A stretch of DNA of 64,000 nucleotides, from assembly GCA_964526375.1 (NCBI GenBank), contig CAZGLK010000001.1, forward strand, positions 4,811 to 68,810. Reading direction: 5' to 3'. Positions 1-64,000 of the stretch are shown here, one piece after another (positions within the stretch are counted from its first letter, which is position 1; every line of letters begins with the position of its first letter). A model generated the notes under the pieces. That model made no database searches, had not been told where the DNA came from, and was given only the letters and a program-made list of their open reading frames with translations. A program made the translations under genes and the position numbers. Origin of the DNA: an uncultured Candidatus Saccharibacteria bacterium (GTDB lineage Bacteria; Patescibacteriota; Minisyncoccia; JACQLN01).

Positions 1-2
1 GA

Positions 3-185
3 AAGAAAAGAAACTGGTTGAGGATAAACTTGGTTGCGGCTAACTACAGTCAGCTGCAAAAAAGTGTTTGGTTGGGTTATAACCCTTTGCCTGAAAGTTT
101 TATAAAATTTCTTGACGAGTTAAGGCTGAAAAATAAAGTTCATATCGTCAGTGTCAATAAATCAGGCACGATTGAGGAAGTTTAG
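3..185 (+). CDS. 3'-terminal fragment of an upstream ORF, truncated by the window edge; no recognisable family
   Basis: Open frame from the window start to TAG at 183-185 (…NKSGTIEEV*); shorter than the ORF-track cutoff. Confidence 0.25.
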   Translation, partial: KKRNWLRINLVAANYSQLQKSVWLGYNPLPESFIKFLDELRLKNKVHIVSVNKSGTIEEV

Positions 186-223
186 ATAAAATTTTTGCGT
201 TATCTGCGTTTGCCATTATTATT

Positions 224-269
224 TATTGTTTCCACCAACTAGACGATCGTCCAAGGCAAGGAAACAATA
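224..269. repeat. 46-nt stem-loop repeat, copy A
   Basis: Perfect 10-bp stem TATTGTTTCC/GGAAACAATA enclosing a 26-nt loop with the palindromic core AGACGATCGTC; two more copies in the window share the same architecture. Confidence 0.6.
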
Positions 270-323
270 GCCGCTGACGAGTTTTTGGTAGTTTAGTAAA
301 AGGACAATAGACTGTTTATCTTT

Positions 324-371
324 CTATTGTTTCCTTACCGTAAACGATCGTCTGATAGAGGGAAACAATAG
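324..371. repeat. 46-nt stem-loop repeat, copy B
   Basis: 11-bp stem CTATTGTTTCC/GGAAACAATAG with a 26-nt loop containing AACGATCGTCT. Confidence 0.6.
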
Positions 372-545
372 CACTTTTTAACTACTCTCAAAAACCCGCA
401 TAAAAGCTGGGTTTTTGTGGGGTTGACAGGCATTTAATAATTTGCTAGCATAAAAGAGTTCTTTTCGTATAAATCCACAAGAAAAGCCGCCCTCAGCTAC
501 TTTTCCGCTCTAAGACTATCTAACTTAAAATTCGAGAGGTTTAAG

Positions 546-995
546 ATGAGGCTCGATCAGGATATCAATTTTAATCTGGGAGGAGTGCCGATGGTGATGA
601 GACTTGATACCACGGCGCCAGAAAATGTGTGGATTATTACGCCGAAATGTCAAGAAGACATGGGAGACTCTTTCGCTAACGCCATTAAGAAATGCATCGG
701 CTTTCCTCATCAATTGTTCTCGTTTGGATTTGATGAGGCTGATGTCTACGTTGCTTTAGTGGCGGATGACCAGGCCGTTGTAATATATGGTGGAGATGAG
801 CCCGGTGCTTCTATGGCCTGTAACATTTTCGCCAGTTTGCCAGATTGGAGCGGCGAAAGTCTAAAGGGGCTCAGGGGAGCGGGAGAGTTTGTTGATTTTC
901 TCTCACTTCTTAAAGAGCATGCTGGAATCGAAGTATTTCGACGCAGCGATGGGGAGGTGATTGATTACACAAGCGCTCTTTTACTCTTACGATGA
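546..995 (+). CDS. hypothetical protein (149 aa)
   Basis: ORF with a GAGAGG Shine-Dalgarno 7-8 nt upstream of ATG; no family recognised. Confidence 0.5.
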   Translation: MRLDQDINFNLGGVPMVMRLDTTAPENVWIITPKCQEDMGDSFANAIKKCIGFPHQLFSFGFDEADVYVALVADDQAVVIYGGDEPGASMACNIFASLPDWSGESLKGLRGAGEFVDFLSLLKEHAGIEVFRRSDGEVIDYTSALLLLR

Positions 996-1109
996 GGAGC
1001 CCATTGAATTCTCTCAGATGTTTGATGATTTAGAGGATTCAAAGCTTTTTTGAATCCCATAAAGCCAAAACGGTCGTTAAAAAAATGAACAGCCTGACCA
1101 GCTGTTTTT

Positions 1110-1673
1110 TTATTCCTCGGTTGCTCGTCGAGTATACTCACTTGTTCTGGTATCTACTTCAATAAAATCGCCGGCTTCCACAAAAAGCGGAGTTTTAACC
1201 GTAATGCCGGTTTCTAAAAGAACATCTTTTAAGCCGCCTTGAACGGTGTCGCCTTTTAAGCCGGGCGGAGCATCTTTTACGCGCAGAACAACTTTTATGG
1301 GCAGCTCCAGGCTAATGGGCTGGCCGTTAAAAATAAGAACTTCACACGGCAAATCTTTTTTTAAGTAGCCGGTTTTTTCTTGCAGCAAATCTTGAGCCAA
1401 GCCAAATTTCTCTCCGCCGTCGGTTTGAAAGAAAAATTCGTCCCTGGTGCGATAAGCAAACTTGGCCTTGAGGCGCTCAATGTCGGCCTCGTCAACCTTA
1501 TCGGATTGCTGAAAAGTTTCGGCGCGAACTTTGCCGCTGATCAAGTGGCGGATTTTGGTTTGCATCACCGGCCGTCTTTGGGCCACCTTATTGTGATGAG
1601 CTTCCAGAACTTGATAAGGCTCGCCCTCCAGTTCAATCAAAACGCCGGGTTTTAGGTTGTTCATTGAAAGCAT
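1110..1673 (-). CDS. efp: translation elongation factor P
   Basis: Colinear with EF-P (…NGQPISLELP…PGLKGDT…GG…LETG…VKTPLFVEAGDFIEVDTRTSEY…). The start is taken at the internal Met (MLSMNNLKPG; MNN at 1664 also possible); the ORF-track start at 1724 lies in the repeat-rich upstream region. Confidence 0.85.
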   Translation of the reverse strand: MLSMNNLKPGVLIELEGEPYQVLEAHHNKVAQRRPVMQTKIRHLISGKVRAETFQQSDKVDEADIERLKAKFAYRTRDEFFFQTDGGEKFGLAQDLLQEKTGYLKKDLPCEVLIFNGQPISLELPIKVVLRVKDAPPGLKGDTVQGGLKDVLLETGITVKTPLFVEAGDFIEVDTRTSEYTRRATEE

Positions 1674-1689
1674 AATGCGATGCCAATCA

Positions 1690-1779
1690 ACGAATGACAT
1701 GCGAATTATGCGAATAGAATCCATTCAAATCAAATAAAAAATTCGTATCATTCGCACGAATTCGCATATTAGCATCGCG
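1690..1779. promoter_or_regulatory. divergent efp/comEC intergenic region carrying an inverted array of ATGCGAAT / ATTCGCAT units
   Basis: atgcgaattatgcgaata … attcgcacgaattcgcat arranged as an imperfect palindrome around ~1731; the same CGAAT unit family recurs upstream of other genes. Confidence 0.3.
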
Positions 1780-1798
1780 TTGAGTATACTAAATACTA

Positions 1799-2947
1799 AT
1801 GAGCTTATCAAGGGCGGCGGTTATCGGCGCGGTGGCGTTTATGGCGGGCGTGGCGGTTTATTCCGTGGCTGGTTTGCAGTGGTGGCTGGTGAGCGCGCTC
1901 GTGGGCGCGGTGGCGGTTTTGGGTGTGGTAGGCGCTCGGGTTAATGTAAAATATCTCGCGCCCATTTTTGTTGTTGTTTTGTCTTTGCTGGCTGGGCTGG
2001 TTTGGGGGGCCGTTTATCGGCCTCAACCGAAGCAGGAAAAAACTTTTTGGCAGGATGCGCGGGCGGCGTTAACGGCCAAGGCAGATAAAATTATGCCCCA
2101 ACCCGAGGCCGCGGTTTTTGACGGCATGGTTTTGGGCTACGATAAAAACATCCCCGCTTCTTTGAAAGACATTTACAACATTACCGGCACGCGGCATATT
2201 CTGGCCATATCGGGCATGAACATTTCCATTGTGTCCTTAATGCTGATGAGTTTTGGTTTGGCTCTCGGTTTGTGGCGGCGTCAGGCTTTTTGGCTGGCGC
2301 TCGCGGGCATAATCGCTTTTGTTCTTTTGGTAGGCAGTCCGCCTTCAGCTGTTAGGGCCGGCTTGATGGCCGGCATAGTTTTGTGGGCCAGAAACCACGG
2401 TCGGCTGTTCTTAGCTTGGCGGCCGCTGGTATTGGCCGCATTTTTTATGGTCTTGTTGAATCCGCGCCTCTTGATTTTTGACATTGGGTTTCAGCTTTCT
2501 TTTTTGGCGGTGGCCGGCATTTTATATTTTAAGAACTTTTGGGATCATGTTTTCGGCTGGCTGCCCGTAAAACTTGCCCGTGAGTTATTGTCGCTTTCGT
2601 TTGCGGCCCAAATTACCACTTGGCCCATTATTCTTTACAACTTCGGCACCTTTTCACTGGTCGGCCCCATAGCCAATATCTTTGTGGTGCCGCTTTTAAA
2701 CCCCATAATGCTTTTGGGTTTAGGATTTGCGATTTTTTCATGGTGGCCGATATTGTCCCAGGTGTTTTTGTGGCCAGCTTGGCTTATCTTGAAATTAGCC
2801 GACAAAGCCGTGGAATTTTTTGCTACCTTCCCTTGGGCCAGTTTGAACTTGGGCCAGCCGGGTTTGATCGTGCTCGCTTATTATCCTTTCCTGTTGTGGC
2901 TGTGGAAGTTTTTAGAAAGAAAGGGCTTGAACGAGGCGGTGCATTGA
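1799..2947 (+). CDS. comEC: ComEC/Rec2 competence-domain membrane protein (N-terminal half of a split ComEC)
   Basis: Polytopic membrane protein with the ComEC competence-domain signature (NITGTRHILAISGMNISIVSLML). Confidence 0.8.
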   Translation: MSLSRAAVIGAVAFMAGVAVYSVAGLQWWLVSALVGAVAVLGVVGARVNVKYLAPIFVVVLSLLAGLVWGAVYRPQPKQEKTFWQDARAALTAKADKIMPQPEAAVFDGMVLGYDKNIPASLKDIYNITGTRHILAISGMNISIVSLMLMSFGLALGLWRRQAFWLALAGIIAFVLLVGSPPSAVRAGLMAGIVLWARNHGRLFLAWRPLVLAAFFMVLLNPRLLIFDIGFQLSFLAVAGILYFKNFWDHVFGWLPVKLARELLSLSFAAQITTWPIILYNFGTFSLVGPIANIFVVPLLNPIMLLGLGFAIFSWWPILSQVFLWPAWLILKLADKAVEFFATFPWASLNLGQPGLIVLAYYPFLLWLWKFLERKGLNEAVH

Positions 2948-2974
2948 TATCGAGGTTGTGTATCCAGTTCATAA

Positions 2975-3085
2975 ACCGACCCGAACAATCCGAATTTTAC
3001 CCGAATGACCCGAACCAATTCGGATGAGATATTCGTTAAGTTCGGATTATTTCGCGTCATTCGGATGTATTCGTGGTTAGGGATC
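2975..3085. repeat. phased CCGAA(T)/ATTCGG heptamer array between the two ComEC halves
   Basis: cccgaacaatccgaattttacccgaatgacccgaaccaattcgg followed by the inverted ttcggatg…ttcgttaagttcggatt…cattcggatgtattcg; unit spacing is ~9-11 bp. Confidence 0.4.
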
Positions 3086-3092
3086 GCGTTTT

Positions 3093-3911
3093 ATGTGGTT
3101 GTCTAAAAAATTTGTCTTGGGGGTTTTGGCGTTTATTTTAATCTTGATTTCTTATGCCGTTTGGCAGAAGGGGAACCAGTCGCCGCGGCTGGTGTTTTTG
3201 AATGTGGGGCAGGGCGATGCCATGCTGGCCAGTTTGCCCGGCGACATTCAAATTTTGGTGGACGCCGGGCCGTCGGGCGAGTTGGCTTCTAAACTTTCCG
3301 GCTATTTGCCTTTTTACGATCGCGATATTGAACTGGCAATTTTAACCCATCCCCACGCCGATCACCTGCGGGGTTTTTTGGAGATATTCAAAAATTACAA
3401 TGTTAAAAATTTTATCTTTTCGGGTGCCAATTATTCCAGCCGGGTTTATGCCGATTTTATGGAGGCGTTAAGAAAAGAGGGCAGCGGTGTTTACTTGGCC
3501 GGAAAAGGTGATGTTGTCAGTTATCGGGGCAGACCGATATTGAGAATTTTTTCTCCCGATAAGGTTGAACTTGGGCGTGATTTCAAAAAAATTCACGAGG
3601 CCAACATTGTTAGCCAGCTGGAACTGGGCCATAGAAAATTTTTGCTGATGGGCGATGCCGAAGAAGATCTTGAATTGCGGCTCATCGCGTCAAAGACGAT
3701 TCAAGACGTGGACATTCTAAAAGTCGGCCACCACGGTTCTAAAACCTCCACCTCGGAAAAATTGCTCCAAGCCGCTCGTCCCGAAGAAGCCATCATCTCC
3801 GTCGGCCGCAACTCCTACGGCCACCCCAACCCCGGTGTCCTGGATCGCCTGCATCAAACCGGAGCCAAAGTTTTTAGGACGGATCAGGTGGGGGATGTGG
3901 TTTATAGGTAG
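3093..3911 (+). CDS. comEC: ComEC C-terminal metallo-beta-lactamase domain protein (second half of split ComEC)
   Basis: N-terminal TM helix then MBL motifs LTHPHADHLRG and KVGHHGSKTS. Confidence 0.8.
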   Translation: MWLSKKFVLGVLAFILILISYAVWQKGNQSPRLVFLNVGQGDAMLASLPGDIQILVDAGPSGELASKLSGYLPFYDRDIELAILTHPHADHLRGFLEIFKNYNVKNFIFSGANYSSRVYADFMEALRKEGSGVYLAGKGDVVSYRGRPILRIFSPDKVELGRDFKKIHEANIVSQLELGHRKFLLMGDAEEDLELRLIASKTIQDVDILKVGHHGSKTSTSEKLLQAARPEEAIISVGRNSYGHPNPGVLDRLHQTGAKVFRTDQVGDVVYR

Positions 3912-3947
3912 AAGTTAGAATCTAGAAGTTAGAAAATAGAATATCTT

Positions 3948-4012
3948 TTGGAGACCGAATCTCCAAAAATTGTAATCCCGGAGTTTCTGTTTTGGAGACT
4001 TAGTCTCCAAAA
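3948..4012. repeat. 65-bp direct repeat R1 (copy 1) with two internal hairpins
   Basis: ttggagaccgaatctccaaaaattgtaatcccggagtttctgttttggagacttagtctccaaaa; identical to 4789-4853; contains hairpins GGAGAccgaaTCTCC and GGAGACttaGTCTCC. Confidence 0.7.
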
Positions 4013-4016
4013 TTGG

Positions 4017-4048
4017 GCTCCCGGTGAAAAACATCGGGGGCTTTTTTT
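4017..4048 (+). terminator. rho-independent terminator T1 (copy 1)
   Basis: gctCCCGGTGaaaaaCATCGGGGgcttttttt: 7-bp stem (one G·U), 5-nt loop, U-run; duplicated at 5831-5860. Confidence 0.6.
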
Positions 4049-4077
4049 ATTTTTGAAATTAAGCTAGGATAACAGCA

Positions 4078-4416
4078 ATGAGGTTGGAGCATCAATCAGC
4101 TGAAGAATTAAAAAAGGAAATCTTGGGAATTACGGGTAAATATCTTGATTTAACCAAGTACCGGCTTTTCTTTTTTGGCTCGCGGGTGGCGGGTGATGGT
4201 GATGAGCATTCCGATGTGGATGTGGGTATTGATGGCATTGAGCCACTCCCGCCCGGGGCTATTTCGAGTATTCAGCAGGAACTGGACGATTTGAATACAC
4301 TCTATAAGATACAGGCTGTTGATTTCCAAAAAGTCTCGGAGGATTTTCGCAGGGTTGCCCTGAGCAAGGTAGAGATAATCAATCAACAAGATGAGCAAGC
4401 TAACAGCGGTGATTAA
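4078..4416 (+). CDS. minimal nucleotidyltransferase (MNT) antitoxin-type protein
   Basis: Pol-beta-like NTase motif GSRVAG…SDVDVGI; its 3' end overlaps the downstream HEPN gene. Confidence 0.75.
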   Translation: MRLEHQSAEELKKEILGITGKYLDLTKYRLFFFGSRVAGDGDEHSDVDVGIDGIEPLPPGAISSIQQELDDLNTLYKIQAVDFQKVSEDFRRVALSKVEIINQQDEQANSGD

Positions 4417-4768
4417 ACAATTTGAACAGGCTCTAAGCCGCTTGGACGAGGTTTTGAAAGAACCCAAGACCGATATAGTTAGAGATTCGGCTATAAAGAG
4501 ATTTGAGATTGTTTTTGATCTGTCTTGGAAGGCGGTCAAGGTTTTTTTGGAAGAGAAGAAGGGCATAGTTTGCCGCTCTCCGAAGGAATGTTTTCGTTCG
4601 GCTTATCAGGAGAAGCTGTTGGAGTACGACAATTTCTGGCTGGAGCTGACTGATAGTAGAAACGACATTGTGCATGTATACGGTGAATCGGAGGCGGAGA
4701 AAGTTTATGGAATTTTGCCCGAAGCCCTGCTTAGATTTAAGGAGTTGTTGGGTGCTCTCAAATCGTAG
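4391..4768 (+). CDS. HEPN-domain (nucleotidyltransferase substrate-binding, HI0074-like) toxin-type protein
   Basis: About 125 aa and helical; the overlap (4391-4416) with the MNT gene is typical of MNT-HEPN toxin-antitoxin pairs. Confidence 0.7.
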   Translation: MSKLTAVIKQFEQALSRLDEVLKEPKTDIVRDSAIKRFEIVFDLSWKAVKVFLEEKKGIVCRSPKECFRSAYQEKLLEYDNFWLELTDSRNDIVHVYGESEAEKVYGILPEALLRFKELLGALKS

Positions 4769-4788
4769 GCGGATATTCCGGTCTCGAT

Positions 4789-4853
4789 TTGGAGACCGAA
4801 TCTCCAAAAATTGTAATCCCGGAGTTTCTGTTTTGGAGACTTAGTCTCCAAAA
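4789..4853. repeat. 65-bp direct repeat R1 (copy 2)
   Basis: Identical to 3948-4012 up to …tctccaaaa, then diverges. Confidence 0.7.
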
Positions 4854-4859
4854 ATATCG

Positions 4860-5825
4860 TTGTTATCTCGGCGATGTATCTAAGTCTGCCTAAGCTTAGT
4901 TTGGGAATGGAATAGCAATTGCTTTGGGTTAGGTTAGGTTAGACCAACAAGGTCGGGTGTTTATAACTTGTCCTTGCGCATTTTTTCAATTGGGTATAAG
5001 GTTAAAATAATGTAATGTGATGAAAGTTCTTTAAATTTTGTAGGATGCGTCTGCACTGCGTCCGCCATCCGGAGTTTCCGTGCCACGGAGCTACCGGGTA
5101 ATCAACGGGGTCGATTTTGGTACATCCAATTAAGGAGGTTACCATGTTAGCGCCGCGGAATCGTGGCCGACCTCTTCTGAACAGCTCTAATTCTGTTTCC
5201 GTTCAGGAGAGTTAAGCGTCGACTGCCGGGCGGGCGGGAAACAGCGCCAATGCTAACTGGGAGAATGAGATAAACCGGGGTTCGGGGTGTCGGCTGAGGG
5301 GAGAGGTTATCAGCGACAGCCAGGGGATGAAATTGCCGGCGAGGCAGTTCTTCAAAAAATATCTGCTTCGATGATCAATGTTGTCCGGCGGGCGCGCGTC
5401 TGCCGTGTCAGTAACGGGGAGATGCGCGTTCGCCATTTAGTCTCGCTCCGGAACTTAATCAAATCGCCCGCGCCAAAATTGGCAGCGACGAATTTTGAAA
5501 AAGCTCTGGCTTCAACCGCAAGTTGAGGGCATAATAAGGAGGATCCAAATATGATTGCCCACAACAATCCCGTGCACACGGCCACGCGCGCTTCTCCCTC
5601 TCCGATCACAGGGAACGCAAGTGGTCACAGCGCCGTCGGTCAGAATCAGAACAGCTCCTCGGAAAACTAGTCGGAGATGCGTTAAGGCATATCTGATTGT
5701 GGGCCGACAGCTATCAAAAAAGGTATGCGGCGCTAGAGTCGCGTTTTGTCTCGGTGCACTAAGGAGCGACCGAGCTCCAAAATGCGGCGGCTGACGCAAA
5801 TGTAAGCCATCGAGATTCAACCTCG
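4860..5825. other. GC-rich orphan segment without a long ORF (possible structured RNA, small-peptide locus or decayed foreign DNA)
   Basis: GC visibly higher than flanks; only short overlapping ORFs in all six frames. Two mini-ORFs have perfect AAGGAGG Shine-Dalgarno sequences (ATG 5144, 23 aa; ATG 5551, 39 aa). The segment is bracketed by repeat R1' and terminator copy T1'. Confidence 0.3.
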
Positions 5826-5830
5826 ATAGA

Positions 5831-5860
5831 GCTCCCGGTGAAAAACATCGGGGGCTTTTT
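5831..5860 (+). terminator. rho-independent terminator T1 (copy 2)
   Basis: gctcccggtgaaaaacatcgggggcttttt, identical to 4017-4046. Confidence 0.6.
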
Positions 5861-6104
5861 ATTTGTTATTTGTAGCAATATTGCAGAGTCTTCGGATATT
5901 TCTGTTTCAGGCGATCGCTGGAAATAGAAATATCTGCTGATAGCCGATAGATGTCGATAGATGCTGATGGATTTGGGTTAGAAGTACCTCTTTTTTTATT
6001 CCGGCAGATACGTTAGACTGACAAAACGCAAATTGACGCGGATGATGACCCTGCTTCGCTAGTCAGCTGCGCAGGACACGGCGCGGATTCGCGCGGATAA
6101 TAAT

Positions 6105-7175
6105 ATGACAAAAGGGTTTCCTATTTTTAAAACAAGAATTAAGGGGGTGAATCAAGTTTTTAAACTGGAAGATCCGGTAGATCGCCAAAAGTATTTCCGG
6201 CTTAAGGCCGGGCGGGAAATAGCAAAAATACGCGGCTACCTAAAGAAAAACACTTTTGTTGGTTTTCTTTTGGGCAAGAAAAATTCGGGTAAGGGCACTT
6301 ACGCTAAGTTGTTTATGGAGGCAATTGGCTCAGCCCGCCTTGCTCACATTTCCATTGGCGACATCGTGCGCGGCGTTCACAAAGATTTGAATGATAGGAA
6401 AAGAAAGAAAGATCTGGTTGAGTTTTTAAGGCGCCGTTATCGCGGGCCGATTACCATTGAAAGCGCCTTGGAGATAATCTTGGGCCGGGACACCAAAGGC
6501 CTCTTGCCCACGGAAGTCATATTAGCTTTGGTGGAGCGCGAAATTGACAAGCTGGCCGGCAAAGCCGTTTTTATAGACGGTTTCCCGCGCGATCTGGACC
6601 AAATATCTTACTCGCTTTATTTTAGGGCCTTGATGGGTTACCGCGACGACCCCGATTTTTTTGTTTTTATAGATGTGCCTGAAAGCATCATAGACGAGCG
6701 CATGAAATATCGGGTGGTTTGCCCGTTGTGTCAGACCCCGCGCAATATGCGGGTCCATGCCACCAAAGAGGTGGATTATGATTCCGGCGCCAAAAAGTTT
6801 TACTTGCTGTGCGACAACCCCGGCTGCGGCAAAAAAAGAATGACGGCCAAAGAGGGCGATGAGTTGGGCATTGAGGCTATTCGCTCGCGCATAGAAATAG
6901 ACGATAAAGTTATGAAAACTCTGCTGAACTTTAACGGCATAGACAAAATATATTTGCGCAATTCTGTGCCGGTCAAAACGGCCAAGAGGTATGTGGATGA
7001 CTATGAAATTACGCCGGCTTATCGGTACGAGTGGGACAAAAATGTCAGTAAAGTTAGGATCGTAGAAGAGCCCTGGGTGGTTAAAGACGGCGCCGGAGAA
7101 AAATCTTACAGCTTACTGCCGCCGGCTGTAGTTGTGTCTTTGATTAGGCAAGTGGCCAAGGTTTTATCCTTGTAG
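6105..7175 (+). CDS. adenylate kinase family protein, divergent and extended (356 aa)
   Basis: P-loop GKKNSGKGT, ISIGDIVRG (cf. STGDMLRA), IDGFPRDLDQ (cf. LDGFPRTIPQ), a zinc LID CPLC…C..GC and RSRIE. The N-terminal ~50 aa and C-terminal ~120 aa extensions have no Adk counterpart. Confidence 0.65.
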   Translation: MTKGFPIFKTRIKGVNQVFKLEDPVDRQKYFRLKAGREIAKIRGYLKKNTFVGFLLGKKNSGKGTYAKLFMEAIGSARLAHISIGDIVRGVHKDLNDRKRKKDLVEFLRRRYRGPITIESALEIILGRDTKGLLPTEVILALVEREIDKLAGKAVFIDGFPRDLDQISYSLYFRALMGYRDDPDFFVFIDVPESIIDERMKYRVVCPLCQTPRNMRVHATKEVDYDSGAKKFYLLCDNPGCGKKRMTAKEGDELGIEAIRSRIEIDDKVMKTLLNFNGIDKIYLRNSVPVKTAKRYVDDYEITPAYRYEWDKNVSKVRIVEEPWVVKDGAGEKSYSLLPPAVVVSLIRQVAKVLSL

Positions 7176-7255
7176 ATGGTCAGCTTCCCACATATGTGGA
7201 TAAATGGTTGTTGACTTTTTGATCTATGGTGCTACACCGAAAGCAAGATAAAAAA

Positions 7256-7284
7256 CCCCAGACTTCAAATCTGGGGCTTTTTAT
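7256..7284 (+). terminator. rho-independent terminator
   Basis: CCCCAGActtcaaaTCTGGGGcttttta directly after the adk-like gene. Confidence 0.7.
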
Positions 7285-7339
7285 GCTGGCTACGAAATAC
7301 GACGTAAAGTCGCGTGGCGACCACGTCGCTTTACGCGAA

Positions 7340-7378
7340 TTGTTACGAATATACGAATATGAAATCAAGTGGTATAAT
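7340..7378 (+). promoter_or_regulatory. candidate nth promoter: tandem TACGAAT units plus an extended -10 (TGgTATAAT)
   Basis: ttacgaatatacgaatatgaaatcaagTGgTATAAT, with the -10 at 7373-7378, 20 nt upstream of the nth ATG; the 18-mer tacgaatatacgaatatg recurs at 12576-12593. Confidence 0.4.
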
Positions 7379-7397
7379 TTTAAAAGAGGGAATTTGT

Positions 7398-8111
7398 ATG
7401 TCTAATGTTGTGGCAATAAATCCAAAACTCAAAATCCAAAATCCTAAGCAAATCCCAATGACCAAAATCCAAAACAAATCCCGCGGTGAGGGTTTAGAAG
7501 AGAAAAAGTCTCGGGCGAGCAAGGTTATTGCCTACTTAAAGAAAAAATTTCCCGGTGCCAAAATAGCCCTGAAGTACGGCAACCCAATCCAATTATTAGT
7601 GTCGGTTGTATTATCGGCTCAATGCACCGACAAAAAAGTCAACGAGGTTACGGCGGAGCTGTTTAAGAAATACAAAACAGGGGCTGATTTTGCCGAAGCG
7701 AACACAAAAAAATTTGAGCGGGAAGTAAAGCCCTGCGGGTTTTACCGCAATAAGGCCAAAAATATTATCGCCGCTTGTAAAATCATCCAAGACAAATTCA
7801 AAGGCAAACTGCCGCGAACGATGGCCGAGATGTTAACTTTGCCGGGCGTGGCCCGCAAAACCGCCAATGTGGTTTTGGGCAATGCCTTTGGTGTGGTGGA
7901 GGGGATTGCGGTGGATACGCACATGATCCGCATCAATCAGAAGCTTGGTTTTTCTACCAGTACCGACCCCAAAAAAATTGAGAGGGATCTTATGCAGATT
8001 ATTCCTAAAAAGGATTGGTTTAAATACACCTATTTAATAATTGACTACGGCCGCCAGGTTTGCCCGGCGCGGCATAAAAAATGTGAGTGCGGGATTTATA
8101 AAATTAAATAG
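7398..8111 (+). CDS. nth: endonuclease III (DNA glycosylase/AP lyase)
   Basis: HhH-GPD motifs LVSVVLSAQCTD and LPGVARKTANVV, DTHMIRI, and a C-terminal [4Fe-4S] cluster C-x6-C-x2-C-x5-C. The start is chosen at MSNVV with an AGAGGG RBS; the ORF-track start at 7314 lies inside the promoter repeats. Confidence 0.85.
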   Translation: MSNVVAINPKLKIQNPKQIPMTKIQNKSRGEGLEEKKSRASKVIAYLKKKFPGAKIALKYGNPIQLLVSVVLSAQCTDKKVNEVTAELFKKYKTGADFAEANTKKFEREVKPCGFYRNKAKNIIAACKIIQDKFKGKLPRTMAEMLTLPGVARKTANVVLGNAFGVVEGIAVDTHMIRINQKLGFSTSTDPKKIERDLMQIIPKKDWFKYTYLIIDYGRQVCPARHKKCECGIYKIK

Positions 8112-8127
8112 GATTCGTCTGATAACG

Positions 8128-8168
8128 CGATCCGAAAAATCCGAATACATCCGAATGACCCGAATAGA
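8128..8168. repeat. four phased direct repeats of (A/C)TCCGAA(T)
   Basis: atccgaaaa atccgaatac atccgaatg acccgaatag with ~10-bp periodicity, immediately 5' of / overlapping the next ORF start. Confidence 0.4.
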
Positions 8169-9294
8169 ATTCAAAAAATTGATGGCCATATTTTTGGTTT
8201 GCGTTTTGCTATTTGGTCTGGTCGGATTTGTGGAAGCAGGCAAAATTAAGGACATTAAAAAGCGCAGCCGCGCGTCTGTTTTTATTCCTCCGCAAAGCCG
8301 CCAAGAGATAATCCGGCCGGCTCGCAACGCCGTGTTTTTTAGTCCGCTGGAAACAATCATCACTTCGGGTCCGGCGAACAACAATTTTGTTCAAAGCACC
8401 AGTGTTGAGTTTGTTTTGGACGGCTGGCAGATAGTGCCTTTTAAAAAAACCAATCGTTTTGAGGTTTGGCTGTTTGGCCTGGACGCTGGCTGGCGCGAGG
8501 CCGGGGAGAGAATAAGCTATAACCTGCCGCCCGGCAAGCGGCTTTATACTTTTATGGCCCGGGCCAAAAACGAAGCCGGCGAGACGGATCGCACCGCCGC
8601 GGTTAGAAATTTTTATACTTTCACCTCGCCCTATTACGGCAAGATTGACATTACTGCCGTGGACGGCCGCGGTTCTTTTGACAAGCCGCAGTATGAGCGC
8701 GTCACTTTGTACGCTCGTAATCTGGCCGGCCCCGTTAATGTTAGCGGCTGGCGGCTGGCTACCCGCCGCAAGAGTTTTTCGTTTGCAATCCCTTCGGCGG
8801 CGCGGTTGTTTGATCCCGCCAATCTTATCGGCATAGAGCCGATCAAACTCTCGTCTGGAGATTCGCTGAATGTTTTTGTGGGCAAGGCAAGCCCGGTGGG
8901 AAGCGGTTTTCAGGAGAATGGCTGTATGGGCTATTTGCGGTCGGGTTTTGAAGGTTACGATGCTCTGGCCGGCGGCGGCAGTTGCTCGGCTGTCAGCCCT
9001 TCCGTGTATAGCAGTTACAGCGTTGACTGCCGCCGGTTCTTAAACGGCTTGAGCGCTTGCGCCAGCGTGAACTTGGAGCCGTGGCAATTCGGGGCCGATC
9101 CCGCTTGCCGTGATTTTATAGTTAGAAATTACAATTACGCCGCTTGCGTGGAGCGCGGCAAAAACCAAGCCAACTTTTTTACCGGCCGCTGGAGAATTTA
9201 TCTGGGCCAGAGCGATGAAATTCTGGATGATTTGGATGACACGGTTTATTTGTACGACGGGCAGGGGTTGTTGGTGGACATATACAGTTATTAG
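8155..9294 (+). CDS. secreted protein with a lamin-tail-like (LTD) segment and a Cys-rich C-terminus
   Basis: N-terminal signal/TM (MAIFLVCVLLFGLVGFVEA); YERVTLYARNLAGPVNVSGWRL resembles LTD; the start could also be 8182. Confidence 0.55.
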   Translation: MTRIEFKKLMAIFLVCVLLFGLVGFVEAGKIKDIKKRSRASVFIPPQSRQEIIRPARNAVFFSPLETIITSGPANNNFVQSTSVEFVLDGWQIVPFKKTNRFEVWLFGLDAGWREAGERISYNLPPGKRLYTFMARAKNEAGETDRTAAVRNFYTFTSPYYGKIDITAVDGRGSFDKPQYERVTLYARNLAGPVNVSGWRLATRRKSFSFAIPSAARLFDPANLIGIEPIKLSSGDSLNVFVGKASPVGSGFQENGCMGYLRSGFEGYDALAGGGSCSAVSPSVYSSYSVDCRRFLNGLSACASVNLEPWQFGADPACRDFIVRNYNYAACVERGKNQANFFTGRWRIYLGQSDEILDDLDDTVYLYDGQGLLVDIYSY

Positions 9295-9323
9295 TGAGTA
9301 GGGAGTAGGGGGGTAAAAATTAA

Positions 9324-9362
9324 AACAGCCGCTTCGTTTTTTGTGCGAAGGGCTGTTTTATG
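9324..9362. terminator. bidirectional hairpin terminator between convergent genes
   Basis: acagccgcttcg-ttttttgtg-cgaagggctgt with T-runs on both strands. Confidence 0.5.
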
Positions 9363-9557
9363 TTACGAGACCGTGGCCCCGAAACGGATGGTGGGGTTGC
9401 ATACGATTTCTTCTATGCATTTTGTGAATAAGTCTCCTAGGGTATCGGGGTGAAAGTCTTCATGGTGGATTAGATCTCTGATCTTGTCTGGTGTCATTAG
9501 GTCGGGAGGCGGCCTTTGACCCATTAGTTTTTCCCAAGCCTGTTCAATGGGAGTCAT
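9363..9557 (-). CDS. small hypothetical protein (64 aa), paralog of 9873-10151
   Basis: Shared pattern AW..M.G..PPP……HP……C..EI with the neighbouring ORF; GC-richer than the backbone. Confidence 0.45.
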   Translation of the reverse strand: MTPIEQAWEKLMGQRPPPDLMTPDKIRDLIHHEDFHPDTLGDLFTKCIEEIVCNPTIRFGATVS

Positions 9558-9708
9558 AAAATATCACCACCTTTGTGTTGAAAGAACTTGGTTCTATTTT
9601 CTCACGGCGGTTGCAGCGGCGCAAGTGTATAAACTACGGCACCGCCCAATTTTTACAGCCAAAGTATTCCGAGGGGGCAGGTCAAACATGTAGCAACTCA
9701 TTTCATTG

Positions 9709-9754
9709 TATTGTTTCCTCTTCCCAGACGATCGTCTGTGGGATGGAAACAATA
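9709..9754. repeat. 46-nt stem-loop repeat, copy C
   Basis: 10-bp stem TATTGTTTCC/GGAAACAATA and a 26-nt loop with AGACGATCGTC; same architecture as copies A and B. Confidence 0.6.
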
Positions 9755-9872
9755 TCAAAGTCGCTTACAAATCATCGCTGGAAGAAATTTTTAGCGGGAT
9801 TCTTGCAAAGGAACAAATAAAAATCCGCCCCGATGCGCGCATCGGGGCGGGGGAGGAGGGAAGGAACTTGCT

Positions 9873-10151
9873 TTAGATGGACTCCAGCACTGGACCATCT
9901 AGAAAAGAACTCGCCGGGGTGTGTTCCAGAAACTGGTTACCGGCCCAGATTTGTATCTCCTCCGAGTCGTAGGTGTCGGGATCGTTCCGAATCTCATCCA
10001 CACAGGCTCGGAAGGTTGCCAGCCCTATAATACGAGGATGAAAACTCGGATCACCGATCAGGATTTTGGCAATAACCTGCGCCCGGGCCGGTGGTGGCCC
10101 GTCGCCATTCATTGCCTGCCAAGCCGCGTAAAACGGGTGGTTCTGGTCCAT
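9873..10151 (-). CDS. small hypothetical protein (92 aa), paralog of 9363-9557
   Basis: See its paralog; GC-rich; immediately downstream of murD on the same strand. Confidence 0.45.
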   Translation of the reverse strand: MDQNHPFYAAWQAMNGDGPPPARAQVIAKILIGDPSFHPRIIGLATFRACVDEIRNDPDTYDSEEIQIWAGNQFLEHTPASSFLDGPVLESI

Positions 10152-10153
10152 TT

Positions 10154-11530
10154 TTATTCTCCTTTCAAAATTGATTTTACGAGAAGATTAAATTGTTTTC
10201 CGCGGTCAAATTCGTTTTTGAACTTTTCAAACGAAGCCGCGGAGGGCGAAAAAAGAACCAGGGTCGATTTGACAATCTTGGCATACCTAATGGCGCTTGT
10301 CAATAAAGGGGGCAGGGTAGGGTAGAGTTGGGGCTGGGAGTTCTTAAAGTATTTCTGACGGTCAAGCGCCGCGATCATTTTGTTTGTGGCTGAACCTTCC
10401 AGCAAAAACAAGTTTTCTTTTTTTACGAATTTTTTTACGGCGGCGGCCCAGTCGTCAAAAATCAAATTTTTGTCCGTGCCGCCGGTTATCAGTATCAAGT
10501 TTCTGGCCTGTGCGTGGAATCGTTTTAAGGCGGCCATGGTAGCGTCGGGTGAAGTGGCCACCGCGTCGTTTACTATAGTCAGTCCACCCCCACGGTAGAT
10601 AATTTCCTGGCGGAATTTTATCTGGGGCAGGGTTTTAATGGCTTTCTTTATCGTTGCCCAGCTTAGGCCGGCTAGATTGGCGGCTAGCGCCGCGAGCATT
10701 AAGTTTTGCAGGTTATGGTTACCAAAGGGTGGCAAATGGGGAAAACGGGATGAAAAAGGGAAAGGCACGAATAAGATTTGGCCAGGCGGTTTTTGCTTAA
10801 GAAAAAATTTGGTCCATTTGTCTCCCCTGTTCAGAATCAAGAAATCATTCTTGGTTTGGTGCTTAAAGATGTTGGCCTTGGCTAGGGCGTAGTCGGTTAG
10901 GTTTTTATAACGATTTAGGTGGTCGGGTAAAATATTTGTTATCAGGGCTATATGGGGTTTTTTGTTCCAAGCTAAGCTTGGAACATTTAGGAGTTCAAGA
11001 TGCCAGCTGGAAAGTTCCACCACCACTGGGCTTTTGCCGTCCAATTTGTCCAACGCTTTTAGCATGGGGTTGTCCGAAGAATTTCCAGCCAGCGCGGCGT
11101 CCGGAAATTTTTGTTTCAGCAGGTGATAGGTCCAATTAGCCGTGGTGGTTTTGCCTCGGGTGCCGGTGACGCCGATGATTGGATTTTTGCAAAACCTAAA
11201 AAACAAACTGGCTTCGTTTTCCAATTGGGCGCCGCTCTGGCGCGCGGTTTTCAAATACGGGCTTTCTCGGGGCACGGCTGGGTTTACGACCACGATATCG
11301 TGAGACCGAAAGTCGGAGGCCAGATGTCGGCCTAAAACAAACCGGATTCGTTGGGCGGTTTGCCCTAAAGCTTTTATTGAGGCAGCCAGTTCGCGTCGCG
11401 GTTTTAGGTCAGTCACGGTAACTTTAGCTCCATGTTTAACCAGCCATTTGGTAGCGGCCACTCCCCCGCCCAAAAGCCCCAAACCCATCACCAGAACTTT
11501 TTTGTTTTTTAGGTAATCCTCCGGTGTCAT
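10154..11530 (-). CDS. murD: UDP-N-acetylmuramoylalanine--D-glutamate ligase
   Basis: KVLVMGLGLLGGG Rossmann N-terminus, Mur ligase P-loop IIGVTGTRGKTTT, about 458 aa. Confidence 0.9.
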   Translation of the reverse strand: MTPEDYLKNKKVLVMGLGLLGGGVAATKWLVKHGAKVTVTDLKPRRELAASIKALGQTAQRIRFVLGRHLASDFRSHDIVVVNPAVPRESPYLKTARQSGAQLENEASLFFRFCKNPIIGVTGTRGKTTTANWTYHLLKQKFPDAALAGNSSDNPMLKALDKLDGKSPVVVELSSWHLELLNVPSLAWNKKPHIALITNILPDHLNRYKNLTDYALAKANIFKHQTKNDFLILNRGDKWTKFFLKQKPPGQILFVPFPFSSRFPHLPPFGNHNLQNLMLAALAANLAGLSWATIKKAIKTLPQIKFRQEIIYRGGGLTIVNDAVATSPDATMAALKRFHAQARNLILITGGTDKNLIFDDWAAAVKKFVKKENLFLLEGSATNKMIAALDRQKYFKNSQPQLYPTLPPLLTSAIRYAKIVKSTLVLFSPSAASFEKFKNEFDRGKQFNLLVKSILKGE

Positions 11531-11560
11531 GGATTTAATCGTAACCGCAGGAGGGGGACT

Positions 11561-11589
11561 TTGACAAGCGTTAGCTAAAGCGATAGCAT
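11561..11589 (+). promoter_or_regulatory. sigma70-like promoter candidate
   Basis: TTGACA-17 nt-TAGCAT followed by RBS GGAAGGAGG and ATG 11627. Confidence 0.4.
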
Positions 11590-11626
11590 TTCAAAAATGT
11601 TCTTTTTGGGAAGGAGGTGAAGCATT

Positions 11627-11812
11627 ATGTCCGGGCTTTGTGATCCCGCCGATCGCTATCCGATACAAGAAGCACCAATAGGTATCCGGGAACAGATACT
11701 GGACCTTTGGGAGCAACTTGTTAAGGAACTGCCGGTGGAAGGCAGGCGTTGGTTGATTTTTGAGTTACACAAAATTGACCCCGAGCCGTTTTCGCAATGG
11801 TTTGGCAAATAA
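11627..11812 (+). CDS. small hypothetical protein (61 aa)
   Basis: Strong RBS GGAAGGAGGTG; no family recognised. Confidence 0.4.
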   Translation: MSGLCDPADRYPIQEAPIGIREQILDLWEQLVKELPVEGRRWLIFELHKIDPEPFSQWFGK

Positions 11813-11827
11813 GAGGAGGCGCCGGGT

Positions 11828-12082
11828 ATGTCAAAAAAGATATTGCTGCGAGACACCGGAGTCTATATTGTTGGGATGGCGGTTTTGATTCTGGCGATAT
11901 TTGGGCTTTTCTGGCTGTCCCAAACAATGTGGGCGAGTTTTGGGTCTGTTTGGGTTCTCTTGGCTATGGGCGGCATCGCGCTGGAAGGTTTGGTTATTGC
12001 CGCGAGTGTCATCTTGCTTAGTGTGTGGTACGGTTTTGGCTGGAGGGAATTCATTCATCTACATCTAGCGCGGCGAGGTTAA
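11828..12082 (+). CDS. small membrane protein (84 aa, 2-3 TM helices)
   Basis: RBS AGGAGG, hydrophobic helices. Confidence 0.5.
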   Translation: MSKKILLRDTGVYIVGMAVLILAIFGLFWLSQTMWASFGSVWVLLAMGGIALEGLVIAASVILLSVWYGFGWREFIHLHLARRG

Positions 12083-12098
12083 ACCTTACCCCAAAAAA

Positions 12099-12126
12099 GC
12101 GGCTTGTAACCACAGGCCGTTTTTTA
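12099..12126. terminator. hairpin terminator between the + operon and tRNA-His
   Basis: GGCTTGTaaccACAGGCC followed by GTTTTTT. Confidence 0.5.
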
Positions 12127-12134
12127 TAAAAAGG

Positions 12135-12206
12135 GGTGGGTAAGGGGAATCGAACCCCCCTCACCGCTGCCACAGAGCGGCGCTTTACCACTAAGCTATA
12201 CCCACC
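12135..12206 (-). tRNA. tRNA-His (anticodon GTG)
   Basis: Hand-folded cloverleaf: G-1 GTGGGTA acceptor, D-stem GCTT/AAGC, anticodon stem CCGCT/AGCGG with loop CTGTGGC, T-arm GGGGG-TTCGATT-CCCCT, discriminator C. Confidence 0.8.
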
Positions 12207-12299
12207 ATAAAAGCTCTACAGCTTATGGCTAATAGCTTATAGTTTTTTTGGGGAAAATTCAAATTAATGGGTCCAATAGGACCGATAGGCCTGATAAAA

Positions 12300-12548
12300 C
12301 TATTCCTCGGCCTTTAACACCGACGCGCCTTCGCGGGCTTTCTCGGTTACTTTTAAGCCGACAACATCGCCGGCCACGGCTAGGCTGACGCTTTTGCGGT
12401 CTACCTCCATAGATTCCACGGTTTGTTCAAACTCGTTTTTGCCGCCTTCAATTTTTATGCGGTCGCCCACTTTTAAATCGCCGGTCAGTTCCACAATGGC
12501 CACGCCCAGTTTGCCGTAGTAATGGGTAATTTTGCCGATGGGTTTCAT
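12300..12548 (-). CDS. small beta-barrel protein (82 aa), EF-Tu domain-2-like
   Basis: …GKLGVAIVELTGDLKVGDRIKIEG… pattern; sits between two tRNA genes. Confidence 0.5.
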   Translation of the reverse strand: MKPIGKITHYYGKLGVAIVELTGDLKVGDRIKIEGGKNEFEQTVESMEVDRKSVSLAVAGDVVGLKVTEKAREGASVLKAEE

Positions 12549-12619
12549 AGGGTAACGAATTTACGAATTGATTACGAATATACGAATATGTTTCCAAGGT
12601 CGACCTTTGGGAGTTTTCG

Positions 12620-12628
12620 TGGTAATAT
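12620..12628 (+). promoter_or_regulatory. extended -10 (TGgTAATAT) for the tRNA-Arg transcript, downstream of TACGAAT repeats
   Basis: Preceded by aacgaatttacgaattgattacgaatatacgaatatg (12557-12593); a 14-bp tandem repeat gacaag(a/c)gacatgg x2 (12636-12663) lies in the leader. Confidence 0.35.
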
Positions 12629-12674
12629 GTCTGGTGACAAGAGACATGGGACAAGCGACATGGAAAAATTGACC

Positions 12675-12746
12675 GCCCCAGTAGTTCAATGGACAGAACA
12701 GGACTCTTCTAAGGTCTAGATGGGGGTTCGATTCCCTCCTGGGGCG
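12675..12746 (+). tRNA. tRNA-Arg (anticodon TCT)
   Basis: Hand-folded: acceptor GCCCCAG/CTGGGGC, D-stem GTTC/GAAC, anticodon stem GGACT/GGTCT (two G·U) with loop CTTCTAA, T-arm GGGGG-TTCGATT-CCCTC; 72 nt. Confidence 0.8.
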
Positions 12747-12787
12747 CATATAAAAACCAAATCTCAAATCTAAAAAATCCGCAAGCG

Positions 12788-12816
12788 TTGACACAGCTTT
12801 TTGGGTTTGGTAAGAT
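12788..12816 (+). promoter_or_regulatory. sigma70-like promoter candidate for clpB
   Basis: TTGACA-17 nt-TAAGAT. Confidence 0.4.
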
Positions 12817-12818
12817 TA

Positions 12819-12845
12819 TTATCACTCTATAGAGCCAAGTGATAA
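12819..12845. promoter_or_regulatory. CIRCE-like inverted repeat (candidate HrcA operator) between promoter and clpB start
   Basis: TTATCACTC-N9-AAGTGATAA versus the CIRCE consensus TTAGCACTC-N9-GAGTGCTAA (3 mismatches, a perfect 9-bp IR). Confidence 0.4.
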
Positions 12846-12878
12846 TGGGTTCTATAAGTCCTATAAGACCAATATTAC

Positions 12879-15497
12879 ATGAATTTCGGAAATTTTACCA
12901 CCCGGGCCCAGGAGGCTTTTCAAAAGGCCCACTATATTGCCCAAGAAAAAAGCAGTGAGCAGGTCAACTGCCTGCATTTGCTTTTGGCGTTATTGCGCCA
13001 AGACGACGGTTTGGTAGCCACCATCTTAAAAAAGATGGAGGCCGATGTGGGCCGACTGGACGCGGCTTTGGAACTGGAAATCAACCGACTCCCCCGTTTG
13101 GTTGGCGGCGGCGGGGTGGCCCAGATTTTTTTGGGTCAGGATTTGGCTTTAGTGATTGAGCAGGCCCAAAAAGAAGCCATGGGTTTTAAGGACGAATATG
13201 TTTCCACCGAACACTTGCTTTTGGCGGTGCTGGCCGTGCCGTCGCGGGCGCGGCAAATTTTGGAAGAAATGGGAGTCGGCGCCGAGAATGTTCTTAAAGT
13301 GCTTAAAGATGTTCGTGGCAGTGGGCGGGTAACATCTTCTGAACCCGAGCAAACCTATCAGGCCCTGCAAAAATACGGACGCAACTTAACCGATTTAGCC
13401 CGACGCGAAAAGCTGGATCCGGTGATCGGCCGCGATTCCGAAATTCGCCGAGTGATGCAGGTTTTGTCGAGGCGCACCAAAAACAATCCGGTTTTGATAG
13501 GCGAAGCCGGTGTGGGCAAAACGGCCATTGTGGAGGGCTTGGCCCAGCGCATTGTGGCCGGCGATGTGCCCGAAGGTTTGCTTAACAAAGAGATCGTGGC
13601 TTTGGATATCGGCTCGCTGGTGGCTGGCACCAAGTTTAGGGGCGAGTTTGAGGAGCGGCTTAAAGCCATATTAAAAGAAATAGACCGCGCCGAAGGGCGG
13701 ATGGTTTTGTTTATAGACGAACTTCATACTCTGGTGGGCGCCGGCGGCGCTGAGGGCGCGGTGGACGCCTCCAATTTGCTTAAACCTCCCCTAGCCCGGG
13801 GCGAATTGCATGCCATTGGCGCTACCACTCTAAAGGAATATCAAAAATACATAGAAAAGGACCCGGCCTTTGAACGAAGATTCCAGCCGATTTTAGTAAG
13901 TGAGCCCTCGGAAAAAGATGCCGTGGCCATTTTGCGCGGCATTAAAGAAAAATACGAGGTTCACCACGGCGTTAGAATCACCGATGCCGCCATTGTGGCG
14001 GCGGTGGAGCTTTCCCAACGCTACATATCCGATCGCTTTTTGCCCGACAAGGCCGTGGACTTAATAGACGAAGCCACCTCGGCTTTGAGAATGGAAATAG
14101 ATTCCATGCCCGACGAGCTGGATGTGCTTTCGCGCGAAATCAGGCGGCTTGAAATTGAACGTGAGGCCCTAAAAAAAGAAAAAGAGGCCGCCGACAAATT
14201 AAAAAAGATCAAACACAATCTGGCCGACATAAAAGAAAAATATCAGGCCTTGGAAGCGCAATGGCAGGGCGAGAAAAGTTTGATTACCAAAATGCGCGAA
14301 ACCCAAAAAGAGGTTGAGCGTTTGCGCAGCGAGGCCGAGATTGCCGAGCGCGAGGGCCGCCTGGAGCGGGTGGCCGAAATCCGCTACGGCCTTATACCCT
14401 CTTTGGAAAAAACCATTGGCGAGTGTTCGGAGAAACTGGGCCATTTGGAAAAGTCGCATCGCCTGTTAAAAGAAGAAGTTGGCGCCGACGACATTGCCGA
14501 AGTAGTCAGCCGCTGGACGGGCATTCCCGTAAGCCGTCTGCTGGAAGAAGAATCCAAAAAACTGGCTCGCATGGAGCAGGAATTGTCGCAGAGAGTGGTG
14601 GGCCAGATGAAAGCGGTGCAGGCGGTTGCCAATGCCATCCGCCGCGCCCGCACCGGTTTGGGCGAGGAATCGCGGCCGATCGGTTCGTTTGTGTTTTTGG
14701 GCCCCAGCGGCGTGGGCAAAACGGAATTGGCGCGGGCTTTGGCCGAGTTTATGTTTAACGACGAGAACGCGCTTATTAGGGTGGATATGTCGGAATACAT
14801 GGAGCGGCATTCCGTAAGCCGTATGATCGGTTCTCCGCCCGGCTATGTGGGCCACGAGGAGGGTGGCCAACTGACCGAACTGGTGCGCCGCCGGCCCTAC
14901 AGCGTGGTGCTTTTTGACGAAATAGAAAAAGCTCACCCCGAAGTGTTTAATTTACTGCTTCAGGTTTTGGACGACGGCCACCTAACCGACGCCAAAGGCC
15001 GCCGCGTCAACTTTAAGAACGCCATTATTATTATGACCTCTAACCTCGGCACCGAGATTATCCACGAATACCACGGTTTGGGTTTTGCCCACGACGACGG
15101 CAAGCGCCAAGAGGCCCAAGCCCGTGAAGCCGAAGATAAAATAATGGAAATCCTGCGGCGGAACTTTAGGCCCGAATTTTTGAACCGCTTGGATGAAATT
15201 ATTGTTTTTAACCAGCTAAGAAAAAGCGATCTGGAAAAGATTGTGGAATTGCAATTGGAAAAAGTTAAAGAGCGCCTGGCCAAAAAGGGCATTAAACTGC
15301 GCGTCTCGCCCGAACTAAAGGCTTATTTGGTTAAGAAGGGTTTTGATCCGGTCTACGGCGCCCGGCCGCTCAAGCGGGCGATTCAGGATTTGGTTTTGAA
15401 TCCTTTGGCCCAGCGCCTTTTGCAAAAACAGCCCGCCCCTGTGGCAGAACAGATTTTTAAGGCCGACTTCAGCCGGGGGGAAGTTCTCATTAAATAG
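12879..15497 (+). CDS. clpB: ATP-dependent chaperone ClpB
   Basis: Clp N-domain, two AAA+ modules ([30 protein letters not shown]) and a long middle coiled-coil; 872 aa. Confidence 0.95.
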
Positions 15498-15628
15498 CTT
15501 CCTTAGCTTGTTAGAAAAAATTCTCTGACCTAAAAAGCCAATGAAGCTAATAAGCTAACGAAGCTTTAGAATAATCCACAGCTTGGCTGTTGGAGGTGGC
15601 GGTTTTTTGTGATATTGTAGGTGGAGAT

Positions 15629-15793
15629 GGTTACAAAACTCTCTCTGCTGCAATTTCATATTTTCGGCTGCGACTTCGTCAGACTGCGCAAAAAGGTTTT
15701 CACCGTAGTTTTACTACGGCTTCAAACCTTTTTGCTTGCCTTCCTCGTCTCGCCAGAAAATATGAAATTTCGCCACGAAAGAGTTTTGTAACC
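15629..15793. repeat. 165-bp imperfect palindrome (arms ~70 bp) in the long intergenic region after clpB
   Basis: Outer blocks GGTTACAAAACTCT / AGAGTTTTGTAACC are perfect. Inner blocks are aatttcatattttc / gaaaatatgaaatt and caaaaaggttt / aaacctttttg, with a central small IR ccgtagt…actacgg. Confidence 0.5.
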
Positions 15794-16515
15794 ATCTCGT
15801 AAATAGTTTTTGCCGGGTTTCTTTATGCTGGTGTTTATCCACAACCCTGCCCTTGCTCTAGGTTGGCTTGTGGTATAATTGCTGTAAAGAGTTTTGACCT
15901 GTGTATAAACCATGTCTCTTGTGATGGGTTGACGGGTCTTGTTGACTTGTGAAATGCGCTAGCATATCATTTGGTCTAAGGAAGATCTATCAGCTCGCGT
16001 ACGGAGTGTGAGTGTTAAACCAAGCGGTTCGCAGGCAATATATGATTGTTTCCCAAACAAAGATATTTTGAAGGCCTTTTGCAACGGCTCTTTTGTGATT
16101 TACGAAATACGAATTGGTACGCCTGCCTGCGGTAGGCAGGAATCTACGAAAATTAAAGATGTGGACAGATGAGTTTGCGCGAGGATTGATTTGAGATTAG
16201 GACTCGTGTATGCTCATATGTTCATGTCCGGTGTAGTTTTCCAGCAAGCTCGCACCTTGACAATTGAATATCCTGTAAGTCTCGAATCTTGAATCTTGGA
16301 TCTTGGATCGTGAATATTGGATCATGGGGTGCGATTCAAGAAGTGCGAATAGTGATTTTAGTGGAGTGTCTTAAGTCGGGTCGGTCTCTTTAGGAGGAAG
16401 ACTTGACCTCCGATTGAATGCGATTATTAAAATTAGCAACTAACTTTGCGGGTTGATAGCAACCAAGGGATCGCAAGATACCTGGGCTGCCTTCAGCCAA
16501 AAACGAGAAAAACAA

Positions 16516-19500
16516 ATGAGTTATCTAAATAGCAAAACCCGCGAGTTGGGCAAAAAGGTTATCTCCGTCGGTTTGGCGGTAACAACCTTTGCCTGGCTGG
16601 TGGGTGTTCCTTCTGCGGGCGCGCAAACAAGCGCCGATCAGATCGCGGCGTTGCTGGCGCAGATTCAAGCTCTGCAGGCGCAGTTGGTGGCTTTGCAGGC
16701 GCAAAGCGGCGGCAGTGCCGGTGCGGCGGCTTGTACTTTCACCCGAAGCTTAACAATGGGCTCGCGGGGTGATGATGTAAAGTGTCTGCAGGAATATCTA
16801 ACTGATACGGGTCACTTTACCTACTCCGGCGGCGCTACCGGATACTTTGGTTCCATAACCAAAGCGGCCGTGGCGGCTTGGCAGGCCGACAATGATATCA
16901 GCCCGGCGCGAGGTTACTTTGGCCCTATTTCAAGGGCAAAGTATAGTGAGATGGCAGTGGTGGCGCCAACTACTCCCACAACTCCGACAACGCCAACCAC
17001 GCCCGGGACAACTCCGACAACCCCGGCCGGCACCGGCTTGACGGTGGCTTTGGCTTCCGATACTGCCGCGGCTGGTTTGTTCGGCGAGAGCTTTGCTTCG
17101 CGGCCGTTTACCAAAATAAACTTTACGGCTTCGGCCGACGGCGACATTACGGTAAAATCGGTAACGGTGGAAAGAACCGGTCAGGCGGCTGATGCGGTCT
17201 TTAGTGGCCTTATTGTGCTGGATGAAACCGGCACCAGAATCGGAACTTCCAAAACACTAAATTCCAATCACCAAGCCGTTTTGAACGAACCCTTTGTGGT
17301 TAAAGCCGGAACAACGCGAGGCATGACTTTGGCGGGAGATTCCGATAACAACCAAGACGCTTATGCCGGCCAGATTGCCACCTTGAGCTTGATAGCGGTG
17401 GATGCCGGTACGGCCACGGTCAACGGCACTTTGCCAATAACCGGTAACGGCATGACCATTAACTCAACTTTGGCGGTGGGTACTTTGACTTTGACCACCG
17501 GCGCTAGAGAGCCCGGTTCCAGCCCCACCAAAGAGGTCGGTTTGACCAACTATACCTTTGCCTCTATTAAGTTGTCGGCTGGTTCAGCGGAAGATATGAC
17601 TGTTAAATCCATTCGCTGGAATCAGTCGGGTTCGGCGGCTACGGGCGACTTAGCTAATGCTAAAACATGTATTGACGGCGGCGATTGCTACGATCATGTT
17701 GTTTCCAGCGACGGCAAGTACTACACGGCCAAATTCGGTGATGCCGGTTTGAAGCTGACTAAGGGCGAATTCAAAGATATCTACATTAAGGGAGATATTG
17801 TCAGCGGTTCCGGCCGCGGCGTGGACTTTGATTTGTACCGCTATGCCGACATCAAAGTTACCGGCAATGTTTACGGCTACGACATTTTGCCCACGGCCAC
17901 CAACTCGGCTGACTCGGCCACGGACGATGATGGCACCTTCCAAGATGCTAACCCCAACTACGATGGGTATGAAGTTACGATTTCCAACGGCACCATCAAT
18001 GTAACCAAGTCCAACAAGGTGGCGGCCCAGAATGTGGCGGTCAATCTTTCCAACCAGATTTTGGGTGGGTTTGATGTGGAAGTAAAGGGCGAGGAAATTT
18101 CGGTGGCGGCCATGAATTTTGATGTGTCCACAATAGATGCGGCTGGCACGGGAGGCGCCATTGATTCCAACGACATTACCAGCATCACTTTGGTGGATGG
18201 CAATGGCAACACGGTGGCCGGTCCGGTGGATGGCGTGGCCGGCGGTAACAACGGTATTCAGTTTACCGACACGGTTACCTTCCCCATCGGCACCAACACT
18301 TACACCATTAAGGGTAAAATGGGCACCGATTTCTTGAGCAACGACACGGTGGCGGCTTCCACCACGCCCAGTTCCGACTGGACCACGGTCAGAGGCAAGA
18401 CCACGGGCAATTCCATTACGCCCAGCCCGACCAGTGCCGTTACCCTAAACACCATGACGGTTAAGGCGGCGGCGATGACGGTTACGGTTTCCCCCACGCC
18501 GACGGCTCAAAATATAGTGACTGGTTCCAAAGCATTCGTTTTTGCCAACTATGTTTTTGACGCTTCGGCTTCGGGCGAAGACATTAGATCAACCTTAATA
18601 AAGACCCGATTCACTGGCACCAGCAATACGGCTGATCAATTGCAGAGTTGCGGATTGTTTGACGGTACGAACGCGCTGACCACCGGCGGCAATACCAACA
18701 GCCCGGCTAACACCGTGGCAACCGGCGATGACCTTACTTTCAATTTGGACAGCGGTTTGATTACGCCCAAGGGCTCGGTTAAGACCATTAGCTTAAAGTG
18801 CGATGTTAAAGGCAATGTGGATGCTGAAGCCACGGCTGGCACAACCACCTTTAGTTTGGGCATAACCAACGCGGCCGGCAGCATAACCTCAACCGGCCAG
18901 ACATCGGGCCAATCGGTTACCGAGACCATTACCCAAGCCAACGGCCAGGCCATGACCCTGCAGAGCGGCGGATCGCTTACTCTAGCTTTGGATGCTTCCA
19001 GCCCGGCTTTGAAGTGGGTGCAAGCGGGGGCAACCGACCAAATCTTGGCGGTATTCCGGCTTAATGCCAACTATGAGGCCGTTAAGCTGGAACGGATGGG
19101 ACTGCAGCTTTCTACTTCCACCAATGCCGCGCCGAATGCTATGGCTTCTAACACGCCGGCCGATATTCAGAAGGTGACTCTGTGGAATGGCGCTAAGAAG
19201 ATAGGCGAGGTTCAGTTTAGTAGTTCTGATTTTGCTACTACCACCTTTTCTACTAGCTTTGGCGCTACCGATGAGGATCTGACGGTGCCTAAGGACGGCC
19301 AAATGCTGTTAACGGTTAAAGGTGACATCGGAAGCATCGGCACTGTGACTCAAGCTTTCCCCGGACACTTGGCAGTGGTTAACTATGATTCCGGTTCAGC
19401 GGATGATGAAGCCAACCGCGGGGTGAAAGGCACTGGAGCGTCTTCGGGTACGGCTTTGTATGCGGCAGGATCGGATACGGCATCCAACGGCGCCAGAATT

Positions 19501-20337
19501 AGCAAGGCAATTCCTACGGTGGAAAGAGTGGCGTTTACGAGCGCTAAGTTTGCCAACTTGAATGACCAGAACCTGTATCGCTTTAAGGTTTCCGCTCCGG
19601 CTGGGACAAACGGCATTAGCTTGTACAAGTTTACCTTTAATGTGGCTACTTCAGTCAGCGGTTACTTGCAGGAGCTGCCGGGTGATGGCGATATACCCCC
19701 GGAACTGTCCGGCTTTAGAGTGACCAACTTTAGGGTATACTGCTACGATGATGCCGCCTTTTCCAACGCGTCTTGTCCGAATGTCGGCGCTACCGGTGGG
19801 TTGTTGAACGGAAGCGGAGTTTCGGATGAATCCACGGTTATGTCCAGCTCTACCGCTGGCTTAACGGCTCCGGCTAATGATGTAGACATCAACATAACCT
19901 TTAATCCAACCAATCCTTCCAGCGCCACGACAGAGGGAGTTAAGATTGACGCGGGAACAAGCAAGTACTTTGTCTTGAAAGCCGATGTTACGGGTGCAAG
20001 CTCCACGCCTTCCATCTCTACCAAGATGCTGGGTGACGCTTCATTCGCTTCTATTGTGAATGCGGTGGGCAGCTTTAGCGATGCCGGTGCTATTCCCGAT
20101 GGCGTTGACACTGATTTGACCATGGCCGGGGATGATTGGACCAATGGTTTCTACATCTTTGCCACCACGGCGAGCGATGTGGATCTGTGGGATGACGATG
20201 ACTTCATCTGGTCCGGTAATTCTACCAACACCGCCGCGACGGATGTGAATGCCTATGACTGGTTTAACGGATTCTTGGTGCCGGGGCTGTCTAACACCGA
20301 TGTCTCTCAAACCGAGATTTTGACCTTGAGCCAGTAG
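16516..20337 (+). CDS. giant secreted surface protein (≥1273 aa)
   Basis: Signal peptide, coiled-coil QIAALLAQIQALQAQLVALQAQ, a PG_binding_1-like segment (GSRGDDVKCLQEYL…AAVAAWQ), a PTTPTTPTT linker, then ~1100 aa of low-complexity T/G/S/A/V-rich beta-type sequence. GC is higher than the backbone. The ORF-track start 16453 is probably upstream of the true start. Confidence 0.8.
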   Translation: MSYLNSKTRELGKKVISVGLAVTTFAWLVGVPSAGAQTSADQIAALLAQIQALQAQLVALQAQSGGSAGAAACTFTRSLTMGSRGDDVKCLQEYLTDTGHFTYSGGATGYFGSITKAAVAAWQADNDISPARGYFGPISRAKYSEMAVVAPTTPTTPTTPTTPGTTPTTPAGTGLTVALASDTAAAGLFGESFASRPFTKINFTASADGDITVKSVTVERTGQAADAVFSGLIVLDETGTRIGTSKTLNSNHQAVLNEPFVVKAGTTRGMTLAGDSDNNQDAYAGQIATLSLIAVDAGTATVNGTLPITGNGMTINSTLAVGTLTLTTGAREPGSSPTKEVGLTNYTFASIKLSAGSAEDMTVKSIRWNQSGSAATGDLANAKTCIDGGDCYDHVVSSDGKYYTAKFGDAGLKLTKGEFKDIYIKGDIVSGSGRGVDFDLYRYADIKVTGNVYGYDILPTATNSADSATDDDGTFQDANPNYDGYEVTISNGTINVTKSNKVAAQNVAVNLSNQILGGFDVEVKGEEISVAAMNFDVSTIDAAGTGGAIDSNDITSITLVDGNGNTVAGPVDGVAGGNNGIQFTDTVTFPIGTNTYTIKGKMGTDFLSNDTVAASTTPSSDWTTVRGKTTGNSITPSPTSAVTLNTMTVKAAAMTVTVSPTPTAQNIVTGSKAFVFANYVFDASASGEDIRSTLIKTRFTGTSNTADQLQSCGLFDGTNALTTGGNTNSPANTVATGDDLTFNLDSGLITPKGSVKTISLKCDVKGNVDAEATAGTTTFSLGITNAAGSITSTGQTSGQSVTETITQANGQAMTLQSGGSLTLALDASSPALKWVQAGATDQILAVFRLNANYEAVKLERMGLQLSTSTNAAPNAMASNTPADIQKVTLWNGAKKIGEVQFSSSDFATTTFSTSFGATDEDLTVPKDGQMLLTVKGDIGSIGTVTQAFPGHLAVVNYDSGSADDEANRGVKGTGASSGTALYAAGSDTASNGARISKAIPTVERVAFTSAKFANLNDQNLYRFKVSAPAGTNGISLYKFTFNVATSVSGYLQELPGDGDIPPELSGFRVTNFRVYCYDDAAFSNASCPNVGATGGLLNGSGVSDESTVMSSSTAGLTAPANDVDINITFNPTNPSSATTEGVKIDAGTSKYFVLKADVTGASSTPSISTKMLGDASFASIVNAVGSFSDAGAIPDGVDTDLTMAGDDWTNGFYIFATTASDVDLWDDDDFIWSGNSTNTAATDVNAYDWFNGFLVPGLSNTDVSQTEILTLSQ

Positions 20338-20354
20338 TAATTAGCCACCTTGTG

Positions 20355-20423
20355 CCCCGACTCAAGTCGGGGGGCTAGAACACCCCCTCACTCGATTTAT
20401 CGAGTGAGGGGGTTGTTTTTTTG
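20355..20423 (+). terminator. tandem-hairpin rho-independent terminator
   Basis: CCCCGACtcaaGTCGGGG, then CACCCCCTCACTCGatttatCGAGTGAGGGGGTTG followed by TTTTTTT. Confidence 0.75.
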
Positions 20424-20472
20424 TGTGGATCCTGTTAGATTTAAGTCCTATCTGTAGTGAGCTTGTCGAACT

Positions 20473-21279
20473 ATGTTCAAACTAAACAAAAAATTGTTGG
20501 TTGGCGTCGGTGTTGTTCTTGTTTTGGCATTGATAATTATAGCCGATCGTTTGCTGAAAAAACCGGCTCTGCCTCCTGACAATACGCCCACGGCATTGGA
20601 GCACAATAGCCAAGACATTGCTGGCAATGTGCCGAGAGAGTCAGTCCAAAAACCTTCCGGCAAATCTGGGCAGTTGAGCCAGATACCGCCTTACTCGGGC
20701 CGGCCTTTGAGCGAGGTACGTTTTGGGCAAGGTTTTTCCGCGCCCCAGGAAAGGATAAGCCAGCAGCGCCGCGATCTGGCTTTGTTGGCCGCGGTTTTAA
20801 CTGCCCAGCCGTTGGGGGCGGAAGGGGTTAATGATTGGATTGCTTTGGGATCAATTAAAAAATTTTTTAACGATTACGAAGGCGCCAAAGACGCCTGGGA
20901 GTATGCCGGTGTTTTATACCCCGGAAACGCCCTTTCTTTTGCCAATTTGGGACACCTTTATGGGTTTTATTTGGGTGATGCAGCCAAGGCAGAGAATAGT
21001 TTTAGACGCGCCATTGACAGCGATCCCTACCAGCCCAGCTATTATATTGGGCTGGCTGATTTGTACAGGCACGCCTATGCTTCCAAAAAATCGGAAGCCC
21101 CCAAGGTTTTGCTGGAAGGAATGAGTGTGATTGGAGACGCAAATTTAGTGCTGAGTTTGGCTACTTTTTATCGGGATGAGGGAGACAAGACCAATGCCGT
21201 AAAGTACTACGAGGAAGTTCTAAAAATCGCGCCGGATCAGGCGGGGGTGAGGGAAGAGATTGACAGATTAAGTAATTAA
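20473..21279 (+). CDS. membrane-anchored TPR-repeat protein
   Basis: N-terminal TM, then TPR-like repeats (…AENSFRRAIDSDPYQPSYYIGLADLY…, …AVKYYEEVLKIAPDQ…). Confidence 0.6.
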   Translation: MFKLNKKLLVGVGVVLVLALIIIADRLLKKPALPPDNTPTALEHNSQDIAGNVPRESVQKPSGKSGQLSQIPPYSGRPLSEVRFGQGFSAPQERISQQRRDLALLAAVLTAQPLGAEGVNDWIALGSIKKFFNDYEGAKDAWEYAGVLYPGNALSFANLGHLYGFYLGDAAKAENSFRRAIDSDPYQPSYYIGLADLYRHAYASKKSEAPKVLLEGMSVIGDANLVLSLATFYRDEGDKTNAVKYYEEVLKIAPDQAGVREEIDRLSN

Positions 21280-21386
21280 GTAACTGGTAATTACGTAATT
21301 ACTTAGTTACTAAATTACTGCATTTCCCTTGTTATTTTTACCTGCGGTTTTGGGTTATAGTGTTAGTGAATTAGGAATAAGGAATT

Positions 21387-23741
21387 ATGAATGATCCAAG
21401 GCCGCGGATTTTGATTTTTTCTCTGGCCTATTTCCCTTTAGTGGGTGGCGCCGAAATTGCCGTAAAAGAAATCGCCGATCGCCTCGGTGATGTTTTTGAT
21501 TTTGACCTGATAACTCTGGGATTTGGCAAAGACTGGCCCAAAGAAGAAAAAATAGGCCAGACGAGGGTTTTTCGGGTAAAAAAGGGCTTTATACTGCCCA
21601 AGCTGACCTTCGCCCTTAAGGGGGCAATTTTGGCCCACAAACTGCATTCCCGCAGCCAATATCAGCTAATCTGGCCGATTATGGCCGCCTATGCCGGCTT
21701 GGCCGGTTTGCTGTTTAAGTTTCTGCACCCCAAAATACCCCTGCTTTTGACTTTGCAGGAAGGCGACTCGGAATCACATATTTTAAAACGAGTGGGCGTA
21801 TTTTACCCTCTATGGCGGCTGATTTTTAAGAAAGCTGATTACATACAAGCCATCAGCAATTACTTGGCTGGTTTTGCCCGTAGGCATGGAGCGAGGTGTC
21901 CGGTAGAGATAGTTCCTAATGGTGTGAATCTTAAAAATTTCCAATTTCCAATTTCCAATTTCCAATTAAATTCCAAATTCCAAACAAGCTCCAAGTTCCA
22001 AGCTCCAAGCTCCAAGACGATAATCACTACCTCTCGGTTGGTTTATAAGAATGGAATTGATATTTTGATTAGGGCCGCGGCAGATCTAAAGTTCCAAGCT
22101 CCAAGCTCCAAGTTCCAAGTTCTCATTGTCGGCGATGGCCCCGATCGTTCCAAGTTAGAGAAACTTGCCGCCGATCTTGCTGTTTCCGATAGGATTAAAT
22201 TCGTTGGCCATATTGATCCCGACCTAATTCCCGGCTATCTTGCCCAAGCCGATATTTTTGTCCGTCCATCCCGCTCCGAGGGTTTGGGTAATTCGTTTTT
22301 AGAGGCCATGGCGGCCGGTCTTCCGATTGTTGGTACAGCTGTAGGCGGGATCACCGATTTTTTAAAAGATGGCGAGACTGGTTTGGTGTGCCAAGTTGAC
22401 GATTCTAACGATTTGGCCGAAAAAATTGTTAAAGTTTTGAGTGATGCCGAGCTGTCTCATAAATTGGCCGAGAATGGTAGGAGGTTGGTTGAAACTGGCT
22501 ATTCTTGGGATAAAATTGCGTCAAAAATGAAAGCAATCCTGAACTCCCTATACCCTAAACCCTATACCCTATACCCTATACCCTATACCCCAAACCCTCG
22601 AATCTTGTTGGCCACCGGCATTTATCCCCCCGAAATCGGCGGGCCGGCCACTTATGCCGTTTTGCTGGAAAAGGAATTGCCCAAGCGAGGTATCGGCGTA
22701 TCCGTGCTGCCATTTAGAGCCGTAAGAAATTGGCCAAAGGGTTTGCGCCACCTTCTTTATTTTATAAAGGCCACGCGTCTTTGCCGCGGGCACGATTTGA
22801 TTTTGGCGCAAGACACCATCAGCGTCGGCTTGCCTTCCTTGCTGGCGGCTAAACTATTAAGAAAAAGATTCTTGATCCGCGTGCCCGGGGATTATGTTTG
22901 GGAACAATCCGTTCAGCGCTTTGGCGTTAAAGATTCCATAGATGATTTTCAGCACCCGAATAGCGCGCCTTCGCCTGGCGGCTTCGGCAACACGAAAGCG
23001 CCCACCCGAATAAAAAGATATCCCTGGCGAGTAGAATTTTTAAGATCGGTTCAGAAATTTGTCGTTAACCACGCCGACACGGTTATTACCCCAAGTATTT
23101 ATTTCAGGGATTTGGTCCGCAGTTGGGTCAAGGACAAAAACAAAGTAATAACTATTTATAACGGTATTGATTTATCAATTTATGAACCAACCCTAAACCC
23201 TAAACCCTATACCCTAAAAACTATTGTTTCCGCTGGTCGGTTGGTGCCGTGGAAGGGCTTTGATATGGTTATAGAGATGATGCGGGATTTGCCGGAGTGG
23301 AGGTTGGTTATAATCGGCGATGGTCCGGAGCGGGAAAATCTCCAATTACTAATTACTAATTACCAATTACAAAACCGCGTTACGCTTACCGGCGCAATTC
23401 CAAGAGAAAAAGTGTTGGAATATTTGATGCAAGCTAAGATATTTGTTCTGAATACCTCCTTTGAAAGTTTTTCGTTTCAGATTGTGGAAGCCATGAGTTT
23501 GGGTCTGCCGGTTATTGCTTCTAATATAGGCAATCTTGCGGAGATTATAGAAAACGGCGTCGACGGAATGTTGGTGGAGCCGAATAACAAAGAGCAGTTT
23601 TTGGCCGCCGTGGCGAGACTGGAGCGAGACGAAGGTTTTAGGAAAAGCATTTCCGAACAGGCCCGGGTAAAAGCCCAAAACTTTTCTTTAGAAAGGACCC
23701 TGGCCGCCCTAGAGAATTTATTAAGAAACTTACTGCCATGA
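21387..23741 (+). CDS. tandem double GT4 glycosyltransferase (two complete GT-B GT4 modules fused)
   Basis: Module 1 has SRSEGLGNSFLEAMAAGLPIVGTAVGG; module 2 has SFESFSFQIVEAMSLGLPVIASNIG. Five in-frame simple-repeat linkers. Confidence 0.8.
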   Translation: MNDPRPRILIFSLAYFPLVGGAEIAVKEIADRLGDVFDFDLITLGFGKDWPKEEKIGQTRVFRVKKGFILPKLTFALKGAILAHKLHSRSQYQLIWPIMAAYAGLAGLLFKFLHPKIPLLLTLQEGDSESHILKRVGVFYPLWRLIFKKADYIQAISNYLAGFARRHGARCPVEIVPNGVNLKNFQFPISNFQLNSKFQTSSKFQAPSSKTIITTSRLVYKNGIDILIRAAADLKFQAPSSKFQVLIVGDGPDRSKLEKLAADLAVSDRIKFVGHIDPDLIPGYLAQADIFVRPSRSEGLGNSFLEAMAAGLPIVGTAVGGITDFLKDGETGLVCQVDDSNDLAEKIVKVLSDAELSHKLAENGRRLVETGYSWDKIASKMKAILNSLYPKPYTLYPIPYTPNPRILLATGIYPPEIGGPATYAVLLEKELPKRGIGVSVLPFRAVRNWPKGLRHLLYFIKATRLCRGHDLILAQDTISVGLPSLLAAKLLRKRFLIRVPGDYVWEQSVQRFGVKDSIDDFQHPNSAPSPGGFGNTKAPTRIKRYPWRVEFLRSVQKFVVNHADTVITPSIYFRDLVRSWVKDKNKVITIYNGIDLSIYEPTLNPKPYTLKTIVSAGRLVPWKGFDMVIEMMRDLPEWRLVIIGDGPERENLQLLITNYQLQNRVTLTGAIPREKVLEYLMQAKIFVLNTSFESFSFQIVEAMSLGLPVIASNIGNLAEIIENGVDGMLVEPNNKEQFLAAVARLERDEGFRKSISEQARVKAQNFSLERTLAALENLLRNLLP
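21934..22016. repeat. intragenic heptanucleotide SSR (AATTTCC x4, AAATTCC x2, CCAAG(C/T)T x5)
   Basis: aatttccaatttccaatttccaatttcc…ccaagttccaagctccaagctccaag; in frame (NFQFPISNFQLNSKFQTSSKFQAPSSK). Confidence 0.85.
22090..22124. repeat. intragenic heptanucleotide SSR (CCAAG(C/T)T x4)
   Basis: gttccaagctccaagctccaagttccaag, encoding KFQAPSSKFQ. Confidence 0.8.
22546..22597. repeat. intragenic heptanucleotide SSR (CCCTATA/CCCTAAA x7) at the junction of the two GT4 modules
   Basis: ccctataccctaaaccctataccctataccctataccccaaaccct, encoding LYPKPYTLYPIPYTPNP. Confidence 0.85.
23190..23218. repeat. intragenic heptanucleotide SSR (CCCTAAA/CCCTATA x4)
   Basis: ccctaaaccctaaaccctataccctaaaa. Confidence 0.8.
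23341..23375. repeat. intragenic heptanucleotide SSR (ATTAC(C/T)A x4)
   Basis: ccaattactaattactaattaccaattac, encoding LQLLITNYQLQN. Confidence 0.8.
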
Positions 23742-24895
23742 TCATTTTAATGCTTTCTACCGATGAAAATATCTTAAAAGAGGGTTCGGAATCCCAAAAA
23801 CGGATGATTGATTACGGAGGTTTGGTGGAAGAATTGCATATCATCGTTTTTACAAAACGAAATTACCAATTACCAATTACCAATTACCAACAAAATTCCA
23901 AATTCCAAATTTCAAAAAATGTTCGGATATACTCTACAAACACTTGGTTCAGACCGTTATATTTTTTCGATGCTTATCGGATTGGTCGAAGAGTTATTGA
24001 AAATTGTAAATTGAAAATTGAAAATTGGGTCGTGACGACCCAAGATCCTTTTGAAACTGGCCTGGTCGGTTGTTGGCTCAAGAAAAAATACAAATTGCCC
24101 CTGCAGATTCAAGTCCACGCCGATTTTTTAAGCCCGCATTTTTGGCGAGAATCATTGAAGAATAAAATCCGTGTTTTGGTGGCTCAACGGTTAGTAAAGA
24201 AAGCAGACGGTATCAGAGTAGTTTCTGAGCGAATTAAAAATTTGTTATTATCCCTATACCCTAAACCCTATACCCTAAACCCTATTTCCGTCCTGCCGAT
24301 TTTTGTGGATGTAGAAAAAATCAAAAACTCTCCAGTCAGAATTGATCTGCACCAAAAATATCCCGGCCGGTTCATAATTCTAATGGCTTCCCGCCTGACG
24401 CGGGAAAAAAACATCCCCATGGCTCTGGAAGCCATACGCGGATTAACGCGGAATAATACGCGGATTAACGCGGAAAAGATTTTATTACTTATTGTCGGTG
24501 ATGGTACAGAGCTTGAAAAGCTCAAACTACTCACTACTCACTACTCACTACAAACCGATGTCGTTTTTGAGCCCTGGACGGATGATTTGCCGTCGTATTA
24601 CAAAACCGCCGATCTGTTTCTTTTAACTTCCAACTACGAAGGCTATGGTCGGACTGTTGTGGAAGCCGCAGCCGCCGGTTTGCCGGTTTTGATGACCGAT
24701 GTCGGCGTGGCCATCGGCTCGGTTGTGCCTGTGGGCGACAGGGAAGTGTTGGCGGGTCATTTGGAATTGCTTGTCGGAAATCGGCTGGAGCGGGAGGGAA
24801 TTCTGGAGGGCCAAAGGAGAAATTTAGAATTTTATCGTTCAAAAGAGGATTACCTAAAACAGCTTAAACAATCATGGCTAAACTGCTTTTCATAA
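23738..24895 (+). CDS. GT4 glycosyltransferase
   Basis: …RLTREKNIPMALEA…EGYGRTVVEAAAAGLPVLMTDVG; ATGA overlap with the upstream gene; five in-frame SSR linkers. Confidence 0.8.
   Translation: MIILMLSTDENILKEGSESQKRMIDYGGLVEELHIIVFTKRNYQLPITNYQQNSKFQISKNVRIYSTNTWFRPLYFFDAYRIGRRVIENCKLKIENWVVTTQDPFETGLVGCWLKKKYKLPLQIQVHADFLSPHFWRESLKNKIRVLVAQRLVKKADGIRVVSERIKNLLLSLYPKPYTLNPISVLPIFVDVEKIKNSPVRIDLHQKYPGRFIILMASRLTREKNIPMALEAIRGLTRNNTRINAEKILLLIVGDGTELEKLKLLTTHYSLQTDVVFEPWTDDLPSYYKTADLFLLTSNYEGYGRTVVEAAAAGLPVLMTDVGVAIGSVVPVGDREVLAGHLELLVGNRLEREGILEGQRRNLEFYRSKEDYLKQLKQSWLNCFS
23861..23915. repeat. intragenic heptanucleotide SSR (AATTACC x4, AAATTCC x2)
   Basis: aattaccaattaccaattaccaattaccaacaaaattccaaattccaaatttc. 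Confidence 0.85.
23998..24026. repeat. intragenic heptanucleotide SSR (AAAATTG x4)
   Basis: gaaaattgtaaattgaaaattgaaaattg. Confidence 0.8.
24251..24285. repeat. intragenic heptanucleotide SSR (CCCTATA/CCCTAAA x5)
   Basis: tccctataccctaaaccctataccctaaaccctat, the same unit as in 22546-22597 of the upstream gene. Confidence 0.85.
24435..24474. repeat. intragenic repeat (ACGCGGATTAACGCGGA x2; CGCGGAT heptamer family)
   Basis: acgcggattaacgcggaataatacgcggattaacgcgg; related to 25060-25101 and 6080-6103. Confidence 0.8.
24524..24553. repeat. intragenic heptanucleotide SSR (ACTCACT x3-4)
   Basis: aactactcactactcactactcactac. Confidence 0.8.
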
Positions 24896-25968
24896 CCCAA
24901 AAAGTGGACAAAGACGACGACGTTTTGGGCGTGTATCACCGCTGGATAGAGGAATTGTCTAAAAAGGCGGATAAGATAAGTGTCGTTTGTCTTTATAAAG
25001 GCCGTTCCGAACTTCCCGGAAATGTGAGGGTCTTCTCTTTAGGCAAAGAAATCCTATCGGACGCGGATTCACGCGGATGGCGACGCGGATTCACGCGGAT
25101 CAAATATATTCTCCGGTTCTATAAATATATTTGGGGATTGAGAAAAGAATGCGACTCGGTTTTTGTCCACATGAATCCAATCTATATTGTTTTGGGGGGA
25201 TTATTTTGGAAAGCGCTCGGTAAGAAGGTATTGTTGTGGTACAACCATCCGCTGGGCAACTTAACGGCTAGATTCGGTATCGCTCTGGCTGATAAGGTGT
25301 TTTGCACATCCCGCTATTCTTTTTCGGCGAAATATAGAGGAACTGAAATTATGCCGGTGGGCGTAGATACATCTTTTTTTGAACCGATGCCGGAGGTGGT
25401 TAAAAAACGCAACAGAATTTTATACTTGGGCCGCATATCGCCCATCAAAAAAATAGGGGTTTTGATAGACGCGGTCAAGATGCTGGAGATTCAAGGCCTT
25501 GATTTTGAACTCTGGGTTGTTGGCTCACCCGCTTCGCCGCAGGACAAAAGGTACGAAATTGAGATAAAAAAAACAACGGCGGGATTGTTTTTAAAAGGCA
25601 AGGTTGTTTTTAAATCTGCTGTGCCTCACCACGAAGCGCCAAAAATTTATAATTCAGCCGGAGTCTTTGTTAACCTTACTCCCACTGGCAGTTTTGATAA
25701 AACTATTTTGGAAGCTATGGCTTGTGAAACACCAGTGTTGGTAGCCAATAGAACCATGGAACAATATTTACCAAAGAAATTGCAACAACTCTGCCTTTTT
25801 CAAGAAGACAACGCGGGTGAGTTGTGTGGCCGGCTGGAGCAGTTGTTTGAATTATCCTATGGAGAAAGGCAGAAGATGAGTCAAGAGCTACGGGATATAG
25901 TGACGAAACAACATAGCATGGATAGTTTAATAGAACGATTCTCGCATTTTTTTGAGAGTCGTTTGTAG
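24874..25968 (+). CDS. GT4 glycosyltransferase
   Basis: …GRISPIKKIGVLIDA…GSFDKTILEAMACETPVLVANRT…; contains the CGCGGAT repeat pair. Confidence 0.75.
   Translation: MAKLLFITQKVDKDDDVLGVYHRWIEELSKKADKISVVCLYKGRSELPGNVRVFSLGKEILSDADSRGWRRGFTRIKYILRFYKYIWGLRKECDSVFVHMNPIYIVLGGLFWKALGKKVLLWYNHPLGNLTARFGIALADKVFCTSRYSFSAKYRGTEIMPVGVDTSFFEPMPEVVKKRNRILYLGRISPIKKIGVLIDAVKMLEIQGLDFELWVVGSPASPQDKRYEIEIKKTTAGLFLKGKVVFKSAVPHHEAPKIYNSAGVFVNLTPTGSFDKTILEAMACETPVLVANRTMEQYLPKKLQQLCLFQEDNAGELCGRLEQLFELSYGERQKMSQELRDIVTKQHSMDSLIERFSHFFESRL
25060..25101. repeat. intragenic repeat (ACGCGGATTCACGCGGAT x2)
   Basis: gacgcggattcacgcggatggcgacgcggattcacgcggatc, encoding DADSRGWRRGFTRI. Confidence 0.8.
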
Positions 25969-25973
25969 AACCA

Positions 25974-27449
25974 ATGATTACAAGTCGTCTGGCTTCTGCC
26001 GATTTCATCAAAAAGCATTCATCCCTGTACGAGTTTTTTATCAAGGGGGAAGGTTATTGGCGTTTAAGCGATGCTATAGCTAGTGGTTTGGCTTTAGTTA
26101 GTTCTTTTCTGGTTTTGTCTTTGTTAAGCGTCCACGAGTTCGGTCTTTATCAGTTAGTTCTGGCTTTTATTGGGCTGGTTGGGGGTTTTATTGTTATAGA
26201 TTCTTTTGACGGCATCGTCGCGGTGGAAATGCGCCATTATCTAAATGGCAAACGCACTGATTTGGCCGAGGGTATTTTAAGGGAATATGCTTGCGTGAAA
26301 GTGCTGGTAGTGACAATGACGACCGCGGCTATATTTTTTGCTTCCGACCTGATTGCCCGCAGATACGGTGCTGATGTAAGCCTCTTCGTTAAAATAGCTT
26401 CACTTTTTCTGATAATTGACACTCTTCAGTCTTTAGCAAATATTTTTCTTAAGGTTATATTCTCGTTTGTTTACTTTTTTGGTGCGGTCGTGCGGGAGGT
26501 AGTTAAATTGACATTGCTCGTGGGGTGGATGTTTTGGGGTAAGGTAGGCATAGCCACAATATTGATGCTGGGTATTTTTGGTTGGGCGGCTGCTTTGATA
26601 TTTACCTCCGGATATTTTTTTAAATTTTATAGGATGGTTTTTAAAACGCCGCAGGAATCTGATTTAGAAAAACAACGTTTTCCTATACTTGCCTATAAAC
26701 AGCGGGAATGGTATAAAATTAAGTTGTTGCTCAACATTTTAAAAAAGCATGGTTTTTGGACCACGGGCCGGTATTTATTTTCTAAAGCGACGAAAAACAC
26801 AACCCCGTGGCTGATAAAGTTTTTTATCAACACCGAAGCGGTGGCGATTTATGCGTTGGCTATTAATTTGGTTGACTTTGTAGAAAAGTTTTTTCCAATG
26901 AACATGTTAGGTTGGATAATGATGCTGAAGATTGACAGAAGGGAGGAACTTAACCGTATTTTTTCCAAAGCAGTAAAGTATGTTGTTTGTTGGGGTGTTA
27001 TTTTAGGATTTTTAAGTATGATATTTGCGCCGTTCTTAATAAGGTGGATATTGCCCAAGTATGAATCTGCTTTGCCCCTTTTTAAGTTCATGATCTTGGC
27101 GCTGCCTATTTTTGGTTTTTATAAGGTGATGAAGGCTCAATTACTGGTTTTGCGGGAGTATAAAATTTTGGCTTTGCGCATCGTTTTTGAAAGTGTGGTT
27201 ATGGTGGGGATTTTAGTCACGCTTTTACCCACTATCGGTTTAATTGGTGCCGCCGTAGCTTATATTGGAGTTTATATTACCAGGGTGCTGTTTTCGTATC
27301 CCGCCCTGATTCGCAGCCATCCTTATTTGCGTTTGAGTTTTAAGGAATTGGCAAGTTTTGATAAATCTGATAAAGAGTTTTTAATAAGGTTTTGGCAGCA
27401 GCTGATTAGTATTGTTGGATCTTATTGGACCAGATTGAGATTCAAGTAG
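25974..27449 (+). CDS. polysaccharide-biosynthesis membrane protein (Wzx/MOP-type flippase-like, ~12-14 TM helices)
   Basis: 491-aa polytopic protein with the architecture of the oligosaccharide-flippase superfamily. Confidence 0.6.
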   Translation: MITSRLASADFIKKHSSLYEFFIKGEGYWRLSDAIASGLALVSSFLVLSLLSVHEFGLYQLVLAFIGLVGGFIVIDSFDGIVAVEMRHYLNGKRTDLAEGILREYACVKVLVVTMTTAAIFFASDLIARRYGADVSLFVKIASLFLIIDTLQSLANIFLKVIFSFVYFFGAVVREVVKLTLLVGWMFWGKVGIATILMLGIFGWAAALIFTSGYFFKFYRMVFKTPQESDLEKQRFPILAYKQREWYKIKLLLNILKKHGFWTTGRYLFSKATKNTTPWLIKFFINTEAVAIYALAINLVDFVEKFFPMNMLGWIMMLKIDRREELNRIFSKAVKYVVCWGVILGFLSMIFAPFLIRWILPKYESALPLFKFMILALPIFGFYKVMKAQLLVLREYKILALRIVFESVVMVGILVTLLPTIGLIGAAVAYIGVYITRVLFSYPALIRSHPYLRLSFKELASFDKSDKEFLIRFWQQLISIVGSYWTRLRFK

Positions 27450-27458
27450 GGTGATAAG

Positions 27459-28850
27459 GTGTCCTCGCAAAGAAACAGACAAAGACCAGAAATTATGTTT
27501 AAGAAAACTATTTTCATAACGGCGTTTTTTAATCTGGCGGTCCGGAATATTTTAAGCACCGATTTTTTGGATATCCTAAAATCGAGAAAGGATTTGAGGG
27601 TAATTCTGCTTGTGCCGGAGGGAAGAAAATTCTTGTTTGAACGGGAGTTTGGAGAAACCAATGTAGTGGTGGAGGAAATCCCTTTCAGACGTATATCGCG
27701 ATTGAACCTCTTGTTTCATTTTTTGTCGTGGAATTTACTTAGCACGCACAGCAAGAAAATCCATCGTCTTGTTCAATTGCGCAAGGATAACAATTATTTG
27801 ATGTTCTGGCTGACCAGCCTTTTGGGGTTTTTGGGCAGATTCAACCCGACAAAAAAAGTGTTTAGGTGGCTGGATTATAATTTTTCCCCGCGGGATGTTT
27901 TTGATCCCTGGTTTGATAAATATAAACCCGACTTGGTTTTGGCCACAGACATTCAGGATTTAAGAGTTCAGGAATTAAGCGATACCGCCTTGGTGCGTGT
28001 GGCTAGAAACAAGGATGTGGCGAGCGTGGGCATGTCTCGCTCTTGGGATGCTATAACCACAAAAGGTTTGCTGCGAACTCTGCCCGATATCTTGGTGACC
28101 CAGAGCGAGAACATGAAAAAGATGGCGGTTTGTTATCATGGTTTGGACCCCGAAAGGGTTGCGGCGGTTGGTTTTCCTCATTACGACTCTTATGTTAAAG
28201 GTACCAGGATTGATCGCGGAGTTTTTTTTAAGAGATTGGAATTGAATCCCAACAAACGGCTGATATTTTTTGTCCCGCCAAGTGACCTTTGGACCGGTGA
28301 CAAATCGCTCAATTTTTATTTATTGCGGCTCCTGGCTGGTTTAGGTGAGCAGGTTGTGGTTCGGTTCCCTTTGTTTGGGGAGCTTGATATTGGCGACTTT
28401 GTTCCCCCAGGCTACATGATTTTTGACAAGCCCAGAAATGTTTCTCAACTGGAAGAATCATTTTTGAACAGGCAAGATGATGCTCATTTGGCTGATCTTA
28501 TCTATCACAGCGATGTTGTGCTGACCGGTCCATCAAGTATAATTTTGGATGCGGCTATTTTGGATAAACCGACTATCCTGCTTGGTTTTGATGGTGATAC
28601 AAGTAAACCTTACTGGAAGAGTTTAAGAAGGTATTATGATTATGAACATCAGCAGGTTGTTATTAATGGAGCCGGGACCAGAATTGCCACCAGCGGGGAA
28701 GAATTGATTGCTTATTTGCGGGTCTGTCTGAATAACCCCCAGCAGGGGTCGACATTTAGGCGCACGATTGCTCAAGAGGCCTGTTATAGTTTAGACGGAC
28801 AGTCGGGCGAGCGTTTGGCCAAGCTGGTTTTAAAAAGGTTGGACTTATGA
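27459..28850 (+). CDS. GT-B-fold transferase, TagB/TagF (CDP-glycerol glycerophosphotransferase) / KpsC-like family, paralog 1 of 5
   Basis: Shared family pattern: N-terminal …I(F/L)(S/T)… Rossmann, YKPDLVLATDI…, (M/I)(S/R)SWD(N/A)(I/L)T(S/T)KG…, GxPxxD(S/R)Y…, then a C-terminal …(I/L)(I/L)(Y/F)(S/A)P… and …SLDGQSGERLA. Confidence 0.6.
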   Translation: MSSQRNRQRPEIMFKKTIFITAFFNLAVRNILSTDFLDILKSRKDLRVILLVPEGRKFLFEREFGETNVVVEEIPFRRISRLNLLFHFLSWNLLSTHSKKIHRLVQLRKDNNYLMFWLTSLLGFLGRFNPTKKVFRWLDYNFSPRDVFDPWFDKYKPDLVLATDIQDLRVQELSDTALVRVARNKDVASVGMSRSWDAITTKGLLRTLPDILVTQSENMKKMAVCYHGLDPERVAAVGFPHYDSYVKGTRIDRGVFFKRLELNPNKRLIFFVPPSDLWTGDKSLNFYLLRLLAGLGEQVVVRFPLFGELDIGDFVPPGYMIFDKPRNVSQLEESFLNRQDDAHLADLIYHSDVVLTGPSSIILDAAILDKPTILLGFDGDTSKPYWKSLRRYYDYEHQQVVINGAGTRIATSGEELIAYLRVCLNNPQQGSTFRRTIAQEACYSLDGQSGERLAKLVLKRLDL

Positions 28851-29932
28851 AGATTTGTTACCTGAACCGCCATCTGCAGGACAATACCGGCGTGGGCGCT
28901 TTCTGTTTGTCGTTAACCAGGTCCATAGTCGGTATTAGATCCGATGTTTCTTATAATGTTTTGACCGGTGAGGATATTCTCTCGGGCGGTTTTTTTGGCT
29001 TGGTTTTCAATTTTTTTAAAATACGAAGGTTTTTTAGGCAATATGACATAATCCATGCTTTGGACGCATGGCCTTATGGGGTCATAGCTGCATTTTTTTC
29101 TTTGGGTCTTAAAAAAAGGGTTCTGATTACAGCGGTCGGCACGGGTGCGGTGGAGCCGTTATACCACACTTTAAAAAAGCAGTTGTTAATCTGGGCTTAC
29201 AGAAACGCCCATAGGGTTGTGGCGGTAAGCAGTAACACCAGATCCGAGATTTTGAAGGTGGTTCCTGATCTTAAAATTGATGTTATCAACCACGGAGTCG
29301 ATGTTTCCAAGTTCCCCGCCTCCGCCGACCCGCTTCGCCAGAGCTTCAGCGAGATTGAAAATCTCAGACCTTACATTTTGAGCGTTGGTTGGCTTAAACC
29401 AAGAAAGGGATTGATCTATTCTTTGAGAGCCTTTGCCCTGATTGCCCCTAAGTTTCAAGGGCTTCGCTACATGATTGTAGGCGAGGGTTTGGAATACGAA
29501 AACCTTGTAGCGGAGAGTATAAGATTGGGTGTTCATGATAAGGTAATCATACTCAAGAAAGTCTCGGAGGAATACTTGGCATCTTTGTATAAGGGCGCGG
29601 AGTTGTTTTTGTTGCTTCCCCAGAGCGACAGCAAAGATATCGAAGGATTTGGGCTTGTCTTTCTGGAGGCGGCCGCTTGCGGCCTGCCGGTGGTAGGAAC
29701 TTATAAAAGCGGGGCCGCAGACGCAATTTGGGAAGGCCACAACGGCTTTTTGGTAGAACCACGGGATCCTCAAGCCGCTGCCGAGGCCGTGTTGAAAATT
29801 TTGACGGATCACACTCTTAGGAATGAATTTTCTCGCAACTCTATTTTGTTTGCCCAAAAGATGAGTTGGGACAAAGCGGCCCGCCTGTATTTGGATGTTT
29901 ACGAGTCCCAGATCAAGCAAAAACAAACTTGA
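28847..29932 (+). CDS. GT4 glycosyltransferase
   Basis: …EGFGLVFLEAAACGLPVVGTYKSGA…. Confidence 0.8.
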   Translation: MKICYLNRHLQDNTGVGAFCLSLTRSIVGIRSDVSYNVLTGEDILSGGFFGLVFNFFKIRRFFRQYDIIHALDAWPYGVIAAFFSLGLKKRVLITAVGTGAVEPLYHTLKKQLLIWAYRNAHRVVAVSSNTRSEILKVVPDLKIDVINHGVDVSKFPASADPLRQSFSEIENLRPYILSVGWLKPRKGLIYSLRAFALIAPKFQGLRYMIVGEGLEYENLVAESIRLGVHDKVIILKKVSEEYLASLYKGAELFLLLPQSDSKDIEGFGLVFLEAAACGLPVVGTYKSGAADAIWEGHNGFLVEPRDPQAAAEAVLKILTDHTLRNEFSRNSILFAQKMSWDKAARLYLDVYESQIKQKQT

Positions 29933-30567
29933 TCGGCGAATAGATTGGGCCAGAAATATTTTAACAATCGCGTTCCAGAACTAACCTCCCTTTGGCTGAT
30001 CTTAAAACCTAGTTTTTGGGTTGCAGCTTCAAAGTCTTTTACGGAAAAAAAGCGCAGGTGTTCCCTTGGTTCAAGAATCCATTGTTTGGGGAATCGTCCT
30101 AAAATTAACAGCCGGAGACGATGTTTCCAGAGAGCGATATTAGGTATAGAAACCAGCACGGCTTTTTTGGTTACCCGCCGGGCTTCCAGCAGCAGTTCTT
30201 CCGGATTGGGGATGTGTTCTAATGTTTCGGAGATGATTGTAAAATCAAACTCGCCGTCGTTAAACGGCAACTTTTTAGCGGCATCATGTCTTTGGGCTGG
30301 TATCTTTCTTTCCCGGCAGATATTTAAGGCAGTTTCCGAGATATCCAGCCCCAAGGGCCGGATGTTCCGCTTGGAGGCAACGAGGTAACGGAGCAGGGAG
30401 CAATCGCCGCAGCCCACATCTAAAACCTTGGAGCCATCGGCTATCCATTGGGCGAATATCTTGTGCCGGGGGCGATAACCGGATTGACCTCGGTGCCGCC
30501 AGTAGCTTTCGTAGAATGGAGAGTTGGGGTCGTCCGTTTTTGTTTTTAGTAGAGTTTTTTCTTCCAA
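29899..30567 (-). CDS. class I SAM-dependent methyltransferase
   Basis: Motif I VLDVGCGDCSLL. Confidence 0.7.
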   Translation of the reverse strand: MEEKTLLKTKTDDPNSPFYESYWRHRGQSGYRPRHKIFAQWIADGSKVLDVGCGDCSLLRYLVASKRNIRPLGLDISETALNICRERKIPAQRHDAAKKLPFNDGEFDFTIISETLEHIPNPEELLLEARRVTKKAVLVSIPNIALWKHRLRLLILGRFPKQWILEPREHLRFFSVKDFEAATQKLGFKISQREVSSGTRLLKYFWPNLFADQVCFCLIWDS

Positions 30568-31589
30568 GTTTGAGGTATGTGTTTATGTTCCAATTCCAGG
30601 GAATCAAGATATTTAAATTTTTGCGGCCCTAACGTTTTGGCCCAGGCTATTGTCTTTTTAAGACCCGTCTCCAGGGAGGTTTGTTTTATATTGCCCAAGA
30701 GTTTTCTCATGGTCTCGTGGCTGGAATAAGCCAATTTGACTTCTTGGGGTCTGGACGGCAAATACTCTGGATTAAATTGCGGCGGCGCTTTTTTCCCAAA
30801 AAATTCTTTCAGGATGATATCTTTTAAGTGATTCAAGGTTACATTTTCGTTTGAGCCTACATTTATGGTGTTATTCTGGCACTTTTTGGAGAAGGCGGCT
30901 TTAACCATAGCCGTGGTGACATCGCTTATGTAACTAAAGGCCCGTTGTTGTAAGCCATCGCCGTAAATATAGAAGTTTTTGCCTTGCCCGAGTCTGTTTA
31001 TAAAAATACCGACGACATTGCGGTAAGGATCGCTAAGATTTTGTCTGGGCCCATAGACGTTGTGCGGCCTGATGATGACATACTTAAAACCATAGACTGT
31101 GGACATAATCCTGGTTACACTTTCCATGGCTGCTTTGGCCACACCATAGATGTCCTCTGGAGCAGGTGTCATGCTCTCTCTGAAAGGAACTTGTTGGTTG
31201 CCATAAACGCTCATGGAACTCACCAGTATTATCTTTTTAACGCCATTTTTTATGGCTGGCACCAGCAGGTTTAAATAGGCCAGCAGGTTTCTGTCCATGG
31301 CACTAAATGGGGTAAATTGGCTTCGCCCTTCTGTGGCATCGGCGGCTAAATGAAAGATTGTGTCTGGCTTAAGCTTATTAATGTATTCGGCCGTTTTTTC
31401 GCGGCGGCGTAGGTCCAATTTGGTAAAGTATTTCTTTTGGGAGACATTGCGCATAAAACCACCAGAAAGATCATCAACTCCGAAAACCTTGTATTTTTTA
31501 AGGTCATGGAGTCTATCGTAAATATGGCTGCCCATGAATCCGGCTGAGCCGGTTATCAGAATCTTTTGTTTTGGCATGGCACTGGTCAT
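30546..31589 (-). CDS. NAD-dependent epimerase/dehydratase family protein
   Basis: ILITGSAGFMGSH… YxxxK (YGVAKAA). Confidence 0.75.
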   Translation of the reverse strand: MTSAMPKQKILITGSAGFMGSHIYDRLHDLKKYKVFGVDDLSGGFMRNVSQKKYFTKLDLRRREKTAEYINKLKPDTIFHLAADATEGRSQFTPFSAMDRNLLAYLNLLVPAIKNGVKKIILVSSMSVYGNQQVPFRESMTPAPEDIYGVAKAAMESVTRIMSTVYGFKYVIIRPHNVYGPRQNLSDPYRNVVGIFINRLGQGKNFYIYGDGLQQRAFSYISDVTTAMVKAAFSKKCQNNTINVGSNENVTLNHLKDIILKEFFGKKAPPQFNPEYLPSRPQEVKLAYSSHETMRKLLGNIKQTSLETGLKKTIAWAKTLGPQKFKYLDSLELEHKHIPQTWKKKLY

Positions 31590-31596
31590 TATGACT

Positions 31597-32646
31597 CTAT
31601 TTGATTAAACACTTTAACATACTTTTCAGGTTTTTTCCAATCAACTCCGGCGTGGCGCTGGAAGTAAATTTCGCATGTCCCTGCCGGGCTATGGCCTGAC
31701 GCAACTCGGGGTTTCCCTTTAGAGTTATGATAGCCCGGGCTATTGATTCGGGATTGGCTATTGGCACGAGCATAAGTTCTGTTTCGTCAAACAGCTCTCG
31801 TATGGCCGGCGTGTCGGCGGTTATAACCGGTTTGCCCATAGCCAGGTATTCGTACACTTTGTTGGGAATTACCATTTTTGTTTTTGAGGTGTTGCCAAAG
31901 ATACCCAGGCAAATGTCCATTCTAGCTACCCATTGAGGTACTGCCTCTGCGGGTATTCTGACGTCGTGAAATTTAACATTATTAAGTTCTAAGCCCCGGG
32001 CTATTTTTTTGGCTAAGTTTAGCGTCTGGCCGTTACCCACCATCAGCAGTTCAAGGCTGGGGTCTTTGATTAAGCCTAAGGCTTGGATAATATATTCTAC
32101 CCCCTGTAAGGGCACGAACGTTCCCTGGAAACCAATGGTCGTCTTTTCGTTGACGAGGCCATCTTGGGGATAAAAGATGTCTGTATCCGCCCCAATCCAA
32201 ACTCGCGCGAATTTTGACGGAGGCTGGTGAAAAGTCCGACAAAAATATTTTATGTGTTCTTGGGTGTCCAGCAATACCAAATTGGCGACTCTGGCCGAGG
32301 CCCAATCCAGAAAATAGTTGTGGCAGGCTGTCCACGAGAGCTTGGCGTGCAGTTTTCTGTCTTCAACCACGGTGTTGTAAAGGGAATAGAAAGCGTCAAG
32401 TACTATGGGTTTTCTGGTTATGAGACGGGCGAATAGGGCCATGCCTTGGCCGGCAAATCCAACAATCATAATATCGTAGCTGTCTCTGATTCGCCGGTGT
32501 TTACGGAACAGACTAACGAGTTTTTTAAAACCGGCCGCTCTTTCGTGGCATTCAATAACATTCACTCCGTTTTTTCGGAGGCCTTTGATTATTATTCTGT
32601 TTCTGGAGTAATCTCGGTTATAGGAGCCGAAGTAGCAAATGGTCAT
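31597..32646 (-). CDS. GT4 glycosyltransferase
   Basis: …KVYEYLAMGKPVITADTPAIRELF…. Confidence 0.75.
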   Translation of the reverse strand: MTICYFGSYNRDYSRNRIIIKGLRKNGVNVIECHERAAGFKKLVSLFRKHRRIRDSYDIMIVGFAGQGMALFARLITRKPIVLDAFYSLYNTVVEDRKLHAKLSWTACHNYFLDWASARVANLVLLDTQEHIKYFCRTFHQPPSKFARVWIGADTDIFYPQDGLVNEKTTIGFQGTFVPLQGVEYIIQALGLIKDPSLELLMVGNGQTLNLAKKIARGLELNNVKFHDVRIPAEAVPQWVARMDICLGIFGNTSKTKMVIPNKVYEYLAMGKPVITADTPAIRELFDETELMLVPIANPESIARAIITLKGNPELRQAIARQGHAKFTSSATPELIGKNLKSMLKCLIK

Positions 32647-34541
32647 TTTTTAATTCGGTAGATTGCTACCGAAGGATTTTTATAAATTAAAGTCAAGTTT
32701 TCATCTAAATCCGAGCGGACGGAATTGATCTGCTGTTCCCACGGCCCATAGTAGGCATAATCGGCTGGCGAGCTTTTCCAATCAGTCTTGAGAAGGCGAT
32801 AACGTTCTATCAGTTCATCAAACTTTTGAAGCTTGGCTAGCTCAATCGCATCAGGCGCGTCGGAGTCAGCGCCCCTTAGGAAGTGGCGAAAATCGCCGTA
32901 TTTGCTGGCAAAATAGTTGCCATAGATATGCCAGACGCTATCATTTAAATTGCTGTCTTTGTCGGGGGGGCATTGGTATTCAAGGCATCCGATTGGGACT
33001 TTACGTTCAAGTCTCTGTCTTAAGATATCTTCGGGGACCTTGAATAATTTATGAGCAGTCAAATATCTTTCTTCTATTTCTTTCATGCTCAACAAAGTAG
33101 TGAAAGCGGTGGCTAGATATGGGCGGGCAGAAGTATAGGTGTTTAGATAAAAAGAGTTCATGCTTGAAGGAGAAAGCAACTTGGGCTCAGGCTCCAGATT
33201 ATTGTTTATCCACCCCCAGGAAGCGGTGATATCGTTGGGAAAAGCATAATACATTACCAGATGGGGCTGGATGCTTTTTTTAATCTCCAAAACATTTACT
33301 ATTTTTTTGGTAACGGTGGCAACACTTAGCAGGACCACCAATAAAACCACCATTTTTTTCAGATGGACATGGCGGTTTTGATATTTCTTGATTAGATCAT
33401 GAGCCAGGATAAACAGAATTATGAACATCGTGGGGCCAATGACCTTAAACCAGGTATGGGGCACGGGTACATAGCCGACTAGCAGCTGAATGTTCCAGAC
33501 CGTTATCATGGTGGCACACATTGACCATAGAAAGACGGCTTTTCTAGAATTTGCCCTGAAGCAAATAAAGTAAATGGCCGGTATCAATAGTAAATAAACC
33601 AAATAGTCCAATATGTTGGCCGAATTTATGCCAATAAATCTGCCTTGGGCCAGACCCAGGCGGAAGGTGTAGTCTTGACTGGCGGGGAGTTGAGAAAATT
33701 TAAAGTAGTTTACAAAGTAAGGTATGGCCATGACGGCCGTGGTTGCCGTCAGCAGGGCCAGGCTTTTTAGCTGGACGGCGTTTTTTCTTTCAAAGGCAAC
33801 GGCATAGCCGAAGAGAATGCCGATTAACACTACCCAGAAGACCCAGAGGTGGAAGTAAATGTAAAAAAGCAATCCAGCGAATAAACCGGCCAGGACGGCT
33901 TTTTTATAAGAAGGCTGTTTCCAAAATCTGTAGAGACTCCAGCAGGCCAACAGGTAAAATGGAACGGTCAAAAGAGGATTATCTATTTGAGCCAGATACA
34001 ATTTGTCAAATTGAGTTTTAACCACGGGGATAAAGTTTTTTACAAAGAAAGCCAAAAAATCATTCCAGCCACGCCAGTCATAAAAGGGCAGTTTGCCCGG
34101 TATGGGGGTGAGGGTTCCAGCCAGCGCCATTAAAACCGACCAGAGTCGGGATTCAAGGATAATTCTTCCGACTAGGTAGAACCCTGCAAAAGCTAGGGCA
34201 GAGAATATAAATTGGGTCAACAAATAGGCCGCATTCATATTCCCTTTGGTTATGAACATTGAGGCGGCAGATAGCGTAGAGGTCAGGGTGTTCATTACTG
34301 TCGGTTGTTCCCTGATGTCACCGGATAAGTCGGCGGGCGGGAAATTGCCGTCATAGATTTCTCGGGCGCGGGGCAGATAATGAAGCAGGCTATTACGGTA
34401 GGTTTTGAACTGGGCCAGCGTAAACTCTTCCCCCGATCTTTCAAAATATTCCTTGATCATTAAAGGCGGCCCAATATAAAGCGAACCTACCAGGATTGAT
34501 AGGCTGGCTATGATTATGATTTCGGTTGACTTGGTTGTCAT
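32643..34541 (-). CDS. large polytopic membrane protein (632 aa), candidate GT-C-fold glycosyltransferase/polymerase
   Basis: More than 12 predicted TM helices; adjacent (divergent) to a DPM1-like GT2, the classical polyprenyl-P-sugar synthase/GT-C pairing; paralog of the partial ORF at 63031. Confidence 0.55.
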   Translation of the reverse strand: MTTKSTEIIIIASLSILVGSLYIGPPLMIKEYFERSGEEFTLAQFKTYRNSLLHYLPRAREIYDGNFPPADLSGDIREQPTVMNTLTSTLSAASMFITKGNMNAAYLLTQFIFSALAFAGFYLVGRIILESRLWSVLMALAGTLTPIPGKLPFYDWRGWNDFLAFFVKNFIPVVKTQFDKLYLAQIDNPLLTVPFYLLACWSLYRFWKQPSYKKAVLAGLFAGLLFYIYFHLWVFWVVLIGILFGYAVAFERKNAVQLKSLALLTATTAVMAIPYFVNYFKFSQLPASQDYTFRLGLAQGRFIGINSANILDYLVYLLLIPAIYFICFRANSRKAVFLWSMCATMITVWNIQLLVGYVPVPHTWFKVIGPTMFIILFILAHDLIKKYQNRHVHLKKMVVLLVVLLSVATVTKKIVNVLEIKKSIQPHLVMYYAFPNDITASWGWINNNLEPEPKLLSPSSMNSFYLNTYTSARPYLATAFTTLLSMKEIEERYLTAHKLFKVPEDILRQRLERKVPIGCLEYQCPPDKDSNLNDSVWHIYGNYFASKYGDFRHFLRGADSDAPDAIELAKLQKFDELIERYRLLKTDWKSSPADYAYYGPWEQQINSVRSDLDENLTLIYKNPSVAIYRIKK

Positions 34542-34668
34542 AATCCAGTATTCTATCTTGATATCGGCTATGGTTAATAATAGACCGGTTTTACCGGTAA
34601 TGACAATCCGTCTAGTGATTTAGCCCCTTTGATTTACGGCGAGTTTTTTTTGTTTTATCATTAGATAT

Positions 34669-35409
34669 ATGCTTCACGGTAAAAAGATATCGGTAGTTTT
34701 TGCGACTTACAGGGAAAAAGCCTCAATCCGAAACGTCATAACAGAGTTTGAAGAAACCGGAATTGTTGACGAAATAGTGGTGGTCAACAACAATGCCGAG
34801 CCGGGCACGGACGAAGAAGTAAAAAAGACAAAAGCGCGGCTGGTTTATCAAACGAAACAGGGCTATGGCTGGGCTCTCCGGAAAGGCATTAAAGAGGCCA
34901 CAGGAGATTATATCGTGTTGTGTGAGCCGGATTACACTTATGCCGGCAAGGACATTTGGAAGTTTCTTGCCTATGCCGAAGATTTTGACATTGTTTTTGG
35001 TTCCCGCACCAATCGCGCTACTGTTGCTCTCAATACCGACATGAATGTGCTGCGGCGAATTGGCAATGTTTTTTACGCCAAAGTAATTGAAGTCTTGTAC
35101 GGCGCTAAAACCATTACCGACATCGGTTGCACTTACAAGCTTTTCAGAAAGGAGGCGCTTCGGATGATTGAGCCGTATTTTAGCTCGGGTGATCCGAAAT
35201 TCGCGACAGAACTTATTTTATTGGCGGCGAGTTTCAAAATTCCATTTGTGGAAATACCGGTTAATTATCGAAGTCGGGTTGGAGAATCCACTATAATTTC
35301 TCATTGGTATAAACTGATCCGTTGGGCTTTCAAGCTTATGTGGTTTTTCTTTTCTTTCCGAGCGAAATGGGCCTTAGGCCGGATCAGGGCCAATCACTAT
35401 AATGTTTAA
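34669..35409 (+). CDS. GT2 polyprenyl-phosphate sugar transferase (DPM1/GtrB/ArnC-like)
   Basis: …ISVVFATYREKASI… DEIVVVNNNAEPGTDE… LCEPDYTY…. Confidence 0.75.
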   Translation: MLHGKKISVVFATYREKASIRNVITEFEETGIVDEIVVVNNNAEPGTDEEVKKTKARLVYQTKQGYGWALRKGIKEATGDYIVLCEPDYTYAGKDIWKFLAYAEDFDIVFGSRTNRATVALNTDMNVLRRIGNVFYAKVIEVLYGAKTITDIGCTYKLFRKEALRMIEPYFSSGDPKFATELILLAASFKIPFVEIPVNYRSRVGESTIISHWYKLIRWAFKLMWFFFSFRAKWALGRIRANHYNV

Positions 35410-36637
35410 GATTAATAAGGCCTGCCGCGATTGCGGATCAAGCGACTTGGTTAAGTTTCTTGATTTGGGAGATCAACCGGCAGCCAACAGTTTTCTGAAT
35501 AAAGAAAAATTGAAAGGAGACGAACCCAAGTTCCCCTTGGGGGTTTATTTTTGCGGAAACTGCAATTTGGCCCAACTTATTCACATAGTTGATCCGGCCG
35601 CCCTTTTCCGGAGTTATATTTATCTCTCTTCCGGTATGCCCAAGGTTTCACCCTATTGGCAGGCCTATGCCCAACAGGTAATAACCGATTACTTGCCCCA
35701 GAGAGACGGATTCATTGTTGAGTTTGGAAGTAATGACGGAGTTTTACTTAGATTTTTTAAAGATTCCGGTTATAAGGTTCTAGGAATTGATCCTGCTGAA
35801 AATGTGGCCAAGATAGCCCAAGAGCGAGGTATGCCAACGATTGTGGATTTTTTTGGTGAAGCCGTCGCATCGGAGATTGTTAAAAACCATGGCCGCGCCG
35901 AAGTTATAATGGCCAACAATGTCTTGGCGCACATTGATGATCATCAGGATGTCTGCAGAGGAGTGAGGACGCTTTTAGCCCCGAGAGGGGTGTGGGTGAT
36001 AGAAGCCCCTTACCTAATTGATATGTTCGAAAACCTCACTTATGATACAATTTACCATGAGCATCTTTCGTTCTTGTCAGTTCGGCCTTTGCAGAAACTG
36101 TTTGCTCGTTACGGACTGGAAATTTTTAAGGCTGATGTGGTTCAAGCGCAGGGACAATCTTTGAGGTTGTTTGTTGGCCACAGCGGAACTCGCCCGGTTT
36201 CAGAAACAGTTTTTGAACTGACAAGCCGGGAACTTGAATACCGTTTAGATTCCGGTCAAAGTTATTTTGATCTGGCTCGGCGAGTCGAAAAATCAAGATC
36301 CATATTGGTGTCGCTGTTGAGAAGGTTGAAATCGGAGGGGAAGACCGTGGCTGCTTATGGGGCCCCGGCCAAAGGCAATACGGTTCTTAATTATTGCAAT
36401 ATCGGCGCCGATATTTTGGATTATGCCTTGGATGATCTGCCGACCAAACAGGGTCTTTATACGCCAGGTCAACGCATACCGGTGCTTGATCGGGAATGGG
36501 CCCATCTTAATCCACCCGATTATTATTTGATGCTGGCCTGGAATTATAAAGGAGCCATTCTGGAAAAGGAAGCGGATTACATTAGAAAAGGGGGTAAATT
36601 TATTATGCCCATAGGCGATGAACCAAAAATCATATAA
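35402..36637 (+). CDS. NDP-hexose C-methyltransferase family protein (TylC3/NovU-like)
   Basis: N-terminal Zn-ribbon CRDC…CGNC plus a class I SAM-MTase core and the C-terminal domain typical of sugar C-methyltransferases. Confidence 0.65.
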   Translation: MFKINKACRDCGSSDLVKFLDLGDQPAANSFLNKEKLKGDEPKFPLGVYFCGNCNLAQLIHIVDPAALFRSYIYLSSGMPKVSPYWQAYAQQVITDYLPQRDGFIVEFGSNDGVLLRFFKDSGYKVLGIDPAENVAKIAQERGMPTIVDFFGEAVASEIVKNHGRAEVIMANNVLAHIDDHQDVCRGVRTLLAPRGVWVIEAPYLIDMFENLTYDTIYHEHLSFLSVRPLQKLFARYGLEIFKADVVQAQGQSLRLFVGHSGTRPVSETVFELTSRELEYRLDSGQSYFDLARRVEKSRSILVSLLRRLKSEGKTVAAYGAPAKGNTVLNYCNIGADILDYALDDLPTKQGLYTPGQRIPVLDREWAHLNPPDYYLMLAWNYKGAILEKEADYIRKGGKFIMPIGDEPKII

Positions 36638-37658
36638 AAACATACTTATCTGCGGCGGTTGCGGTTTTATGGGGTCAAATTTTGTTCGCCGACTCCACAA
36701 TAAGTATCCGGCCTATAAAATATTTAATCTGGATCTTTTAACTTACGCCGGCAACCCGGAAAATTTATCGGATGTAGCCGTGAGTCAGCGGTATCAGTTC
36801 GTCCACGGCGATATTGGAGATCGGCCGATGGTTGAAGATCTCTTTTCCACGCATAAATTTGAAGTAGTTATTAACTTTGCCGCCGAAAGCCATGTTGACC
36901 GCTCTTTGGTTGACACTCTGCCGTTTATCAAGACCAATGTTCAAGGGGCTTATATTTTGCTTGAGGTCGCTCGAAATTACAAAACCCCCAGGTTTATTTA
37001 TATTTCTACAGACGAAGTCTATGGCGATGTTCCCCGGGGCATAAAAACCCAAGAGTCCTATCCCCTTAATCCCACTAATCCTTATGCCGCCTCCAAGGCC
37101 GCCGCCGACCTGATGGTTCAAGCCTACATTAAAACCCACAATATTCCGGCTTTGATTTTGCGAAGTTCAAATAATTATGGACCGTATCAGTACCCGGAAA
37201 AGTTGAATTCGTTGGTGGTAACTAATTTGATTGAGGGCAGAAAGGTTCCCGTTCATGGCCAGGGCCAGCATATTCGGAGCTGGATTCATGTTGAAGATTT
37301 TTGCAATGCTTTGGATTTGATTATGCATAGGGGTTATGATCACCGAATTTATAATATCGCCGGAGAAGAAAAAAGCAACATGGATATTATTAAAGAAATC
37401 GCTCAAGCCCTGGGTAAGAATCATCAGGAACACCTGGAATACGTACATGATCGTCCTGGCGCGGATTTTCGTTACTCGCCCGATCATTCTTTAATAACCA
37501 AAGAATTGAGTTGGAGCCGAGAGCATTCTTACGGGGAGTCTTTGGCTGGCTTGGTAAATTGGTACATAGATAACCGATCCTGGTGGGAAAAAATTAAACA
37601 AAGGAGGGAATTTTTAGACCACTACGATAAACAAAGCAAAGGGCAATATGATCTCTAA
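36618..37658 (+). CDS. rfbB: dTDP-glucose 4,6-dehydratase
   Basis: ILICGGCGFMGSNFVR… VINFAAESHVDRS… YISTDEVYGD… YAASKAAAD. Confidence 0.85.
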   Translation: MNQKSYKNILICGGCGFMGSNFVRRLHNKYPAYKIFNLDLLTYAGNPENLSDVAVSQRYQFVHGDIGDRPMVEDLFSTHKFEVVINFAAESHVDRSLVDTLPFIKTNVQGAYILLEVARNYKTPRFIYISTDEVYGDVPRGIKTQESYPLNPTNPYAASKAAADLMVQAYIKTHNIPALILRSSNNYGPYQYPEKLNSLVVTNLIEGRKVPVHGQGQHIRSWIHVEDFCNALDLIMHRGYDHRIYNIAGEEKSNMDIIKEIAQALGKNHQEHLEYVHDRPGADFRYSPDHSLITKELSWSREHSYGESLAGLVNWYIDNRSWWEKIKQRREFLDHYDKQSKGQYDL

Positions 37659-38541
37659 AAATGCCGCAGTCTTGATCGTGGGCGCCAGCGGCCAATTAGG
37701 TTTTGATCTGATGCGGGTTTTTGGCGACCGGGCAGTCGGTTTGACCCATCGGGATATTGAGGTTTCTAATTTTGAAAAAGTTGCCCAAATCGTAAAAAGC
37801 CATAAGCCGGCCTTGGTAATAAATGTTGCCGCTTTTGTGAAAGCAGAAGAGTGTGAAACCAAACCGGAATTATGTTTTAATGTTAATGCTGTGGGTGCGT
37901 TTAATGTTGCGAAAGCCGCCTCTGATGTGGGAGCGGATATTGTTTACTTAAGCACTGATTATGTTTTTGACGGCTCTAAACGAGTTTTTAGGGAAAACGA
38001 CGCGATTAATCCATTGAATGTTTATGGTGCCAGCAAAGCCGCGGGGGAAAGTTTAGTCAAAATTGCCAATAGCCGTCATTACATAATACGGTCCAGCTGG
38101 TTTTTTGGCGCTAATTTACCGCATAAGGGTCTTGATTTTCCAAGAAAAATGTTAGAATTAGCCCGCAGAAAGTCAGAAATGAAGGTGGTTAACGACCAGT
38201 TCGGTTCCCCAACATATACGAAAGACCTGGCGTTTAAAATTAAAGAAGTAGTCCAGTGCGCGCCTTATGGGGTTTACCATATTACCAATCAAGGTGCAGC
38301 CTCGTGGTTTGATTTTGCCAAAGAAGTTCTAAGAGTGTCTGGTTCTAACATCAAACCTAGTCCCATTCCAACTTCTGAAAGCGGTTCCAAAATTAGAAGG
38401 CCAAAAAGTTCGGTTTTAGAGAACGCGAAACTTAAAAAATTGAACATCGGCCTTTTGCGCCCGTGGCAGGAAGCTCTGTCTGTATTCTTCAAAGAAATCA
38501 GCAAGCGAGGAGTAAATAATCTTCGCAAAAACAAAAGCTGA
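37648..38541 (+). CDS. rfbD: dTDP-4-dehydrorhamnose reductase
   Basis: VLIVGASGQLG… YLSTDYVFDGS… NVYGASKAAGE. Confidence 0.8.
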   Translation: MISKNAAVLIVGASGQLGFDLMRVFGDRAVGLTHRDIEVSNFEKVAQIVKSHKPALVINVAAFVKAEECETKPELCFNVNAVGAFNVAKAASDVGADIVYLSTDYVFDGSKRVFRENDAINPLNVYGASKAAGESLVKIANSRHYIIRSSWFFGANLPHKGLDFPRKMLELARRKSEMKVVNDQFGSPTYTKDLAFKIKEVVQCAPYGVYHITNQGAASWFDFAKEVLRVSGSNIKPSPIPTSESGSKIRRPKSSVLENAKLKKLNIGLLRPWQEALSVFFKEISKRGVNNLRKNKS

Positions 38542-38561
38542 TTCTGTTATGTTTTAAACAG

Positions 38562-39935
38562 ATGAAAACGGTATTTCTGGTTATTCCAAACCCAGTAATA
38601 ACTTCGGATATTCTACGCACCAGGTACATAGAGTACTTGGCGTCTAAATACCGAGTAATTGTCGTCAACCCATTTTTTGGCGAGGGCGCGGCTAAAAAAA
38701 TGGGTTACTTTGTTTCTCCTGCCACTGAATACATAAAATGGAAGCTGGAGCATCCTAGTTTCTGGGATATCCTCAAGCTCTTTCGCATAAGCTTAATAGG
38801 TGAGTTTGATTATCTGTCGGCCGTTCAGTTTTTTTACCGCCGCCCCAACTTTAGAAATAATCGGAGGAGGAGATTTTTAAGGATGCTGGGTAGGCCCTTT
38901 TCTGCTTTTCTGACGGCAGATTTTTTTACCAACTTAGAGAAATTGTTGTTGCCTCGATCGGTATTTTTCGAAAGTCTCCTCAAGAAGTATAATCCAGCTC
39001 TTTTGATTACAGCCACACCCGGTTTTGACCCTATGGAGGCGGAGGTGATCATATGCGCCAAAAGAGCCGGTTTAACTACCGCGGCCATTGACTTTTCTTG
39101 GGACAATTTGACTACCAATTGCAAACATATCAGGCGGACGGACTATTTAATAGTTTGGAATGACATTGTTAGAGACGAAGCAATTCGTATTCATCACTAT
39201 GACCGCAGCAAGATATTCACAGCCGGCGTTTTAAAATTCGACCACTACTTCCGGAATCAGTCCGGCGAACTTTCCCGCGAAGATTTTTTGACGTCCAGGA
39301 ACCTGAATCCTGCCAATAAGACCATAGTTTTCGCCACCAAGCCTAGGATCTATGGTGAACAGATTGAGCATATTAGGGCCGTAATCAAGGCGCGTGAGGC
39401 GGGTCAATTTGGACAAACCCTTAACATTTTGATTAGGCCGCACATTTTGGATGATCCAAAATTCTATCAGGAGTTTCTGTCTTTTGATAATGTTTATGTG
39501 GATTGCCCGGGCAAAAGATTAATTTTGGAAAACGGAACTCCGAGCAGTGCCATGGAGATGGATCAAGAAGACTTGGTTAATCTTAAGCACATTCTCAAAT
39601 ACGGCGATGTTCATCTTCAATACGGTTCGACTCTGGCTTTGGAGGCAGCGGTGTTTGATAGGCCCGTGGTTAATATAGGATTTTTAAAAACCATGCTTCA
39701 TAACGAAAGCTACCGGATAGATCATTACTGGCCGGTGATTAAAAGCGGCGCCGCTCCTTTGGCCAAAGACATGGGCGAATTGGTCGGCTGGATCAATAAA
39801 TATCTTAATCAACCGTCGTTGCACAGAGAAAACAGAGCCGGATTAGTTGCCGCCTACATACCCTTCCAAGACGGTCTGGCTTATCAAAGAAGTGTCCAGT
39901 TTTTAGACGGCATTTTGCAATCTGGCCATGGTTAA
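38562..39935 (+). CDS. GT-B-fold transferase, TagF/KpsC-like family, paralog 2 of 5
   Basis: …YNPALLITATPGFDPMEAEVIICAKRAGLTTAAIDFSWDNLTTNC… VLKFDHYF… KTIVFATKP…. Confidence 0.6.
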   Translation: MKTVFLVIPNPVITSDILRTRYIEYLASKYRVIVVNPFFGEGAAKKMGYFVSPATEYIKWKLEHPSFWDILKLFRISLIGEFDYLSAVQFFYRRPNFRNNRRRRFLRMLGRPFSAFLTADFFTNLEKLLLPRSVFFESLLKKYNPALLITATPGFDPMEAEVIICAKRAGLTTAAIDFSWDNLTTNCKHIRRTDYLIVWNDIVRDEAIRIHHYDRSKIFTAGVLKFDHYFRNQSGELSREDFLTSRNLNPANKTIVFATKPRIYGEQIEHIRAVIKAREAGQFGQTLNILIRPHILDDPKFYQEFLSFDNVYVDCPGKRLILENGTPSSAMEMDQEDLVNLKHILKYGDVHLQYGSTLALEAAVFDRPVVNIGFLKTMLHNESYRIDHYWPVIKSGAAPLAKDMGELVGWINKYLNQPSLHRENRAGLVAAYIPFQDGLAYQRSVQFLDGILQSGHG

Positions 39936-41040
39936 CTTTGGGCTGGTGAAAAAAACGGAATTAGATTTGTTGCATCGGTTTTATGAAGATGTCTATCCTG
40001 TCGGCCATATTTTGCGGCAGCAGGAATTTTTAGATTGGTATACCATAGCCAGTCCTTATTATCGCGGTTCCGTTTTTGAAAAGAATGGATGCTACCCCAT
40101 TATTGCCGCCTATGAGCAAAAAAAGATAATCGGTCAATGGATTTGTCAGCCAAGCAAGTTTAATTTTTATGGCCGGCTATTCTCAATGGCTTGGTTGTCC
40201 AATTGGATGATTCATCCGGCTTGGCGCCATCGGGGTGTGGGTGTTTTTTTTATTAAATTTTTGCTGGAGCAAGATTTTGACGTTTTTGCCGCCAATATGG
40301 TTACCCCCGAGGTAAACAAGATGCTGACTCATTTTGGCTACAGCCACCACGATCTCCGCCGCTACCTGGCTGTTCTTTCGCCTCAAGCGATTCGATTGGT
40401 TCAGCGGCCAACGTCGCAGTTACAAGAAAAGATAAACTCAAACTTGATTATTCAAGATAATCCCGACCCAGCCGTGCTTAATGATGTTGATCATTTTGAC
40501 AGCCGCTACGATCTTTTTTGGGAGGCTGTTTTTGCCAATAACACCATGGGTTCTCTGCGCTCGGCGGATTTTTTGAATTGGCGCTACTTTCAAGATCCGT
40601 TTTTAACCTACAAAGGCTTTGTGGTGCAGGATGAGGCCGGCCATGTTAAAGGCGCGGTGGTTCTACGTTTAGAAAATATCAGGAATACCGGACTTAAAGC
40701 TTGCCGCCTAGTAGAGTTTATAGTTGATCCTGCATTTGTAACATTGGCAATGAAATCGGTTCTTGTTCAGGCATTGAAACGGGGCTGTGTCTTTATGGAT
40801 TTTTATAATTTACTGGAAAATTTTGACAAAGAGTGGTATAGTCTGGGTATTTTGAAAAACGATCCAGTATTGTCTTGTGCTTTGCCTCGTCTAACCCAGC
40901 CTGTTTCTTATGAGAACTTTTTTATTAATTTAGCTGTTTTTGAAAAGCATCCCGCGATTCCATTGGCAGAGTTTTTAGATTTTAAAAAATGGTATACCAC
41001 TTCGGGAGATGCCGATCAGGACAGGAAAAATTTTTCATGA
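39928..41040 (+). CDS. FemAB/BioF2-like GNAT-fold acyltransferase, paralog 1 of 2
   Basis: …MIHPAWRHRGVGVFF… GNAT-like motif; paralogous to 59454-60467. Confidence 0.5.
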   Translation: MVNFGLVKKTELDLLHRFYEDVYPVGHILRQQEFLDWYTIASPYYRGSVFEKNGCYPIIAAYEQKKIIGQWICQPSKFNFYGRLFSMAWLSNWMIHPAWRHRGVGVFFIKFLLEQDFDVFAANMVTPEVNKMLTHFGYSHHDLRRYLAVLSPQAIRLVQRPTSQLQEKINSNLIIQDNPDPAVLNDVDHFDSRYDLFWEAVFANNTMGSLRSADFLNWRYFQDPFLTYKGFVVQDEAGHVKGAVVLRLENIRNTGLKACRLVEFIVDPAFVTLAMKSVLVQALKRGCVFMDFYNLLENFDKEWYSLGILKNDPVLSCALPRLTQPVSYENFFINLAVFEKHPAIPLAEFLDFKKWYTTSGDADQDRKNFS

Positions 41041-41996
41041 TCAAAGAAGATCAATATTTTATTGTTAACTATCATTATGTGCTTGACCCGGTTTTACACC
41101 CGCGACTGGAGGGCATTTATCCGGTGCTCCCGGACGATTTTAGGGATCAAGTCCGTTTTCTCTGCGGTAATTTCAAAATAGTTACGGTTGAAGAACTTTA
41201 CCATGCGGCTAGAGAGAACCTGGCTGGCAGGTTTTGCTCTCTAACTTTTGACGATGGTTTAAAAGAGCACGCTAATTTTGTTTTGGCGACTCTTAAGGAA
41301 TATAAAGCGCCGGGGACATTTTTTGTCATCACCATTCCCTTGGCTGGCAGAATTCCTTTGGCTCACAAAATTCATTGCTTGAGATCCAAGTATTCTGTGC
41401 CGGAACTGGCGGAGTTTTATCGTTGCTTTGCACAAGAACGTTATCCGGATTTGCTAAAGACGCACGCAGTAAAAGAGAACAGCCCGCGGCCCGCCTCAAA
41501 AATTAAAGTTTATGATGACGCCTTAACGGCTAGTTTTAAGGTAGCCATGTCTAGATTATCTCCGGCCGTGAGTCAGGAATTTGCGGATCTTCTTTGGTCT
41601 AAGTGCGGTTGGGATAGCAAGTACGAACAGTCAATGGCGCGAGAGATGTTTTTGAGCGCCGAAGAGATTAAAGAGATGGTGCGTCGGGGCATGGCTATAG
41701 GCTGTCATACCCACAGCCACAACGCTCTGGGGCTGTTAGATAATAAAGCCGCCAAATCGGATATATTAAATTCACAGAAAATTTTGTCGGACATTACCGG
41801 ACATAGAATAAATTTATTCTCTTATCCCCACGGGATCTATTCTTCAAAGGACGGAGATATGCTTAAAGAACTGGGTTTCAATTATGCTGTAACCACAGAA
41901 AGACGGGGTTTGAGTGAGGCGGATTACCCACTGCAAATACCGAGGTACGATGTCCGTGATCTGGAAAATGCCAAATTGCTGAACATAGGTAATTAA
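41037..41996 (+). CDS. polysaccharide deacetylase (CE4/NodB-homology)
   Basis: …TFDDGLKEHANFVLATLKEYKAPGTFFVI… and HTHSHNAL; the start is chosen at the ATGA overlap. Confidence 0.75.
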   Translation: MIKEDQYFIVNYHYVLDPVLHPRLEGIYPVLPDDFRDQVRFLCGNFKIVTVEELYHAARENLAGRFCSLTFDDGLKEHANFVLATLKEYKAPGTFFVITIPLAGRIPLAHKIHCLRSKYSVPELAEFYRCFAQERYPDLLKTHAVKENSPRPASKIKVYDDALTASFKVAMSRLSPAVSQEFADLLWSKCGWDSKYEQSMAREMFLSAEEIKEMVRRGMAIGCHTHSHNALGLLDNKAAKSDILNSQKILSDITGHRINLFSYPHGIYSSKDGDMLKELGFNYAVTTERRGLSEADYPLQIPRYDVRDLENAKLLNIGN

Positions 41997-42042
41997 CCAA
42001 AACAAAACTTGCCGGAAATGTGTTTTAATAGCAAGCCTTTTT

Positions 42043-43671
42043 ATGAACTTTCGTGAGGTCCAACTTCGGGTTTTTGACTTGATGACCAGCGGCGCGGCTT
42101 CGCTGGCCGATTATTTGGCATGTCAGCGCGACTTAAAGAATCTAGCCGAGCAACCCCCCTCGTATTTTAGAAATCTGCGGGTCGCTTTTTTAAGTAATTT
42201 TACCCTGCAAGGACTCCCCGAGGTTTTTGAGGTTCAAGCCATTTTTCATAATTTGCGTTCTCAAACCTACCTAAGTCCTTATAACCAATATCCCCAGGAT
42301 ATATTAAATCCCAATAGTGAACTGAACCGATTTAAACCAGACCTGGTTTATTTTTTGATGGACATGACGGATGTCGACCAGGCGCAATTTACGACTTTAT
42401 TGAACAATCTTTTAGATAACGTTAGAGCCAAGGTAATAGTGCCTCAAAGTTTTTTGGCGCTTGAGGCTAATGGTTTTTCCAACCGCAACCTGGTTGGTTT
42501 TGATTGGGACGGTTTTATAGACAAGATAGGCCGTGATGAGTTTTGGTATACCAAATACAAGGAATTGGGCGATTTAAGGCTGTCTCCGGCGGCTTTCTTG
42601 TCTTTGGCTAACGCCATTATGGGCTATGCCGTGTCTGTGGCTGGAGCCGACAAGAAGTGTTTGGTGACGGATTTAGACAATACGCTTTGGCGGGGTGTGG
42701 TTGGCGAGGACGATTTGGAAAGGATTGATCCTAATATCAATTTTCAAGATTTACTCTTGGGGTTTTATAGCCGAGGCGTAGTTTTGGCGGTTAACAGTCG
42801 CAACAACCAAGCCGATGCTTTGGCTGTTTTTGACGATCATCAGGAAATGAGGCTGCGTAAAAATCATTTGGCGGCTTGGCGCATAAATTGGGACGACAAA
42901 GTCACCAACATGAGAAGTTTGGCCGCGGAACTTAATTTGGGATTGGAATCTTTTGTTTTTGTTGATGATGATCCTTTTCAAAGAGGTTTGGTTAAGGAGT
43001 CTTTGCCGGAGGTGGCTGTGCTGGCCCCGGGTGGTTTGGAAGCATATCAAGGATTCACTAAATTGACCCTGACCGAAGAAGACGCGATGCGGGGGCAGAT
43101 GTACGCCCAAGAGCGCGGTCGCAAGGAACTGGAGGCTGTCTTTACCAACCTGGGCGATTTTTTAAGCCAGTTGCAGATGGGCATATCCGTAGAACCAATC
43201 TCGGCCTTAACGATTCCACGAGTTAGCCAACTTACCCAAAAGACCAATCAATTTAACTTGGTTACGCGGCGATACTCGGAAGCAGAAGTGCAAGAATTGA
43301 TCTCCAGCGGCTGGAAGATTTGGACGGCGCAGGCGCGGGATCGTTTTGGCGATTATGGGATAATAGCCGTGGCGGTTGTAGAGCCCCGGTCGAATTCAGT
43401 TTGGAGAATTGATAACTTTTTGTTAAGCTGCCGGGTTCTGGGTCGTGGGCTGGAGACAGCTTTTTTGTCTTACATTTTGGACAAAGCCAGAAATGAAGGC
43501 GTGTTGAAGGTTGTTGGAGAATTTGTTCCCACTTCCAAAAACAAGCCATGCGAGATGTTCTATCAGGGTCATAAATTTAAAGAGGTGGCCCGGCGGGACA
43601 ACTCCACTTTTTACGAATATGACTTTAGCCAGCAGTGTCCCAGCCCGGAATTCATTAAGTTTTTAACCTAG
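42043..43671 (+). CDS. FkbH-like HAD-superfamily protein with C-terminal GNAT-like domain
   Basis: HAD motif I in the FkbH form (VTDLDNTLWRG), HAD motif-containing middle region, C-terminal GNAT-like segment; immediately followed by a carrier protein. Confidence 0.65.
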   Translation: MNFREVQLRVFDLMTSGAASLADYLACQRDLKNLAEQPPSYFRNLRVAFLSNFTLQGLPEVFEVQAIFHNLRSQTYLSPYNQYPQDILNPNSELNRFKPDLVYFLMDMTDVDQAQFTTLLNNLLDNVRAKVIVPQSFLALEANGFSNRNLVGFDWDGFIDKIGRDEFWYTKYKELGDLRLSPAAFLSLANAIMGYAVSVAGADKKCLVTDLDNTLWRGVVGEDDLERIDPNINFQDLLLGFYSRGVVLAVNSRNNQADALAVFDDHQEMRLRKNHLAAWRINWDDKVTNMRSLAAELNLGLESFVFVDDDPFQRGLVKESLPEVAVLAPGGLEAYQGFTKLTLTEEDAMRGQMYAQERGRKELEAVFTNLGDFLSQLQMGISVEPISALTIPRVSQLTQKTNQFNLVTRRYSEAEVQELISSGWKIWTAQARDRFGDYGIIAVAVVEPRSNSVWRIDNFLLSCRVLGRGLETAFLSYILDKARNEGVLKVVGEFVPTSKNKPCEMFYQGHKFKEVARRDNSTFYEYDFSQQCPSPEFIKFLT

Positions 43672-43675
43672 CAGC

Positions 43676-43900
43676 ATGAGTATCGTCGAAGAGGTTTTGT
43701 GTAAAGTTATGGGGGTTGGGTCTGTTTCGGACAGCACCTCTCTCAAGGACATAGCCAGTTGGGATTCTTTTAATAGTTTGGTTTTGCTTAACGAGCTGGA
43801 GAGCCAATTTGAAGTTAGGTTTACTTTGGATGAGGCCACGAGCTTTAATAGCGTGGCTGACATTAAACGAATCCTCCAGCAACGCGGCATTAAGGTCTAA
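43676..43900 (+). CDS. acyl/peptidyl carrier protein, paralog 1 of 3
   Basis: 74 aa, phosphopantetheine Ser in the SWDSFNSL motif; paralogs at 55457 and 58643. Confidence 0.7.
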   Translation: MSIVEEVLCKVMGVGSVSDSTSLKDIASWDSFNSLVLLNELESQFEVRFTLDEATSFNSVADIKRILQQRGIKV

Positions 43901-43908
43901 AATACATT

Positions 43909-44607
43909 ATGAAAACTTTTATTTTAAATTTTTTAAAGAAAAAATATCCCGCCGTAAAGTTTATTCTTGAGTATCAACCCAAAAACATAGAGAGAAAGGA
44001 AATATTGCGGCGGATAATGAATTACGTTTCGGCCTGTCGGATCAGCGGGGATTATTTGGAATTTGGCGTTTACAAGGGATCAACTTTCATTGAGGCCTAT
44101 AAAATGGCCAAGGCCAAGAAATTGGAATCAATGAGGTTTTTTGCCTTTGATTCATTTGAAGGTCTGCCGGAAATATCTAAAAAAGAAAGTGATCCGGTTT
44201 CTTTAGAACAATTTAGGGAAGGTCAATATTCATTCTCGCTGGAGAATTTTAGAAAGAATCTAGAGCGGGCTGCCGTTTCTATGGCTGATGTTAAGATTGT
44301 GCCCGGTTGGTTTGATAAGGTTCTTAACGAGGACACCAAAAACAAAATAGGCCTGGGAGCCATAGCGGTAGTGTGGGTGGACGGGGATCTGTACGAGTCG
44401 GCCGTGCCGGTTTTGGATTTTATAAGAGACCATATTGTTGACGGCACGATTTTGGTTTTTGATAATTGGTTTCTCTTCCGGGGTTCTCCCTTTAGAGGTG
44501 AACAGCGGGCTTTTAGGGAATGGCTTAGCCGGAATCCGGACCTTAGTTTTTCGGAATTTCATAAATACTTTTGGCACGGTAATTCTTTTATTATTCATAA
44601 AAACTGA
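43909..44607 (+). CDS. TylF/MycF-family (macrocin-type) O-methyltransferase
   Basis: GDYLEFGVYKGST… VWVDGDLYES… VFDNW. Confidence 0.7.
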   Translation: MKTFILNFLKKKYPAVKFILEYQPKNIERKEILRRIMNYVSACRISGDYLEFGVYKGSTFIEAYKMAKAKKLESMRFFAFDSFEGLPEISKKESDPVSLEQFREGQYSFSLENFRKNLERAAVSMADVKIVPGWFDKVLNEDTKNKIGLGAIAVVWVDGDLYESAVPVLDFIRDHIVDGTILVFDNWFLFRGSPFRGEQRAFREWLSRNPDLSFSEFHKYFWHGNSFIIHKN

Positions 44608-44611
44608 TTTG

Positions 44612-45064
44612 ATGTTTAAGATAACGCAGTTAAAACAAGCCGCGCCGCAGGCCCTAAAAGAAATAAATAATTTGATTTCTAAACTTAGCTTGAGCCGTAT
44701 TCCTCCTAAAAAGCTGACTCGGGACCTTTTTAAGAAGATGCTGGATCAGAAAGATTTTTTTCTTTTTGCGGCGACCGCGCCCAGCGGTGTGGATAACAGG
44801 ATAGTCGGTACTTTAAGCATTTACTTTGTGAGAATACCGACTGGGTTGATTGCCGTGGCCGAAGATTTGATTGTGGAAGAAATTTACCGCCGCTGGGGCG
44901 TGGGGCGCTTGCTTATGGAGAAGGGCATAACCCTGGCCCGCTCCCGACGAGCTAGACACATCAGTCTAAGAACAAATCCCAAGCGGGCGGAGGCCAATAG
45001 GTTGTATCGCTCGTTGGGTTTTAAGCAGATGGCCGCGAATTTTTACCGCATAAACCTTTTTTGA
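44612..45064 (+). CDS. GNAT N-acetyltransferase
   Basis: …EEIYRRWGVGRLLMEKGITLAR… motif A; the start is chosen at MFKITQ 5 nt after the upstream stop, and the ORF-track 5' extension overlaps the upstream gene. Confidence 0.7.
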   Translation: MFKITQLKQAAPQALKEINNLISKLSLSRIPPKKLTRDLFKKMLDQKDFFLFAATAPSGVDNRIVGTLSIYFVRIPTGLIAVAEDLIVEEIYRRWGVGRLLMEKGITLARSRRARHISLRTNPKRAEANRLYRSLGFKQMAANFYRINLF

Positions 45065-45088
45065 TAAGGTCACCGATTTGGGCATCAA

Positions 45089-46465
45089 ATGAACAGGAGC
45101 ACTATTTTTATATCCAGTTTCAATCCTTTTATATCAAGAAACATCCTGTGCACGGATGCCTTTGGTTTGTTTAGAAACAGAGAGGATGTTCTTGTGGTTA
45201 TTTTCGTGCCCGACTACAAATCCGCCTATTTTGTGGAGCGGTTTGGCGGCCCTAATGTTGTTGTTGAGGGCGTGGCTCTGCCCCCGGTTTCATCCGCCGA
45301 TATTTTTTTTACCTACCTGGCCAGTTCTTTAATATGGACTGGAACCCTCTGGGCGCATAAAAAAGAGAAGTTTTTTAGAGACAAAAAACTTTTGCGCTTT
45401 TTAATTTCCGGATTATTGATGAAACTGGCGGGGCGGCTTGGTTTTGTGAAAGACCTGGTGCGCTGGCTGGATCTGTGGACTATGTCGGGGCGTGTGTTTA
45501 GGGACTACTTTGAGAAGTATAAGCCCGATCTTGTTTTTGCTACGGACATTTTTAATAATAATGACGCTAAGCTGATCGCTGAGGCTAAGCTTTTCGGCGT
45601 TGTTAGCGTGGCCATGATCCGTTCCTGGGACAATATTACCTCCAAAGGCATGTTTCGGGTTAAGCCCGGTAAGCTGATAGTTCATAATGAGATTATTAAA
45701 CATGAAGCTGTAAAATACGAACGTATGAACCCCGGTGATATTTTTGTCAGCGGCCTGCCTCAATTTGATAGATACACTAAAGCTCCCCGTCTGGCGCGCG
45801 AGCAGTTTTTCCGCAGGATTAAGCTTGATCCCAAAGGCAAATTGGTTCTGTTTTCACCATTTGGTCAGCGGTTTAGTTCGACCGACTGGCAGGTTCTTGA
45901 TATTTTGAAACAAGGACGTTTGAGAGGAGAGATTCCGAAAGAGACTCAATTTTTGGTTAGACCGCCGCCCAATGACTCTGTTGCTTTTCTGGATAGATTT
46001 GCGGCTGATGAGGCCTTCTTTCTAGATGTGCCCGGCCACCAATTTTCTGCGGGTGTGTTCAGGGACACCGAACTGGACGACAAAGACGCGGAATGGTTAG
46101 CCGATTCTTTGTATCACTGCGATTTGATAATCAGCGCTGGCGCCACCTTGCTTGTGGATGGAGCTGTTTTTAATAAACCGGGGATCTTAATTTATCTGGA
46201 CGGCTGGGAGCAGAGGCCTTATCCAAAGAGCGTCCGCAGGTTTACGGAGTATGATCATGGATTGTTGTTAAGAAACAGCGGGGCAATCAAAACCGTGTTT
46301 ACCCAAGAAGAGCTGTTTGAGGCCATCAATGAATGTTTGCTTAGTCCGGAGAATGACTCGGTTAAACGGCTTAGTATGGCCCAAGAGCAATGCTGGCGGC
46401 TGGATGGTCAATCGGGACGCAGGATTTATAATTTTATATCCAGTCTTTTAGATCCGGATGTCTAG
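45089..46465 (+). CDS. GT-B-fold transferase, TagF/KpsC-like family, paralog 3 of 5
   Basis: …KPDLVFATDI… IRSWDNITSKGMFRV… GLPQFDRY… KLVLFSPFG… RLDGQSGRR. Confidence 0.6.
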   Translation: MNRSTIFISSFNPFISRNILCTDAFGLFRNREDVLVVIFVPDYKSAYFVERFGGPNVVVEGVALPPVSSADIFFTYLASSLIWTGTLWAHKKEKFFRDKKLLRFLISGLLMKLAGRLGFVKDLVRWLDLWTMSGRVFRDYFEKYKPDLVFATDIFNNNDAKLIAEAKLFGVVSVAMIRSWDNITSKGMFRVKPGKLIVHNEIIKHEAVKYERMNPGDIFVSGLPQFDRYTKAPRLAREQFFRRIKLDPKGKLVLFSPFGQRFSSTDWQVLDILKQGRLRGEIPKETQFLVRPPPNDSVAFLDRFAADEAFFLDVPGHQFSAGVFRDTELDDKDAEWLADSLYHCDLIISAGATLLVDGAVFNKPGILIYLDGWEQRPYPKSVRRFTEYDHGLLLRNSGAIKTVFTQEELFEAINECLLSPENDSVKRLSMAQEQCWRLDGQSGRRIYNFISSLLDPDV

Positions 46466-46534
46466 CCACGCTGGTTTGGGGGGAAACCTATTTTCTGTAG
46501 CGATTGTTTAATTTGTATGAATTTGGTTTGTTAA

Positions 46535-47542
46535 ATGAATTCAAATAGTATGCCTCAAGTCAATATAGGTGGAATGTCAATTGGTGAAAATCGACCCGTT
46601 TTTATTTTGGCCGAAGTAGGCCTTAACCATAATGGTGACTTAGGTTTAGCTAAAAGACTTATTGATGTGGCTGTGGACGCCGGCTGCCAAGCCGTAAAAT
46701 TTCAAAAAAGAACCATACCCTTGGCTTTCAGCGAGAGTGACTTAAAAAAGCCGCGTGAAGCCCCAGCGGAGGTTTTGGTTAACGCTATTAAACGTGGAGT
46801 CTTGCCCTCAGAGAATGTAGCTCGTCTGGCCGCATCCAATTTTCAGAATGCAACCTACGGCGACGCCAAGTGGGCGTTAGAATTTACCGAGAGTGAATAT
46901 CGTGAAATAGATAGTTATTGTAAAACCAAAGGTATTTTGTGGACAGCTTCTGTTTGGGACGAGGCCAGCGTTGATTTTCTTGAAAGGTTTAATCCACCCG
47001 TTTATAAAATTCCTTCCCCGTCTTTAACCGATGATAGTTTGTTGCGGCGTGTCCGCAGTACAGGGAGGCCTGTAATTCTCTCTACCGGTATGAGCACTGT
47101 TGAAGAAATTGATCATGCCGTGGCTATTTTAGGCGCAAAAGATTTAGTATTGATGCATTGTGTTTCCACTTATCCTTGCGAGTTGGGGGATATTAACCTT
47201 AGGGTGATTGAATTTTTGGCCAAACGCTACAATGTTCCGATAGGTTACAGTGGCCATGAAAAAGGCGTTTACCCATCTGTACATTCTATTGCTCATGGCG
47301 CCTGTATGGTTGAACGTCATATAACTCTGGATAGAACTATGTGGGGTGGGGATCAGGCGGCTAGTTTGGAACCAAAGGGATTGAGCCTGCTGGTTAAGGC
47401 GATTAAGGTTTACGAAAAGTCGCGTGGCGACGGCGTAAAAAGAGTTTTGGAGTCCGAACTAGTTAAAATGAAAACCTTGCGCCGCAATAAGTCGCCCGAT
47501 ATTTCGGTGGTTAGCCAACCAAATATTATACAACATGGCTAA
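46535..47542 (+). CDS. NeuB-family PEP-condensing sugar-acid synthase (sialic/Kdn/nonulosonate synthase-like)
   Basis: …PVFILAEVGLNHNGDLGLAKRLIDVAVDAGCQAVKFQKRT… (cf. NeuB IVAEIGCNHNGS…AVKFQ); C-terminal SAF-like tail. Confidence 0.75.
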   Translation: MNSNSMPQVNIGGMSIGENRPVFILAEVGLNHNGDLGLAKRLIDVAVDAGCQAVKFQKRTIPLAFSESDLKKPREAPAEVLVNAIKRGVLPSENVARLAASNFQNATYGDAKWALEFTESEYREIDSYCKTKGILWTASVWDEASVDFLERFNPPVYKIPSPSLTDDSLLRRVRSTGRPVILSTGMSTVEEIDHAVAILGAKDLVLMHCVSTYPCELGDINLRVIEFLAKRYNVPIGYSGHEKGVYPSVHSIAHGACMVERHITLDRTMWGGDQAASLEPKGLSLLVKAIKVYEKSRGDGVKRVLESELVKMKTLRRNKSPDISVVSQPNIIQHG

Positions 47543-48290
47543 ATCAATGAACGCCCCTTTTTCTGTAAGCAATAAAGTGGTCATAATAACTGGCGGTAGT
47601 GGTTTTTTGGGCGGCCAGTATGTAGAAGCTTTTAGGGCCGGAGGAGCCACAGTAATCAACTGGGATAGAGATACCGGAGTCGATATTGCCAGCGAAGCTT
47701 CGGTTAGAAGGGCCATTCAAAAGGTTATCAACGAACATGGCCGAGTGGATGTTTTGGTTAATAATGCGGCTTTTAATCCGCAGGTGGGAGAGAAAAGTAT
47801 TTCTGAAAACAATTGGGTTCCCTACGAAAAGTTTTCTGTTTCTGCTTGGGAAAAAGAACTGAAAATAAACCTAACCGGCCAGCTTATTACGACACAGGCG
47901 GTAGCGCCGCGTATGATGAAGCGAAAGTCCGGGTCAATTATATTTGTTTCTTCAGATTTTGCTTTTATGGGGCCCAACAACAGTATCTATGAGTCCGGCA
48001 AGTTTAAGGATGTTGCCTATATAACCTCCAAGGCCGGAGTTTTGGGTTTGATGCGTTCTTGGGCGGCTTACCTTGGTCCGTATAATGTTCGGGTTAACGC
48101 TTTGGTGCCTGGCGGCATGTATCGCAACCAACCGCCCGGTTTTGTTAAGAAGAACGGACGTCTTAATATGTTGGGTCGGATGTCACGGCCGGGAGAATAC
48201 AGCGGTGCCGTGCTTTTCTTGGCTTCGGATGCCGCTTCGTATGCGACTGGTTCTTGTTTGGTAGTGGATGGCGGGCGGACTGCTTGGTAA
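47535..48290 (+). CDS. short-chain dehydrogenase/reductase (SDR)
   Basis: VVIITGGSGFLGG… YITSKAGVLGL…. Confidence 0.75.
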   Translation: MAKSMNAPFSVSNKVVIITGGSGFLGGQYVEAFRAGGATVINWDRDTGVDIASEASVRRAIQKVINEHGRVDVLVNNAAFNPQVGEKSISENNWVPYEKFSVSAWEKELKINLTGQLITTQAVAPRMMKRKSGSIIFVSSDFAFMGPNNSIYESGKFKDVAYITSKAGVLGLMRSWAAYLGPYNVRVNALVPGGMYRNQPPGFVKKNGRLNMLGRMSRPGEYSGAVLFLASDAASYATGSCLVVDGGRTAW

Positions 48291-48293
48291 AAA

Positions 48294-49349
48294 ATGAAAT
48301 TTTTAATTTGCGGTTTGGGCTCTATAGGCCAAAGGCATTACAAAAATTTAAAATCCCTCGGATACGATGATATTTTCGTTTTTCGCAGCGGAAGGGGGGA
48401 CTCTGATTTTGTAAAAAAATTCCTTTTGGAATTTAAGCCCAGGGAGATTTTCAATTTGAAGGAAGCTCTGACTTTAAAGCCGGATGTTGTTTTTGTTACG
48501 AATCCTACAGCTTATCACATTCCGACTGCTTTGGAGGCGGCTCGGGCGAATTGTCACATTTTTATTGAGAAGCCCATTTCCCACACGTCAGAAAATTTGG
48601 AGTATCTTCTTAATGAAGTAACGAAGCGGAATCTAATCAGCTATGTGGCTTATCATTTAAGATTTCATCCCTTGTTGTTAACAATCAAGACTTGGCTTAG
48701 CAATAACAAAAGATTTGGTCGGGCAATCTCGGTGCACGCGGCTTTGGGTGAGCGAGTGACCAATTGGCATCCTTGGGAGGATTATCGAACCAGCTATTCT
48801 TGCCGCGGGGATTTGGGCGGTGGAGTTGTCTTAACTCAAAGCCACGAAGTAGATTACCTGCATTGGTTGTTTGGCCCGGTTAGCCAAGTAAGTGCAATGG
48901 GTGGGCAATTAAGCGATTTGGAAATTGATGTTGAAGATGTGGCCAAAGCTATTTTCAAGTTCAAATCCGGCGTAATAGGCTCTCTGGATCTGGATTACTT
49001 GAAAAGCCCGCCTAAAAGAACATTAGAAATAGTTACTACCTCGGGAAAAATTGCCTGGGACTATTTTGGAAAAACAGCCGAATTTGCTTCAATAAAAAAC
49101 CCGGAAGATAATCTAAAAATTTCGGAGCCGGATAATTTTGAGCGCAATACCTTATACTTGCTAGAACTTGAAAATTTTATAAAATGCGTACAGGAAAACA
49201 GGCAGCCATTGAATTCTTTGGCGGAAGCATATGAGGTTTTTAAATTAATACTGGGCGTTAAAAAATCAATGCTTCTGGACGGCCAATCTGTTCGAATTCT
49301 CTCCAGACGTCCGACCACTGGGAAACAGTGGTCGGACGTCTGTATTTAA
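48294..49349 (+). CDS. Gfo/Idh/MocA-family NAD(P)-dependent oxidoreductase
   Basis: MKFLICGLGSIGQRH… N-terminal Rossmann fold of the family. Confidence 0.7.
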   Translation: MKFLICGLGSIGQRHYKNLKSLGYDDIFVFRSGRGDSDFVKKFLLEFKPREIFNLKEALTLKPDVVFVTNPTAYHIPTALEAARANCHIFIEKPISHTSENLEYLLNEVTKRNLISYVAYHLRFHPLLLTIKTWLSNNKRFGRAISVHAALGERVTNWHPWEDYRTSYSCRGDLGGGVVLTQSHEVDYLHWLFGPVSQVSAMGGQLSDLEIDVEDVAKAIFKFKSGVIGSLDLDYLKSPPKRTLEIVTTSGKIAWDYFGKTAEFASIKNPEDNLKISEPDNFERNTLYLLELENFIKCVQENRQPLNSLAEAYEVFKLILGVKKSMLLDGQSVRILSRRPTTGKQWSDVCI

Positions 49350-51307
49350 GAGTTATTTTTTGGCTTAAAATAGAACCCAAAACGGTACAAACCGGATTTA
49401 AAATTGTTTTCTAAAAGGAATTGGGCGTATTTATTGGCCAGCATCATCTTTTTTTCAAGAAATTTTCGGTAATTGTTATTCATTTTTAGCGCTTGGGGTG
49501 CCGATAGTAGTTTTAATTGTTTGAGCATTTGGCGGCTCAAAGCTCCTGTTTGTTTACTATAGATTAAAAAGTGCGGCAATAATCTTGAGTCTACCGGCAC
49601 GACTACTTTTTCTAAGTTGGAGAAAGAGAGGGCAATATCGGGATCAATTTCAGACGCATTATTTGTGAAAAATATTTTCTGCCAAGCAAAGAGAGATAAC
49701 TTTGCGCAGACGTCGTGTTTTTGATTAAAAAATTTTTCCGTGAAAACATTCAAGGCTTCATAGCCGACGTATACGAGCCGCGTTATCAAGTGGCGCAGGT
49801 CTTGGCGGCCGCCCTTCAACCACAACAATCTTGCTTTAAGCACCTCCTCGGCGAAGCCGGCAAAATAGGGATCTCGTGTCAGTTGAGCGACTCTTTCGAG
49901 AACATAACAAAATGACCTTAAATACAGCAGGGAATTTCTAACATCCAAGGCCGGTTGTTTAAGCATACGCACCAGCCGAGCCAATCTTTCTGGCAACCAA
50001 TCTACCACGCTGGCTACCTCTCTTTGTTTAAGATCTCTTTTCCCAATCTTGTTTAGGGGAATATCTTCTCCCCAGAGTTTAGATAGATTTACCTCGTCAA
50101 AAAGTTTTATATCGGCAAAGTTTTTTTGGCTTATTACCATTAAAGTTCCTGTGGCTACCTGAGAGCCGTATGGGAATTTTTCCGGGGTGATGATATAATC
50201 AGCCGGTTGGGAAGATTTAAGGTTGCCCCGTGTTACCACTATCAGGTCTAAGTCGCTTATGCCAGGTGTTTGCACGCGCCCGTATTCATAAATTGCCGCC
50301 ACATCGCGGTTGTTTTTAAATTTCTTTACCAACTCTTGCCGCGCCTTTTCGTAGACGTTGATTAAAATTGGTCGGGGCTTGTTTTTGTATAAGACGTCTT
50401 GATGCCTTTGCGCCTTAAGGCCTTGTTTCATTTCCTCTATCATGTTTTTGGCTTGGGAAAGATAGTCACGACCCAAAAGCCGCCCCAATTTTTTTAGCGG
50501 TTTTTGGGAGAAGTTTTTTCGAACCAAGGTTGCTTTATCCAGAAGGGGATGGGTGTACAGTTTGAACGAATGTTTTTTGTATAGAATCGAGCCCCGAGCT
50601 TGAAGATAGAGCGCCGGCATTAAGAGCAGTACCGAAACAAAGTATTTAAGATCAAAAATGGTTACCGAGTTGGGATCAAACCTTTTTTTGTCCAGCAATA
50701 TGCGGGCGAACCTTTCAAAAACTTGTTTTTGTTCCGCTCGGGAGTCCCTCAAATGAAAAGTGATGCGGCTGGGACCGAGCAAAATTTTGGCGTTTCTAAA
50801 AACAGGTATGGGCATATAAGCGCTGCAGTAATAATCAAGGTCGGCTTCGTTGCAGCACAAAAAACCGTGGTGACTATTGGGGTCGATCTCTTTTAACAAG
50901 TTTCGGGCCAAGGCCAGTTTGGCTTTGAATTGTTTAAGTTTTTTGGGTTGGGCGCAGACGGCTTTTTTAACAAAGATATAAGTGTCAAGATCGCTGAAAC
51001 CAGGAGTATAGTCTAGAGTAGCCAAACTGCCGTGTATGAAGAAGTAAACCACAAAGGGTGTTAATTCCCCGCGAGCAAAGCTACTTAACCGTTTTAGCGT
51101 TTTGTGAAAAGCTGTACCCCGATACTTTTTTAGATCCAGCGGAGTTGTTTTAAGTGTAAGCCGGCTGGTTTGTTTTGATGTCTCAAAACCGCGGCCGAAC
51201 ATTTTTTGATAACCACGGGCTATTTTAAGAGCTAGTTTAGGATTATCATTTTCGGAGTTTAGGTAGCGGTTTAGGTTATAGTGAAGCTCGTTTTGTTCTT
51301 CCGTCAT
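49346..51307 (-). CDS. hypothetical 653-aa protein with two nucleotidyltransferase-fold-like motifs
   Basis: HGSLATLDYTPGFSDLDTYIFV (~aa 95) and YGRVQTPGISDLDLIVV (~aa 365) both fit the GS…DxD minimal NTase motif; sits in an operon with the CMP-sugar-acid synthetase. Confidence 0.45.
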   Translation of the reverse strand: MTEEQNELHYNLNRYLNSENDNPKLALKIARGYQKMFGRGFETSKQTSRLTLKTTPLDLKKYRGTAFHKTLKRLSSFARGELTPFVVYFFIHGSLATLDYTPGFSDLDTYIFVKKAVCAQPKKLKQFKAKLALARNLLKEIDPNSHHGFLCCNEADLDYYCSAYMPIPVFRNAKILLGPSRITFHLRDSRAEQKQVFERFARILLDKKRFDPNSVTIFDLKYFVSVLLLMPALYLQARGSILYKKHSFKLYTHPLLDKATLVRKNFSQKPLKKLGRLLGRDYLSQAKNMIEEMKQGLKAQRHQDVLYKNKPRPILINVYEKARQELVKKFKNNRDVAAIYEYGRVQTPGISDLDLIVVTRGNLKSSQPADYIITPEKFPYGSQVATGTLMVISQKNFADIKLFDEVNLSKLWGEDIPLNKIGKRDLKQREVASVVDWLPERLARLVRMLKQPALDVRNSLLYLRSFCYVLERVAQLTRDPYFAGFAEEVLKARLLWLKGGRQDLRHLITRLVYVGYEALNVFTEKFFNQKHDVCAKLSLFAWQKIFFTNNASEIDPDIALSFSNLEKVVVPVDSRLLPHFLIYSKQTGALSRQMLKQLKLLSAPQALKMNNNYRKFLEKKMMLANKYAQFLLENNFKSGLYRFGFYFKPKNNS

Positions 51308-52025
51308 ATTTTATGATAGTTTCAGCTACGACCAAGTCTTTGGGCGAATCAATGTCTACGGTTTTTTCCGGACTGACCACAAAACCACGGATGTCGGGGC
51401 CATAAACCCGATTTTTCTTTATGAACTTGGCTCGGGTGGCGTCTACCACTGCATTTTGCCAATAGACGGCTGGTAACCATTGGCGGGGTACATCCGTGCC
51501 CAAGGTTTTGAAATATTTTGTGGCCAGCAAAGGTTTAATTTTACCTTTTTTTTGATCAGCTAGTGTCCACATTTTGTAAGGATTGTATGGATTGGGTGGG
51601 GAAACTGTTCTAACCGAGTCGCAATTTTCTTTAGTCATAAAACTTACAACCTCGTCTATGTCTTTGGATGTTCTTAGGGGCGTGGTGGGTCTTAACAGCA
51701 CGATTATTTCGGGATGCCAATTCCTGTTTTTTTCCAACCAAACTAGGGCGTGTTTGAGGAATTGGATATCGGTGGCGTTGTCGCCAGAGATGTTCTTTGG
51801 TCTTAAAAAGGGCACATCTGCTCCCAGGGACCTAGCCACACCGGCTATTTTTTCGTCGTCGGTGCTAACAATAAAAGCGTCGAGTTGCCTCGATTCTTGT
51901 GCGGATTTTATGGTGTAGTATATCAAAGGTTTTCCGGCTAAAAGCGCTATGTTTTTGTGGGGGATGCCCTTGGAACCACCTCTGGCCGGGATGATGCCCA
52001 GCACTTTTATTTCTTTTTTTGACAT
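51276..52025 (-). CDS. CMP-sugar-acid synthetase (acylneuraminate cytidylyltransferase/NeuA/KdsB family)
   Basis: …LGIIPARGGSKGIPHKNIALLAGKPLIYYTI…. Confidence 0.8.
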   Translation of the reverse strand: MSKKEIKVLGIIPARGGSKGIPHKNIALLAGKPLIYYTIKSAQESRQLDAFIVSTDDEKIAGVARSLGADVPFLRPKNISGDNATDIQFLKHALVWLEKNRNWHPEIIVLLRPTTPLRTSKDIDEVVSFMTKENCDSVRTVSPPNPYNPYKMWTLADQKKGKIKPLLATKYFKTLGTDVPRQWLPAVYWQNAVVDATRAKFIKKNRVYGPDIRGFVVSPEKTVDIDSPKDLVVAETIIKYDGRTKRASL

Positions 52026-52069
52026 TTGCTTATTATTGCATTTTTATATATAGTTATCAATACTTCAAG

Positions 52070-52588
52070 ATTATGGATTCAAAACTGAAAAATAGATTCT
52101 CTAATGTAAAACTTCTGGTTTCTGACTTTGACGGCGTAATGACAGACGGCTATGTTTACTTGGATGAGAACGGCCGGGAGTCGGTTAAGTGCAGCCGCAA
52201 GGACGGTTTGGGTGTGGAACTTCTTAAAAACGCTGGTGTAGAAGTAATGGTTTTGTCCAAGGAAAATAACTCGGTGGTTAAAGCCAGGTGCCGCAAACTG
52301 AAAATAAAATGCCGGCAGGGAATCTCCAGCGGGGCTGGCAAGGTTGGTATTTTAAAGGAAATACTTAAGGCGAAAAATCTTGATAATAAGTCAAGTTGCT
52401 ATATTGGTGACGATATCAATGATGTCGCTGCCATAAAATACGCGGCTGTGGGTGTTGCCGTGGCCGACAGCCACCCGCTGGTTAAAAAAGCGGCCGACTA
52501 TATCACCAAGGCCCGGGGTGGTCACCATGCCGTCAGAGAACTGGCGGAATTGATATTGGAGTCTCAAGGCACCGAGCTTAAGATTTAA
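52070..52588 (+). CDS. KdsC-type HAD phosphatase (sugar-acid phosphate phosphatase)
   Basis: VSDFDGVMTDG… GDDINDV…; the start is taken at MDSKLKN. Confidence 0.75.
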   Translation: MMDSKLKNRFSNVKLLVSDFDGVMTDGYVYLDENGRESVKCSRKDGLGVELLKNAGVEVMVLSKENNSVVKARCRKLKIKCRQGISSGAGKVGILKEILKAKNLDNKSSCYIGDDINDVAAIKYAAVGVAVADSHPLVKKAADYITKARGGHHAVRELAELILESQGTELKI

Positions 52589-52592
52589 AACC

Positions 52593-53942
52593 ATGGAAAC
52601 CATTTTTTTGTTTGTGGATAAAGATTTATTGATACGAGACCTGCTTACCGGCGATTTTTTGCCGTATCTTGCTTCCAAATTTCAAGCGGTAGTTTTTATG
52701 CAGGAGAAATCATATGCAAGAAACAAGGATTTTTTGTTTGCCGGGAGCGATCGTGTTGAATATAAAATCTGGCCGGTTTACAACAATAAATTTTTAGACT
52801 GGATGAAAGCGATTCGGAGCGTGTTCGTAAGGCAATTTGACCACCTGAACGTGCAGCAGTTCAAAAAAAGAAAGCTTCCCGGAACTAAATTCAATCGCTG
52901 GCTGCTGCCATTGGCTAGCGCCGGCCGTCGTTTTTTTACCCTGAAGTTTTTTAAGTCTTTAGAAAAACAGCTTCTTTCCGGTAAATCAAAGGAGATTTTT
53001 AGAGGTTATGTTAACAAATACCGTCCCAGTTGCGTTGTAACCGCGTCTTGCGGCATTATGAATTTTGAGGCCGAAGGGTTGCTGTTGGCGGAATTTTTTG
53101 GTATCCCCACGGTAGCCGTTAACTTTAATTGGGACAATTTGACGTCTAAAGTGCGAAGCTTAAGGTTGCCGGATAAATTGGTTGTTTGGAATGAACCAAT
53201 CAAGAATGTCGCTTTGGAGATGCATGGGTATGAAGCTAATGAAGTGTTTGTTTCGGGGATTATCAGGTTTGATCCCTATTTTAACAAGAGTGCTCCCGAG
53301 TTGCCCGGTCGGGAGGGGTTTTTAAGGTCTAAAGGATTGGATCCCAACAATAAAACGATTGTCTATGCCAGCACGGCTGATTTTGTGTATCCTTTTCAAA
53401 AGGAATTGATAAGTCTGCTGATTGAATTGAGGGATCAAGGCAAACTTTTGGGCCAGCCCAATATCTTTGTTCGTCTCCATTACAAGGATCCAATAGACGG
53501 CTACCGCCGTTTTTTAAACCAGCCCAATGTTTACATAGAAAAATATGAATCTACTTCCTTGGAGCGGGATGGTTTGAATTTGAAGGCGACCCTGCTGTAC
53601 GGTGATGTCCATTTAAATTATGCGTCCACTGTCTCTTTAGATGTCTGTGCCCTAAACCGGCCGCTTATTAATTTGGCCTTTCCGGCCGATGTTGTGGCAA
53701 GATTCCCCAATCAGGATTTTCCGCATTACCGGCCTTTAGTGGAAACCGGCGCGGCGCGGCTGGCTCGCGACCCGATTGAACTGGTTAATCTGATCAACGG
53801 TTATTTTCTTAATCCCGACTTAGATTCAGAAAAACGTGGGGAAATTGCCGCAAATTTGGTTTGTAACGCGGACGGTCTGGCCCATAAGCGGGTTGTGGAT
53901 TTTCTTGTAAATATGGCCGCCGGCAGCTCCAAGAAGGATTGA
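52593..53942 (+). CDS. GT-B-fold transferase, TagF/KpsC-like family, paralog 4 of 5
   Basis: …NFNWDNLTSKVRSL… IIRFDPYF… KTIVYAST…. Confidence 0.6.
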   Translation: METIFLFVDKDLLIRDLLTGDFLPYLASKFQAVVFMQEKSYARNKDFLFAGSDRVEYKIWPVYNNKFLDWMKAIRSVFVRQFDHLNVQQFKKRKLPGTKFNRWLLPLASAGRRFFTLKFFKSLEKQLLSGKSKEIFRGYVNKYRPSCVVTASCGIMNFEAEGLLLAEFFGIPTVAVNFNWDNLTSKVRSLRLPDKLVVWNEPIKNVALEMHGYEANEVFVSGIIRFDPYFNKSAPELPGREGFLRSKGLDPNNKTIVYASTADFVYPFQKELISLLIELRDQGKLLGQPNIFVRLHYKDPIDGYRRFLNQPNVYIEKYESTSLERDGLNLKATLLYGDVHLNYASTVSLDVCALNRPLINLAFPADVVARFPNQDFPHYRPLVETGAARLARDPIELVNLINGYFLNPDLDSEKRGEIAANLVCNADGLAHKRVVDFLVNMAAGSSKKD

Positions 53943-55417
53943 AGCTCCCCGCCCCAAGTGTGAGTTTCACTGGCCCATGGCGCGATTTGGTTACAATTAA
54001 GTTGGCAGCGGAGTTATTAAGTTATGACGGCATGAAGACCATTCTGATCAGTATTTTACAGGGCATTGAAGCCAAAAATATTTTAAGAACTGAGATTTGC
54101 AAAACGCTCTTGGCAACACCCGACATAAGGCTTGTTTTTTTGGTTGGCACCAAGGACAAATTGGATTATTATGGCCGGGAGTTTACGCATCCCAGGATGA
54201 TCTACGAGCTGGTTTTGCCCGTTAAGGTTTCAAGGTGGGATCGTTTTTTGGGTTTCTTAAAATTTAAGCTGATTAACACCGAGACCATAGATTTAAGAAG
54301 AAAACTGGCAGCTAAAGACAATCGCGTCAGTTTTTTTCTGTACCCGTTCATTTTTTTGTTTAATAGAATTTTTGCCCGAAGAATTTTTAGAAAATTTGTT
54401 AGGCAGTTAGACCAGAGCTTGGCCCCGAGTGCCGATTTTTCCTGTCTTTTTGACAAGTATAATGTTGCCGCGGTTTTCCTGGCTCATCTTTTTGACGATA
54501 CGGAGGCCGCTTTGCTGCGCGAGGCGAAGCGAAGGGGAATTGTAAATGTGGGGCTTATAAATTCTTGGGACAAATTAACAGCCCGGTGCATGTTGAGGGT
54601 GTTGCCGGACAAATTGCTGGTTTACAACGATATCGTGAAAAAAGAGGCTGTTGAGTATGCCGATATGCCGCCGGAGAACGTTGTAGCGGTTGGCGTGCCG
54701 CATTATGATCAGTATTTTACCGATAAACCCCCTTCGCTCGATGAATTTTATAAGAGGGCGAACATTGATTCTAAAAAAAGGATTATTCTTTATTCTCCCA
54801 TAGGCAAGTATTTTAGCGACTCGGATTGGGATATAATAGATTTACTCAACGGTTTTACGGAAAACGAGCTAAGGAGTTATAATGTAGAATTGCTGGTTAG
54901 ATTTCAGCCCAATGATTTTGTCAGTGAGATTGAAATCAAGAAAAGGCCTTGGCTTAAATACGATCTGCCCGGCATTAGATTTTCCAATAAGCGCGGGGTT
55001 GACTGGGATATGAATTTTGCGGATCTAAAAAATCTGTTTGACACTCTGTATTACTGTTCACTCCTGGTTTGTTACGCGGCCAGTATAACCGTTGAGGCTG
55101 CTATTTTGGGCAAGCCGGTTATAAATATAAATTTTGAGGTTAAAGACAAGCAAAAACATTCCCAAACGCCAACCTATTTTTACGGCATGAGCCACTATCG
55201 CAAGGTTTTAGCAACCGGCGGCATCCGTTTGGTTAATAGTAAAGAGGAGTTGTTGAAATGGATTAAAATATATTTGGATCAGCCCGAAATTGATGCTGAC
55301 GGCAGATCTAGACTTGTCAGCGAGCAGTGTTGGAGACAAGACGGCCGGGCCGGGCAAAGGATTGCGGGGTTTTTAATAAGCGAAATTGGTTCAAACCGAG
55401 ACGGTGCGGTGGCTTAA
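53939..55417 (+). CDS. GT-B-fold transferase, TagF/KpsC-like family, paralog 5 of 5
   Basis: …LINSWDKLTARCMLRV… GVPHYDQYF… RIILYSPIGKYF… RQDGRAGQR. Confidence 0.6.
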   Translation: MKLPAPSVSFTGPWRDLVTIKLAAELLSYDGMKTILISILQGIEAKNILRTEICKTLLATPDIRLVFLVGTKDKLDYYGREFTHPRMIYELVLPVKVSRWDRFLGFLKFKLINTETIDLRRKLAAKDNRVSFFLYPFIFLFNRIFARRIFRKFVRQLDQSLAPSADFSCLFDKYNVAAVFLAHLFDDTEAALLREAKRRGIVNVGLINSWDKLTARCMLRVLPDKLLVYNDIVKKEAVEYADMPPENVVAVGVPHYDQYFTDKPPSLDEFYKRANIDSKKRIILYSPIGKYFSDSDWDIIDLLNGFTENELRSYNVELLVRFQPNDFVSEIEIKKRPWLKYDLPGIRFSNKRGVDWDMNFADLKNLFDTLYYCSLLVCYAASITVEAAILGKPVININFEVKDKQKHSQTPTYFYGMSHYRKVLATGGIRLVNSKEELLKWIKIYLDQPEIDADGRSRLVSEQCWRQDGRAGQRIAGFLISEIGSNRDGAVA

Positions 55418-55456
55418 TTGGGAACTTGGTTTGACTGCTAATTATCAAGTGCAAAA

Positions 55457-55687
55457 ATGGACAGGTTAGAAAATTTAATAGCTAGGGTTTTGAATGTTGA
55501 ACCCACCGCGGTAAACGACAACACCAGCCCCGATAATGTGGAAAGCTGGGATTCTTTTAGCAGTTTAATTTTGGTTACGGAACTGGAAAAGAATTTTAAA
55601 GTTAAGTTTAGTTTGGAAGAGGTTGTTCTGGTTAAAAATGTGGGGGACATTAAAAAAGCCTTAAGGAATCATGGCGTGAAAGTATGA
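55457..55687 (+). CDS. acyl carrier protein, paralog 2 of 3
   Basis: 76 aa, SWDSFSSL motif. Confidence 0.7.
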   Translation: MDRLENLIARVLNVEPTAVNDNTSPDNVESWDSFSSLILVTELEKNFKVKFSLEEVVLVKNVGDIKKALRNHGVKV

Positions 55688-56112
55688 CTTTAATTTCCAG
55701 CAACCTGGAGTTTGAGCAAATTAAGATAGGGGATGTTTTTTCGTTTAAAAAACTTATAGATGACGAATTGATTGATCGTTTTGCCGTGCTGGTGGGTGAT
55801 TACAATCCTCTGCATACGGATATTGCTTATGCTAAAGAAAATGGTTTTGATGGCCGATTGGCTCAAGGTCTGTTGACGGGAAGTTTATTTTCAACCCTGG
55901 TGGGTATGTTTTGCCCGGGTCGGCGGGCCTTATACTTATCGCAGAGTTTAAATTTTAAAAAACCCGTGGTTGCCGGCAGAGAGGTGTTAATTAAGGGCGA
56001 GGTATTGGATAAATCTGAAAGTACCAGAGTTATTAGGTTAAAAACTTTGGTTTGTGACGAGAAAGAAGATATAGCCGTAGAGGGGGAGGCTTTAATTAAA
56101 GTCGGGTTGTAA
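55684..56112 (+). CDS. MaoC-like (R)-specific enoyl dehydratase (hot-dog fold)
   Basis: …GDYNPLHTDIAYAKENGFDGRLAQG…. Confidence 0.7.
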   Translation: MTLISSNLEFEQIKIGDVFSFKKLIDDELIDRFAVLVGDYNPLHTDIAYAKENGFDGRLAQGLLTGSLFSTLVGMFCPGRRALYLSQSLNFKKPVVAGREVLIKGEVLDKSESTRVIRLKTLVCDEKEDIAVEGEALIKVGL

Positions 56113-56143
56113 ATTTTGTTAGGTAAAGAGATAGTTTCAAATT

Positions 56144-56839
56144 ATGAGATTCAAAAACAAAGTTATTCTTATTTTAGGGGGCACGGGGCACATTGGTTCG
56201 GCCGCGGCCGCGGCTTTTGAAAGAGAGGGCGCCAAAGTATGCCGCCACGGGCGATCCGGAAAATACAAAGCTGATCTAAGAAACGAAAAAGATATTGATG
56301 ATTTGGTTTCTAGTGTATTGGCTGATCATGGGCGGGTTGATGTTGTGGTTAATTCGGTTAGCCATCCCGTTAAAATAAATAGTTTTGACAAAAAAACATG
56401 GTCCGATTTTAAGGATCAGTTTCTGGTTCAGCTGGGTGGCGGTTGGGAAGTAATACAAAGATTGCTGCCGGGCATGAAAACAAACAGAGAGGGGAGAATA
56501 ATAAATATTCTCACGTCTTATGCCGTCGGCCAGCCGCCTTCTGGTTTAGCGGATTATGTCACGGCCAAATATGCTTTATTGGGTTTGACAAAGGCATTGG
56601 CTAAGGAGTTGGGCAAGTATGGAATTACCGTTAATGCAGTTTCGCCCAGTTTAATAAAAAACGCTTTTTCTGGTGGCGTGCCGGAGAAGCTCTTGGATTT
56701 GATCGTTGCCCAAACGCCGTTGGGCCGTTTAGCCACAGCGGAAGATGTTGCCGGTAGCGTGTTATTTTTGGCTTCCGATGAGGCCGCTTATATAACTGGA
56801 CAGAATATCGTCGTGGCTGGCGGAAATGCAATGCTATGA
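56144..56839 (+). CDS. SDR-family 3-oxoacyl-(ACP) reductase-like (FabG-like)
   Basis: ILGGTGHIGSA… YVTAKYALLGLTKALAKE…. Confidence 0.7.
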   Translation: MRFKNKVILILGGTGHIGSAAAAAFEREGAKVCRHGRSGKYKADLRNEKDIDDLVSSVLADHGRVDVVVNSVSHPVKINSFDKKTWSDFKDQFLVQLGGGWEVIQRLLPGMKTNREGRIINILTSYAVGQPPSGLADYVTAKYALLGLTKALAKELGKYGITVNAVSPSLIKNAFSGGVPEKLLDLIVAQTPLGRLATAEDVAGSVLFLASDEAAYITGQNIVVAGGNAML

Positions 56840-56884
56840 AATTAAATCAACCAAGGTAGTATATAGTAGCACGGTCTAGCGTCC

Positions 56885-58627
56885 ATGACAAAGAATATTA
56901 CTAACATAGAACCTAATTTGGCTGATTATGATAAAACCCGTGCTAATTTCTCTTGGGAGGATTGGCATAGGGAGTTTTATTTCTATAACCATGGCAACAG
57001 GGTTAACTATGCCTATGAGGTTACCAACCATCAAGTGGAGAAGGGCAACGGCGGTGTGGCGGCGATAATAGAACAAAGGGCTGACGGAAGCATCGACAGG
57101 ATAACTTACCGGGGATTAGCCCGGGCCACCGATGTAATTGCCGGCAACCTCAAGTCTCTTGGTTTAAAACCCGGAGAGAGGTTTGCGATCTACGCCCCTA
57201 GATCAATCGATTATGCGAAAGTACTTTTGGCGTCTGTAAAATGCGGCGCCGTGGCTGTTCCTCTTTTTGATGCTTTTGGCCCGGGCGCGATCAAGGATAG
57301 AATTAATGATTGTTCAGCCAGCTGGATTTATGTTGCCGGTGATTTGTTCAATAATGTGCGTCTCGGGGAATTACCTTCTCTGAAGAAGGTATTAATGAAT
57401 AGATTGCCGGCCGGGCTTGAGAAAACCAAGAGTGATGTTCGGTTTGTTACATTGGCAGAGCTCATGAGGGGTAAGGTTGGTTGGGACGCAGTTAGTTTCG
57501 GGGATTTAGAAACAGCCTTTATTATTCATTATACCTCCGGCTCCACAGCTAAGCCCAAGGGTGTGTTGTTGGCCAACAGGACCATGGTGGGCCATTTGGT
57601 TACGGGACTATATGTTTTAGATTTGCGGCGGGGTGACAGGTTATGGAATACCGGCGATCCGGGCTGGATAACAGGAATGGTTTATAATTTTTTTGCACCT
57701 CTGTTACTAGGTGCTACTACTCACATATACCATGGTCCTTTTCATCCCCAGGGTTGGTCTAATTTTATGAGAAAGATGAAAATAACGGTTTGGTACAGCA
57801 CACCTACGGCTTTCAGGTTGCTCCGTTATTATAATGCGCCAGTAAACAGAAAAAATACTCCCTGTTTGAGGCATATAGTCAGTGCCGGTGAGCCGCTTAA
57901 TTCCAGTTTGGTTGACTGGACCATGGAAAATCTTGGAATTCCCATACATGATTCTTGGTACATGACGGAAAATGGGCATCAGCTTATAAATAATTACCGC
58001 TGTCTGACGGTTAAAAAAGGTTCCATGGGCAAGCCGTTTCCGGGAATTGAGGCCGCGATTATTGATGAAAAATGCAGAAAGTTGCCGGTCGGAAAAGTTG
58101 GGCGTCTGGCTGTAAAAACTCCCTGGCCCGGTTTAATGAAAACAATCTGGAATAACCGTAAAAAATTTGATTCCTATTTTGAGAAAGGATGGTATATATC
58201 TGGAGACATGGCATATCGGGATAGGGATGGATATTTTTGGTTCCAGGGTCGGGAGGATGACATGATAAAAAGCGCTGCCGAGAGAATAAGCCCCTTCGAG
58301 ATAGAAAATATCTTGGTTTCTCATCCGGCTGTTGGGGAGGCGGCAGTTATAGAAAAACCGGACGACTTGTATGGGGGAATTGTTAAAGCCTTTGTGGTGC
58401 TAAAACCAAATTTCGCTTCTTCGGAGTCTGTCAGGGAAGACATAGTAAGACACGTGAGAGACAATTTATCCACTTCTCAAGTCCCGCGAGAGGTGGAGTT
58501 CGTGGGTGATTTGCCAAAAACAAGGAGTGGTAAAATAATGAGACGGCTGCTAAGGGCCAAAGAAATGAACATGGATCTCGGCGATGTTTCTACATTGGAT
58601 ACGGAAATGAAAACAGATCTTAAGTGA
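56885..58627 (+). CDS. AMP-dependent synthetase/ligase (acetyl/acyl-CoA or acyl-ACP synthetase-like)
   Basis: IHYTSGSTAKPKGV… GDPGWITGM… YISGDMAYRDRDGYFWFQGREDDMIKS… LPKTRSGKIMRR. Confidence 0.8.
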   Translation: MTKNITNIEPNLADYDKTRANFSWEDWHREFYFYNHGNRVNYAYEVTNHQVEKGNGGVAAIIEQRADGSIDRITYRGLARATDVIAGNLKSLGLKPGERFAIYAPRSIDYAKVLLASVKCGAVAVPLFDAFGPGAIKDRINDCSASWIYVAGDLFNNVRLGELPSLKKVLMNRLPAGLEKTKSDVRFVTLAELMRGKVGWDAVSFGDLETAFIIHYTSGSTAKPKGVLLANRTMVGHLVTGLYVLDLRRGDRLWNTGDPGWITGMVYNFFAPLLLGATTHIYHGPFHPQGWSNFMRKMKITVWYSTPTAFRLLRYYNAPVNRKNTPCLRHIVSAGEPLNSSLVDWTMENLGIPIHDSWYMTENGHQLINNYRCLTVKKGSMGKPFPGIEAAIIDEKCRKLPVGKVGRLAVKTPWPGLMKTIWNNRKKFDSYFEKGWYISGDMAYRDRDGYFWFQGREDDMIKSAAERISPFEIENILVSHPAVGEAAVIEKPDDLYGGIVKAFVVLKPNFASSESVREDIVRHVRDNLSTSQVPREVEFVGDLPKTRSGKIMRRLLRAKEMNMDLGDVSTLDTEMKTDLK

Positions 58628-58642
58628 AACCATCTCTTAAAT

Positions 58643-58873
58643 ATGAAGCAGAAACTCGAGAAAATTTTAGGGAAAGTTTTTGGAGTAAATCCAAAGAGAA
58701 TCACAGACAAAACAAGTCCAGAAAACTTGCCCAGTTGGGATTCTTTTAACGGTTTGGTTTTGGTGCGGGAGCTGGAAAAGAATTTCAATATTAAGTTGGA
58801 TGTTGAAGAGATGGCTAAGATCAAAAGAGTGGCGGATATAAGAAGATTACTGAAACGTTACGGCCGTCTTTAG
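58643..58873 (+). CDS. acyl carrier protein, paralog 3 of 3
   Basis: 76 aa, SWDSFNGL motif. Confidence 0.7.
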   Translation: MKQKLEKILGKVFGVNPKRITDKTSPENLPSWDSFNGLVLVRELEKNFNIKLDVEEMAKIKRVADIRRLLKRYGRL

Positions 58874-58985
58874 TTGGCGCGCGGCTATGCGCAAAAGCGG
58901 TTTGTTGAATAGTTAAATGTAATTTGTTAAGCTTGAGTTTGCAGTTTATGAAGTTCTTTTCGCACCCACATAGGAGGGAGCCCGG

Positions 58986-59363
58986 ATGGTTAAGGTTAAG
59001 CATGGGCAAGTCTTCGCTGCCAGAATGGATGACGCGGTTTTTGTTGACCGAAAAATAAAATTAATTGCTAAGGAGGTTTGGGATGTTATCAATCAGGAGT
59101 TAGAGGTTGATCTCGAACCAGGTGATTTGGGGGAGCATATCATTACCGAGGGTTTAGGTGATCTCTCCGATATCACGCCGGGGACGTTCTTGCTGATCGG
59201 AGACTCGATTGGATTGTCCTTGCAGGTACAAGAAAGAGAGCATCTTGAAAAAATCGAAGGGTATCACTCTGGTCCTAGTGTTTGCGGAGCGGTTTTGATA
59301 GCTGTTGTAAGGAGAGGTCTGTATTACAGAATTAAACCGAGGGATGTTATAACAGCTGCGTAA
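58986..59363 (+). CDS. small beta-barrel protein, MOSC-domain-like
   Basis: …GEHIITEGLGDLSDITPGTFLLIGDSIGLSLQV… resembles the MOSC core; weak. Confidence 0.35.
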   Translation: MVKVKHGQVFAARMDDAVFVDRKIKLIAKEVWDVINQELEVDLEPGDLGEHIITEGLGDLSDITPGTFLLIGDSIGLSLQVQEREHLEKIEGYHSGPSVCGAVLIAVVRRGLYYRIKPRDVITAA

Positions 59364-59453
59364 AAGCAAAAGCCGCGGGTGGCGTGTTAAAATTAAACAC
59401 GCCATCTTTTTTCAACACTATTACACCACTATTACACCAATAGAAATTATAAG

Positions 59454-60467
59454 ATGTTTGTTACAACTTACCAGAATACTGATTTTAAGATCTTTTCTGA
59501 ATATATAAAATCGGTTTTTAATCCTAATTATATATTAGGCTATGAGAAATATCTTAAATGGCAATACTCCGATTCTTTGTATCTTCTTAAGGCCGGAGAT
59601 CAAATTGCGGGCCATTTTGGCTTCAGAGATATTTCCTACAAAGTGGGAGAAATGGTAAAAAATGTACGGGTGCTGATGAATCTGTTTGTTTTGCCTCAAT
59701 TTCGCGTTTCGGGCGGGGGAGCGATACTTTCTGGGAAAGTTTTTGACACCGCTAACGCCGTTATGGTTTCTGGCTACAACCCGGCTCTTCACGGTCTCGG
59801 CGCGCACCTGATTTCGGGCTGGAAAGCCGCCGGCAATCTTTCTAGGTTTATGGCCGTGCTGAATCCTAAAAATCCCATGCTGGCCCAATATAAGTCGTCC
59901 TGGGCTAGACCCGTTCGCAAACGGCACAGGGGTTGGGTGGTGGATTTGGGCATTAGTGACCCGGATGTTTTGGAACGGGCCTGGCTGGAATCTAGGTTCA
60001 ATTACCGATTGACCGTTGAACGCAGCAGCAGTTATGTGAAATGGCGTTTTTTTGATCACCCCTTTATAGATTACCGGGTTTTTGTTTGTTTTAATAACGG
60101 GTCGCCTCGCGGTTATTTGATTGGTCGGATAGAGGGGAATAGTGTTTTCAAAATAGCTCGGATTATAGATCTGGTGGCCGTTGAGCCGGCTGATTACTGC
60201 CTTATAAGCAGTTTTATTGATTGGGCCGGACAGGAGTTTTGTGACGCTGCGGATTTCATGTTTTCTGGAAAGGCGCACCGGGAGGCTTTACGGGATGTCG
60301 GTTTTTTTGATGTGTTGGATACGGATTTTGCTGATTTTCCGATACTTTTTAGTCCGATTTCTAACAGGAAAAATTTTATCAACATAGCCTATAACCTGGA
60401 ATTTGGTTTAGGAGAGTGTTACTTCACCAAGGCCGACGGCGACCAAGACAGATATAATCCTTATTAA
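59454..60467 (+). CDS. FemAB/BioF2-like GNAT-fold acyltransferase, paralog 2 of 2
   Basis: Same architecture as 39928-41040. Confidence 0.5.
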   Translation: MFVTTYQNTDFKIFSEYIKSVFNPNYILGYEKYLKWQYSDSLYLLKAGDQIAGHFGFRDISYKVGEMVKNVRVLMNLFVLPQFRVSGGGAILSGKVFDTANAVMVSGYNPALHGLGAHLISGWKAAGNLSRFMAVLNPKNPMLAQYKSSWARPVRKRHRGWVVDLGISDPDVLERAWLESRFNYRLTVERSSSYVKWRFFDHPFIDYRVFVCFNNGSPRGYLIGRIEGNSVFKIARIIDLVAVEPADYCLISSFIDWAGQEFCDAADFMFSGKAHREALRDVGFFDVLDTDFADFPILFSPISNRKNFINIAYNLEFGLGECYFTKADGDQDRYNPY

Positions 60468-60469
60468 TC

Positions 60470-61210
60470 ATGACCAAGTTGGGATACGGCATTTCGGTTT
60501 TTTTCCCGGCTTATAACGAGGAGGAAAACATAGGTGATCTTGTTTTAACCGCCTATCGCTATCTTAGGCGCCGGTTTGAAGATTTTGAGATTTTGGTGAT
60601 AAGTGAAGGCAGCACCGACAGAACCAAAGAGATTGTCTTAAGCCTAAGCCGGAGTATTCCCAGCTTGAGATTATTATACCAACCACGGAGTTTTGGTTAT
60701 GCCGGCGCCTTGAGAACCGGTTTTAGGAACGCCCGCAAAGAGCTTGTCTTTTACACCGACGGCGATAATCAGTTTGACATAAACGAGCTGGATAAGTTAA
60801 TTCCCCTTATAGAAACTCATGGAGTGGTAACGGGTTATAAAATCAAACGTCATGATCCGCCAGTGCGCCGTTGGGCCTCGTGGCTGTATAATTTGGCCAT
60901 GAGGCTATTTTTTGGACTAAGGCTCCGAGACATTAACTGCGCTTTTAAGCTTTACCGCCGGGAGGTGATTGAGAAGATTGATTTCATTCCTAGCCTGACC
61001 CAGGGAGTTATCAACGCCGAGATTTATGTGAACGCTCTGGCCAATGGTTATAAAATAGCCGAGGTGGGAGTTAACCATTACCCGCGCGTTAAGGGTGTTT
61101 CCGGAGCAGAGTTGGGGCGGACGCTGGGGTTTGTTAAACCAAAAATTATCTGGCTTTTTTTAAAGGACACTTTGAGTTTATGGACAAAAATTCACCTAAG
61201 AAAAAATTAA
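60470..61210 (+). CDS. GT2 polyprenyl-phosphate sugar transferase (DPM1-like), second copy
   Basis: …ISVFFPAYNEEENI… TDGDNQFD…. Confidence 0.75.
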   Translation: MTKLGYGISVFFPAYNEEENIGDLVLTAYRYLRRRFEDFEILVISEGSTDRTKEIVLSLSRSIPSLRLLYQPRSFGYAGALRTGFRNARKELVFYTDGDNQFDINELDKLIPLIETHGVVTGYKIKRHDPPVRRWASWLYNLAMRLFFGLRLRDINCAFKLYRREVIEKIDFIPSLTQGVINAEIYVNALANGYKIAEVGVNHYPRVKGVSGAELGRTLGFVKPKIIWLFLKDTLSLWTKIHLRKN

Positions 61211-62133
61211 AGGCGCTGGTTAGCGGCGAGGCCGGAATTTTCAGCTCCAACCTGGTTGAGGTTTTCTTCGACAAAGGGCACGAGGTAAAGGTCGTTAATG
61301 ATTTTACGTATGGTTTTCGGACGTTTGTTGATAAAAGCGCTAAATTTCATCGTGGTTCCATAGCCGATGTTAAGCTTTTAGGGAAAATTCTGCCCGGGGT
61401 TGATGTTGTTTTCCACTTGGCCGCCACGGCCACCATAGCCTTTTCTCTCAATCAGCCCGAAAAGTATTTTGAGAATAATTTCATGAACGGGATCGTTCTG
61501 TTGGAAGCCATGAGGCGAGCCGGCGTAAAAAAAATAATTTATTCTTCCAGCGGGGCTGGCTACGGCCAGCCACAAAATCCTTATGTTAAGGAGACCACTC
61601 CAACGGAGCCGATAAACCCCTACGGTGCCTCCAAATTGGCTTTTGAGCACGCCCTTAGCGCTTACTGCAATTCTTTCGGCTTAGAAAGCGTTTCTCTTAG
61701 ATACACCAATGTTTACGGACCGCGGGATGAGCAAAAATCCAGCACCCGCGCAATTTCGCGCTGGATCAGGTCTGCAATTAAAGGTGAACCGTTAATTTTG
61801 TACTGGGCTGGTAAACAAACGAGAGACTATGTCTATGTTGAGGATATAGCTAGAGCCAATCTTCTGGCCGCGGAGCGTGGCCGCGGTTTAAAGGTTTATA
61901 ACGTGGGTTCGGGCGAGGGTATAATCATGAAAGATATTGTTAAAAAGTTAGAGTATTTGTTCGGCCGCAAACTAAAAACCAAGGATTTGGGTGAGCGTAA
62001 GGGGGATCCCAGTATTGTGATAGCAGACATTTCTAAAATCAAACAGGAGCTAGGCTGGAAACCACAGATGGATTTTGACGCTGGACTGGCTAAGACCGTA
62101 GATTATTACCTAAATCACGCCATTAAATTATGA
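61180..62133 (+). CDS. NAD-dependent sugar epimerase (GalE/WbpP-like), copy 1 with an atypical GEAGIFSS dinucleotide motif
   Basis: …VFHLAATATIAFS… YGASKLAFE…; tandem paralog of the next gene. Confidence 0.7.
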   Translation: MDKNSPKKKLKALVSGEAGIFSSNLVEVFFDKGHEVKVVNDFTYGFRTFVDKSAKFHRGSIADVKLLGKILPGVDVVFHLAATATIAFSLNQPEKYFENNFMNGIVLLEAMRRAGVKKIIYSSSGAGYGQPQNPYVKETTPTEPINPYGASKLAFEHALSAYCNSFGLESVSLRYTNVYGPRDEQKSSTRAISRWIRSAIKGEPLILYWAGKQTRDYVYVEDIARANLLAAERGRGLKVYNVGSGEGIIMKDIVKKLEYLFGRKLKTKDLGERKGDPSIVIADISKIKQELGWKPQMDFDAGLAKTVDYYLNHAIKL

Positions 62134-63050
62134 AAGCTCTGGTCACTGGAGGGGCTGGTTTTATCGGTTCCAACTTAACCAAATTTATGTGCGATCAAGG
62201 CCACCAGATAACGGTAATTGATGATTTGTCTTCCAGCGGCCGCAAAAAGATTGACCCGCGAGCCAAGCTGGCTATCGGATCGGTTGGCGATTCTAAATTG
62301 ATGGAAAAACTTGTGCGGGGCCAAGATGTTGTTTTCCACTTAGCCGCCACCGGGATTATCAAGTTTTCTTTAGAACGGCCGGTTGATTATTTTAAGAATA
62401 ATGTTATGAACGGAATTGTTTTATTGGAAGCCATGAGGAAAGGGAATGTCAATAAAATGGTTTATTCTTCCAGCTCTGGCGCTTACGGCGAACCAAAAAA
62501 AATTCCCATAAAAGAAGACTACCCCAAGAACCCCATCAACCCCTACGGAGCGGCTAAGCTGGCTTTTGAGAATGTCTTAAGTTCTTATTATCATGCTTAT
62601 GGGATAGAAAGTGTTTCCCTTAGATATTTCAATGTCTACGGCCCCGGCGATGAACAACGGCCGGCCACGCGGGCTGTGCCTAACTGGATCAAGTCGGCAC
62701 TTAAAAGCAAACCTCTAACTCTTTATTGGGGCGGCCGGCAGATCAAGGATTATGTTTTTGTGGGAGATGTTATTAGGGTCAACCTCTTGGCGGCCCAAAA
62801 GGGCAAGGGTTGCCTTGTTTATAACATCGGTAGCGGTGTGGGCAGAAAAATGATAGATGTGGCCGGGAGGTTGGAAAAAGTCTTTGGCAAAAAATTAAAG
62901 ATAAAGCAAATGGGCGACCGAGCCGGCGACCCCAATATCTTGGTCGCGGATATCAGCAAAATCAGGAAAGAGTTGGGCTGGAAGCCGGAGATTAGTTTTG
63001 AAGAGGGATTAGAGAGAACCATTGAGTATTATGCCCAGAGTCTCATTTAG
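62130..63050 (+). CDS. NAD-dependent sugar epimerase (GalE/WbpP-like), copy 2
   Basis: ALVTGGAGFIGSN… YGAAKLAFE…. Confidence 0.75.
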   Translation: MKALVTGGAGFIGSNLTKFMCDQGHQITVIDDLSSSGRKKIDPRAKLAIGSVGDSKLMEKLVRGQDVVFHLAATGIIKFSLERPVDYFKNNVMNGIVLLEAMRKGNVNKMVYSSSSGAYGEPKKIPIKEDYPKNPINPYGAAKLAFENVLSSYYHAYGIESVSLRYFNVYGPGDEQRPATRAVPNWIKSALKSKPLTLYWGGRQIKDYVFVGDVIRVNLLAAQKGKGCLVYNIGSGVGRKMIDVAGRLEKVFGKKLKIKQMGDRAGDPNILVADISKIRKELGWKPEISFEEGLERTIEYYAQSLI

Positions 63051-64000
63051 GTATCTCGCCTTAGTTCTGGCGGGCGTATTGTTAACGGGTGTGCTGTATG
63101 TGTCCCCCCAGATTTTAATTTTAAGACAGGTTGAAAATAGCGGGGGTGCTTTTGCGCTAAGACAATTTGTGGAATTTACCGACGAAGTTCATGGTTATTT
63201 TCCTCGGGCTAAAGAGGTGGCTGACGGCCATTTTCCTCCCAGCGATCTTTTTCTCGGCAGCGGAGCTCCAATCGTGCTTAATCCATTGCCGCCTTTGTTG
63301 TTTGGGGCGTTAATATTTTTATTTGGCGACATAACCCGGGCCTACTTCGCCGCCCAGTTTATTTTTTCGGGATTATTATTTCTTTTGTTTGTCTGGCTGG
63401 GCCGCGAGATTTTTAACGGTTCCCGGTTTGGATCAGTAGTGTTAGGTTTGGTGGGCATTTTAACGCCCATAGCTTTGCATCTGCCGCGAGCTTTTTTTGG
63501 TCTGGAGAACTTTCTTAATATTGTGGCTAAAAATTTTTTCCCTTTGGTTAAGACACACCTGGGAACCCTGTTTTTTTCGCGCATAGACGACCCTTTGTTG
63601 ACCTATCTTTTTTATCTGCCCGCCATTGTTTTACTGCTTAGGTTTTGGAAAGATCCCTCCCGCCGCGGCGTGGCCGTGGGCGCTGGTCTTTTAGGAGCAT
63701 CCCTGATGTATGTCTATTTCCATTTTTGGGTCTATTGGATTGTTGTTTTGGGACTATTGGGCATCATCTGCATCTTGTTAAAAGAAAGGAACAAAGATTA
63801 TTTTAGCGGGTTTAGGTGGTTGCTGGGGGCTTTCCTGGTAACGGCTTTGCCCTACGGTGTTAATTATTTTAACTTTTCAAGGTTGCCGTCGTCGGCTGAT
63901 TACCTCTTGAGATTGGGTCTAGAATCGGGCAGAATTTTTAAGCCCGAGGCCATCCCTCATTTTATTGCCTATTCCGTTTTGGCGGTTTTGGTTTATTTTG
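63031..64000 (+). CDS. large polytopic membrane protein, N-terminal part (continues past the window); paralog of 32643-34541
   Basis: YFPRAKEVADGHFPPSDL aligns with YLPRAREIYDGNFPPADL; IDDPLLTYLFYLPA… aligns with IDNPLLTVPFYLLA…; FHFWVYWIVVLGLL aligns with FHLWVFWVVLIGIL in the - strand protein; again adjacent to a DPM1-like GT2. Confidence 0.6.
   Translation, partial: MPRVSFRYLALVLAGVLLTGVLYVSPQILILRQVENSGGAFALRQFVEFTDEVHGYFPRAKEVADGHFPPSDLFLGSGAPIVLNPLPPLLFGALIFLFGDITRAYFAAQFIFSGLLFLLFVWLGREIFNGSRFGSVVLGLVGILTPIALHLPRAFFGLENFLNIVAKNFFPLVKTHLGTLFFSRIDDPLLTYLFYLPAIVLLLRFWKDPSRRGVAVGAGLLGASLMYVYFHFWVYWIVVLGLLGIICILLKERNKDYFSGFRWLLGAFLVTALPYGVNYFNFSRLPSSADYLLRLGLESGRIFKPEAIPHFIAYSVLAVLVYF

What the first reader, a model, noticed from the sequence alone, without database searches (positions are those of the whole stretch)
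4860..5825. GC-rich ~1-kb segment with no long ORF but two mini-ORFs behind perfect AAGGAGG ribosome-binding sites
Seen in sequence: composition is clearly GC-richer than neighbours; all six frames have only short overlapping ORFs (typical of GC-rich noncoding or structured RNA). Yet two perfect Shine-Dalgarno sequences precede short ORFs: taAGGAGGttaccATG (23 aa) at 5144 and atAAGGAGGatccaaatATG (39 aa, S/T/N-rich MIAHNNPVHTATRASPSPITGNASGHSAVGQNQNSSSEN) at 5551. Candidates are a large structured ncRNA, a small-peptide or leader-peptide locus, or a decayed horizontally acquired gene.
Basis: seen in the sequence. Interest (0 to 1): 0.5.

Follow-up and report, generated by a model that had tools for sequence, protein, structure and literature searches.

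The report
Orphan structured noncoding insert with mini-ORFs
A roughly 1-kb stretch found only in one groundwater Parcubacteria population is a recent insertion that encodes no recognisable protein, folds unusually stably as RNA, carries two strong ribosome-binding sites before tiny ORFs and ends in a terminator, but it has no relatives anywhere, so its function cannot be confirmed.

Summary
The core 5040-5839 is 54.8% GC against a window mean of 45.7% (98th percentile). No ORF exceeds 102 aa. Two perfect AAGGAGG+ATG sites precede ORFs of 23 and 39 aa.

It matches no Rfam family, tRNA or tmRNA. It is not a recognisable pseudogene: six-frame Pfam and PHROGs scans and two large protein searches found nothing, and no frame shows host-like codon bias. 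It is a lineage-specific indel of about 1.08 kb (4909-5986) in a comEC(MBL)-to-adk-like intergenic hotspot. Relatives with 86-87% ADK identity have the flanking blocks 2 nt apart. Three independent assemblies confirm both junctions.

The 3' end is a two-hairpin intrinsic terminator that also follows unrelated genes in another Parcubacteria genome. The + strand folds far better than shuffles (z about -5, and -5.6 without the terminator), while ten coding controls gave -1.5 to +1.4.

Best reading, at confidence about 0.4: a + strand transcription unit giving a highly structured RNA of about 0.85 kb that carries two SD-led mini-ORFs. Rivals are a fossil of two small gene cassettes, an untranslated ncRNA, and recombination debris. 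No homologue exists, so covariation cannot be tested. Interest is modest.

The parts
3947..4012 (.). D1a: 66-nt element made of two 23-nt palindromes (TTTTGGAGA-N5-TCTCCAAAA and TTTTGGAGAC-TTA-GTCTCCAAAA), downstream of the comEC MBL gene
   Evidence: exact 66/66 direct repeat with 4788-4853
4015..4050 (+). Ta: first copy of the intrinsic terminator GCTCCCGGTG-AAAAA-CATCGGGGGC followed by a T run
   Evidence: a homologue with pair-preserving changes follows the MBL gene in relative L054
4078..4768 (+). MntA-like nucleotidyltransferase (4078-4416) and HI0074/HepT-like HEPN protein (4391-4768): a type VII-like toxin-antitoxin pair. It is a neighbour, not part of the segment
   Evidence: Homologous TA loci elsewhere align only over 4078-4775 and have nothing like the segment
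4788..4853 (.). D1b: exact second copy of D1; it flanks the Ta + TA block
4853..4908 (+). Block X: ancestral intergenic DNA, homologous to L048 2517-2579 (the relative with 86% ADK identity)
4909..5986 (+). Lineage-specific indel (1078 nt) relative to L048, where blocks X and Y are 2 nt apart. The 10-bp direct repeat TTTGGGTTAG lies at 4923-4932 and 5972-5981. There are no terminal inverted repeats
4983..5011 (+). Promoter-like site TTTTCA-17-AATAAT inside the AT-rich stretch 4951-5040 (weak, 9 of 12 matches)
   Evidence: the count of promoter-like sites in the region does not exceed shuffles
5040..5800 (+). GC-rich, highly structured core without coding signal
   Evidence: GC. Fold z = -5.6 on + and -3.5 on -. 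The whole unit gives z = -5.2 / -4.5 against coding controls of -1.5 to +1.4. No protein or Rfam matches
5118..5144 (+). Predicted hairpin that pairs SD1 (5134-5136 with 5125-5127) and 5141-5144 with 5118-5121, covering the SD and the first base of the start codon
   Evidence: pair probabilities 0.8-1.0 in the ensemble of the 849-nt RNA
5131..5215 (+). SD1 (TAAGGAGGT) plus sORF1, 23 aa: MLAPRNRGRPLLNSSNSVSVQES
5387..5434 (+). Strongest internal hairpin: 15-bp stem GGCGGGCGCGCGUCU / AGAUGCGCGUUCGCC
5430..5527 (+). U1: possible degenerate paralogue of 5739-5831 (U2), lying just before SD2
   Evidence: local alignment z = 4.2-4.8, p <= 0.008 before correction for several tests; 67 of 86 aligned positions match
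5535..5670 (+). SD2 (TAAGGAGGA) plus sORF2, 39 aa: MIAHNNPVHTATRASPSPITGNASGHSAVGQNQNSSSEN
5807..5865 (+). Two-hairpin terminator module: ATCGAG-loop-CTCGAT, then Tb (GCTCCCGGTG-AAAAA-CATCGGGGGC followed by a T run)
   Evidence: The same module follows an unrelated 137-aa gene in L064
5895..5934 (.). 40-nt palindrome centred on GCGATCGC; similar palindromes recur in relatives' intergenic regions
   Evidence: I10
5987..6020 (+). Block Y: conserved upstream region of the adk-like gene with a TTAGACT -10-like box; homologous to L048 2582-2615

Best explanation
The segment is a recent, lineage-specific insertion of about 1.05 kb into the upstream region of the adk-like gene, inside an intergenic hotspot of a Parcubacteria genome. 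I read it as a + strand transcription unit. Transcription would start in the AT-rich stretch near 4983-5011, or continue by read-through from the adjacent MntA/HepT operon, which has no terminator of its own. It would stop at the lineage's portable two-hairpin intrinsic terminator (5807-5865). The product would be a GC-rich RNA of about 0.85 kb that is far more structured than its composition predicts. It is not an ordinary mRNA, but it carries two canonical translation-initiation regions, so it would be a structured, mRNA-like RNA with two mini-ORFs (23 and 39 aa). SD1 is predicted to be locked in a local hairpin, and sORF1 lies inside a domain closed by long-range helices (5059-5066/5229-5236 and 5109-5115/5218-5224), so its translation would depend on structure. 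SD2 sits in a weak hairpin (about half its bases predicted unpaired) and would be more readily available to ribosomes. What is shown: the insertion status, the absence of coding signal and of homologues, the terminator, the excess folding energy and the SD+ATG geometry. What is inferred: transcription, the start site, translation of the mini-ORFs, and any function.
For: Insertion: the flanks are contiguous in the relative with 86% ADK identity. The segment is absent from all 45 related loci of the genome-contig scan and from the closer relatives L048-L057 fetched afterwards. The junctions are identical in three assemblies. Orientation and 3' end: the hairpin plus T run exists only on the + strand. 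The terminator is conserved with G-U/G-C pair-preserving changes in relatives and is reused after unrelated genes. Structure: z = -5.19 and -4.51 on replication, against ten coding controls at -1.49 to +1.35. Without the terminator, z = -5.6 on + and -3.5 on -. Non-coding: searches found no homologues. Period-3 power is 0.97 against 3.7-9.7 in neighbouring genes. The best-frame codon score never exceeds +0.07, whereas the true frame of adk scores +0.05 to +0.28 and a GC-rich cassette gene scores +0.11. SD+ATG: two of only seven AGGAGG-N4-10-ATG sites in the window lie here, all seven on the + strand, and three of the other five start plausible small genes.
Against: There is no homologue, so there is no covariation and no evidence of selection. 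The promoter match is weak (9 of 12) and promoter-like sites are not enriched. The whole-unit z-score is the same on both strands, and much of the signal comes from a few strong hairpins. Both peptides are short, low-complexity and Ser/Asn-rich, with codon scores of 0.02 and 0.05, near the 5th percentile of real coding chunks. No expression data exist. Functional large RNAs are normally conserved beyond a single population.
Confidence: 0.4

Rival explanations
1. Fossil of two small, horizontally moved gene cassettes. Gene 1 would start at 5144 and end near 5526. Gene 2 would start at 5551 and end near 5794. Each would have its own SD and a shared type of 3' module. Frameshifts and stop codons would have destroyed both genes, leaving no current function.
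For: The two SD+ATG sites are 407 nt apart. The 79-aa +1 ORF stops at 5526, 10 nt before SD2. The 79-aa +2 ORF stops at 5794, 13 nt before the terminator hairpin. A relative carries an intact GC-rich (56%) 137-aa gene with a consensus promoter, an SD and the same terminator module. The possible U1/U2 and T-like internal repeats suggest stacked cassette 3' ends. Local 120-nt period-3 chi-square is intermediate (median 8.1, against 9.9 for genes and 5.2 for shuffles). Relative L057 holds four orphan small ORFs at the same hotspot.
Against: No frame shows coding-like codon bias, although the same score recognises the GC-rich cassette gene and the TA genes. Overall period-3 power is absent. The longest ORFs have no homologue among 1.84 billion and 5.8 billion proteins, and Pfam and PHROGs six-frame scans found none. 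Both SDs are perfect while the ORFs would be thoroughly destroyed. A fold z of -5.6 is not expected of a dead gene. The bodies 5120-5430 and 5528-5740 are not paralogous.
Confidence: 0.25
2. A purely non-coding structured RNA of about 0.8 kb, a new large ncRNA. The AAGGAGG motifs would be structural or ribosome- or protein-binding elements, and the mini-ORFs would not be translated.
For: It is a GC-rich, ORF-free intergenic segment in an AT-rich genome, with strong excess folding energy that is stronger on the + strand once the terminator is removed. It has its own terminator. SD1 is buried in a helix.
Against: It matches no Rfam family at E<=10. There is no homologue, so no covariation. Two perfect SDs, each followed by ATG at 5 and 8 nt, are unlikely by chance. 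Known large bacterial ncRNAs are found in many species, whereas this one is known from a single population.
Confidence: 0.15
3. Functionless filler: hairpin-rich debris left by repeated illegitimate or site-specific recombination in an indel hotspot, including duplicated local pieces, with nothing expressed on purpose.
For: The locus is clearly unstable. There is an exact 66-nt D1 duplication around the TA pair, a duplicated terminator and a TTTGGGTTAG repeat. The gap between the MBL and adk-like genes ranges from 8 nt to 2.2 kb among relatives. The segment is an orphan.
Against: The core 4951-5804 does not derive from any sequence in the window or in the fetched loci. Chance does not readily give z of about -5, 98th-percentile GC, two perfect SD+ATG sites and a correctly oriented terminator together.
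Confidence: 0.15

Closest known systems
Large GC-rich intergenic structured ncRNAs of AT-rich bacteria (OLE, GOLLD, ROOL, raiA; found by the GC-rich intergenic-region approach, e.g. PMC8632094)
   Same: Several hundred nucleotides long, ORF-free, GC-enriched relative to the genome, thermodynamically very stable, and located in accessory or mobile context next to a toxin-antitoxin pair.
   Different: It matches none of their covariance models. It has no homologues and no covariation. It carries two canonical SD+ATG sites, which those RNAs do not have (from my own knowledge of these families).
Dual-function sRNAs and small-ORF transcripts (e.g. RNAIII/hld, SgrS/SgrT, SR1/SR1P)
   Same: A structured RNA that also contains one or more SD-led small ORFs, with an SD partly sequestered by structure.
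   Different: It is much longer and has two ORFs. There is no conservation, no known target and no experimental evidence. The resemblance rests on architecture only.
Promoter-gene-terminator accessory cassette ending in the same terminator module (L064, JGI Ga0209515_10032428)
   Same: GC-rich insert in an AT-rich Parcubacteria genome, a strong SD, and an identical two-hairpin terminator at the 3' end.
   Different: The L064 cassette has a consensus TTGACA-17-TATAAT promoter and an intact 137-aa ORF with coding-like codon usage. The segment here has neither, and its body is unrelated.
Repeated intergenic terminator or palindromic elements (REP/BIME- or Correia-like repeats)
   Same: D1, the terminator module and the GCGATCGC-centred palindromes are short repeated hairpin elements found in several intergenic sites and genomes.
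   Different: These account only for the edges of the segment. The ~850-nt core is unique.

Membership tests
Any Rfam family (RNase P, tmRNA, 6S, group I/II introns, OLE, GOLLD, ROOL, HEARO, riboswitches and others) | Match to the family covariance model at or near its gathering score | tested here: not met
   Only tRNAs elsewhere in the window pass. In the segment the best hits are sucA at 16.5 bits (threshold 40, E 3.6-9.7) and similar noise. ARAGORN finds no tRNA or tmRNA.
Structured non-coding RNA (generic) | Secondary structure conserved through compensatory changes among homologues | not testable with these tools
   No homologue was found in 45 + 10 related loci, phages, plasmids, viral contigs or through protein-space look-ups.
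Structured non-coding RNA (generic) | Folding energy well below dinucleotide shuffles and below coding controls | tested here: met
   z = -5.19 and -4.51, against controls of -1.49 to +1.35. z = -5.6 on + and -3.5 on - without the terminator.
Pseudogene of a known protein family | Translated similarity to a protein family or to any predicted protein | tested here: not met
   (Pfam and PHROGs, six frames, E up to 1-10). (102-aa ORF, 5.8 billion proteins). (79-aa ORF, 1.84 billion representatives). (aspS, which occupies this site in some relatives).
Pseudogene or decayed coding sequence (generic) | Residual codon periodicity or codon bias in some frame | tested here: inconclusive
   Global period-3 power is 0.97 against 3.7-9.7 in neighbouring genes. 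The best-frame codon score is at most +0.07. However, local chi-square is intermediate, and the weakest chunk of a real GC-rich gene scores only +0.064.
Small-protein gene | Shine-Dalgarno sequence at 4-10 nt from a start codon | tested here: met
   Both sites match 9 nt of the canonical anti-SD sequence, with spacers of 5 and 8 nt.
Small-protein gene | Peptide conserved in other genomes, or coding-like codon usage | tested here: inconclusive
   Neither peptide is in the 15-billion-protein collection and neither matches NCBIfam. Codon scores of 0.018 and 0.047 lie between the coding and non-coding distributions.
Insertion sequence / MITE | Terminal inverted repeats, and a transposase for an autonomous element | tested here: not met
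   End-to-end inverted alignment is no better than shuffles. There is no transposase-like ORF.
Insertion sequence / MITE | Target-site duplication | tested here: inconclusive
   TTTGGGTTAG lies at 4923-4932 and 5972-5981, but relative L051 already has two ATGGGTT(A/G)C copies at the empty site, so the repeat may predate the insertion.
Type VII HepT/MntA toxin-antitoxin module | The segment travels with the TA genes | tested here: not met
   The closest HEPN homologues are only 64% identical or less. Their loci align only over the TA coding region.
Rho-independent terminator (3' end of the unit) | GC-rich hairpin followed by a U run, conserved in relatives | tested here: met
   Relatives L054 and L064 keep the stem through U-G/C-G exchanges.
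Leader peptide / attenuator of the downstream adk-like gene | The mini-ORF and terminator lie in the 5' leader of the regulated gene, with no promoter in between | tested here: not met
   The terminator is 245 nt upstream of the adk-like start. It is followed by the conserved block Y with the -10-like TTAGACT box that precedes this gene in relatives lacking the segment.

The most novel reading that the evidence does not exclude
The insert would be a previously undescribed, lineage-restricted, dual-function RNA of about 0.85 kb (structured RNA plus two translated micro-proteins). It would be carried on a promoter-to-terminator cassette, one of a class of accessory cassettes in Parcubacteria that share a portable two-hairpin terminator and land in intergenic hotspots without disturbing neighbouring genes.
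Probability: 0.12. Interest if true: 0.55.

Novelty: new member of a known kind. Interest (0 to 1): 0.28.

Why it matters
CPR/Patescibacteria genomes are small and densely coding, so a kilobase of non-coding DNA needs explaining, and very few RNAs specific to these bacteria are known. If the segment is expressed, it would be a new structured RNA or micro-protein locus from an uncultivated lineage. It would also illustrate how accessory cassettes, insulated by a reusable terminator, enter intergenic hotspots. If it is a fossil, it is simply a snapshot of rapid turnover at such a hotspot. As it stands, it is a single-population orphan and cannot be validated by comparative analysis.

Tried and rejected
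- **Known RNA family:** Rfam at gathering score and at E<=10, run three times, plus ARAGORN, found nothing.
- **aspS pseudogene:** some relatives have aspS between the MBL and adk-like genes, but tblastn finds no remnant here.
- **Frameshifted known gene:** six-frame Pfam and PHROGs scans, NCBIfam for the mini-ORFs, and the 102-aa and 79-aa ORFs against billions of proteins all gave zero hits.
- **Alternative genetic code:** every frame is broken by a mix of TAA, TAG and TGA.
- **Paralogue of something else in the window or the fetched loci:** blastn, tblastx and nhmmer found none apart from the D1 and terminator repeats.
- **Phage or plasmid origin:** blastn in distant mode found no match. 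Five exact-word scans of the segment in IMG/VR gave nothing or only chance 18-mers. Two further IMG/VR scans, with the terminator and a D1 palindrome, also found nothing.
- **Linkage to the TA pair:** homologous TA loci lack the segment.
- **IS or MITE:** there are no terminal inverted repeats.
- **Integron attC-like cassette and ColE1-like RNA-primed origin:** considered from memory. No inverse core site, no RNAI hit and no plasmid similarity were found, so both were dropped.
- **Spurious-ORF trick for finding RNA homologues:** only the 74-aa minus-strand ORF is in the protein collection, as a singleton cluster seen on two contigs of the same population.
- **Internal tandem duplication of about 320 nt:** not supported. 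Only the U1/U2 similarity is marginally significant.

Full report
**Source and context.** The window is from a groundwater Parcubacteria (Patescibacteria/CPR) MAG. The region 4023-7402 is 100% identical to GCA_016204085.1 contig JACQLP010000016.1. Parts of it are identical to contigs assembled independently from runs SRR12113383, SRR12113384 and SRR12113424. Both junctions of the reported segment are therefore real and not an assembly artefact.

The gene order, all on the + strand, is as follows:
- comEC N-terminal part (1799-2947)
- comEC MBL part (3093-3911)
- MntA-like nucleotidyltransferase (4078-4416) and HI0074/HepT-like HEPN protein (4391-4768)
- the segment under study
- an adenylate-kinase-like gene (6105-7175)
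- endonuclease III (7314-8111)

**Observation check.**
- **Ribosome-binding sites and mini-ORFs.** The two perfect sites and their ORFs of 23 and 39 aa are exactly as described.
- **ORF length.** No ORF exceeds 102 aa, and the longer ones overlap on both strands.
- **GC content.** The GC-rich body is 5040-5839 at 54.75% GC. This is the 98th percentile of 800-nt windows, where the window mean is 45.7% with sd 3.6. The first ~190 nt of the reported interval are AT-rich.
- **Frequency of the SD+ATG pattern.** AGGAGG-N4-10-ATG occurs only 7 times in the window, all on the + strand, against 2.9 +/- 1.6 expected from shuffles. Two of the seven lie in this kilobase.
- **What the other five sites mark.** Three start plausible small genes of 61, 84 and 125 aa, one is an in-frame internal Met, and one opens a 6-codon ORF.

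**Anatomy of the locus.**
- **D1 repeat.** A 66-nt double palindrome (D1) occurs twice, at 3947-4012 and 4788-4853, with 66/66 identity. The two copies bracket a terminator copy (Ta, 4015-4050) and the TA pair.
- **Terminator repeat.** The same terminator core (25 of 25 nt) recurs at 5831-5855 (Tb), preceded by a second hairpin at 5807-5829.
- **Comparison with L048.** In this relative (86% ADK identity), positions 2517-2579 align to window 4853-4908 and positions 2582-2615 align to window 5987-6020. Two blocks that lie 2 nt apart in the relative are therefore separated here by 1078 nt (4909-5986).
- **Ends of the indel.** A 10-bp direct repeat, TTTGGGTTAG, sits near both ends, but there are no terminal inverted repeats. 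Relative L051 already has two similar short repeats at the empty site, so the repeat may not be a target-site duplication.
- **Downstream flank.** Block Y contains a -10-like TTAGACT box that is conserved upstream of the adk-like gene in relatives. That gene therefore keeps its own promoter region downstream of Tb.

**The site is an indel hotspot.** The 45 species-level relatives came from the genome-contig scan. The closer relatives were found through the protein database. Across these genomes the MBL and adk-like genes are 8-190 nt apart in some, separated by aspS in others, by 523 nt in L048, and by 1836 nt holding four orphan small ORFs in L057. nhmmer with the whole 2.2-kb intergenic region finds only the TA genes, block X and the terminator in any of them. 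Nothing matches the core 4951-5804.

**The segment is not a known RNA.** Rfam reports only the two tRNAs elsewhere in the window at gathering thresholds. At E<=10, in two further searches, nothing credible appears in the segment. ARAGORN finds nothing.

**The segment is not a recognisable gene remnant.**
- **Profile scans.** All ORFs of 74 aa or more, and complete six-frame translations, give no Pfam or PHROGs match.
- **Large protein searches.** The 102-aa minus-strand ORF has no hit among 5.8 billion proteins. The most protein-like ORF (79 aa, +1 frame) has no hit among 1.84 billion representatives with full HMMER sensitivity.
- **aspS.** There is no remnant of aspS, the gene that occupies this site in some relatives.
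- **Genetic code.** No single stop-codon reassignment opens a frame.
- **Periodicity.** Period-3 spectral power is 0.97, against 7.5, 3.7 and 9.7 for the neighbouring genes.
- **Codon usage.** With a codon log-odds score trained on 41 genes of the window, all ORFs in the segment score -0.19 to +0.05. Genes average 0.153 +/- 0.038, and small or acquired genes score 0.10-0.29. In sliding windows no frame exceeds +0.07. The same score does recognise a foreign GC-rich gene, at +0.11.
- **Caveat.** A frameshift-tolerant local test is intermediate: the median chi-square is 8.1, against 9.9 for genes and 5.2 for shuffles. A very old or atypical coding origin cannot be excluded.

**Evidence for RNA structure.**
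- **Whole unit.** The putative unit 5018-5866 has an MFE of -334.6 kcal/mol, against -293.7 +/- 7.9 for dinucleotide shuffles, giving z = -5.19. The minus strand gives z = -5.27 with a weaker absolute energy.
- **Controls.** My replicate gave z = -4.51. Ten coding segments of equal length from the same window gave -1.49 to +1.35.
- **Without the terminator.** For 5040-5800 the + strand keeps z = -5.6 while the minus strand drops to -3.5.
- **Where the signal lies.** It is concentrated in 5300-5499 and 5600-5899. It includes a 15-bp stem (5387-5434), two 11-bp stems, and long-range helices that enclose sORF1.
- **State of the two SDs.** SD1 and the first base of its start codon are predicted to pair in a local hairpin (5118-5127/5134-5144) with probability 0.8-1.0. 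SD2 lies in a weak hairpin and is about half unpaired.

**The 3' module is portable.** An exact-pattern scan of JGI metagenomes with the terminator core found two contigs from one sample. One (L065) is the contig already held as L055, where the terminator follows the MBL gene of the relative with 77% ADK identity. The other (L064) has a different context: the full two-hairpin module follows an intact, GC-rich (56%) 137-aa gene that has a consensus TTGACA-17-TATAAT promoter and an SD. That gene is unrelated to the segment. The stem differences between copies are U-G/C-G exchanges that keep the pairing, which fits a functional terminator. The module therefore marks the 3' end of accessory expression units in this lineage, and it sets the orientation of the present unit as +.

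**Possible internal repeats.** Positions 5430-5527, just before SD2, align to 5739-5831, just before Tb, with z = 4.2-4.8 and p <= 0.008 before correction for several comparisons. Positions 5045-5118, just before SD1, weakly resemble the terminator module (p about 0.03). If real, each SD follows a degenerate copy of a cassette 3' end, which would favour a stacked-cassette origin. The bodies of the two putative cassettes are not related.

**Weighing the explanations.**
- **Debris.** Pure chance or recombination debris does not account for high GC, z of about -5, two perfect SD+ATG sites and a correctly oriented, conserved terminator occurring together.
- **Fossil of two cassette genes.** This explains the SD spacing and the positions of two ORF ends: 5526 is 10 nt before SD2, and 5794 is 13 nt before the terminator hairpin. 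It is hard to reconcile with the lack of codon bias, the perfect preservation of both SDs and the strong folding signal.
- **Untranslated ncRNA.** This explains the structure but not the SD+ATG geometry.
- **Chosen reading.** I therefore favour, with modest confidence (0.4), a + strand transcript that is highly structured and carries two small translated ORFs, with SD1 gated by structure. It may start in the AT-rich stretch (promoter-like site 4983-5011). It may instead be the tail of the TA operon, since D1b has no U run after its hairpins and no other terminator lies between 4768 and Tb. Transcription, translation and function are all inferred.

**Comparison with what is known and novelty.**
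- **Architectural resemblance.** The segment resembles the large GC-rich intergenic ncRNAs of AT-rich bacteria and dual-function sRNAs.
- **Family membership.** It is not a member of any described family, since the defining covariance-model matches were tested and not met.
- **Limits of validation.** It cannot be validated as a new family, because it is known from a single population. The 74-aa spurious ORF inside it forms a singleton cluster among 15 billion proteins.
- **Classification.** I class it as at most a new member of a known kind (an accessory small-ORF or structured-RNA locus) and rate interest at about 0.28.

Noticed in passing
window 5807-5865 and 4015-4050; L064 951-1056 (minus strand); L054 4770-4800; L055, L056, L065: A two-hairpin intrinsic terminator module (ATCGAG-loop-CTCGAT, then GCTCCCGGTG-AAAAA-CATCGGGGGC followed by a T run) is reused after unrelated genes in at least two Parcubacteria genomes. 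Stem changes between copies preserve pairing. It looks like a portable terminator or repeat element.
   Followed up: partly
window 3911-6105; L003-L057: The intergenic site between comEC(MBL) and the adk-like gene is an indel hotspot. Among relatives it ranges from 8 nt to 2.2 kb and holds aspS, a TA pair, orphan small ORFs (L057 3308-4795) or nothing.
   Followed up: partly
window 3947-4012 and 4788-4853: An exact 66-nt direct repeat, each copy made of two 23-nt palindromes, brackets a terminator copy plus the MntA/HepT-like TA pair. This suggests a recent recombination or integration event. The palindromes lack a U run, so they are not terminators.
   Followed up: partly
window 5895-5934; L048 2290-2340 and 2420-2458; L051 3770-3797; L054 4711-4736: Palindromes centred on GCGATCGC (the motif known as HIP1 in cyanobacteria) recur in the intergenic regions of this Parcubacteria lineage.
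   Followed up: no
window 11612-12082: Two strong-SD small ORFs sit in a gap free of ORFs of 90 aa or more, next to two tRNA genes (12135-12205 on the minus strand, 12675-12746 on the plus strand): 61 aa (hydrophilic) starting at 11627, and 84 aa (apparently transmembrane) starting at 11828.
   Followed up: no
window 15498-16452, 9295-9872, 63051-64000: Further stretches of 580-955 nt lack any ORF of at least 90 aa (42-47% GC). They were not examined.
   Followed up: no
window 1799-2947 and 3093-3911: ComEC is encoded as two separate ORFs (Competence/N-terminal domain and MBL domain). The relatives show the same split, so this looks like a lineage feature and not a pseudogene.
   Followed up: partly
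L001 1-47 versus window 4067-4113: The NCBI contig JACQLP010000016.1 starts with 47 nt that duplicate a position 44 nt further in, and it breaks inside terminator copy Ta. This looks like a repeat-induced assembly break.
   Followed up: no
L066 6370-7423: GIY-YIG and LAGLIDADG homing-endonuclease ORFs lie about 2 kb downstream of a homologous TA pair in another CPR contig.
   Followed up: no
window 7402-7480: A low-complexity CAAAA(T/C)CC-type repeat lies between the adk-like and endonuclease III genes, at the point where the NCBI contig ends.
   Followed up: no

What the first reader, a model, noticed from the sequence alone, without database searches (positions are those of the whole stretch)
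15498..16515. 1-kb noncoding leader with a 165-bp palindrome upstream of the giant surface-protein gene
Seen in sequence: between clpB and the 1273-aa surface protein lies ~1 kb without credible ORFs. It contains a long imperfect palindrome (15629-15793, perfect 14-bp outer arms and a nested central IR). It also holds an extended -10 (TGgTATAAT, 15871-15879), a TTGACT-17-TATCAT promoter-like pair (15942-15970), a single perfect DnaA-box 9-mer (TTATCCACA, 15836-15844), a GCCTGCC…GGCAGG hairpin (16131-16150) and a GAATCTT/GGATCTT heptamer run (16285-16320). A long structured 5' UTR or an ncRNA controlling the surface protein is plausible.
Basis: seen in the sequence. Interest (0 to 1): 0.5.

Follow-up and report, generated by a model that had tools for sequence, protein, structure and literature searches.

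The report
Surface-protein gene promoters, structured leader, orphan palindrome
The 1-kb gap between clpB and the giant surface-protein gene of this groundwater Parcubacteria genome is a conserved control region with stacked promoters, a DnaA-box-like upstream motif and a roughly 550-630-nt folded leader, whereas the eye-catching 175-bp palindrome is an insertion found only in this genome.

Summary
The region 15498-16515 has no credible ORF, and it contains a real imperfect palindrome at 15624-15798 (fold z-score -10 on the + strand, -13 on the - strand).

The palindrome is not the functional core. All 10 relatives that keep the clpB-spacer-surface-gene arrangement lack it. No second copy was found in any sequence I could search.

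What is conserved:
- Two TTWTCCACA boxes, each about 30 nt upstream of an extended -10.
- A further sigma-70-type promoter.
- A leader RNA with hairpins. H3 (16451-16498) has 13 of 20 pairs with compensatory changes. H1 in relatives has 4 compensatory pairs and conserved U-G pairs. H2 (16363-16411) is conserved in sequence only.

The same box plus TATAAT lies upstream of this gene in 39 of 66 loci across the whole protein family (56 boxes where about 2 are expected). Long ORF-free upstream gaps are also typical of the family (median 402 nt).

Best reading: tandem promoters with a transcription-factor site (possibly DnaA) and a long stabilising or regulatory 5' UTR, as in S-layer genes. No Rfam family matches. 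Transcription itself was not tested.

The parts
15489..15572 (+). AT-rich imperfect hairpin overlapping the clpB stop codon. It occupies the place where relatives carry a GC-rich clpB terminator hairpin.
   Evidence: Inverted repeat I1. Fold energy -31 kcal/mol, z-score -2.8. Relatives L004, L050 and L010 have strong GC hairpins at this position.
15572..15580 (+). Box A, TAATCCACA (consensus in relatives is TTTTCCACA).
   Evidence: The TCCACA core is conserved in all 10 full-length relatives at the same place.
15610..15618 (+). P0, an extended -10-like site TGaTATTGT, 32 nt downstream of box A. The palindrome begins 5 nt after it.
   Evidence: TGnTAnnnT aligns in all relatives. Its function is inferred.
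15624..15798 (.). 175-bp imperfect palindrome, a lineage-specific insertion between P0 and the upstream region of P1.
   Evidence: Structure shown. Absent in L002, L004, L006, L008, L009, L010, L013, L014, L040 and L050. Box A to box B spacing is 263 nt here against 97-105 nt in 8 relatives. No other copy was found.
15835..15843 (+). Box B, TTATCCACA (identical to the DnaA-box consensus), about 30 nt upstream of the P1 -10.
   Evidence: Conserved in all relatives. The same box plus TATAAT occurs upstream of the surface-protein gene in 39 of 66 loci of the family. Spacing is 29-35 nt in 28 of 36 cases.
15871..15879 (+). P1, extended -10 TGGTATAAT.
   Evidence: TGnTATAAT is invariant in all 10 full-length relatives.
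15942..15970 (+). P2', TTGACT-17-TATCAT.
   Evidence: Relatives carry TTGACA-18-TAAAAT (11 of 12 matches) about 50 nt further downstream in the alignment. That position is degenerate in the window.
16023..16098 (+). Sequence-conserved leader block (AAGCGGTTC ... ATGATTGTTTCCCAAACAAAGA ... GGCC..GGCTCTTTTGTGATTT).
   Evidence: Aligned with relatives. RNAalifold finds no consensus structure.
16122..16140 (+). 8-bp GC hairpin, found only in this genome.
   Evidence: It lies in a segment that is absent from relatives.
16158..16229 (+). 72-nt hairpin at the position of hairpin H1 of relatives. Its 3' arm (ATTAGGACTCGTG) is homologous, but the pairing partner differs.
   Evidence: z-score -4.7 for 16095-16260. 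H1 in relatives. Model R2 does not hit the window.
16257..16271 (+). Conserved 15-mer TTGACAATTGAATAT, role unknown.
   Evidence: Present in 9 loci at the same place. No -10 lies at promoter distance (read from the sequence).
16280..16323 (+). Degenerate heptamer tandem repeat (6.3 copies), found only in this genome.
   Evidence: The region is not conserved in relatives.
16363..16411 (+). H2, a hairpin GGAGT/AAGTC/..GGTCGGT..TCTC-loop-GAGG/GACTT/CTCC with a conserved asymmetric internal loop.
   Evidence: The core AAGTCsGGTCGrT is exact in 10 related loci. 91% of cells are paired, but covariation is not above shuffles. L008 and L009 have apical insertions, and L010 has lost the hairpin.
16451..16498 (+). 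H3, a covarying hairpin ending 17 nt before the start codon. It leaves the A-rich Shine-Dalgarno region free.
   Evidence: 13 of 20 pairs show compensatory changes. Covariation score is 0.494 against 0.316 for shuffles (0 of 500 reach it). Model R1 hits 16440-16518 at 69.5 bits, but the window was in the seed.
16503..16518 (+). Shine-Dalgarno-like GAGAAAAACAA followed by the ATG of the 1273-aa PG_binding_1 surface protein.
   Evidence: GAGAAAAACAAATGAG is conserved in nearly all relatives. Protein domains.

Best explanation
The spacer is the transcription-control region and long 5' leader of the major surface-protein (S-layer-like) gene.

**DNA level.** It carries tandem promoters. P0 and P1 are each an extended -10 preceded about 30 nt upstream by a TTWTCCACA box (box centre near -50). 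A third sigma-70-type promoter (P2/P2') follows. The box is a binding site for a transcription factor. DnaA is the obvious candidate, because the box equals its consensus.

**RNA level.** Transcripts from P1 or P2' would carry a leader of about 630 or 540 nt. It folds into several hairpins: the 16158-16229 hairpin, H2 and H3. The last one ends just before an exposed Shine-Dalgarno region. By analogy with S-layer genes, these most likely stabilise the mRNA and/or bind a regulator.

**The palindrome.** The 175-bp palindrome is a recent, genome-specific insertion in the variable segment between P0 and the P1 upstream region. It is not part of the conserved machinery. At most it insulates P1 from read-through coming from clpB and P0.

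**Shown:** conservation, covariation, the insertion status of the palindrome, and the family-wide box.

**Inferred:** promoter activity, the identity of the factor, and the stabilising role of the leader.
For: **Synteny.** The arrangement clpB, 757-937-nt ORF-free spacer, surface gene is kept in 10 relatives at 50-80% protein identity.

**Promoter elements.**
- Both boxes are conserved (TCCACA core invariant) and the P1 extended -10 is invariant in all of them.
- P2 scores 11 of 12 in L004 and L010.

**Hairpins.**
- H1: 95.8% of cells paired, 4 pairs with compensatory changes, covariation 0.277 against 0.179 for shuffles (0 of 500 reach it), slid controls at or below 0.09. Conserved U-G pairs would be A-C on the other strand.
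- H3: 13 of 20 compensatory pairs, with 0 to 2 of 500 shuffles reaching the observed values.

**Read-through.** No + strand terminator-like site lies in 15300-16700.

**The box across the family.**
- 56 boxes fall on the + strand within 1 kb upstream of the gene, in 39 of 66 loci, where about 2 are expected. The remaining roughly 600 kb, both strands, holds 49.
- Box to -10 spacing peaks at 32-33 nt.
- The median ORF-free gap upstream of the gene is 402 nt.

**The palindrome.** It is absent in all relatives, and the box spacing is 263 nt here against about 100 nt in them.

**Known analogue.** Lactobacillus S-layer genes have two promoters and a long 5' UTR with a stabilising structure (PMC3666127).
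Against: - There are no transcript data, so promoter use and read-through are inferred.
- H2 shows no covariation beyond sequence conservation and is deleted in L010.
- H1 as modelled is not found in the window.
- blastn finds almost no similarity between the window's leader and relatives outside short blocks, so part of the window's leader has been remodelled.
- Only about 10 related sequences were available, some nearly identical (L006, L013, L014). The covariation statistics are therefore modest and the sequences are phylogenetically non-independent.
- The DnaA link rests only on identity to the consensus.
Confidence: 0.65

Rival explanations
1. The conserved part of the spacer encodes one or more independent noncoding RNAs, expressed from P1 or P2. 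The surface gene is driven by a separate promoter close to its start.
For: Covarying hairpins and conserved blocks show that an RNA is under selection. L010 has a + strand terminator-like hairpin between P1 and P2. The conserved block ending in GGCT-TTTTGTTGTTT resembles a weak terminator.
Against: No + strand terminator-like site lies after P2 in the window, L004, L009 or L010. The GGCC..GGCT block has no consensus structure. H3 directly abuts the conserved Shine-Dalgarno region. No conserved promoter-like pair lies in the last 250 nt (read from the sequence). No Rfam family matches.
Confidence: 0.15
2. The palindrome itself is the functional element. It could be a regulatory RNA hairpin, an antisense RNA, or a terminator or insulator that replaces the lost GC-rich clpB terminator.
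For: It folds extremely stably. The window lacks the GC-rich clpB terminator that L004, L006, L010 and L050 have. The hairpin is followed 8 nt later by TTTTT. It starts right at the predicted P0 start site.
Against: It is absent from all 10 relatives. The terminator scan does not call it. Wobble pairs show no strand bias, 2 on each strand. A single occurrence allows no test of selection.
Confidence: 0.1
3. The palindrome is a MITE-like or other selfish or accidental hairpin insertion with no role. The rest of the spacer is as in the best explanation. This rival concerns only the origin of the palindrome.
For: It has 19-bp perfect terminal inverted repeats with more diverged interior blocks. 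It is small and noncoding. It sits in the one segment of the spacer that also carries an unrelated 130-nt insertion in L004.
Against: No target-site duplication is visible (read from the sequence). No second copy was found in the 64-kb window, 91 related loci, phage or plasmid collections or viral contigs. No ORF relative exists among 5.8 billion proteins.
Confidence: 0.5
4. The spacer is decayed coding DNA: remnants of the membrane-protein and HTH_DeoR-like genes that lie between clpB and the surface gene in more distant relatives.
For: L007, L011, L033, L048 and others have clpB, a roughly 240-aa membrane ORF, a roughly 210-aa HTH_DeoR-like ORF, about 310 nt, and then the surface gene.
Against: tblastn of those proteins against 11 spacers gives nothing better than E = 0.17. 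Conservation is in short blocks with promoter-like and hairpin character and with frame switches.
Confidence: 0.04
5. The DnaA boxes mark a replication origin or a DnaA-titration cluster rather than a promoter element.
For: Two consensus or near-consensus boxes in direct orientation about 100 nt apart are conserved in all clade members.
Against: There are only two boxes. GC skew stays positive across the whole contig, with no switch. Each box sits at a fixed distance from a -10 element and upstream of the same gene across the family.
Confidence: 0.02

Closest known systems
Lactobacillus S-layer genes (slpA of L. acidophilus, L. brevis, L. crispatus): two promoters plus a long 5' UTR
   Same: The gene encodes an abundant surface protein. 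More than one promoter lies upstream. The long 5' untranslated leader forms a stable secondary structure, and the ribosome-binding site is left outside it. In Lactobacillus this leader accounts for a long mRNA half-life (PMC3666127).
   Different: The leader here is several times longer (about 540-630 nt). It is unrelated in sequence. It contains at least three separate conserved hairpins. The promoters carry a TTWTCCACA upstream box. Nothing here has been tested experimentally.
Brevibacillus brevis cwp operon and Thermus thermophilus slpA leaders
   Same: Both are S-layer genes. One has several tandem promoters, and the other has a 5' UTR that binds regulators.
   Different: There is no sequence or structure similarity. 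The organisms are from a different phylum. No autoregulation has been shown here.
DnaA-regulated promoters (dnaA autoregulation, nrdAB, B. subtilis sda; from established knowledge)
   Same: A 9-mer identical to the DnaA-box consensus TTATCCACA sits at a fixed position relative to the promoter. Some family members have a second box just downstream of the -10 (L054, L056, L068, L077).
   Different: The target is a cell-surface protein gene. Binding by DnaA is untested, and the factor could be a different protein.
ERIC, Correia or MITE-type intergenic palindromes
   Same: It is a 100-200-bp imperfect palindrome with well-conserved termini. It is noncoding, intergenic, and probably co-transcribed.
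   Different: It is a single copy in all sequence available. It has no target-site duplication and no relative anywhere I searched.
Rfam families (release 15)
   Same: None.
   Different: No match reaches threshold in the window or in five relatives' loci. The best hits in the leader are noise, such as mir-1175 at 20 bits against a gathering score of 51.

Membership tests
Sigma-70-type promoter | -35 and -10 hexamers at 16-18 nt, or an extended -10 (TGnTATAAT) | tested here: met
   P1 TGGTATAAT is at 15871-15879 and is invariant in 10 relatives. P2 scores 11 of 12 in relatives.
Sigma-70-type promoter | Transcription starts there | not testable with these tools
   No transcript data were available.
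Structured 5' UTR / cis-regulatory leader RNA | Base pairs maintained by compensatory changes on the mRNA strand | tested here: met
   H3 has 13 of 20 pairs compensatory. H1 has 4 pairs plus conserved U-G pairs. H2 is inconclusive.
Structured 5' UTR / cis-regulatory leader RNA | Continuous with the downstream coding region (no terminator in between) | tested here: inconclusive
   No terminator-like site lies on the + strand, but only a simple consensus scan was possible.
Known RNA family (Rfam) | Covariance-model score at or above the gathering threshold | tested here: not met
DnaA box / DnaA-regulated promoter | 9-mer TTWTNCACA | tested here: met
   TTATCCACA is at 15835-15843. 29 of 36 non-redundant boxes in the family have TATCCACA preceded by T.
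DnaA box / DnaA-regulated promoter | Bound by DnaA, with the same motif used at oriC of the same organism | not testable with these tools
   No dnaA or oriC is present in the sequence held.
Replication origin | Cluster of several DnaA boxes, an AT-rich unwinding element and a GC-skew switch | tested here: not met
   There are two boxes only, and the skew is positive throughout.
MITE (for the palindrome) | Terminal inverted repeats, small size, noncoding | tested here: met
   19-bp perfect termini, 175 bp long.
MITE (for the palindrome) | Target-site duplication | tested here: not met
   The flanks ...GTAGGTG and GTAAATAG... share no direct repeat adjacent to the termini.
MITE (for the palindrome) | Multiple copies in the genome or in relatives | tested here: inconclusive
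   None was found in the 64-kb window, 91 loci, phages, plasmids or viral contigs. The rest of the MAG could not be searched.
Intrinsic terminator (for the palindrome) | GC-rich stem immediately followed by a U tract | tested here: not met
   The scan does not call it. The T run starts 8 nt after the stem.

The most novel reading that the evidence does not exclude
Across Parcubacteria, the gene for the major cell-surface protein is driven by a promoter with an AGTTATCCACA box at about -50 that is bound by the replication initiator DnaA. In these minimal cells with few regulators, envelope production would then be tied directly to the replication cycle. The clade-specific leader of about 500-600 nt, with hairpins H1 to H3, would be a new cis-regulatory RNA that adds post-transcriptional control.
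Probability: 0.3. Interest if true: 0.6.

Novelty: new variant of a known kind. Interest (0 to 1): 0.42.

Why it matters
Nothing is known experimentally about gene regulation in Parcubacteria (the candidate phyla radiation). This locus offers a concrete promoter architecture and a structured leader for what is probably their most abundant envelope protein, conserved enough to test. The box is a ready handle for binding assays with DnaA or for pull-downs. The promoter and leader could serve as strong expression signals once genetics becomes possible in these organisms. If DnaA is the factor, it would link the cell surface to the replication cycle in ultra-small bacteria. The palindrome by itself matters little.

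Tried and rejected
- **Rfam.** Searches at permissive thresholds on the window and on five relatives found nothing in the spacer.
- **Pseudogene remnant.** I tested for remains of the membrane and HTH_DeoR genes of distant relatives. There was no similarity.
- **Conserved small ORF.** Similarity appears in all six frames with frame switches, which is typical of noncoding DNA. A 5-codon ORF (MNLPR*) in the conserved block is not kept in L006 or in the window (read).
- **Terminator or attenuator at GGCC..GGCT-TTTTGTTGTTT.** RNAalifold finds no consensus structure.
- **Strand of the palindrome from wobble pairs.** The count is 2 against 2, so it is uninformative. The -97 versus -79 kcal/mol difference comes from alternative pairings.
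- **Other copies of the palindrome.**
  - The window and the related loci have none.
  - The phage and plasmid collections have none.
  - Five viral contigs carry the 17-mer, but only as a single arm, at about the number expected by chance (my estimate).
  - The translated ORF has no relative in the protein database.
- **Box plus -10 as a general promoter type of this genome.** It occurs only at this locus in the 64-kb window. The clpB promoter is an ordinary TTGACA-17-TAAGAT.
- **TTTGAGCCAT as a family-wide partner of the box.** It is present in only 8 of 36 cases.
- **Covariance models of H3 and H1.** Searched over about 535 kb of related loci, they hit only clade members, so the leader RNA is clade-specific.
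- **oriC.** Rejected on GC skew.
- **dnaA in the held sequence.** None was found.

Full report
**Source and context.** The clpB protein of the window is encoded on contig JACQLP010000020.1 of MAG GCA_016204085.1. Contig position equals window position minus 7389, and the window joins several contigs. Upstream lies clpB (12879-15497; AAA_2, ClpB_D2-small and other domains). Downstream lies a 1273-aa protein (16516-20337) with a signal peptide, a coiled coil, a PG_binding_1 domain and about 1100 residues without Pfam hits. A TPR protein and glycosyltransferases follow. The protein has more than 1000 homologues of about 1150-1300 aa in Parcubacteria/Patescibacteria MAGs. None is characterised, and no solved structure is related. 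Parcubacteria are reported to have an apparent S-layer (bioRxiv 10.1101/2022.04.20.488981). That this family is the S-layer protein is my inference.

**The observation.** The spacer 15498-16515 has no called gene, and its short ORFs have no Pfam domain.

The palindrome is real.
- Its arms are 15624-15645/15777-15798 (22 nt, 95% complementary), 15652-15674/15747-15769, and 15688-15699/15724-15735.
- The outer 19 bp are perfect, and 69 of 91 aligned arm positions agree.
- It folds at -79.4 kcal/mol on the + strand and -97.5 on the - strand. Z-scores are -10.3 and -13.4.
- Because the arms are imperfect and it sits inside a 42-kb contig, an assembly artefact is unlikely (inference).

TTATCCACA is at 15835-15843, and the GC hairpin is at 16122-16140. 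The heptamer run is a period-7 array with 6.3 copies at 16280-16323. Taken alone, the -10, the promoter pair and the box are at or near chance frequency.

**Relatives.** Protein-based retrieval gave 8 genome loci, 80 metagenome loci and 3 loci from exact-protein look-ups.
- Ten loci at 50-80% protein identity keep clpB, then a 757-937-nt ORF-free spacer, then the surface gene. These are L002, L004, L006 (nearly identical to L013 and L014), L008, L009, L010, L040 and L050. L003 is truncated.
- More distant relatives have a membrane ORF and an HTH_DeoR-like ORF between clpB and the surface gene, followed by about 310 nt.
- Those proteins leave no detectable trace in the spacers.

**The palindrome is an insertion.** In every alignment the palindrome falls in a gap.
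- Two conserved TCCACA boxes flank it. Their spacing is 97-105 nt in eight relatives, 230 nt in L004 (which has an unrelated insert at the same spot) and 263 nt in the window.
- No other copy exists in the window, in 91 loci or in the phage and plasmid collections.
- Five viral contigs contain the terminal 17-mer, but as a single arm only. That is about the number I estimate would arise by chance.
- The ORF through the palindrome has no relative among 5.8 billion proteins.
- There is no target-site duplication, and wobble pairs do not favour a strand.

**What is conserved (coordinates).**
1. After clpB there is a terminator hairpin. It is GC-rich in L004, L006, L010 and L050, AT-rich in the window and absent in L002.
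2. Box A (TTTTCCACA; TAATCCACA in the window, 15572-15580) is followed 29-33 nt later by TGnTAnnnT (P0; window 15610-18).
3. Box B (TTWTCCACA; window 15835-43) is followed by an invariant TGnTATAAT (P1; window 15871-79). The gap from box to TG is 27-31 nt in all but L006 (38 nt).
4. A sigma-70-type promoter TTGACA-17/18-TAnAAT (P2) scores 11 of 12 in L004 and L010. It is degenerate in the window, which instead has TTGACT-17-TATCAT about 50 nt upstream.
5. A sequence-conserved block has no consensus structure.
6. Hairpin H1 has 21 pairs.
   - 95.8% of cells are paired, and four pairs show compensatory changes.
   - The covariation score is 0.277 against 0.179 for shuffles (0 of 500 reach it) and 0.09 or less when the partners are slid.
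   - Several U-G pairs are conserved, which would be A-C on the other strand.
   - The window has a different 72-nt hairpin at this place (16158-16229), and the H1 model does not hit it.
7. The 15-mer TTGACAATTGAATAT lies at 16257-71 in the window.
8. Hairpin H2 (window 16363-16411) has a conserved internal loop GGTCGGT.
   - Its pairing potential is kept (91% of cells).
   - It shows no covariation beyond conservation.
   - It is expanded apically in L008 and L009 and lost in L010.
9. Hairpin H3 (window 16451-16498) has 20 pairs.
   - 13 pairs show compensatory changes.
   - The covariation score is 0.494 against 0.316 for shuffles (0 of 500 reach it).
   - It ends 17 nt before the ATG and leaves GAGAAAAACAA free.

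Similarity between spacers appears in all six reading frames with frame shifts. That is what noncoding conservation looks like.

**A family-wide promoter element.** T[TA]TCCACA occurs on the gene's strand within 1 kb upstream of the surface-protein gene in 39 of 66 loci that have enough upstream sequence.
- That is 56 boxes where about 2 are expected. The remaining roughly 600 kb, on both strands, holds 49, close to chance.
- Of the plus-strand boxes, 37 have a TAnAAT 24-42 nt downstream, against 1 on the opposite strand.
- In a non-redundant set the gap is 29-35 nt in 28 of 36 cases, with a second mode at 42 nt. The extended consensus is A-G-T-TATCCACA.
- The flanking sequences of these loci are otherwise unalignable, and the proteins are only 30-60% identical.
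- Loci with the HTH_DeoR-like gene directly upstream lack the box.
- Some loci have a second box just after the -10.
- In the 64-kb window the box plus extended -10 arrangement occurs only at this locus, plus one chance hit inside a gene.
- Long ORF-free gaps upstream of the gene are typical of the family. The median is 402 nt, and 26 of 63 are 500 nt or more.

**Interpretation.** The spacer is a promoter region plus a long structured leader. The box, centred near -50, is most simply a transcription-factor site. Its identity with the DnaA-box consensus makes DnaA the first candidate. I could not test this, because no dnaA or oriC is in the sequence held and I found no literature on it. It is not an origin, since GC skew stays positive across the contig.

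The leader hairpins covary on the + strand, and no terminator-like site separates them from the gene. A 5' UTR of about 540 nt (from P2') to 630 nt (from P1) is therefore the best reading. The closest known parallel is the S-layer genes of lactobacilli, which have two promoters and a long 5' UTR whose structure stabilises the mRNA (PMC3666127). The leader matches no Rfam family. Covariance models of H1 and H3 find it only in this clade.

**The palindrome's role.** It begins 5 nt after the P0 -10 hexamer, so a P0 transcript would start inside it. It ends just before the conserved T-rich sequence upstream of box B. It may block clpB or P0 read-through in a genome that has lost the GC-rich clpB terminator, or it may be a neutral MITE-like insertion. 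The evidence does not decide between these. Its absence from all relatives shows that the conserved control region does not need it.

**Limits.**
- No expression data were available.
- The alignments hold only about 10 related sequences, which are not independent.
- The window's own leader is remodelled relative to the others.
- The rest of the MAG could not be searched for palindrome copies.

Noticed in passing
window 224-269, 324-370, 9709-9754: There are three copies of a 46-bp palindromic element, TATTGTTTCC-N8-GACGATCGTC-N8-GGAAACAATA, in intergenic DNA. None is expected by chance. It could be an operator or a REP-like repeat.
   Followed up: partly
window 12788-12845: The clpB promoter is TTGACA-17-TAAGAT (12788-12816). 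It is followed by an inverted repeat, TTATCACTC-N9-AAGTGATAA (12819-12845), with the 9-N9-9 geometry of the HrcA operator CIRCE (TTAGCACTC-N9-GAGTGCTAA). This may be a heat-shock operator variant.
   Followed up: no
L018, L022, L026, L029-L031, L034, L037, L042-L045, L047, L054-L056, L062, L065, L068, L069, L071, L077, L078, L088-L090 (upstream of the surface gene): An AGTTATCCACA box lies 29-35 nt upstream of a TATAAT in front of the surface-protein gene, across distantly related Parcubacteria. Several loci have a second box about 57 nt downstream, just after the -10.
   Followed up: partly
L052, L055, L067, L072, L075 (AAGTCGAAAA); L031, L037, L042, L043 (AGGTCAAAA); L007 5879-5886; L011 3609-3616 and 3649-3655: A recurrent (A/G)GTCGA(A/T) or AAGTCGAAAA motif lies 15-100 nt upstream of the start codon of the surface gene in distant relatives. 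It resembles the AAGTCsGGTCGrT core of hairpin H2. It may be a shared protein-binding or translation signal.
   Followed up: no
L007 4211-5664; L011 854-1570 and 2714-3379: In more distant relatives, a roughly 240-aa multi-pass membrane ORF and a roughly 210-220-aa HTH_DeoR-like ORF lie between clpB and the surface gene. These loci lack the TTATCCACA box, which suggests an alternative regulatory arrangement.
   Followed up: partly
L009 5822-5870: The apical insertion in hairpin H2 consists of three direct copies of ACGCGGAT.
   Followed up: no
L002 8560-8771: A hairpin-rich stretch lies just downstream of the surface gene. It gives several weak, sub-threshold Rfam hits and is probably its terminator region.
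   Followed up: no
window 1-7389 and 49337-64000: The window is a concatenation of contigs. Contig JACQLP010000020.1 (41,947 bp) occupies 7390-49336, so features spanning those junctions are not real.
   Followed up: partly

What the first reader, a model, noticed from the sequence alone, without database searches (positions are those of the whole stretch)
21934..25101. In-frame heptanucleotide tandem repeats inserted at linker positions of three consecutive glycosyltransferase genes
Seen in sequence: at least eleven short tandem arrays sit inside the coding frames of the GT4 genes at 21387, 23738 and 24874, with units AATTTCC, CCAAGYT, CCCTAWA (a plant-telomere-like unit), ATTACYA, AAAATTG, ACTCACT and ACGCGGATT. 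Every array is a multiple of 3 nt in total, so it encodes peptide linkers (NFQFPISNFQ…, LYPKPYTLYPIPYTPNP, ITNYQLQN, LKIENW, LLTTHYSLQT, DADSRGWRRGFTRIK) at inter-domain loops without breaking the GT4 motifs. The same CCCTATACCCTAAACCCTAT block occurs in two different genes. A 7-nt unit is not a multiple of 3, so a gain or loss of one unit would frameshift the gene. Inference: this is either a set of slippage-prone contingency switches for surface-glycan phase variation, or selfish mini-repeats colonising coding DNA in frame, analogous to Rickettsia palindromic elements.
Basis: partly seen in the sequence, partly recalled or inferred. Interest (0 to 1): 0.8.

Follow-up and report, generated by a model that had tools for sequence, protein, structure and literature searches.

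The report
In-frame 7-nt repeats in CPR genes
Three neighbouring sugar-transferase genes of an ultra-small groundwater (CPR) bacterium are studded with translated 7-base tandem repeats, which are a widespread and apparently undescribed feature of protein-coding genes in this bacterial radiation and do not behave as on/off switches.

Summary
Eleven exact heptanucleotide arrays lie in frame within 2.6 kb of GT4 glycosyltransferase genes, against 0.009 expected by chance. Two further ACGCGGATT arrays belong to a different, hairpin-forming class.

The arrays are not peculiar to this genome. In 80 orthologous Parcubacteria loci, 131 of 142 heptamer arrays sit in GT4 genes. That is 48-fold denser than in other ORFs and 3-fold denser than outside ORFs. 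They recur at about six conserved positions of the fold, with some 80 different units.

They are translated. Units containing a stop codon never exceed 22 nt, and the A-rich strand is the coding strand in 102 of 122 arrays.

I found no support for phase variation. No array carries a frameshift, 29 near-identical alleles show no length polymorphism, and the arrays avoid the 5' end. Similar arrays also sit inside LeuRS, ArgRS, MiaA, TrmD, KsgA, PGK and RecJ genes on other contigs.

Against the closest relative, arrays keep their site and length but change unit, or are lineage-specific.

Best reading: these are translated coding microsatellites confined by selection to permissive loops, helix ends and linkers. 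How they are generated remains inferred.

The parts
21387..23741 (+). 784-aa double GT4 gene (A1+A2 fusion) carrying 6 heptamer arrays
   Evidence: The ORF is. Pfam finds two stretches each of Glyco_transf_4 and Glycos_transf_1. A1 and A2 are separate adjacent genes in most of the 80 related loci and fused in about 9.
23738..24895 (+). 385-aa GT4 gene (GT_B) carrying 5 heptamer arrays and 1 ACGCGGATT array
   Evidence: The AF2 model has pLDDT 88.5 and superposes on BshA, MshA and HepE GT4 structures with TM about 0.7.
24874..25968 (+). 364-aa GT4 gene (GT_C) carrying only the ACGCGGATTC array
21936..21984 (+). AATTTCC / AAATTCC array at the A1 inter-domain linker, encoding NFQFPISNFQLNSKFQ
   Evidence: TRF and exact runs 21936-21967 and 21968-21984. 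It is absent from the closest relative, where the segment is about 15 codons shorter.
21985..22016 (+). CCAAGYT array, encoding SSKFQAPSSK
   Evidence: Absent from the closest relative.
22089..22122 (+). CCAAGYT / AAGTTCC array, encoding KFQAPSSKFQ, just before the VGDGP strand of A1
   Evidence: The relative has a non-repeat segment that is 6 codons longer.
22546..22598 (+). CCCTATA x7.6 array forming the linker that joins the two GT4 halves (LYPKPYTLYPIPYTPNP)
   Evidence: In 5 of 9 A1-A2 fusions the linker is a heptamer or heptamer-like array. The closest relative is also fused but has only the proto-repeat CTAAACGCTAAACCC.
23189..23224 (+). AACCCTA array at the A2 inter-domain linker, encoding TLNPKPYTL
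   Evidence: Absent from the closest relative.
23344..23370 (+). AATTACT array in A2, encoding LLITNYQLQ (helix before the VxLTG strand)
   Evidence: The relative has a non-repeat segment of the same length.
23861..23916 (+). AATTACC x4.3 followed by AAATTCC x3.4 (GT_B site 1, residues 42-60), encoding NYQLPITNYQQNSKFQ
   Evidence: It lies in a loop with pLDDT below 65. The relative has AAATCTC units at this site.
23996..24027 (+). AAAATTG array (GT_B site 2, residues 87-97), encoding CKLKIENW
   Evidence: It encodes a helix end. The relative has AAATTTG units at the same site.
24252..24285 (+). CCCTAWA array (GT_B site 3, inter-domain linker, residues 172-183), encoding LYPKPYTLNP
   Evidence: LYP(K/R/I)PYT occurs at this site in P0002, P0003, P0008 and P0023.
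24434..24475 (+). ACGCGGATTA array (period 10-12/22; GT_B site 4), a separate hairpin-forming class, encoding RGLTRNNTRINAE
   Evidence: TRF. MFE is -14.3 with z = -4.2. Six of the 8 ACGCGGAT occurrences in the window lie in this array and the next one.
24526..24551 (+). ACTACTC x3.7 array (GT_B site 5, residues 263-272, helix), encoding LLTTHYSLQ
   Evidence: The relative has (ACTTTTA)2(ACTATCA)2 in the same phase and at the same length. CTACTCG occupies this site in L007, L013, L014 and L030.
25061..25100 (+). ACGCGGATTC array (period 10) in GT_C, encoding DADSRGWRRGFTRI
   Evidence: TRF. MFE is -17.6 with z = -2.6.
7418..7444 (+). Degenerate AAATCCA array at the N-terminus of an HhH-GPD DNA-glycosylase gene, encoding INPKLKIQNPK
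   Evidence: TRF, sequence and Pfam. It shows that arrays are not strictly limited to GT4 genes in this genome.
16280..16323 (+). TCTTGAA/TCTTGGA heptamer array upstream of the 1294-aa PG_binding_1 protein (non-coding)
   Evidence: TRF, exact run 16293-16309 and sequence.

Best explanation
The heptamer tracts are translated, in-frame coding microsatellites: long simple-sequence repeats with a 7-nt unit. They occupy structurally permissive segments of the GT-B fold, namely surface loops, helix ends, the inter-domain linker and the linker between fused genes. They are a clade-wide property of Patescibacteria (CPR) coding sequences and are not specific to this locus.

Shown:
- The arrays are real and far beyond chance.
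- They are read by the ribosome, as the stop-codon cap and the A-rich hydrophilic coding orientation indicate.
- They recur at the same fold positions across orthologs and paralogs.
- They turn over faster than the rest of the gene, often without changing segment length.
- They are stable within species-level clusters.
- They are never found frameshifted.
- They also occur in essential genes.

Inferred:
- The tracts are created and re-homogenised by a local repeat-generating mutation process with a 7-nt register. This would be slipped or misaligned templated synthesis, which can overwrite neighbouring sequence with copies of a unit.
- Purifying selection then removes everything that breaks the frame, introduces a stop, puts hydrophobic T-rich codons on the surface, or hits a constrained part of the fold.
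- The visible pattern is therefore a selection filter acting on a mutational bias. The arrays themselves are near-neutral loop and linker filler, which now and then fuses adjacent genes.

They are not ON/OFF switches.
For: Non-randomness:
- The window has 11 arrays against 0.009 expected. Only period 7 is enriched, both in the window and in 1.16 Mb of related loci, with 130 runs at period 7 against 28, 12, 4 and 1 at periods 6, 8, 9 and 10.

Translation constraint:
- Units with a stop in one phase reach 21 nt or more in 5 of 50 cases and never exceed 22 nt. Stop-free units reach 21 nt or more in 44 of 81 cases and run to 34 nt (Fisher p = 2.5e-7).
- A exceeds T on the coding strand in 102 arrays against 20 (p = 2e-14). 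G is 11% in arrays against 23% in the host genes.

Permissive sites:
- Arrays cluster at profile positions of about 40-50, 80-90, 160-200 and 220-260.
- On the AF2 model (pLDDT 88.5) they fall in loops with local pLDDT minima or at helix ends, and the fold is still a standard GT4.
- GC-rich palindromic mini-inserts use the same sites.

Clade-wide and not GT4-only:
- 81 of 348 GT4 ORFs in 81 loci carry arrays, and all GT4 subfamilies are affected.
- An unbiased metagenome scan found arrays in frame in LeuRS, ArgRS, MiaA, TrmD, KsgA, PGK, RecJ and a GT2.
- MiaA orthologs from Microgenomates have two hot spots that are filled in nearly every ortholog.

Turnover without length change:
-. Against the closest relative, array columns are 41% identical and the rest of the cassette is 61% identical.

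No switching:
-.

Background:
- Heptamers are the commonest long-SSR unit in many bacterial genomes. A polymerase-footprint explanation has been proposed (Mrazek 2007, as summarised in PMC4679880).
Against: - The 48-fold enrichment in GT4 genes over other ORFs, and the 3-fold excess over non-ORF DNA (Poisson p = 0.0017), is more than a pure tolerance model predicts, unless intergenic DNA in these compact genomes is itself strongly constrained.
- Some arrays are conserved at the nucleotide level across lineages whose flanks are only 60-70% identical, for example CTACTCG at site 5 in L013, L014 and L030. This hints at selection or ongoing homogenisation acting on the DNA itself.
- The mutational mechanism and the reason for a period of 7 are not demonstrated.
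- MAG consensus sequences cannot reveal minority length variants.
- The 'other ORF' control is limited to the 10-kb neighbourhoods of the cassette.
Confidence: 0.6

Rival explanations
1. Contingency loci. Slippage by one 7-nt unit frameshifts the GT4 genes and switches surface-glycan synthesis on and off, as in the E. coli K1 neuO heptanucleotide VNTR or the Haemophilus and Neisseria LOS glycosyltransferases.
For: The unit length is not a multiple of 3. The hosts are glycosyltransferases in a cell-envelope polysaccharide cluster, which is the classic gene class for phase variation. The neuO precedent is a heptanucleotide VNTR inside a coding region that is ON only when the copy number is a multiple of three (PMC3046976). 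Some tracts are perfect and 4-7 units long.
Against: - None of 131 arrays is frameshifted in 81 loci. The only frameshifted GT4 is at an A10 run.
- The three split alleles in 90%-identity clusters are due to poly-A runs or a nonsense substitution.
- There is no length polymorphism in 29 distinct alleles of five clusters that carry arrays.
- Tracts are short, number up to 7 per gene, lie mid-gene and avoid the first 10%.
- The cassette is conserved and syntenic across the clade, so it is not a hypervariable locus.
- The same arrays occur in essential genes, where an OFF state would be lethal.
Confidence: 0.07
2. Selfish mobile mini-elements. Short repeat cassettes spread by transposition or non-allelic gene conversion and survive only where they land in frame in permissive loops, analogous to Rickettsia palindromic elements.
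For: - The same unit recurs at several sites of one genome. In the window, CCCTAWA occurs at 3 sites, and AATTACY, AAWTTCC and CCAAGYT at 2 each.
- Across loci, same-genome pairs at different sites share a unit (distance 1 or less) in 11% of cases, against 7% in shuffles (8 of 500 shuffles reach this).
- Genuinely palindromic GC-rich mini-inserts, and one PDDEXK_3 module, occupy the same sites in orthologs.
- The ACGCGGATT arrays are structured and dispersed.
Against: - Heptamer arrays have no hairpin potential (MFE about 0, z about 0), no termini and no consensus (75-80 units).
- The same site carries related but different units in different lineages, at constant length and phase. This fits in-place turnover.
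- Same-site sharing between genomes (13%) is as strong as within-genome sharing.
Confidence: 0.12
3. The arrays are positively selected functional modules of GT4 genes. They could act at the DNA level as homology patches that promote recombination, fusion or shuffling among tandem GT4 paralogs, or as binding sites. They could also act at the protein level as heptad peptides that tune activity, as the NeuO poly-psi heptads do.
For: - GT4 density exceeds both other ORFs (48-fold) and non-ORF DNA (3-fold).
- Nucleotide-level conservation of the CTACTCG array exceeds that of its flanks.
- Arrays sit at the junctions of 5 of 9 A1-A2 gene fusions, and identical blocks occur at equivalent positions of different paralogs.
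- NeuO activity scales with heptad number.
Against: - No chimeric or recombinant GT4 was observed.
- Unit sequences, and hence the peptides, are extremely diverse at a given site.
- Arrays occur in unrelated housekeeping enzymes.
- Many orthologs lack arrays at a given site, at the same segment length.
Confidence: 0.15
4. Assembly or sequencing artefact in a metagenome-assembled genome.
For: The source is a short-read MAG, and tandem repeats can be mis-assembled.
Against: The tracts are 17-53 nt, which I expect to be shorter than typical short-read lengths (the read length of this assembly was not checked). All ORFs stay open. The same phenomenon appears in dozens of independent assemblies from different studies and pipelines, and it obeys stop-codon and orientation constraints.
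Confidence: 0.01

Closest known systems
E. coli K1 neuO poly-psi motif (heptanucleotide AAGACTC VNTR in the coding region)
   Same: A 7-nt unit is translated in all three phases, so that three units encode one heptad peptide. The host enzyme modifies a surface glycan (PMC3046976).
   Different: neuO has a single array placed 2 nt after the start codon, with 2-93 copies, frequent +/-1 unit slippage and abundant OFF alleles. Here there are up to 7 short arrays (2.4-7.6 units) per gene, located mid-gene, with many different units. No OFF alleles and no length polymorphism were seen.
SSR contingency loci of Haemophilus, Neisseria and Campylobacter glycosyltransferases
   Same: Non-triplet SSRs lie inside glycosyltransferase coding regions.
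   Different: Those tracts are long, usually near the 5' end, polymorphic between isolates and confined to dispensable surface genes. None of these properties holds here, and essential genes are also hosts.
Long SSRs with heptanucleotide units in prokaryotic genomes (Mrazek et al. 2007), including GGGNATC of Xanthomonas and Nostoc and TAACTGA of Beggiatoaceae and cyanobacteria
   Same: Tandem direct repeats with a strong preference for a 7-nt period, with several arrays per genome (PMC4692102 and PMC4679880).
   Different: [quoted passage not shown] Here there are about 80 units, 92% of arrays (131 of 142) lie inside ORFs of one enzyme family, and the sites are conserved across orthologs.
Rickettsia palindromic elements (RPE)
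   Same: Small repeated DNA is tolerated in frame at permissive surface sites of unrelated, even essential, proteins.
   Different: From memory, RPEs are roughly 100-150 bp hairpin-forming elements with family consensus sequences. The heptamer arrays are unstructured direct repeats without a consensus. The GC-rich palindromic mini-inserts and the ACGCGGATT arrays found at the same sites are the better RPE analogues.
Borg amino-acid tandem repeats (aaTRs)
   Same: Perfect nucleotide tandem repeats inside ORFs that evolve fast and create low-complexity or disordered protein segments (PMC9879509).
   Different: All Borg TRs in ORFs have unit lengths divisible by three. Here the unit is 7 nt, so each unit is read in a different frame and single-unit changes are forbidden.

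Membership tests
SSR contingency (phase-variation) locus | An SSR with a unit that is not a multiple of 3, inside or just upstream of a coding region | tested here: met
   7-nt units lie inside three GT4 ORFs.
SSR contingency (phase-variation) locus | Frameshifted (OFF) alleles at the tract among related genomes | tested here: not met
   None of 131 arrays is frameshifted in 81 loci. The only frameshift is at an A10 run. Split alleles in clusters are due to poly-A runs or a nonsense substitution.
SSR contingency (phase-variation) locus | Copy-number polymorphism between closely related strains or within a population | tested here: inconclusive
   There is no length variation in 29 distinct alleles of five 90%-identity clusters that carry arrays. 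Read-level heterogeneity could not be examined.
SSR contingency (phase-variation) locus | A single long tract, typically near the 5' end of a dispensable surface-related gene | tested here: not met
   There are up to 7 tracts per gene, each of 2.4-7.6 units, at 10-80% of ORF length, with only 1 in the first 10%. Hosts include LeuRS, ArgRS, MiaA and TrmD.
neuO-type poly-psi heptanucleotide VNTR | One heptanucleotide unit repeated immediately after the start codon, with an encoded heptad number that varies and tunes activity | tested here: not met
   The arrays are internal, use many units and have fixed lengths. An effect on activity is not testable here.
Long SSR (LSSR), heptanucleotide class | Head-to-tail direct repeats of a 5-11 nt unit, at least 2-3 copies, with period 7 predominant in the genome | tested here: met
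Long SSR (LSSR), heptanucleotide class | Predominantly intergenic location and under-representation in coding DNA, as in the described cases | tested here: not met
   131 of 142 arrays lie inside GT4 ORFs, at 0.316 per kb against 0.11 per kb outside ORFs.
In-frame palindromic mobile elements (RPE-like) | Hairpin-forming (palindromic) sequence | tested here: not met
   The heptamer arrays have MFE about 0 and z about 0. The feature is met only by the two ACGCGGATT arrays (z = -4.2 and -2.6) and by the GC-rich inserts in orthologs (z = -4.5 and -6.5).
In-frame palindromic mobile elements (RPE-like) | Dispersed copies sharing a family consensus | tested here: not met
   There are 80 strand-specific (75 strand-insensitive) units among 131 arrays. 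Within-genome unit sharing is only 11% against 7% by chance.
In-frame palindromic mobile elements (RPE-like) | Insertion in frame at permissive sites of unrelated proteins | tested here: met
GT4 (GT-B fold) glycosyltransferase (host genes) | An N-terminal Glyco_transf_4 domain plus a C-terminal Glycos_transf_1 domain, with a GT-B fold | tested here: met
   Pfam E-values range from 1e-18 to 1e-86. The AF2 model matches BshA, MshA and HepE with TM about 0.7.

The most novel reading that the evidence does not exclude
CPR bacteria may have an active process with a 7-nt register that writes and re-homogenises periodic tracts inside coding sequences without changing their length. Candidates are a peculiarity of the replisome or of repair, or a dedicated enzyme. 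Under this reading some tracts are maintained at the DNA level because, with each unit read in all three frames, homogenisation leaves no silent sites. This would be a distinct evolutionary regime for protein loops. The GT4 cassette would be a preferred target, possibly used to fuse and reshuffle neighbouring glycosyltransferases.
Probability: 0.12. Interest if true: 0.85.

Novelty: new variant of a known kind. Interest (0 to 1): 0.6.

Why it matters
Non-triplet repeats inside genes are normally either purged or used as on/off switches. Here a large bacterial radiation tolerates them, translated, at conserved positions of many proteins, including essential ones.

If this holds genome-wide, several things follow:
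- It would be a lineage-specific mutational signature that continually rewrites protein loops and linkers, and occasionally fuses genes.
- It would explain some of the odd low-complexity segments and length variation of CPR proteins that complicate homology detection and annotation.
- It offers a natural system for asking why slippage favours a 7-nt register.
- It warns against reading every non-triplet SSR in a glycosyltransferase as a phase-variation switch.

Tried and rejected
1. A link between arrays and a mobile PDDEXK_3 (PF13366) module. Two CTACTCG arrays 516 nt apart in L014 looked like the flanks of an insertion. They are simply sites 2 and 5 of an ordinary 388-aa gene. The module inserted in P0009 is not inside any GT4 gene in the 80 loci.

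2. Candidate OFF alleles in 90%-identity clusters (pairs of 123+258, 240+157 and 166+202 aa). None is caused by a heptamer array.

3. Pure vertical inheritance against pure within-genome spread of units. Both signals are only about twice the baseline, so neither model wins.

4. GT4 exclusivity. The local data suggested it, but the unbiased metagenome scan found only 2 of 80 loci with GT4 hosts and many housekeeping hosts. That scan covers all organisms and one pre-selected unit class, so it does not contradict the local enrichment.

5. Literature searches for a prior description combining CPR with heptamer or SSR terms found nothing relevant.

6. One Pfam call failed because of a mis-specified DNA reference and was repeated.

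7. The plant-telomere identity of CCCTAAA. With about 80 different units in use I treat it as coincidence. No other telomere-like feature was seen.

Full report
SOURCE AND CONTEXT

The window (GC 45.6%) matches a contig of the groundwater MAG GCA_016204085.1, annotated as 'Parcubacteria group bacterium'. The finding lies at the start of a cell-envelope polysaccharide cluster. Its order is:
- a 1294-aa PG_binding_1 protein;
- a TPR protein;
- a 784-aa double GT4 (21387-23741);
- a 385-aa GT4 (23738-24895);
- a 364-aa GT4 (24874-25968);
- a Wzx-like flippase, a CDP-glycerol glycerophosphotransferase and further GT4 genes.

CHECK OF THE OBSERVATION

TRF and an exact-run scan confirm the arrays at the stated coordinates, with the stated units. 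Exact period-7 runs of at least 17 nt number 12 in the window, and 11 of them fall within 21936-24551. Periods 4-12 other than 7 give 0-4 runs each. One thousand dinucleotide-preserving shuffles of 21387-25968 give a mean of 0.009 runs, and codon shuffles of the three genes give 0.007, against 11 observed. The block CCCTATACCCTAAACCCTAT is present in two genes.

Four corrections are needed:
- The repeat tracts themselves are 17-32 nt, and only 2 of 11 are multiples of 3.
- The ACGCGGATT arrays have a period of 10-12/22. They form hairpins (z = -4.2 and -2.6), whereas all heptamer arrays are unstructured with MFE about 0. They are a separate class.
- The arrays are not only at linkers.
- Most arrays are not net insertions (details below).

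THE PHENOMENON IS CLADE-WIDE

The 385-aa protein (GT_B) has thousands of CPR homologs. In an alignment with 26 of them at 53-69% identity, the homologs carry heptamer-style peptides at the same alignment positions, often from other units. Examples are NFQFPISNFQ, KSEILNSKSE, QTTNYKLQT and CKLKIENS.

A scan of one genome per species, using the non-repeat motifs LxSYYKTAD and TSNYEGYG, returned 80 loci from Harrison-, Azam-, Campbell-, Yanofsky-, Moran-, Portnoy-, Niyogi-, Sung-, Komeili- and Vogelbacteria and unnamed Paceibacterota. The results in these 1.16 Mb are:
- Period 7 gives 130 exact runs, against 28, 12, 4 and 1 for periods 6, 8, 9 and 10.
- Arrays recur at offsets of about 120, 250-290, 460-515 and 720-795 nt of the ortholog.
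- I classified every array by its enclosing stop-to-stop ORF and compared that ORF with six window GT4 proteins. Of 142 arrays, 131 lie in GT4-like ORFs (0.316 per kb), 5 in all other ORFs (0.0066 per kb over 758 kb) and 6 outside ORFs (0.11 per kb).
- 81 of 348 GT4 ORFs carry arrays, up to 7 per ORF, with 80 distinct units.
- All GT4 subfamilies present are affected, at 0.14-0.64 per kb.
- On a profile of the family, arrays cluster at positions of about 40-50, 80-90, 160-200 and 220-260, plus the termini.

THE ARRAYS ARE TRANSLATED AND FILTERED BY SELECTION

A heptamer array of three or more units is read in all three phases.
- Units that contain a stop codon in one phase reach 21 nt or more in only 5 of 50 cases and never exceed 22 nt. 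Stop-free units do so in 44 of 81 cases and reach 34 nt (Fisher p = 2.5e-7).
- The coding strand of the arrays is A-rich and G-poor (A 44%, G 11%), against A 31% and G 23% in the host genes. A exceeds T on the coding strand in 102 arrays against 20 (p = 2e-14). This orientation gives K/N/Q/I/T/S-rich peptides and few stops.

An AlphaFold2 model of the window's GT_B (pLDDT 88.5, pTM 0.85) places the arrays as follows:
- array 1 (residues 42-60) in a loop with pLDDT below 65;
- array 3 (172-183) in the inter-domain loop;
- array 4 (233-246) at a helix end plus loop;
- arrays 2 (87-97) and 5 (263-272) in the terminal turns of helices.

The model still superposes on the solved GT4 enzymes BshA, MshA and HepE with TM about 0.7.

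TEST OF THE PHASE-VARIATION IDEA

1. A tblastn search for adjacent GT4 matches in different frames found one frameshift in 81 loci. It is at an A10 run in L012, and none is at a heptamer array.
2. About 80 members of ten 90%-identity clusters were inspected. The three split alleles are caused by poly-A runs (P0170/P0172 and P0176/P0177) or by a GAA>TAA substitution in a 3.9x-coverage contig (P0171/P0169).
3. The only internal indel is a non-heptamer 7-aa segment.
4. Heptad-periodic peptides encoded by arrays are constant in length in 29 distinct full-length alleles of five clusters.
5. Arrays lie at 10-80% of ORF length, peak at 60-70%, and only 1 lies in the first 10%.
6. The A1-A2-B-(C) cassette is syntenic across the clade, so it is not a hypervariable locus.

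ARRAYS ALSO OCCUR OUTSIDE GT4 GENES

In this window a degenerate AAATCCA array opens the HhH-GPD glycosylase gene. Only 2 of the 80 analysed had GT4 hosts.

On low-GC contigs the arrays lie in frame inside LeuRS, MiaA, KsgA, TrmD, PGK, ArgRS, RecJ and a GT2, all confirmed by Pfam. By eye they also lie inside UvrC, PheT, a Mur ligase and Sua5-TsaE. Contigs with one array usually have several more with other units, while periods 5, 6, 8 and 9 remain rare.

The named relatives of the array-bearing MiaA are Microgenomates, Pacebacteria and Patescibacteria. Its orthologs have two hot spots that are filled with heptamer peptides in nearly every sequence. The taxonomy of the other housekeeping hosts was not verified. 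Because aminoacyl-tRNA synthetases are essential (established knowledge), ON/OFF switching cannot be the general role of such arrays.

DYNAMICS

The closest relative is L204 (GCA_900218215.1), with 51-66% aa identity and full synteny, including a fused 773-aa GT4. It was compared with the window site by site.

In GT_B the relative has arrays at the same three sites and at the same length, but with different units:
- site 1: AAATCTC in the relative against AATTACC/AAATTCC in the window;
- site 2: AAATTTG against AAAATTG;
- site 5: (ACTTTTA)2(ACTATCA)2 against (ACTACTC)3.7, in the same phase.

In the fused A1/A2 gene the relative has no arrays at the window's sites. One site is about 15 codons longer in the window, one is 6 codons shorter, and one has equal length. 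The fusion linker of the relative has only the proto-repeat CTAAACGCTAAACCC, so the fusion predates the CCCTATA expansion. Array columns are 41% identical and the rest of the cassette is 61% identical.

Other comparisons agree:
- Among L031, L033 and L043 (82-86% nt identity), arrays differ from a non-repeat version by clustered substitutions without indels.
- Across 81 GT_B orthologs, segment length with and without an exact array is 30 against 25 residues at site 1 and 23 against 20 at site 2. It is equal at sites 3, 4 and 5.
- Conversely, the CTACTCG array at site 5 is almost identical in three Azambacteria lineages whose flanks are only 60-70% identical.
- Units are shared about twice as often as chance, both between different sites of one genome and between the same site in different genomes.

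GENE FUSIONS AND OTHER INSERTS

A1 and A2 are separate genes in most loci but fused in 9, including the window. In 5 of these 9 the linker is a heptamer or heptamer-like array. B+C, B+A1 and A2+B fusions also occur.

The same permissive sites also host GC-rich palindromic mini-inserts, for example in L041, L037, L065 and L008 (z = -4.5 and -6.5 for the two that were folded). One homolog, P0009, has a PDDEXK_3 module at site 4. Different kinds of small DNA therefore accumulate at the same positions. This argues that the positions are defined by what the protein tolerates, not by targeting.

INTERPRETATION

The best-supported reading is that the heptamer tracts are translated coding microsatellites. 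A mutational process with a 7-nt register creates and re-homogenises them, often overwriting neighbouring sequence without changing its length. Selection on frame, stops, residue type and fold position determines where they can persist.

The mutational mechanism is inferred and not shown. The general preference of bacterial long SSRs for 7-nt units, and a polymerase-footprint hypothesis for it, are in the literature (Mrazek 2007, as cited in PMC4679880 and PMC4692102).

Two observations remain unexplained by tolerance alone:
- the excess of GT4 density over non-ORF DNA (Poisson p = 0.0017);
- the nucleotide-level conservation of some arrays.

One possible account of the second point is that homogenisation exposes every unit position to all three codon positions, which would leave no silent sites. 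This is speculation.

COMPARISON WITH KNOWN SYSTEMS AND NOVELTY

- neuO shares the 7-nt unit and the heptad coding. It differs in having a single, long, 5'-terminal, highly polymorphic tract.
- The described bacterial heptamer repeats (GGGNATC and TAACTGA) use a single unit and are intergenic.
- Borg repeats in ORFs have units divisible by three.
- RPE-like elements are palindromic (from memory). Only the ACGCGGATT arrays and the GC-rich inserts resemble them.

Searches of the held library found no description of in-frame heptamer arrays in CPR genes. I rate this as a new variant of a known kind (long SSRs) and of moderate-to-high interest.

CAVEATS

- MAG consensus sequences hide minority length variants.
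- ORFs were defined stop-to-stop.
- The non-GT4 control is restricted to the neighbourhoods of the cassette.
- The family profile was built from array-bearing sequences.

Noticed in passing
Homolog P0009 (537 aa), no window coordinates; equivalent to window 24434-24475: A PDDEXK_3 (PF13366) nuclease-like module is inserted in frame at GT_B site 4. It is flanked by the direct repeat QKSAKSVLL / QSAKSVLLL. Its left junction encodes DHAD, which could be encoded by GATCACGCGGAT (a back-translation; the DNA was not read), the motif of the window's ACGCGGATT arrays. The ACGCGGATT arrays might be remnants of such an element.
   Followed up: partly
L041 about 9900-10000, L037 about 15950-16150, L065 about 10740-10900, L008 about 280-330, L002 about 8240-8260; also MiaA homologs P0224, P0196, P0212, P0235: GC-rich palindromic mini-elements are inserted in frame at the same permissive sites as the heptamer arrays. 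They encode peptides such as CHSALDAESRNLDSRFRGNDR, LEIASVASLPRND and LPAGR(Q/H). Folding gives z = -4.5 and -6.5 for the two tested. These are the true RPE-like analogues.
   Followed up: partly
L012 about 3318-3334; protein pairs P0176/P0177 and P0170/P0172: The only frameshifted or split GT4 alleles found are at poly-A homopolymer runs. These could be sequencing errors or the real hypermutable sites of these genes.
   Followed up: partly
window 21267-21319 and 21363-21392: An 8-nt-period array (ATTAMGTA) lies at the end of the TPR gene and in the intergenic spacer. A period-7 AGGAATW array overlaps the ribosome-binding region and start codon of the 784-aa GT4 gene.
   Followed up: no
window 12555-12589, 7344-7360 and 8130-8166: Short arrays related to ACGAATAT / TACGAATA / ATCCGAATAA (periods 8-10) lie between tRNA-His and tRNA-Arg and around the HhH-GPD gene. 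This is another small repeat family in the left third of the window.
   Followed up: no
L028 9995-12208, L044 9896-12154, L010 10504-12747, L011 10444-12780, L048 6213-8459, L038 5874-8072: Adjacent GT4 genes of the cassette are repeatedly fused into single ORFs in different combinations (B+C, B+A1 and A2+B), mostly with short linkers that are not arrays.
   Followed up: partly
window about 7390 and about 49336: The NCBI contig that carries the exact GT_B protein is 41,947 nt and would span window positions of about 7390-49336. Another record of the same protein sits on a 77,981-nt contig. The window therefore comes from a longer version of the assembly, or spans contig joins.
   Followed up: no
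L013, site 5 of GT_B (alignment columns 895-950): Within the CTACTCG array a T>C variant is present in two adjacent units (CTACTCG CTACTCG CCACTCG CCACT). In L204 the array is (ACTTTTA)2(ACTATCA)2. Variants occurring as adjacent pairs suggest unit-to-unit copying inside arrays.
   Followed up: partly
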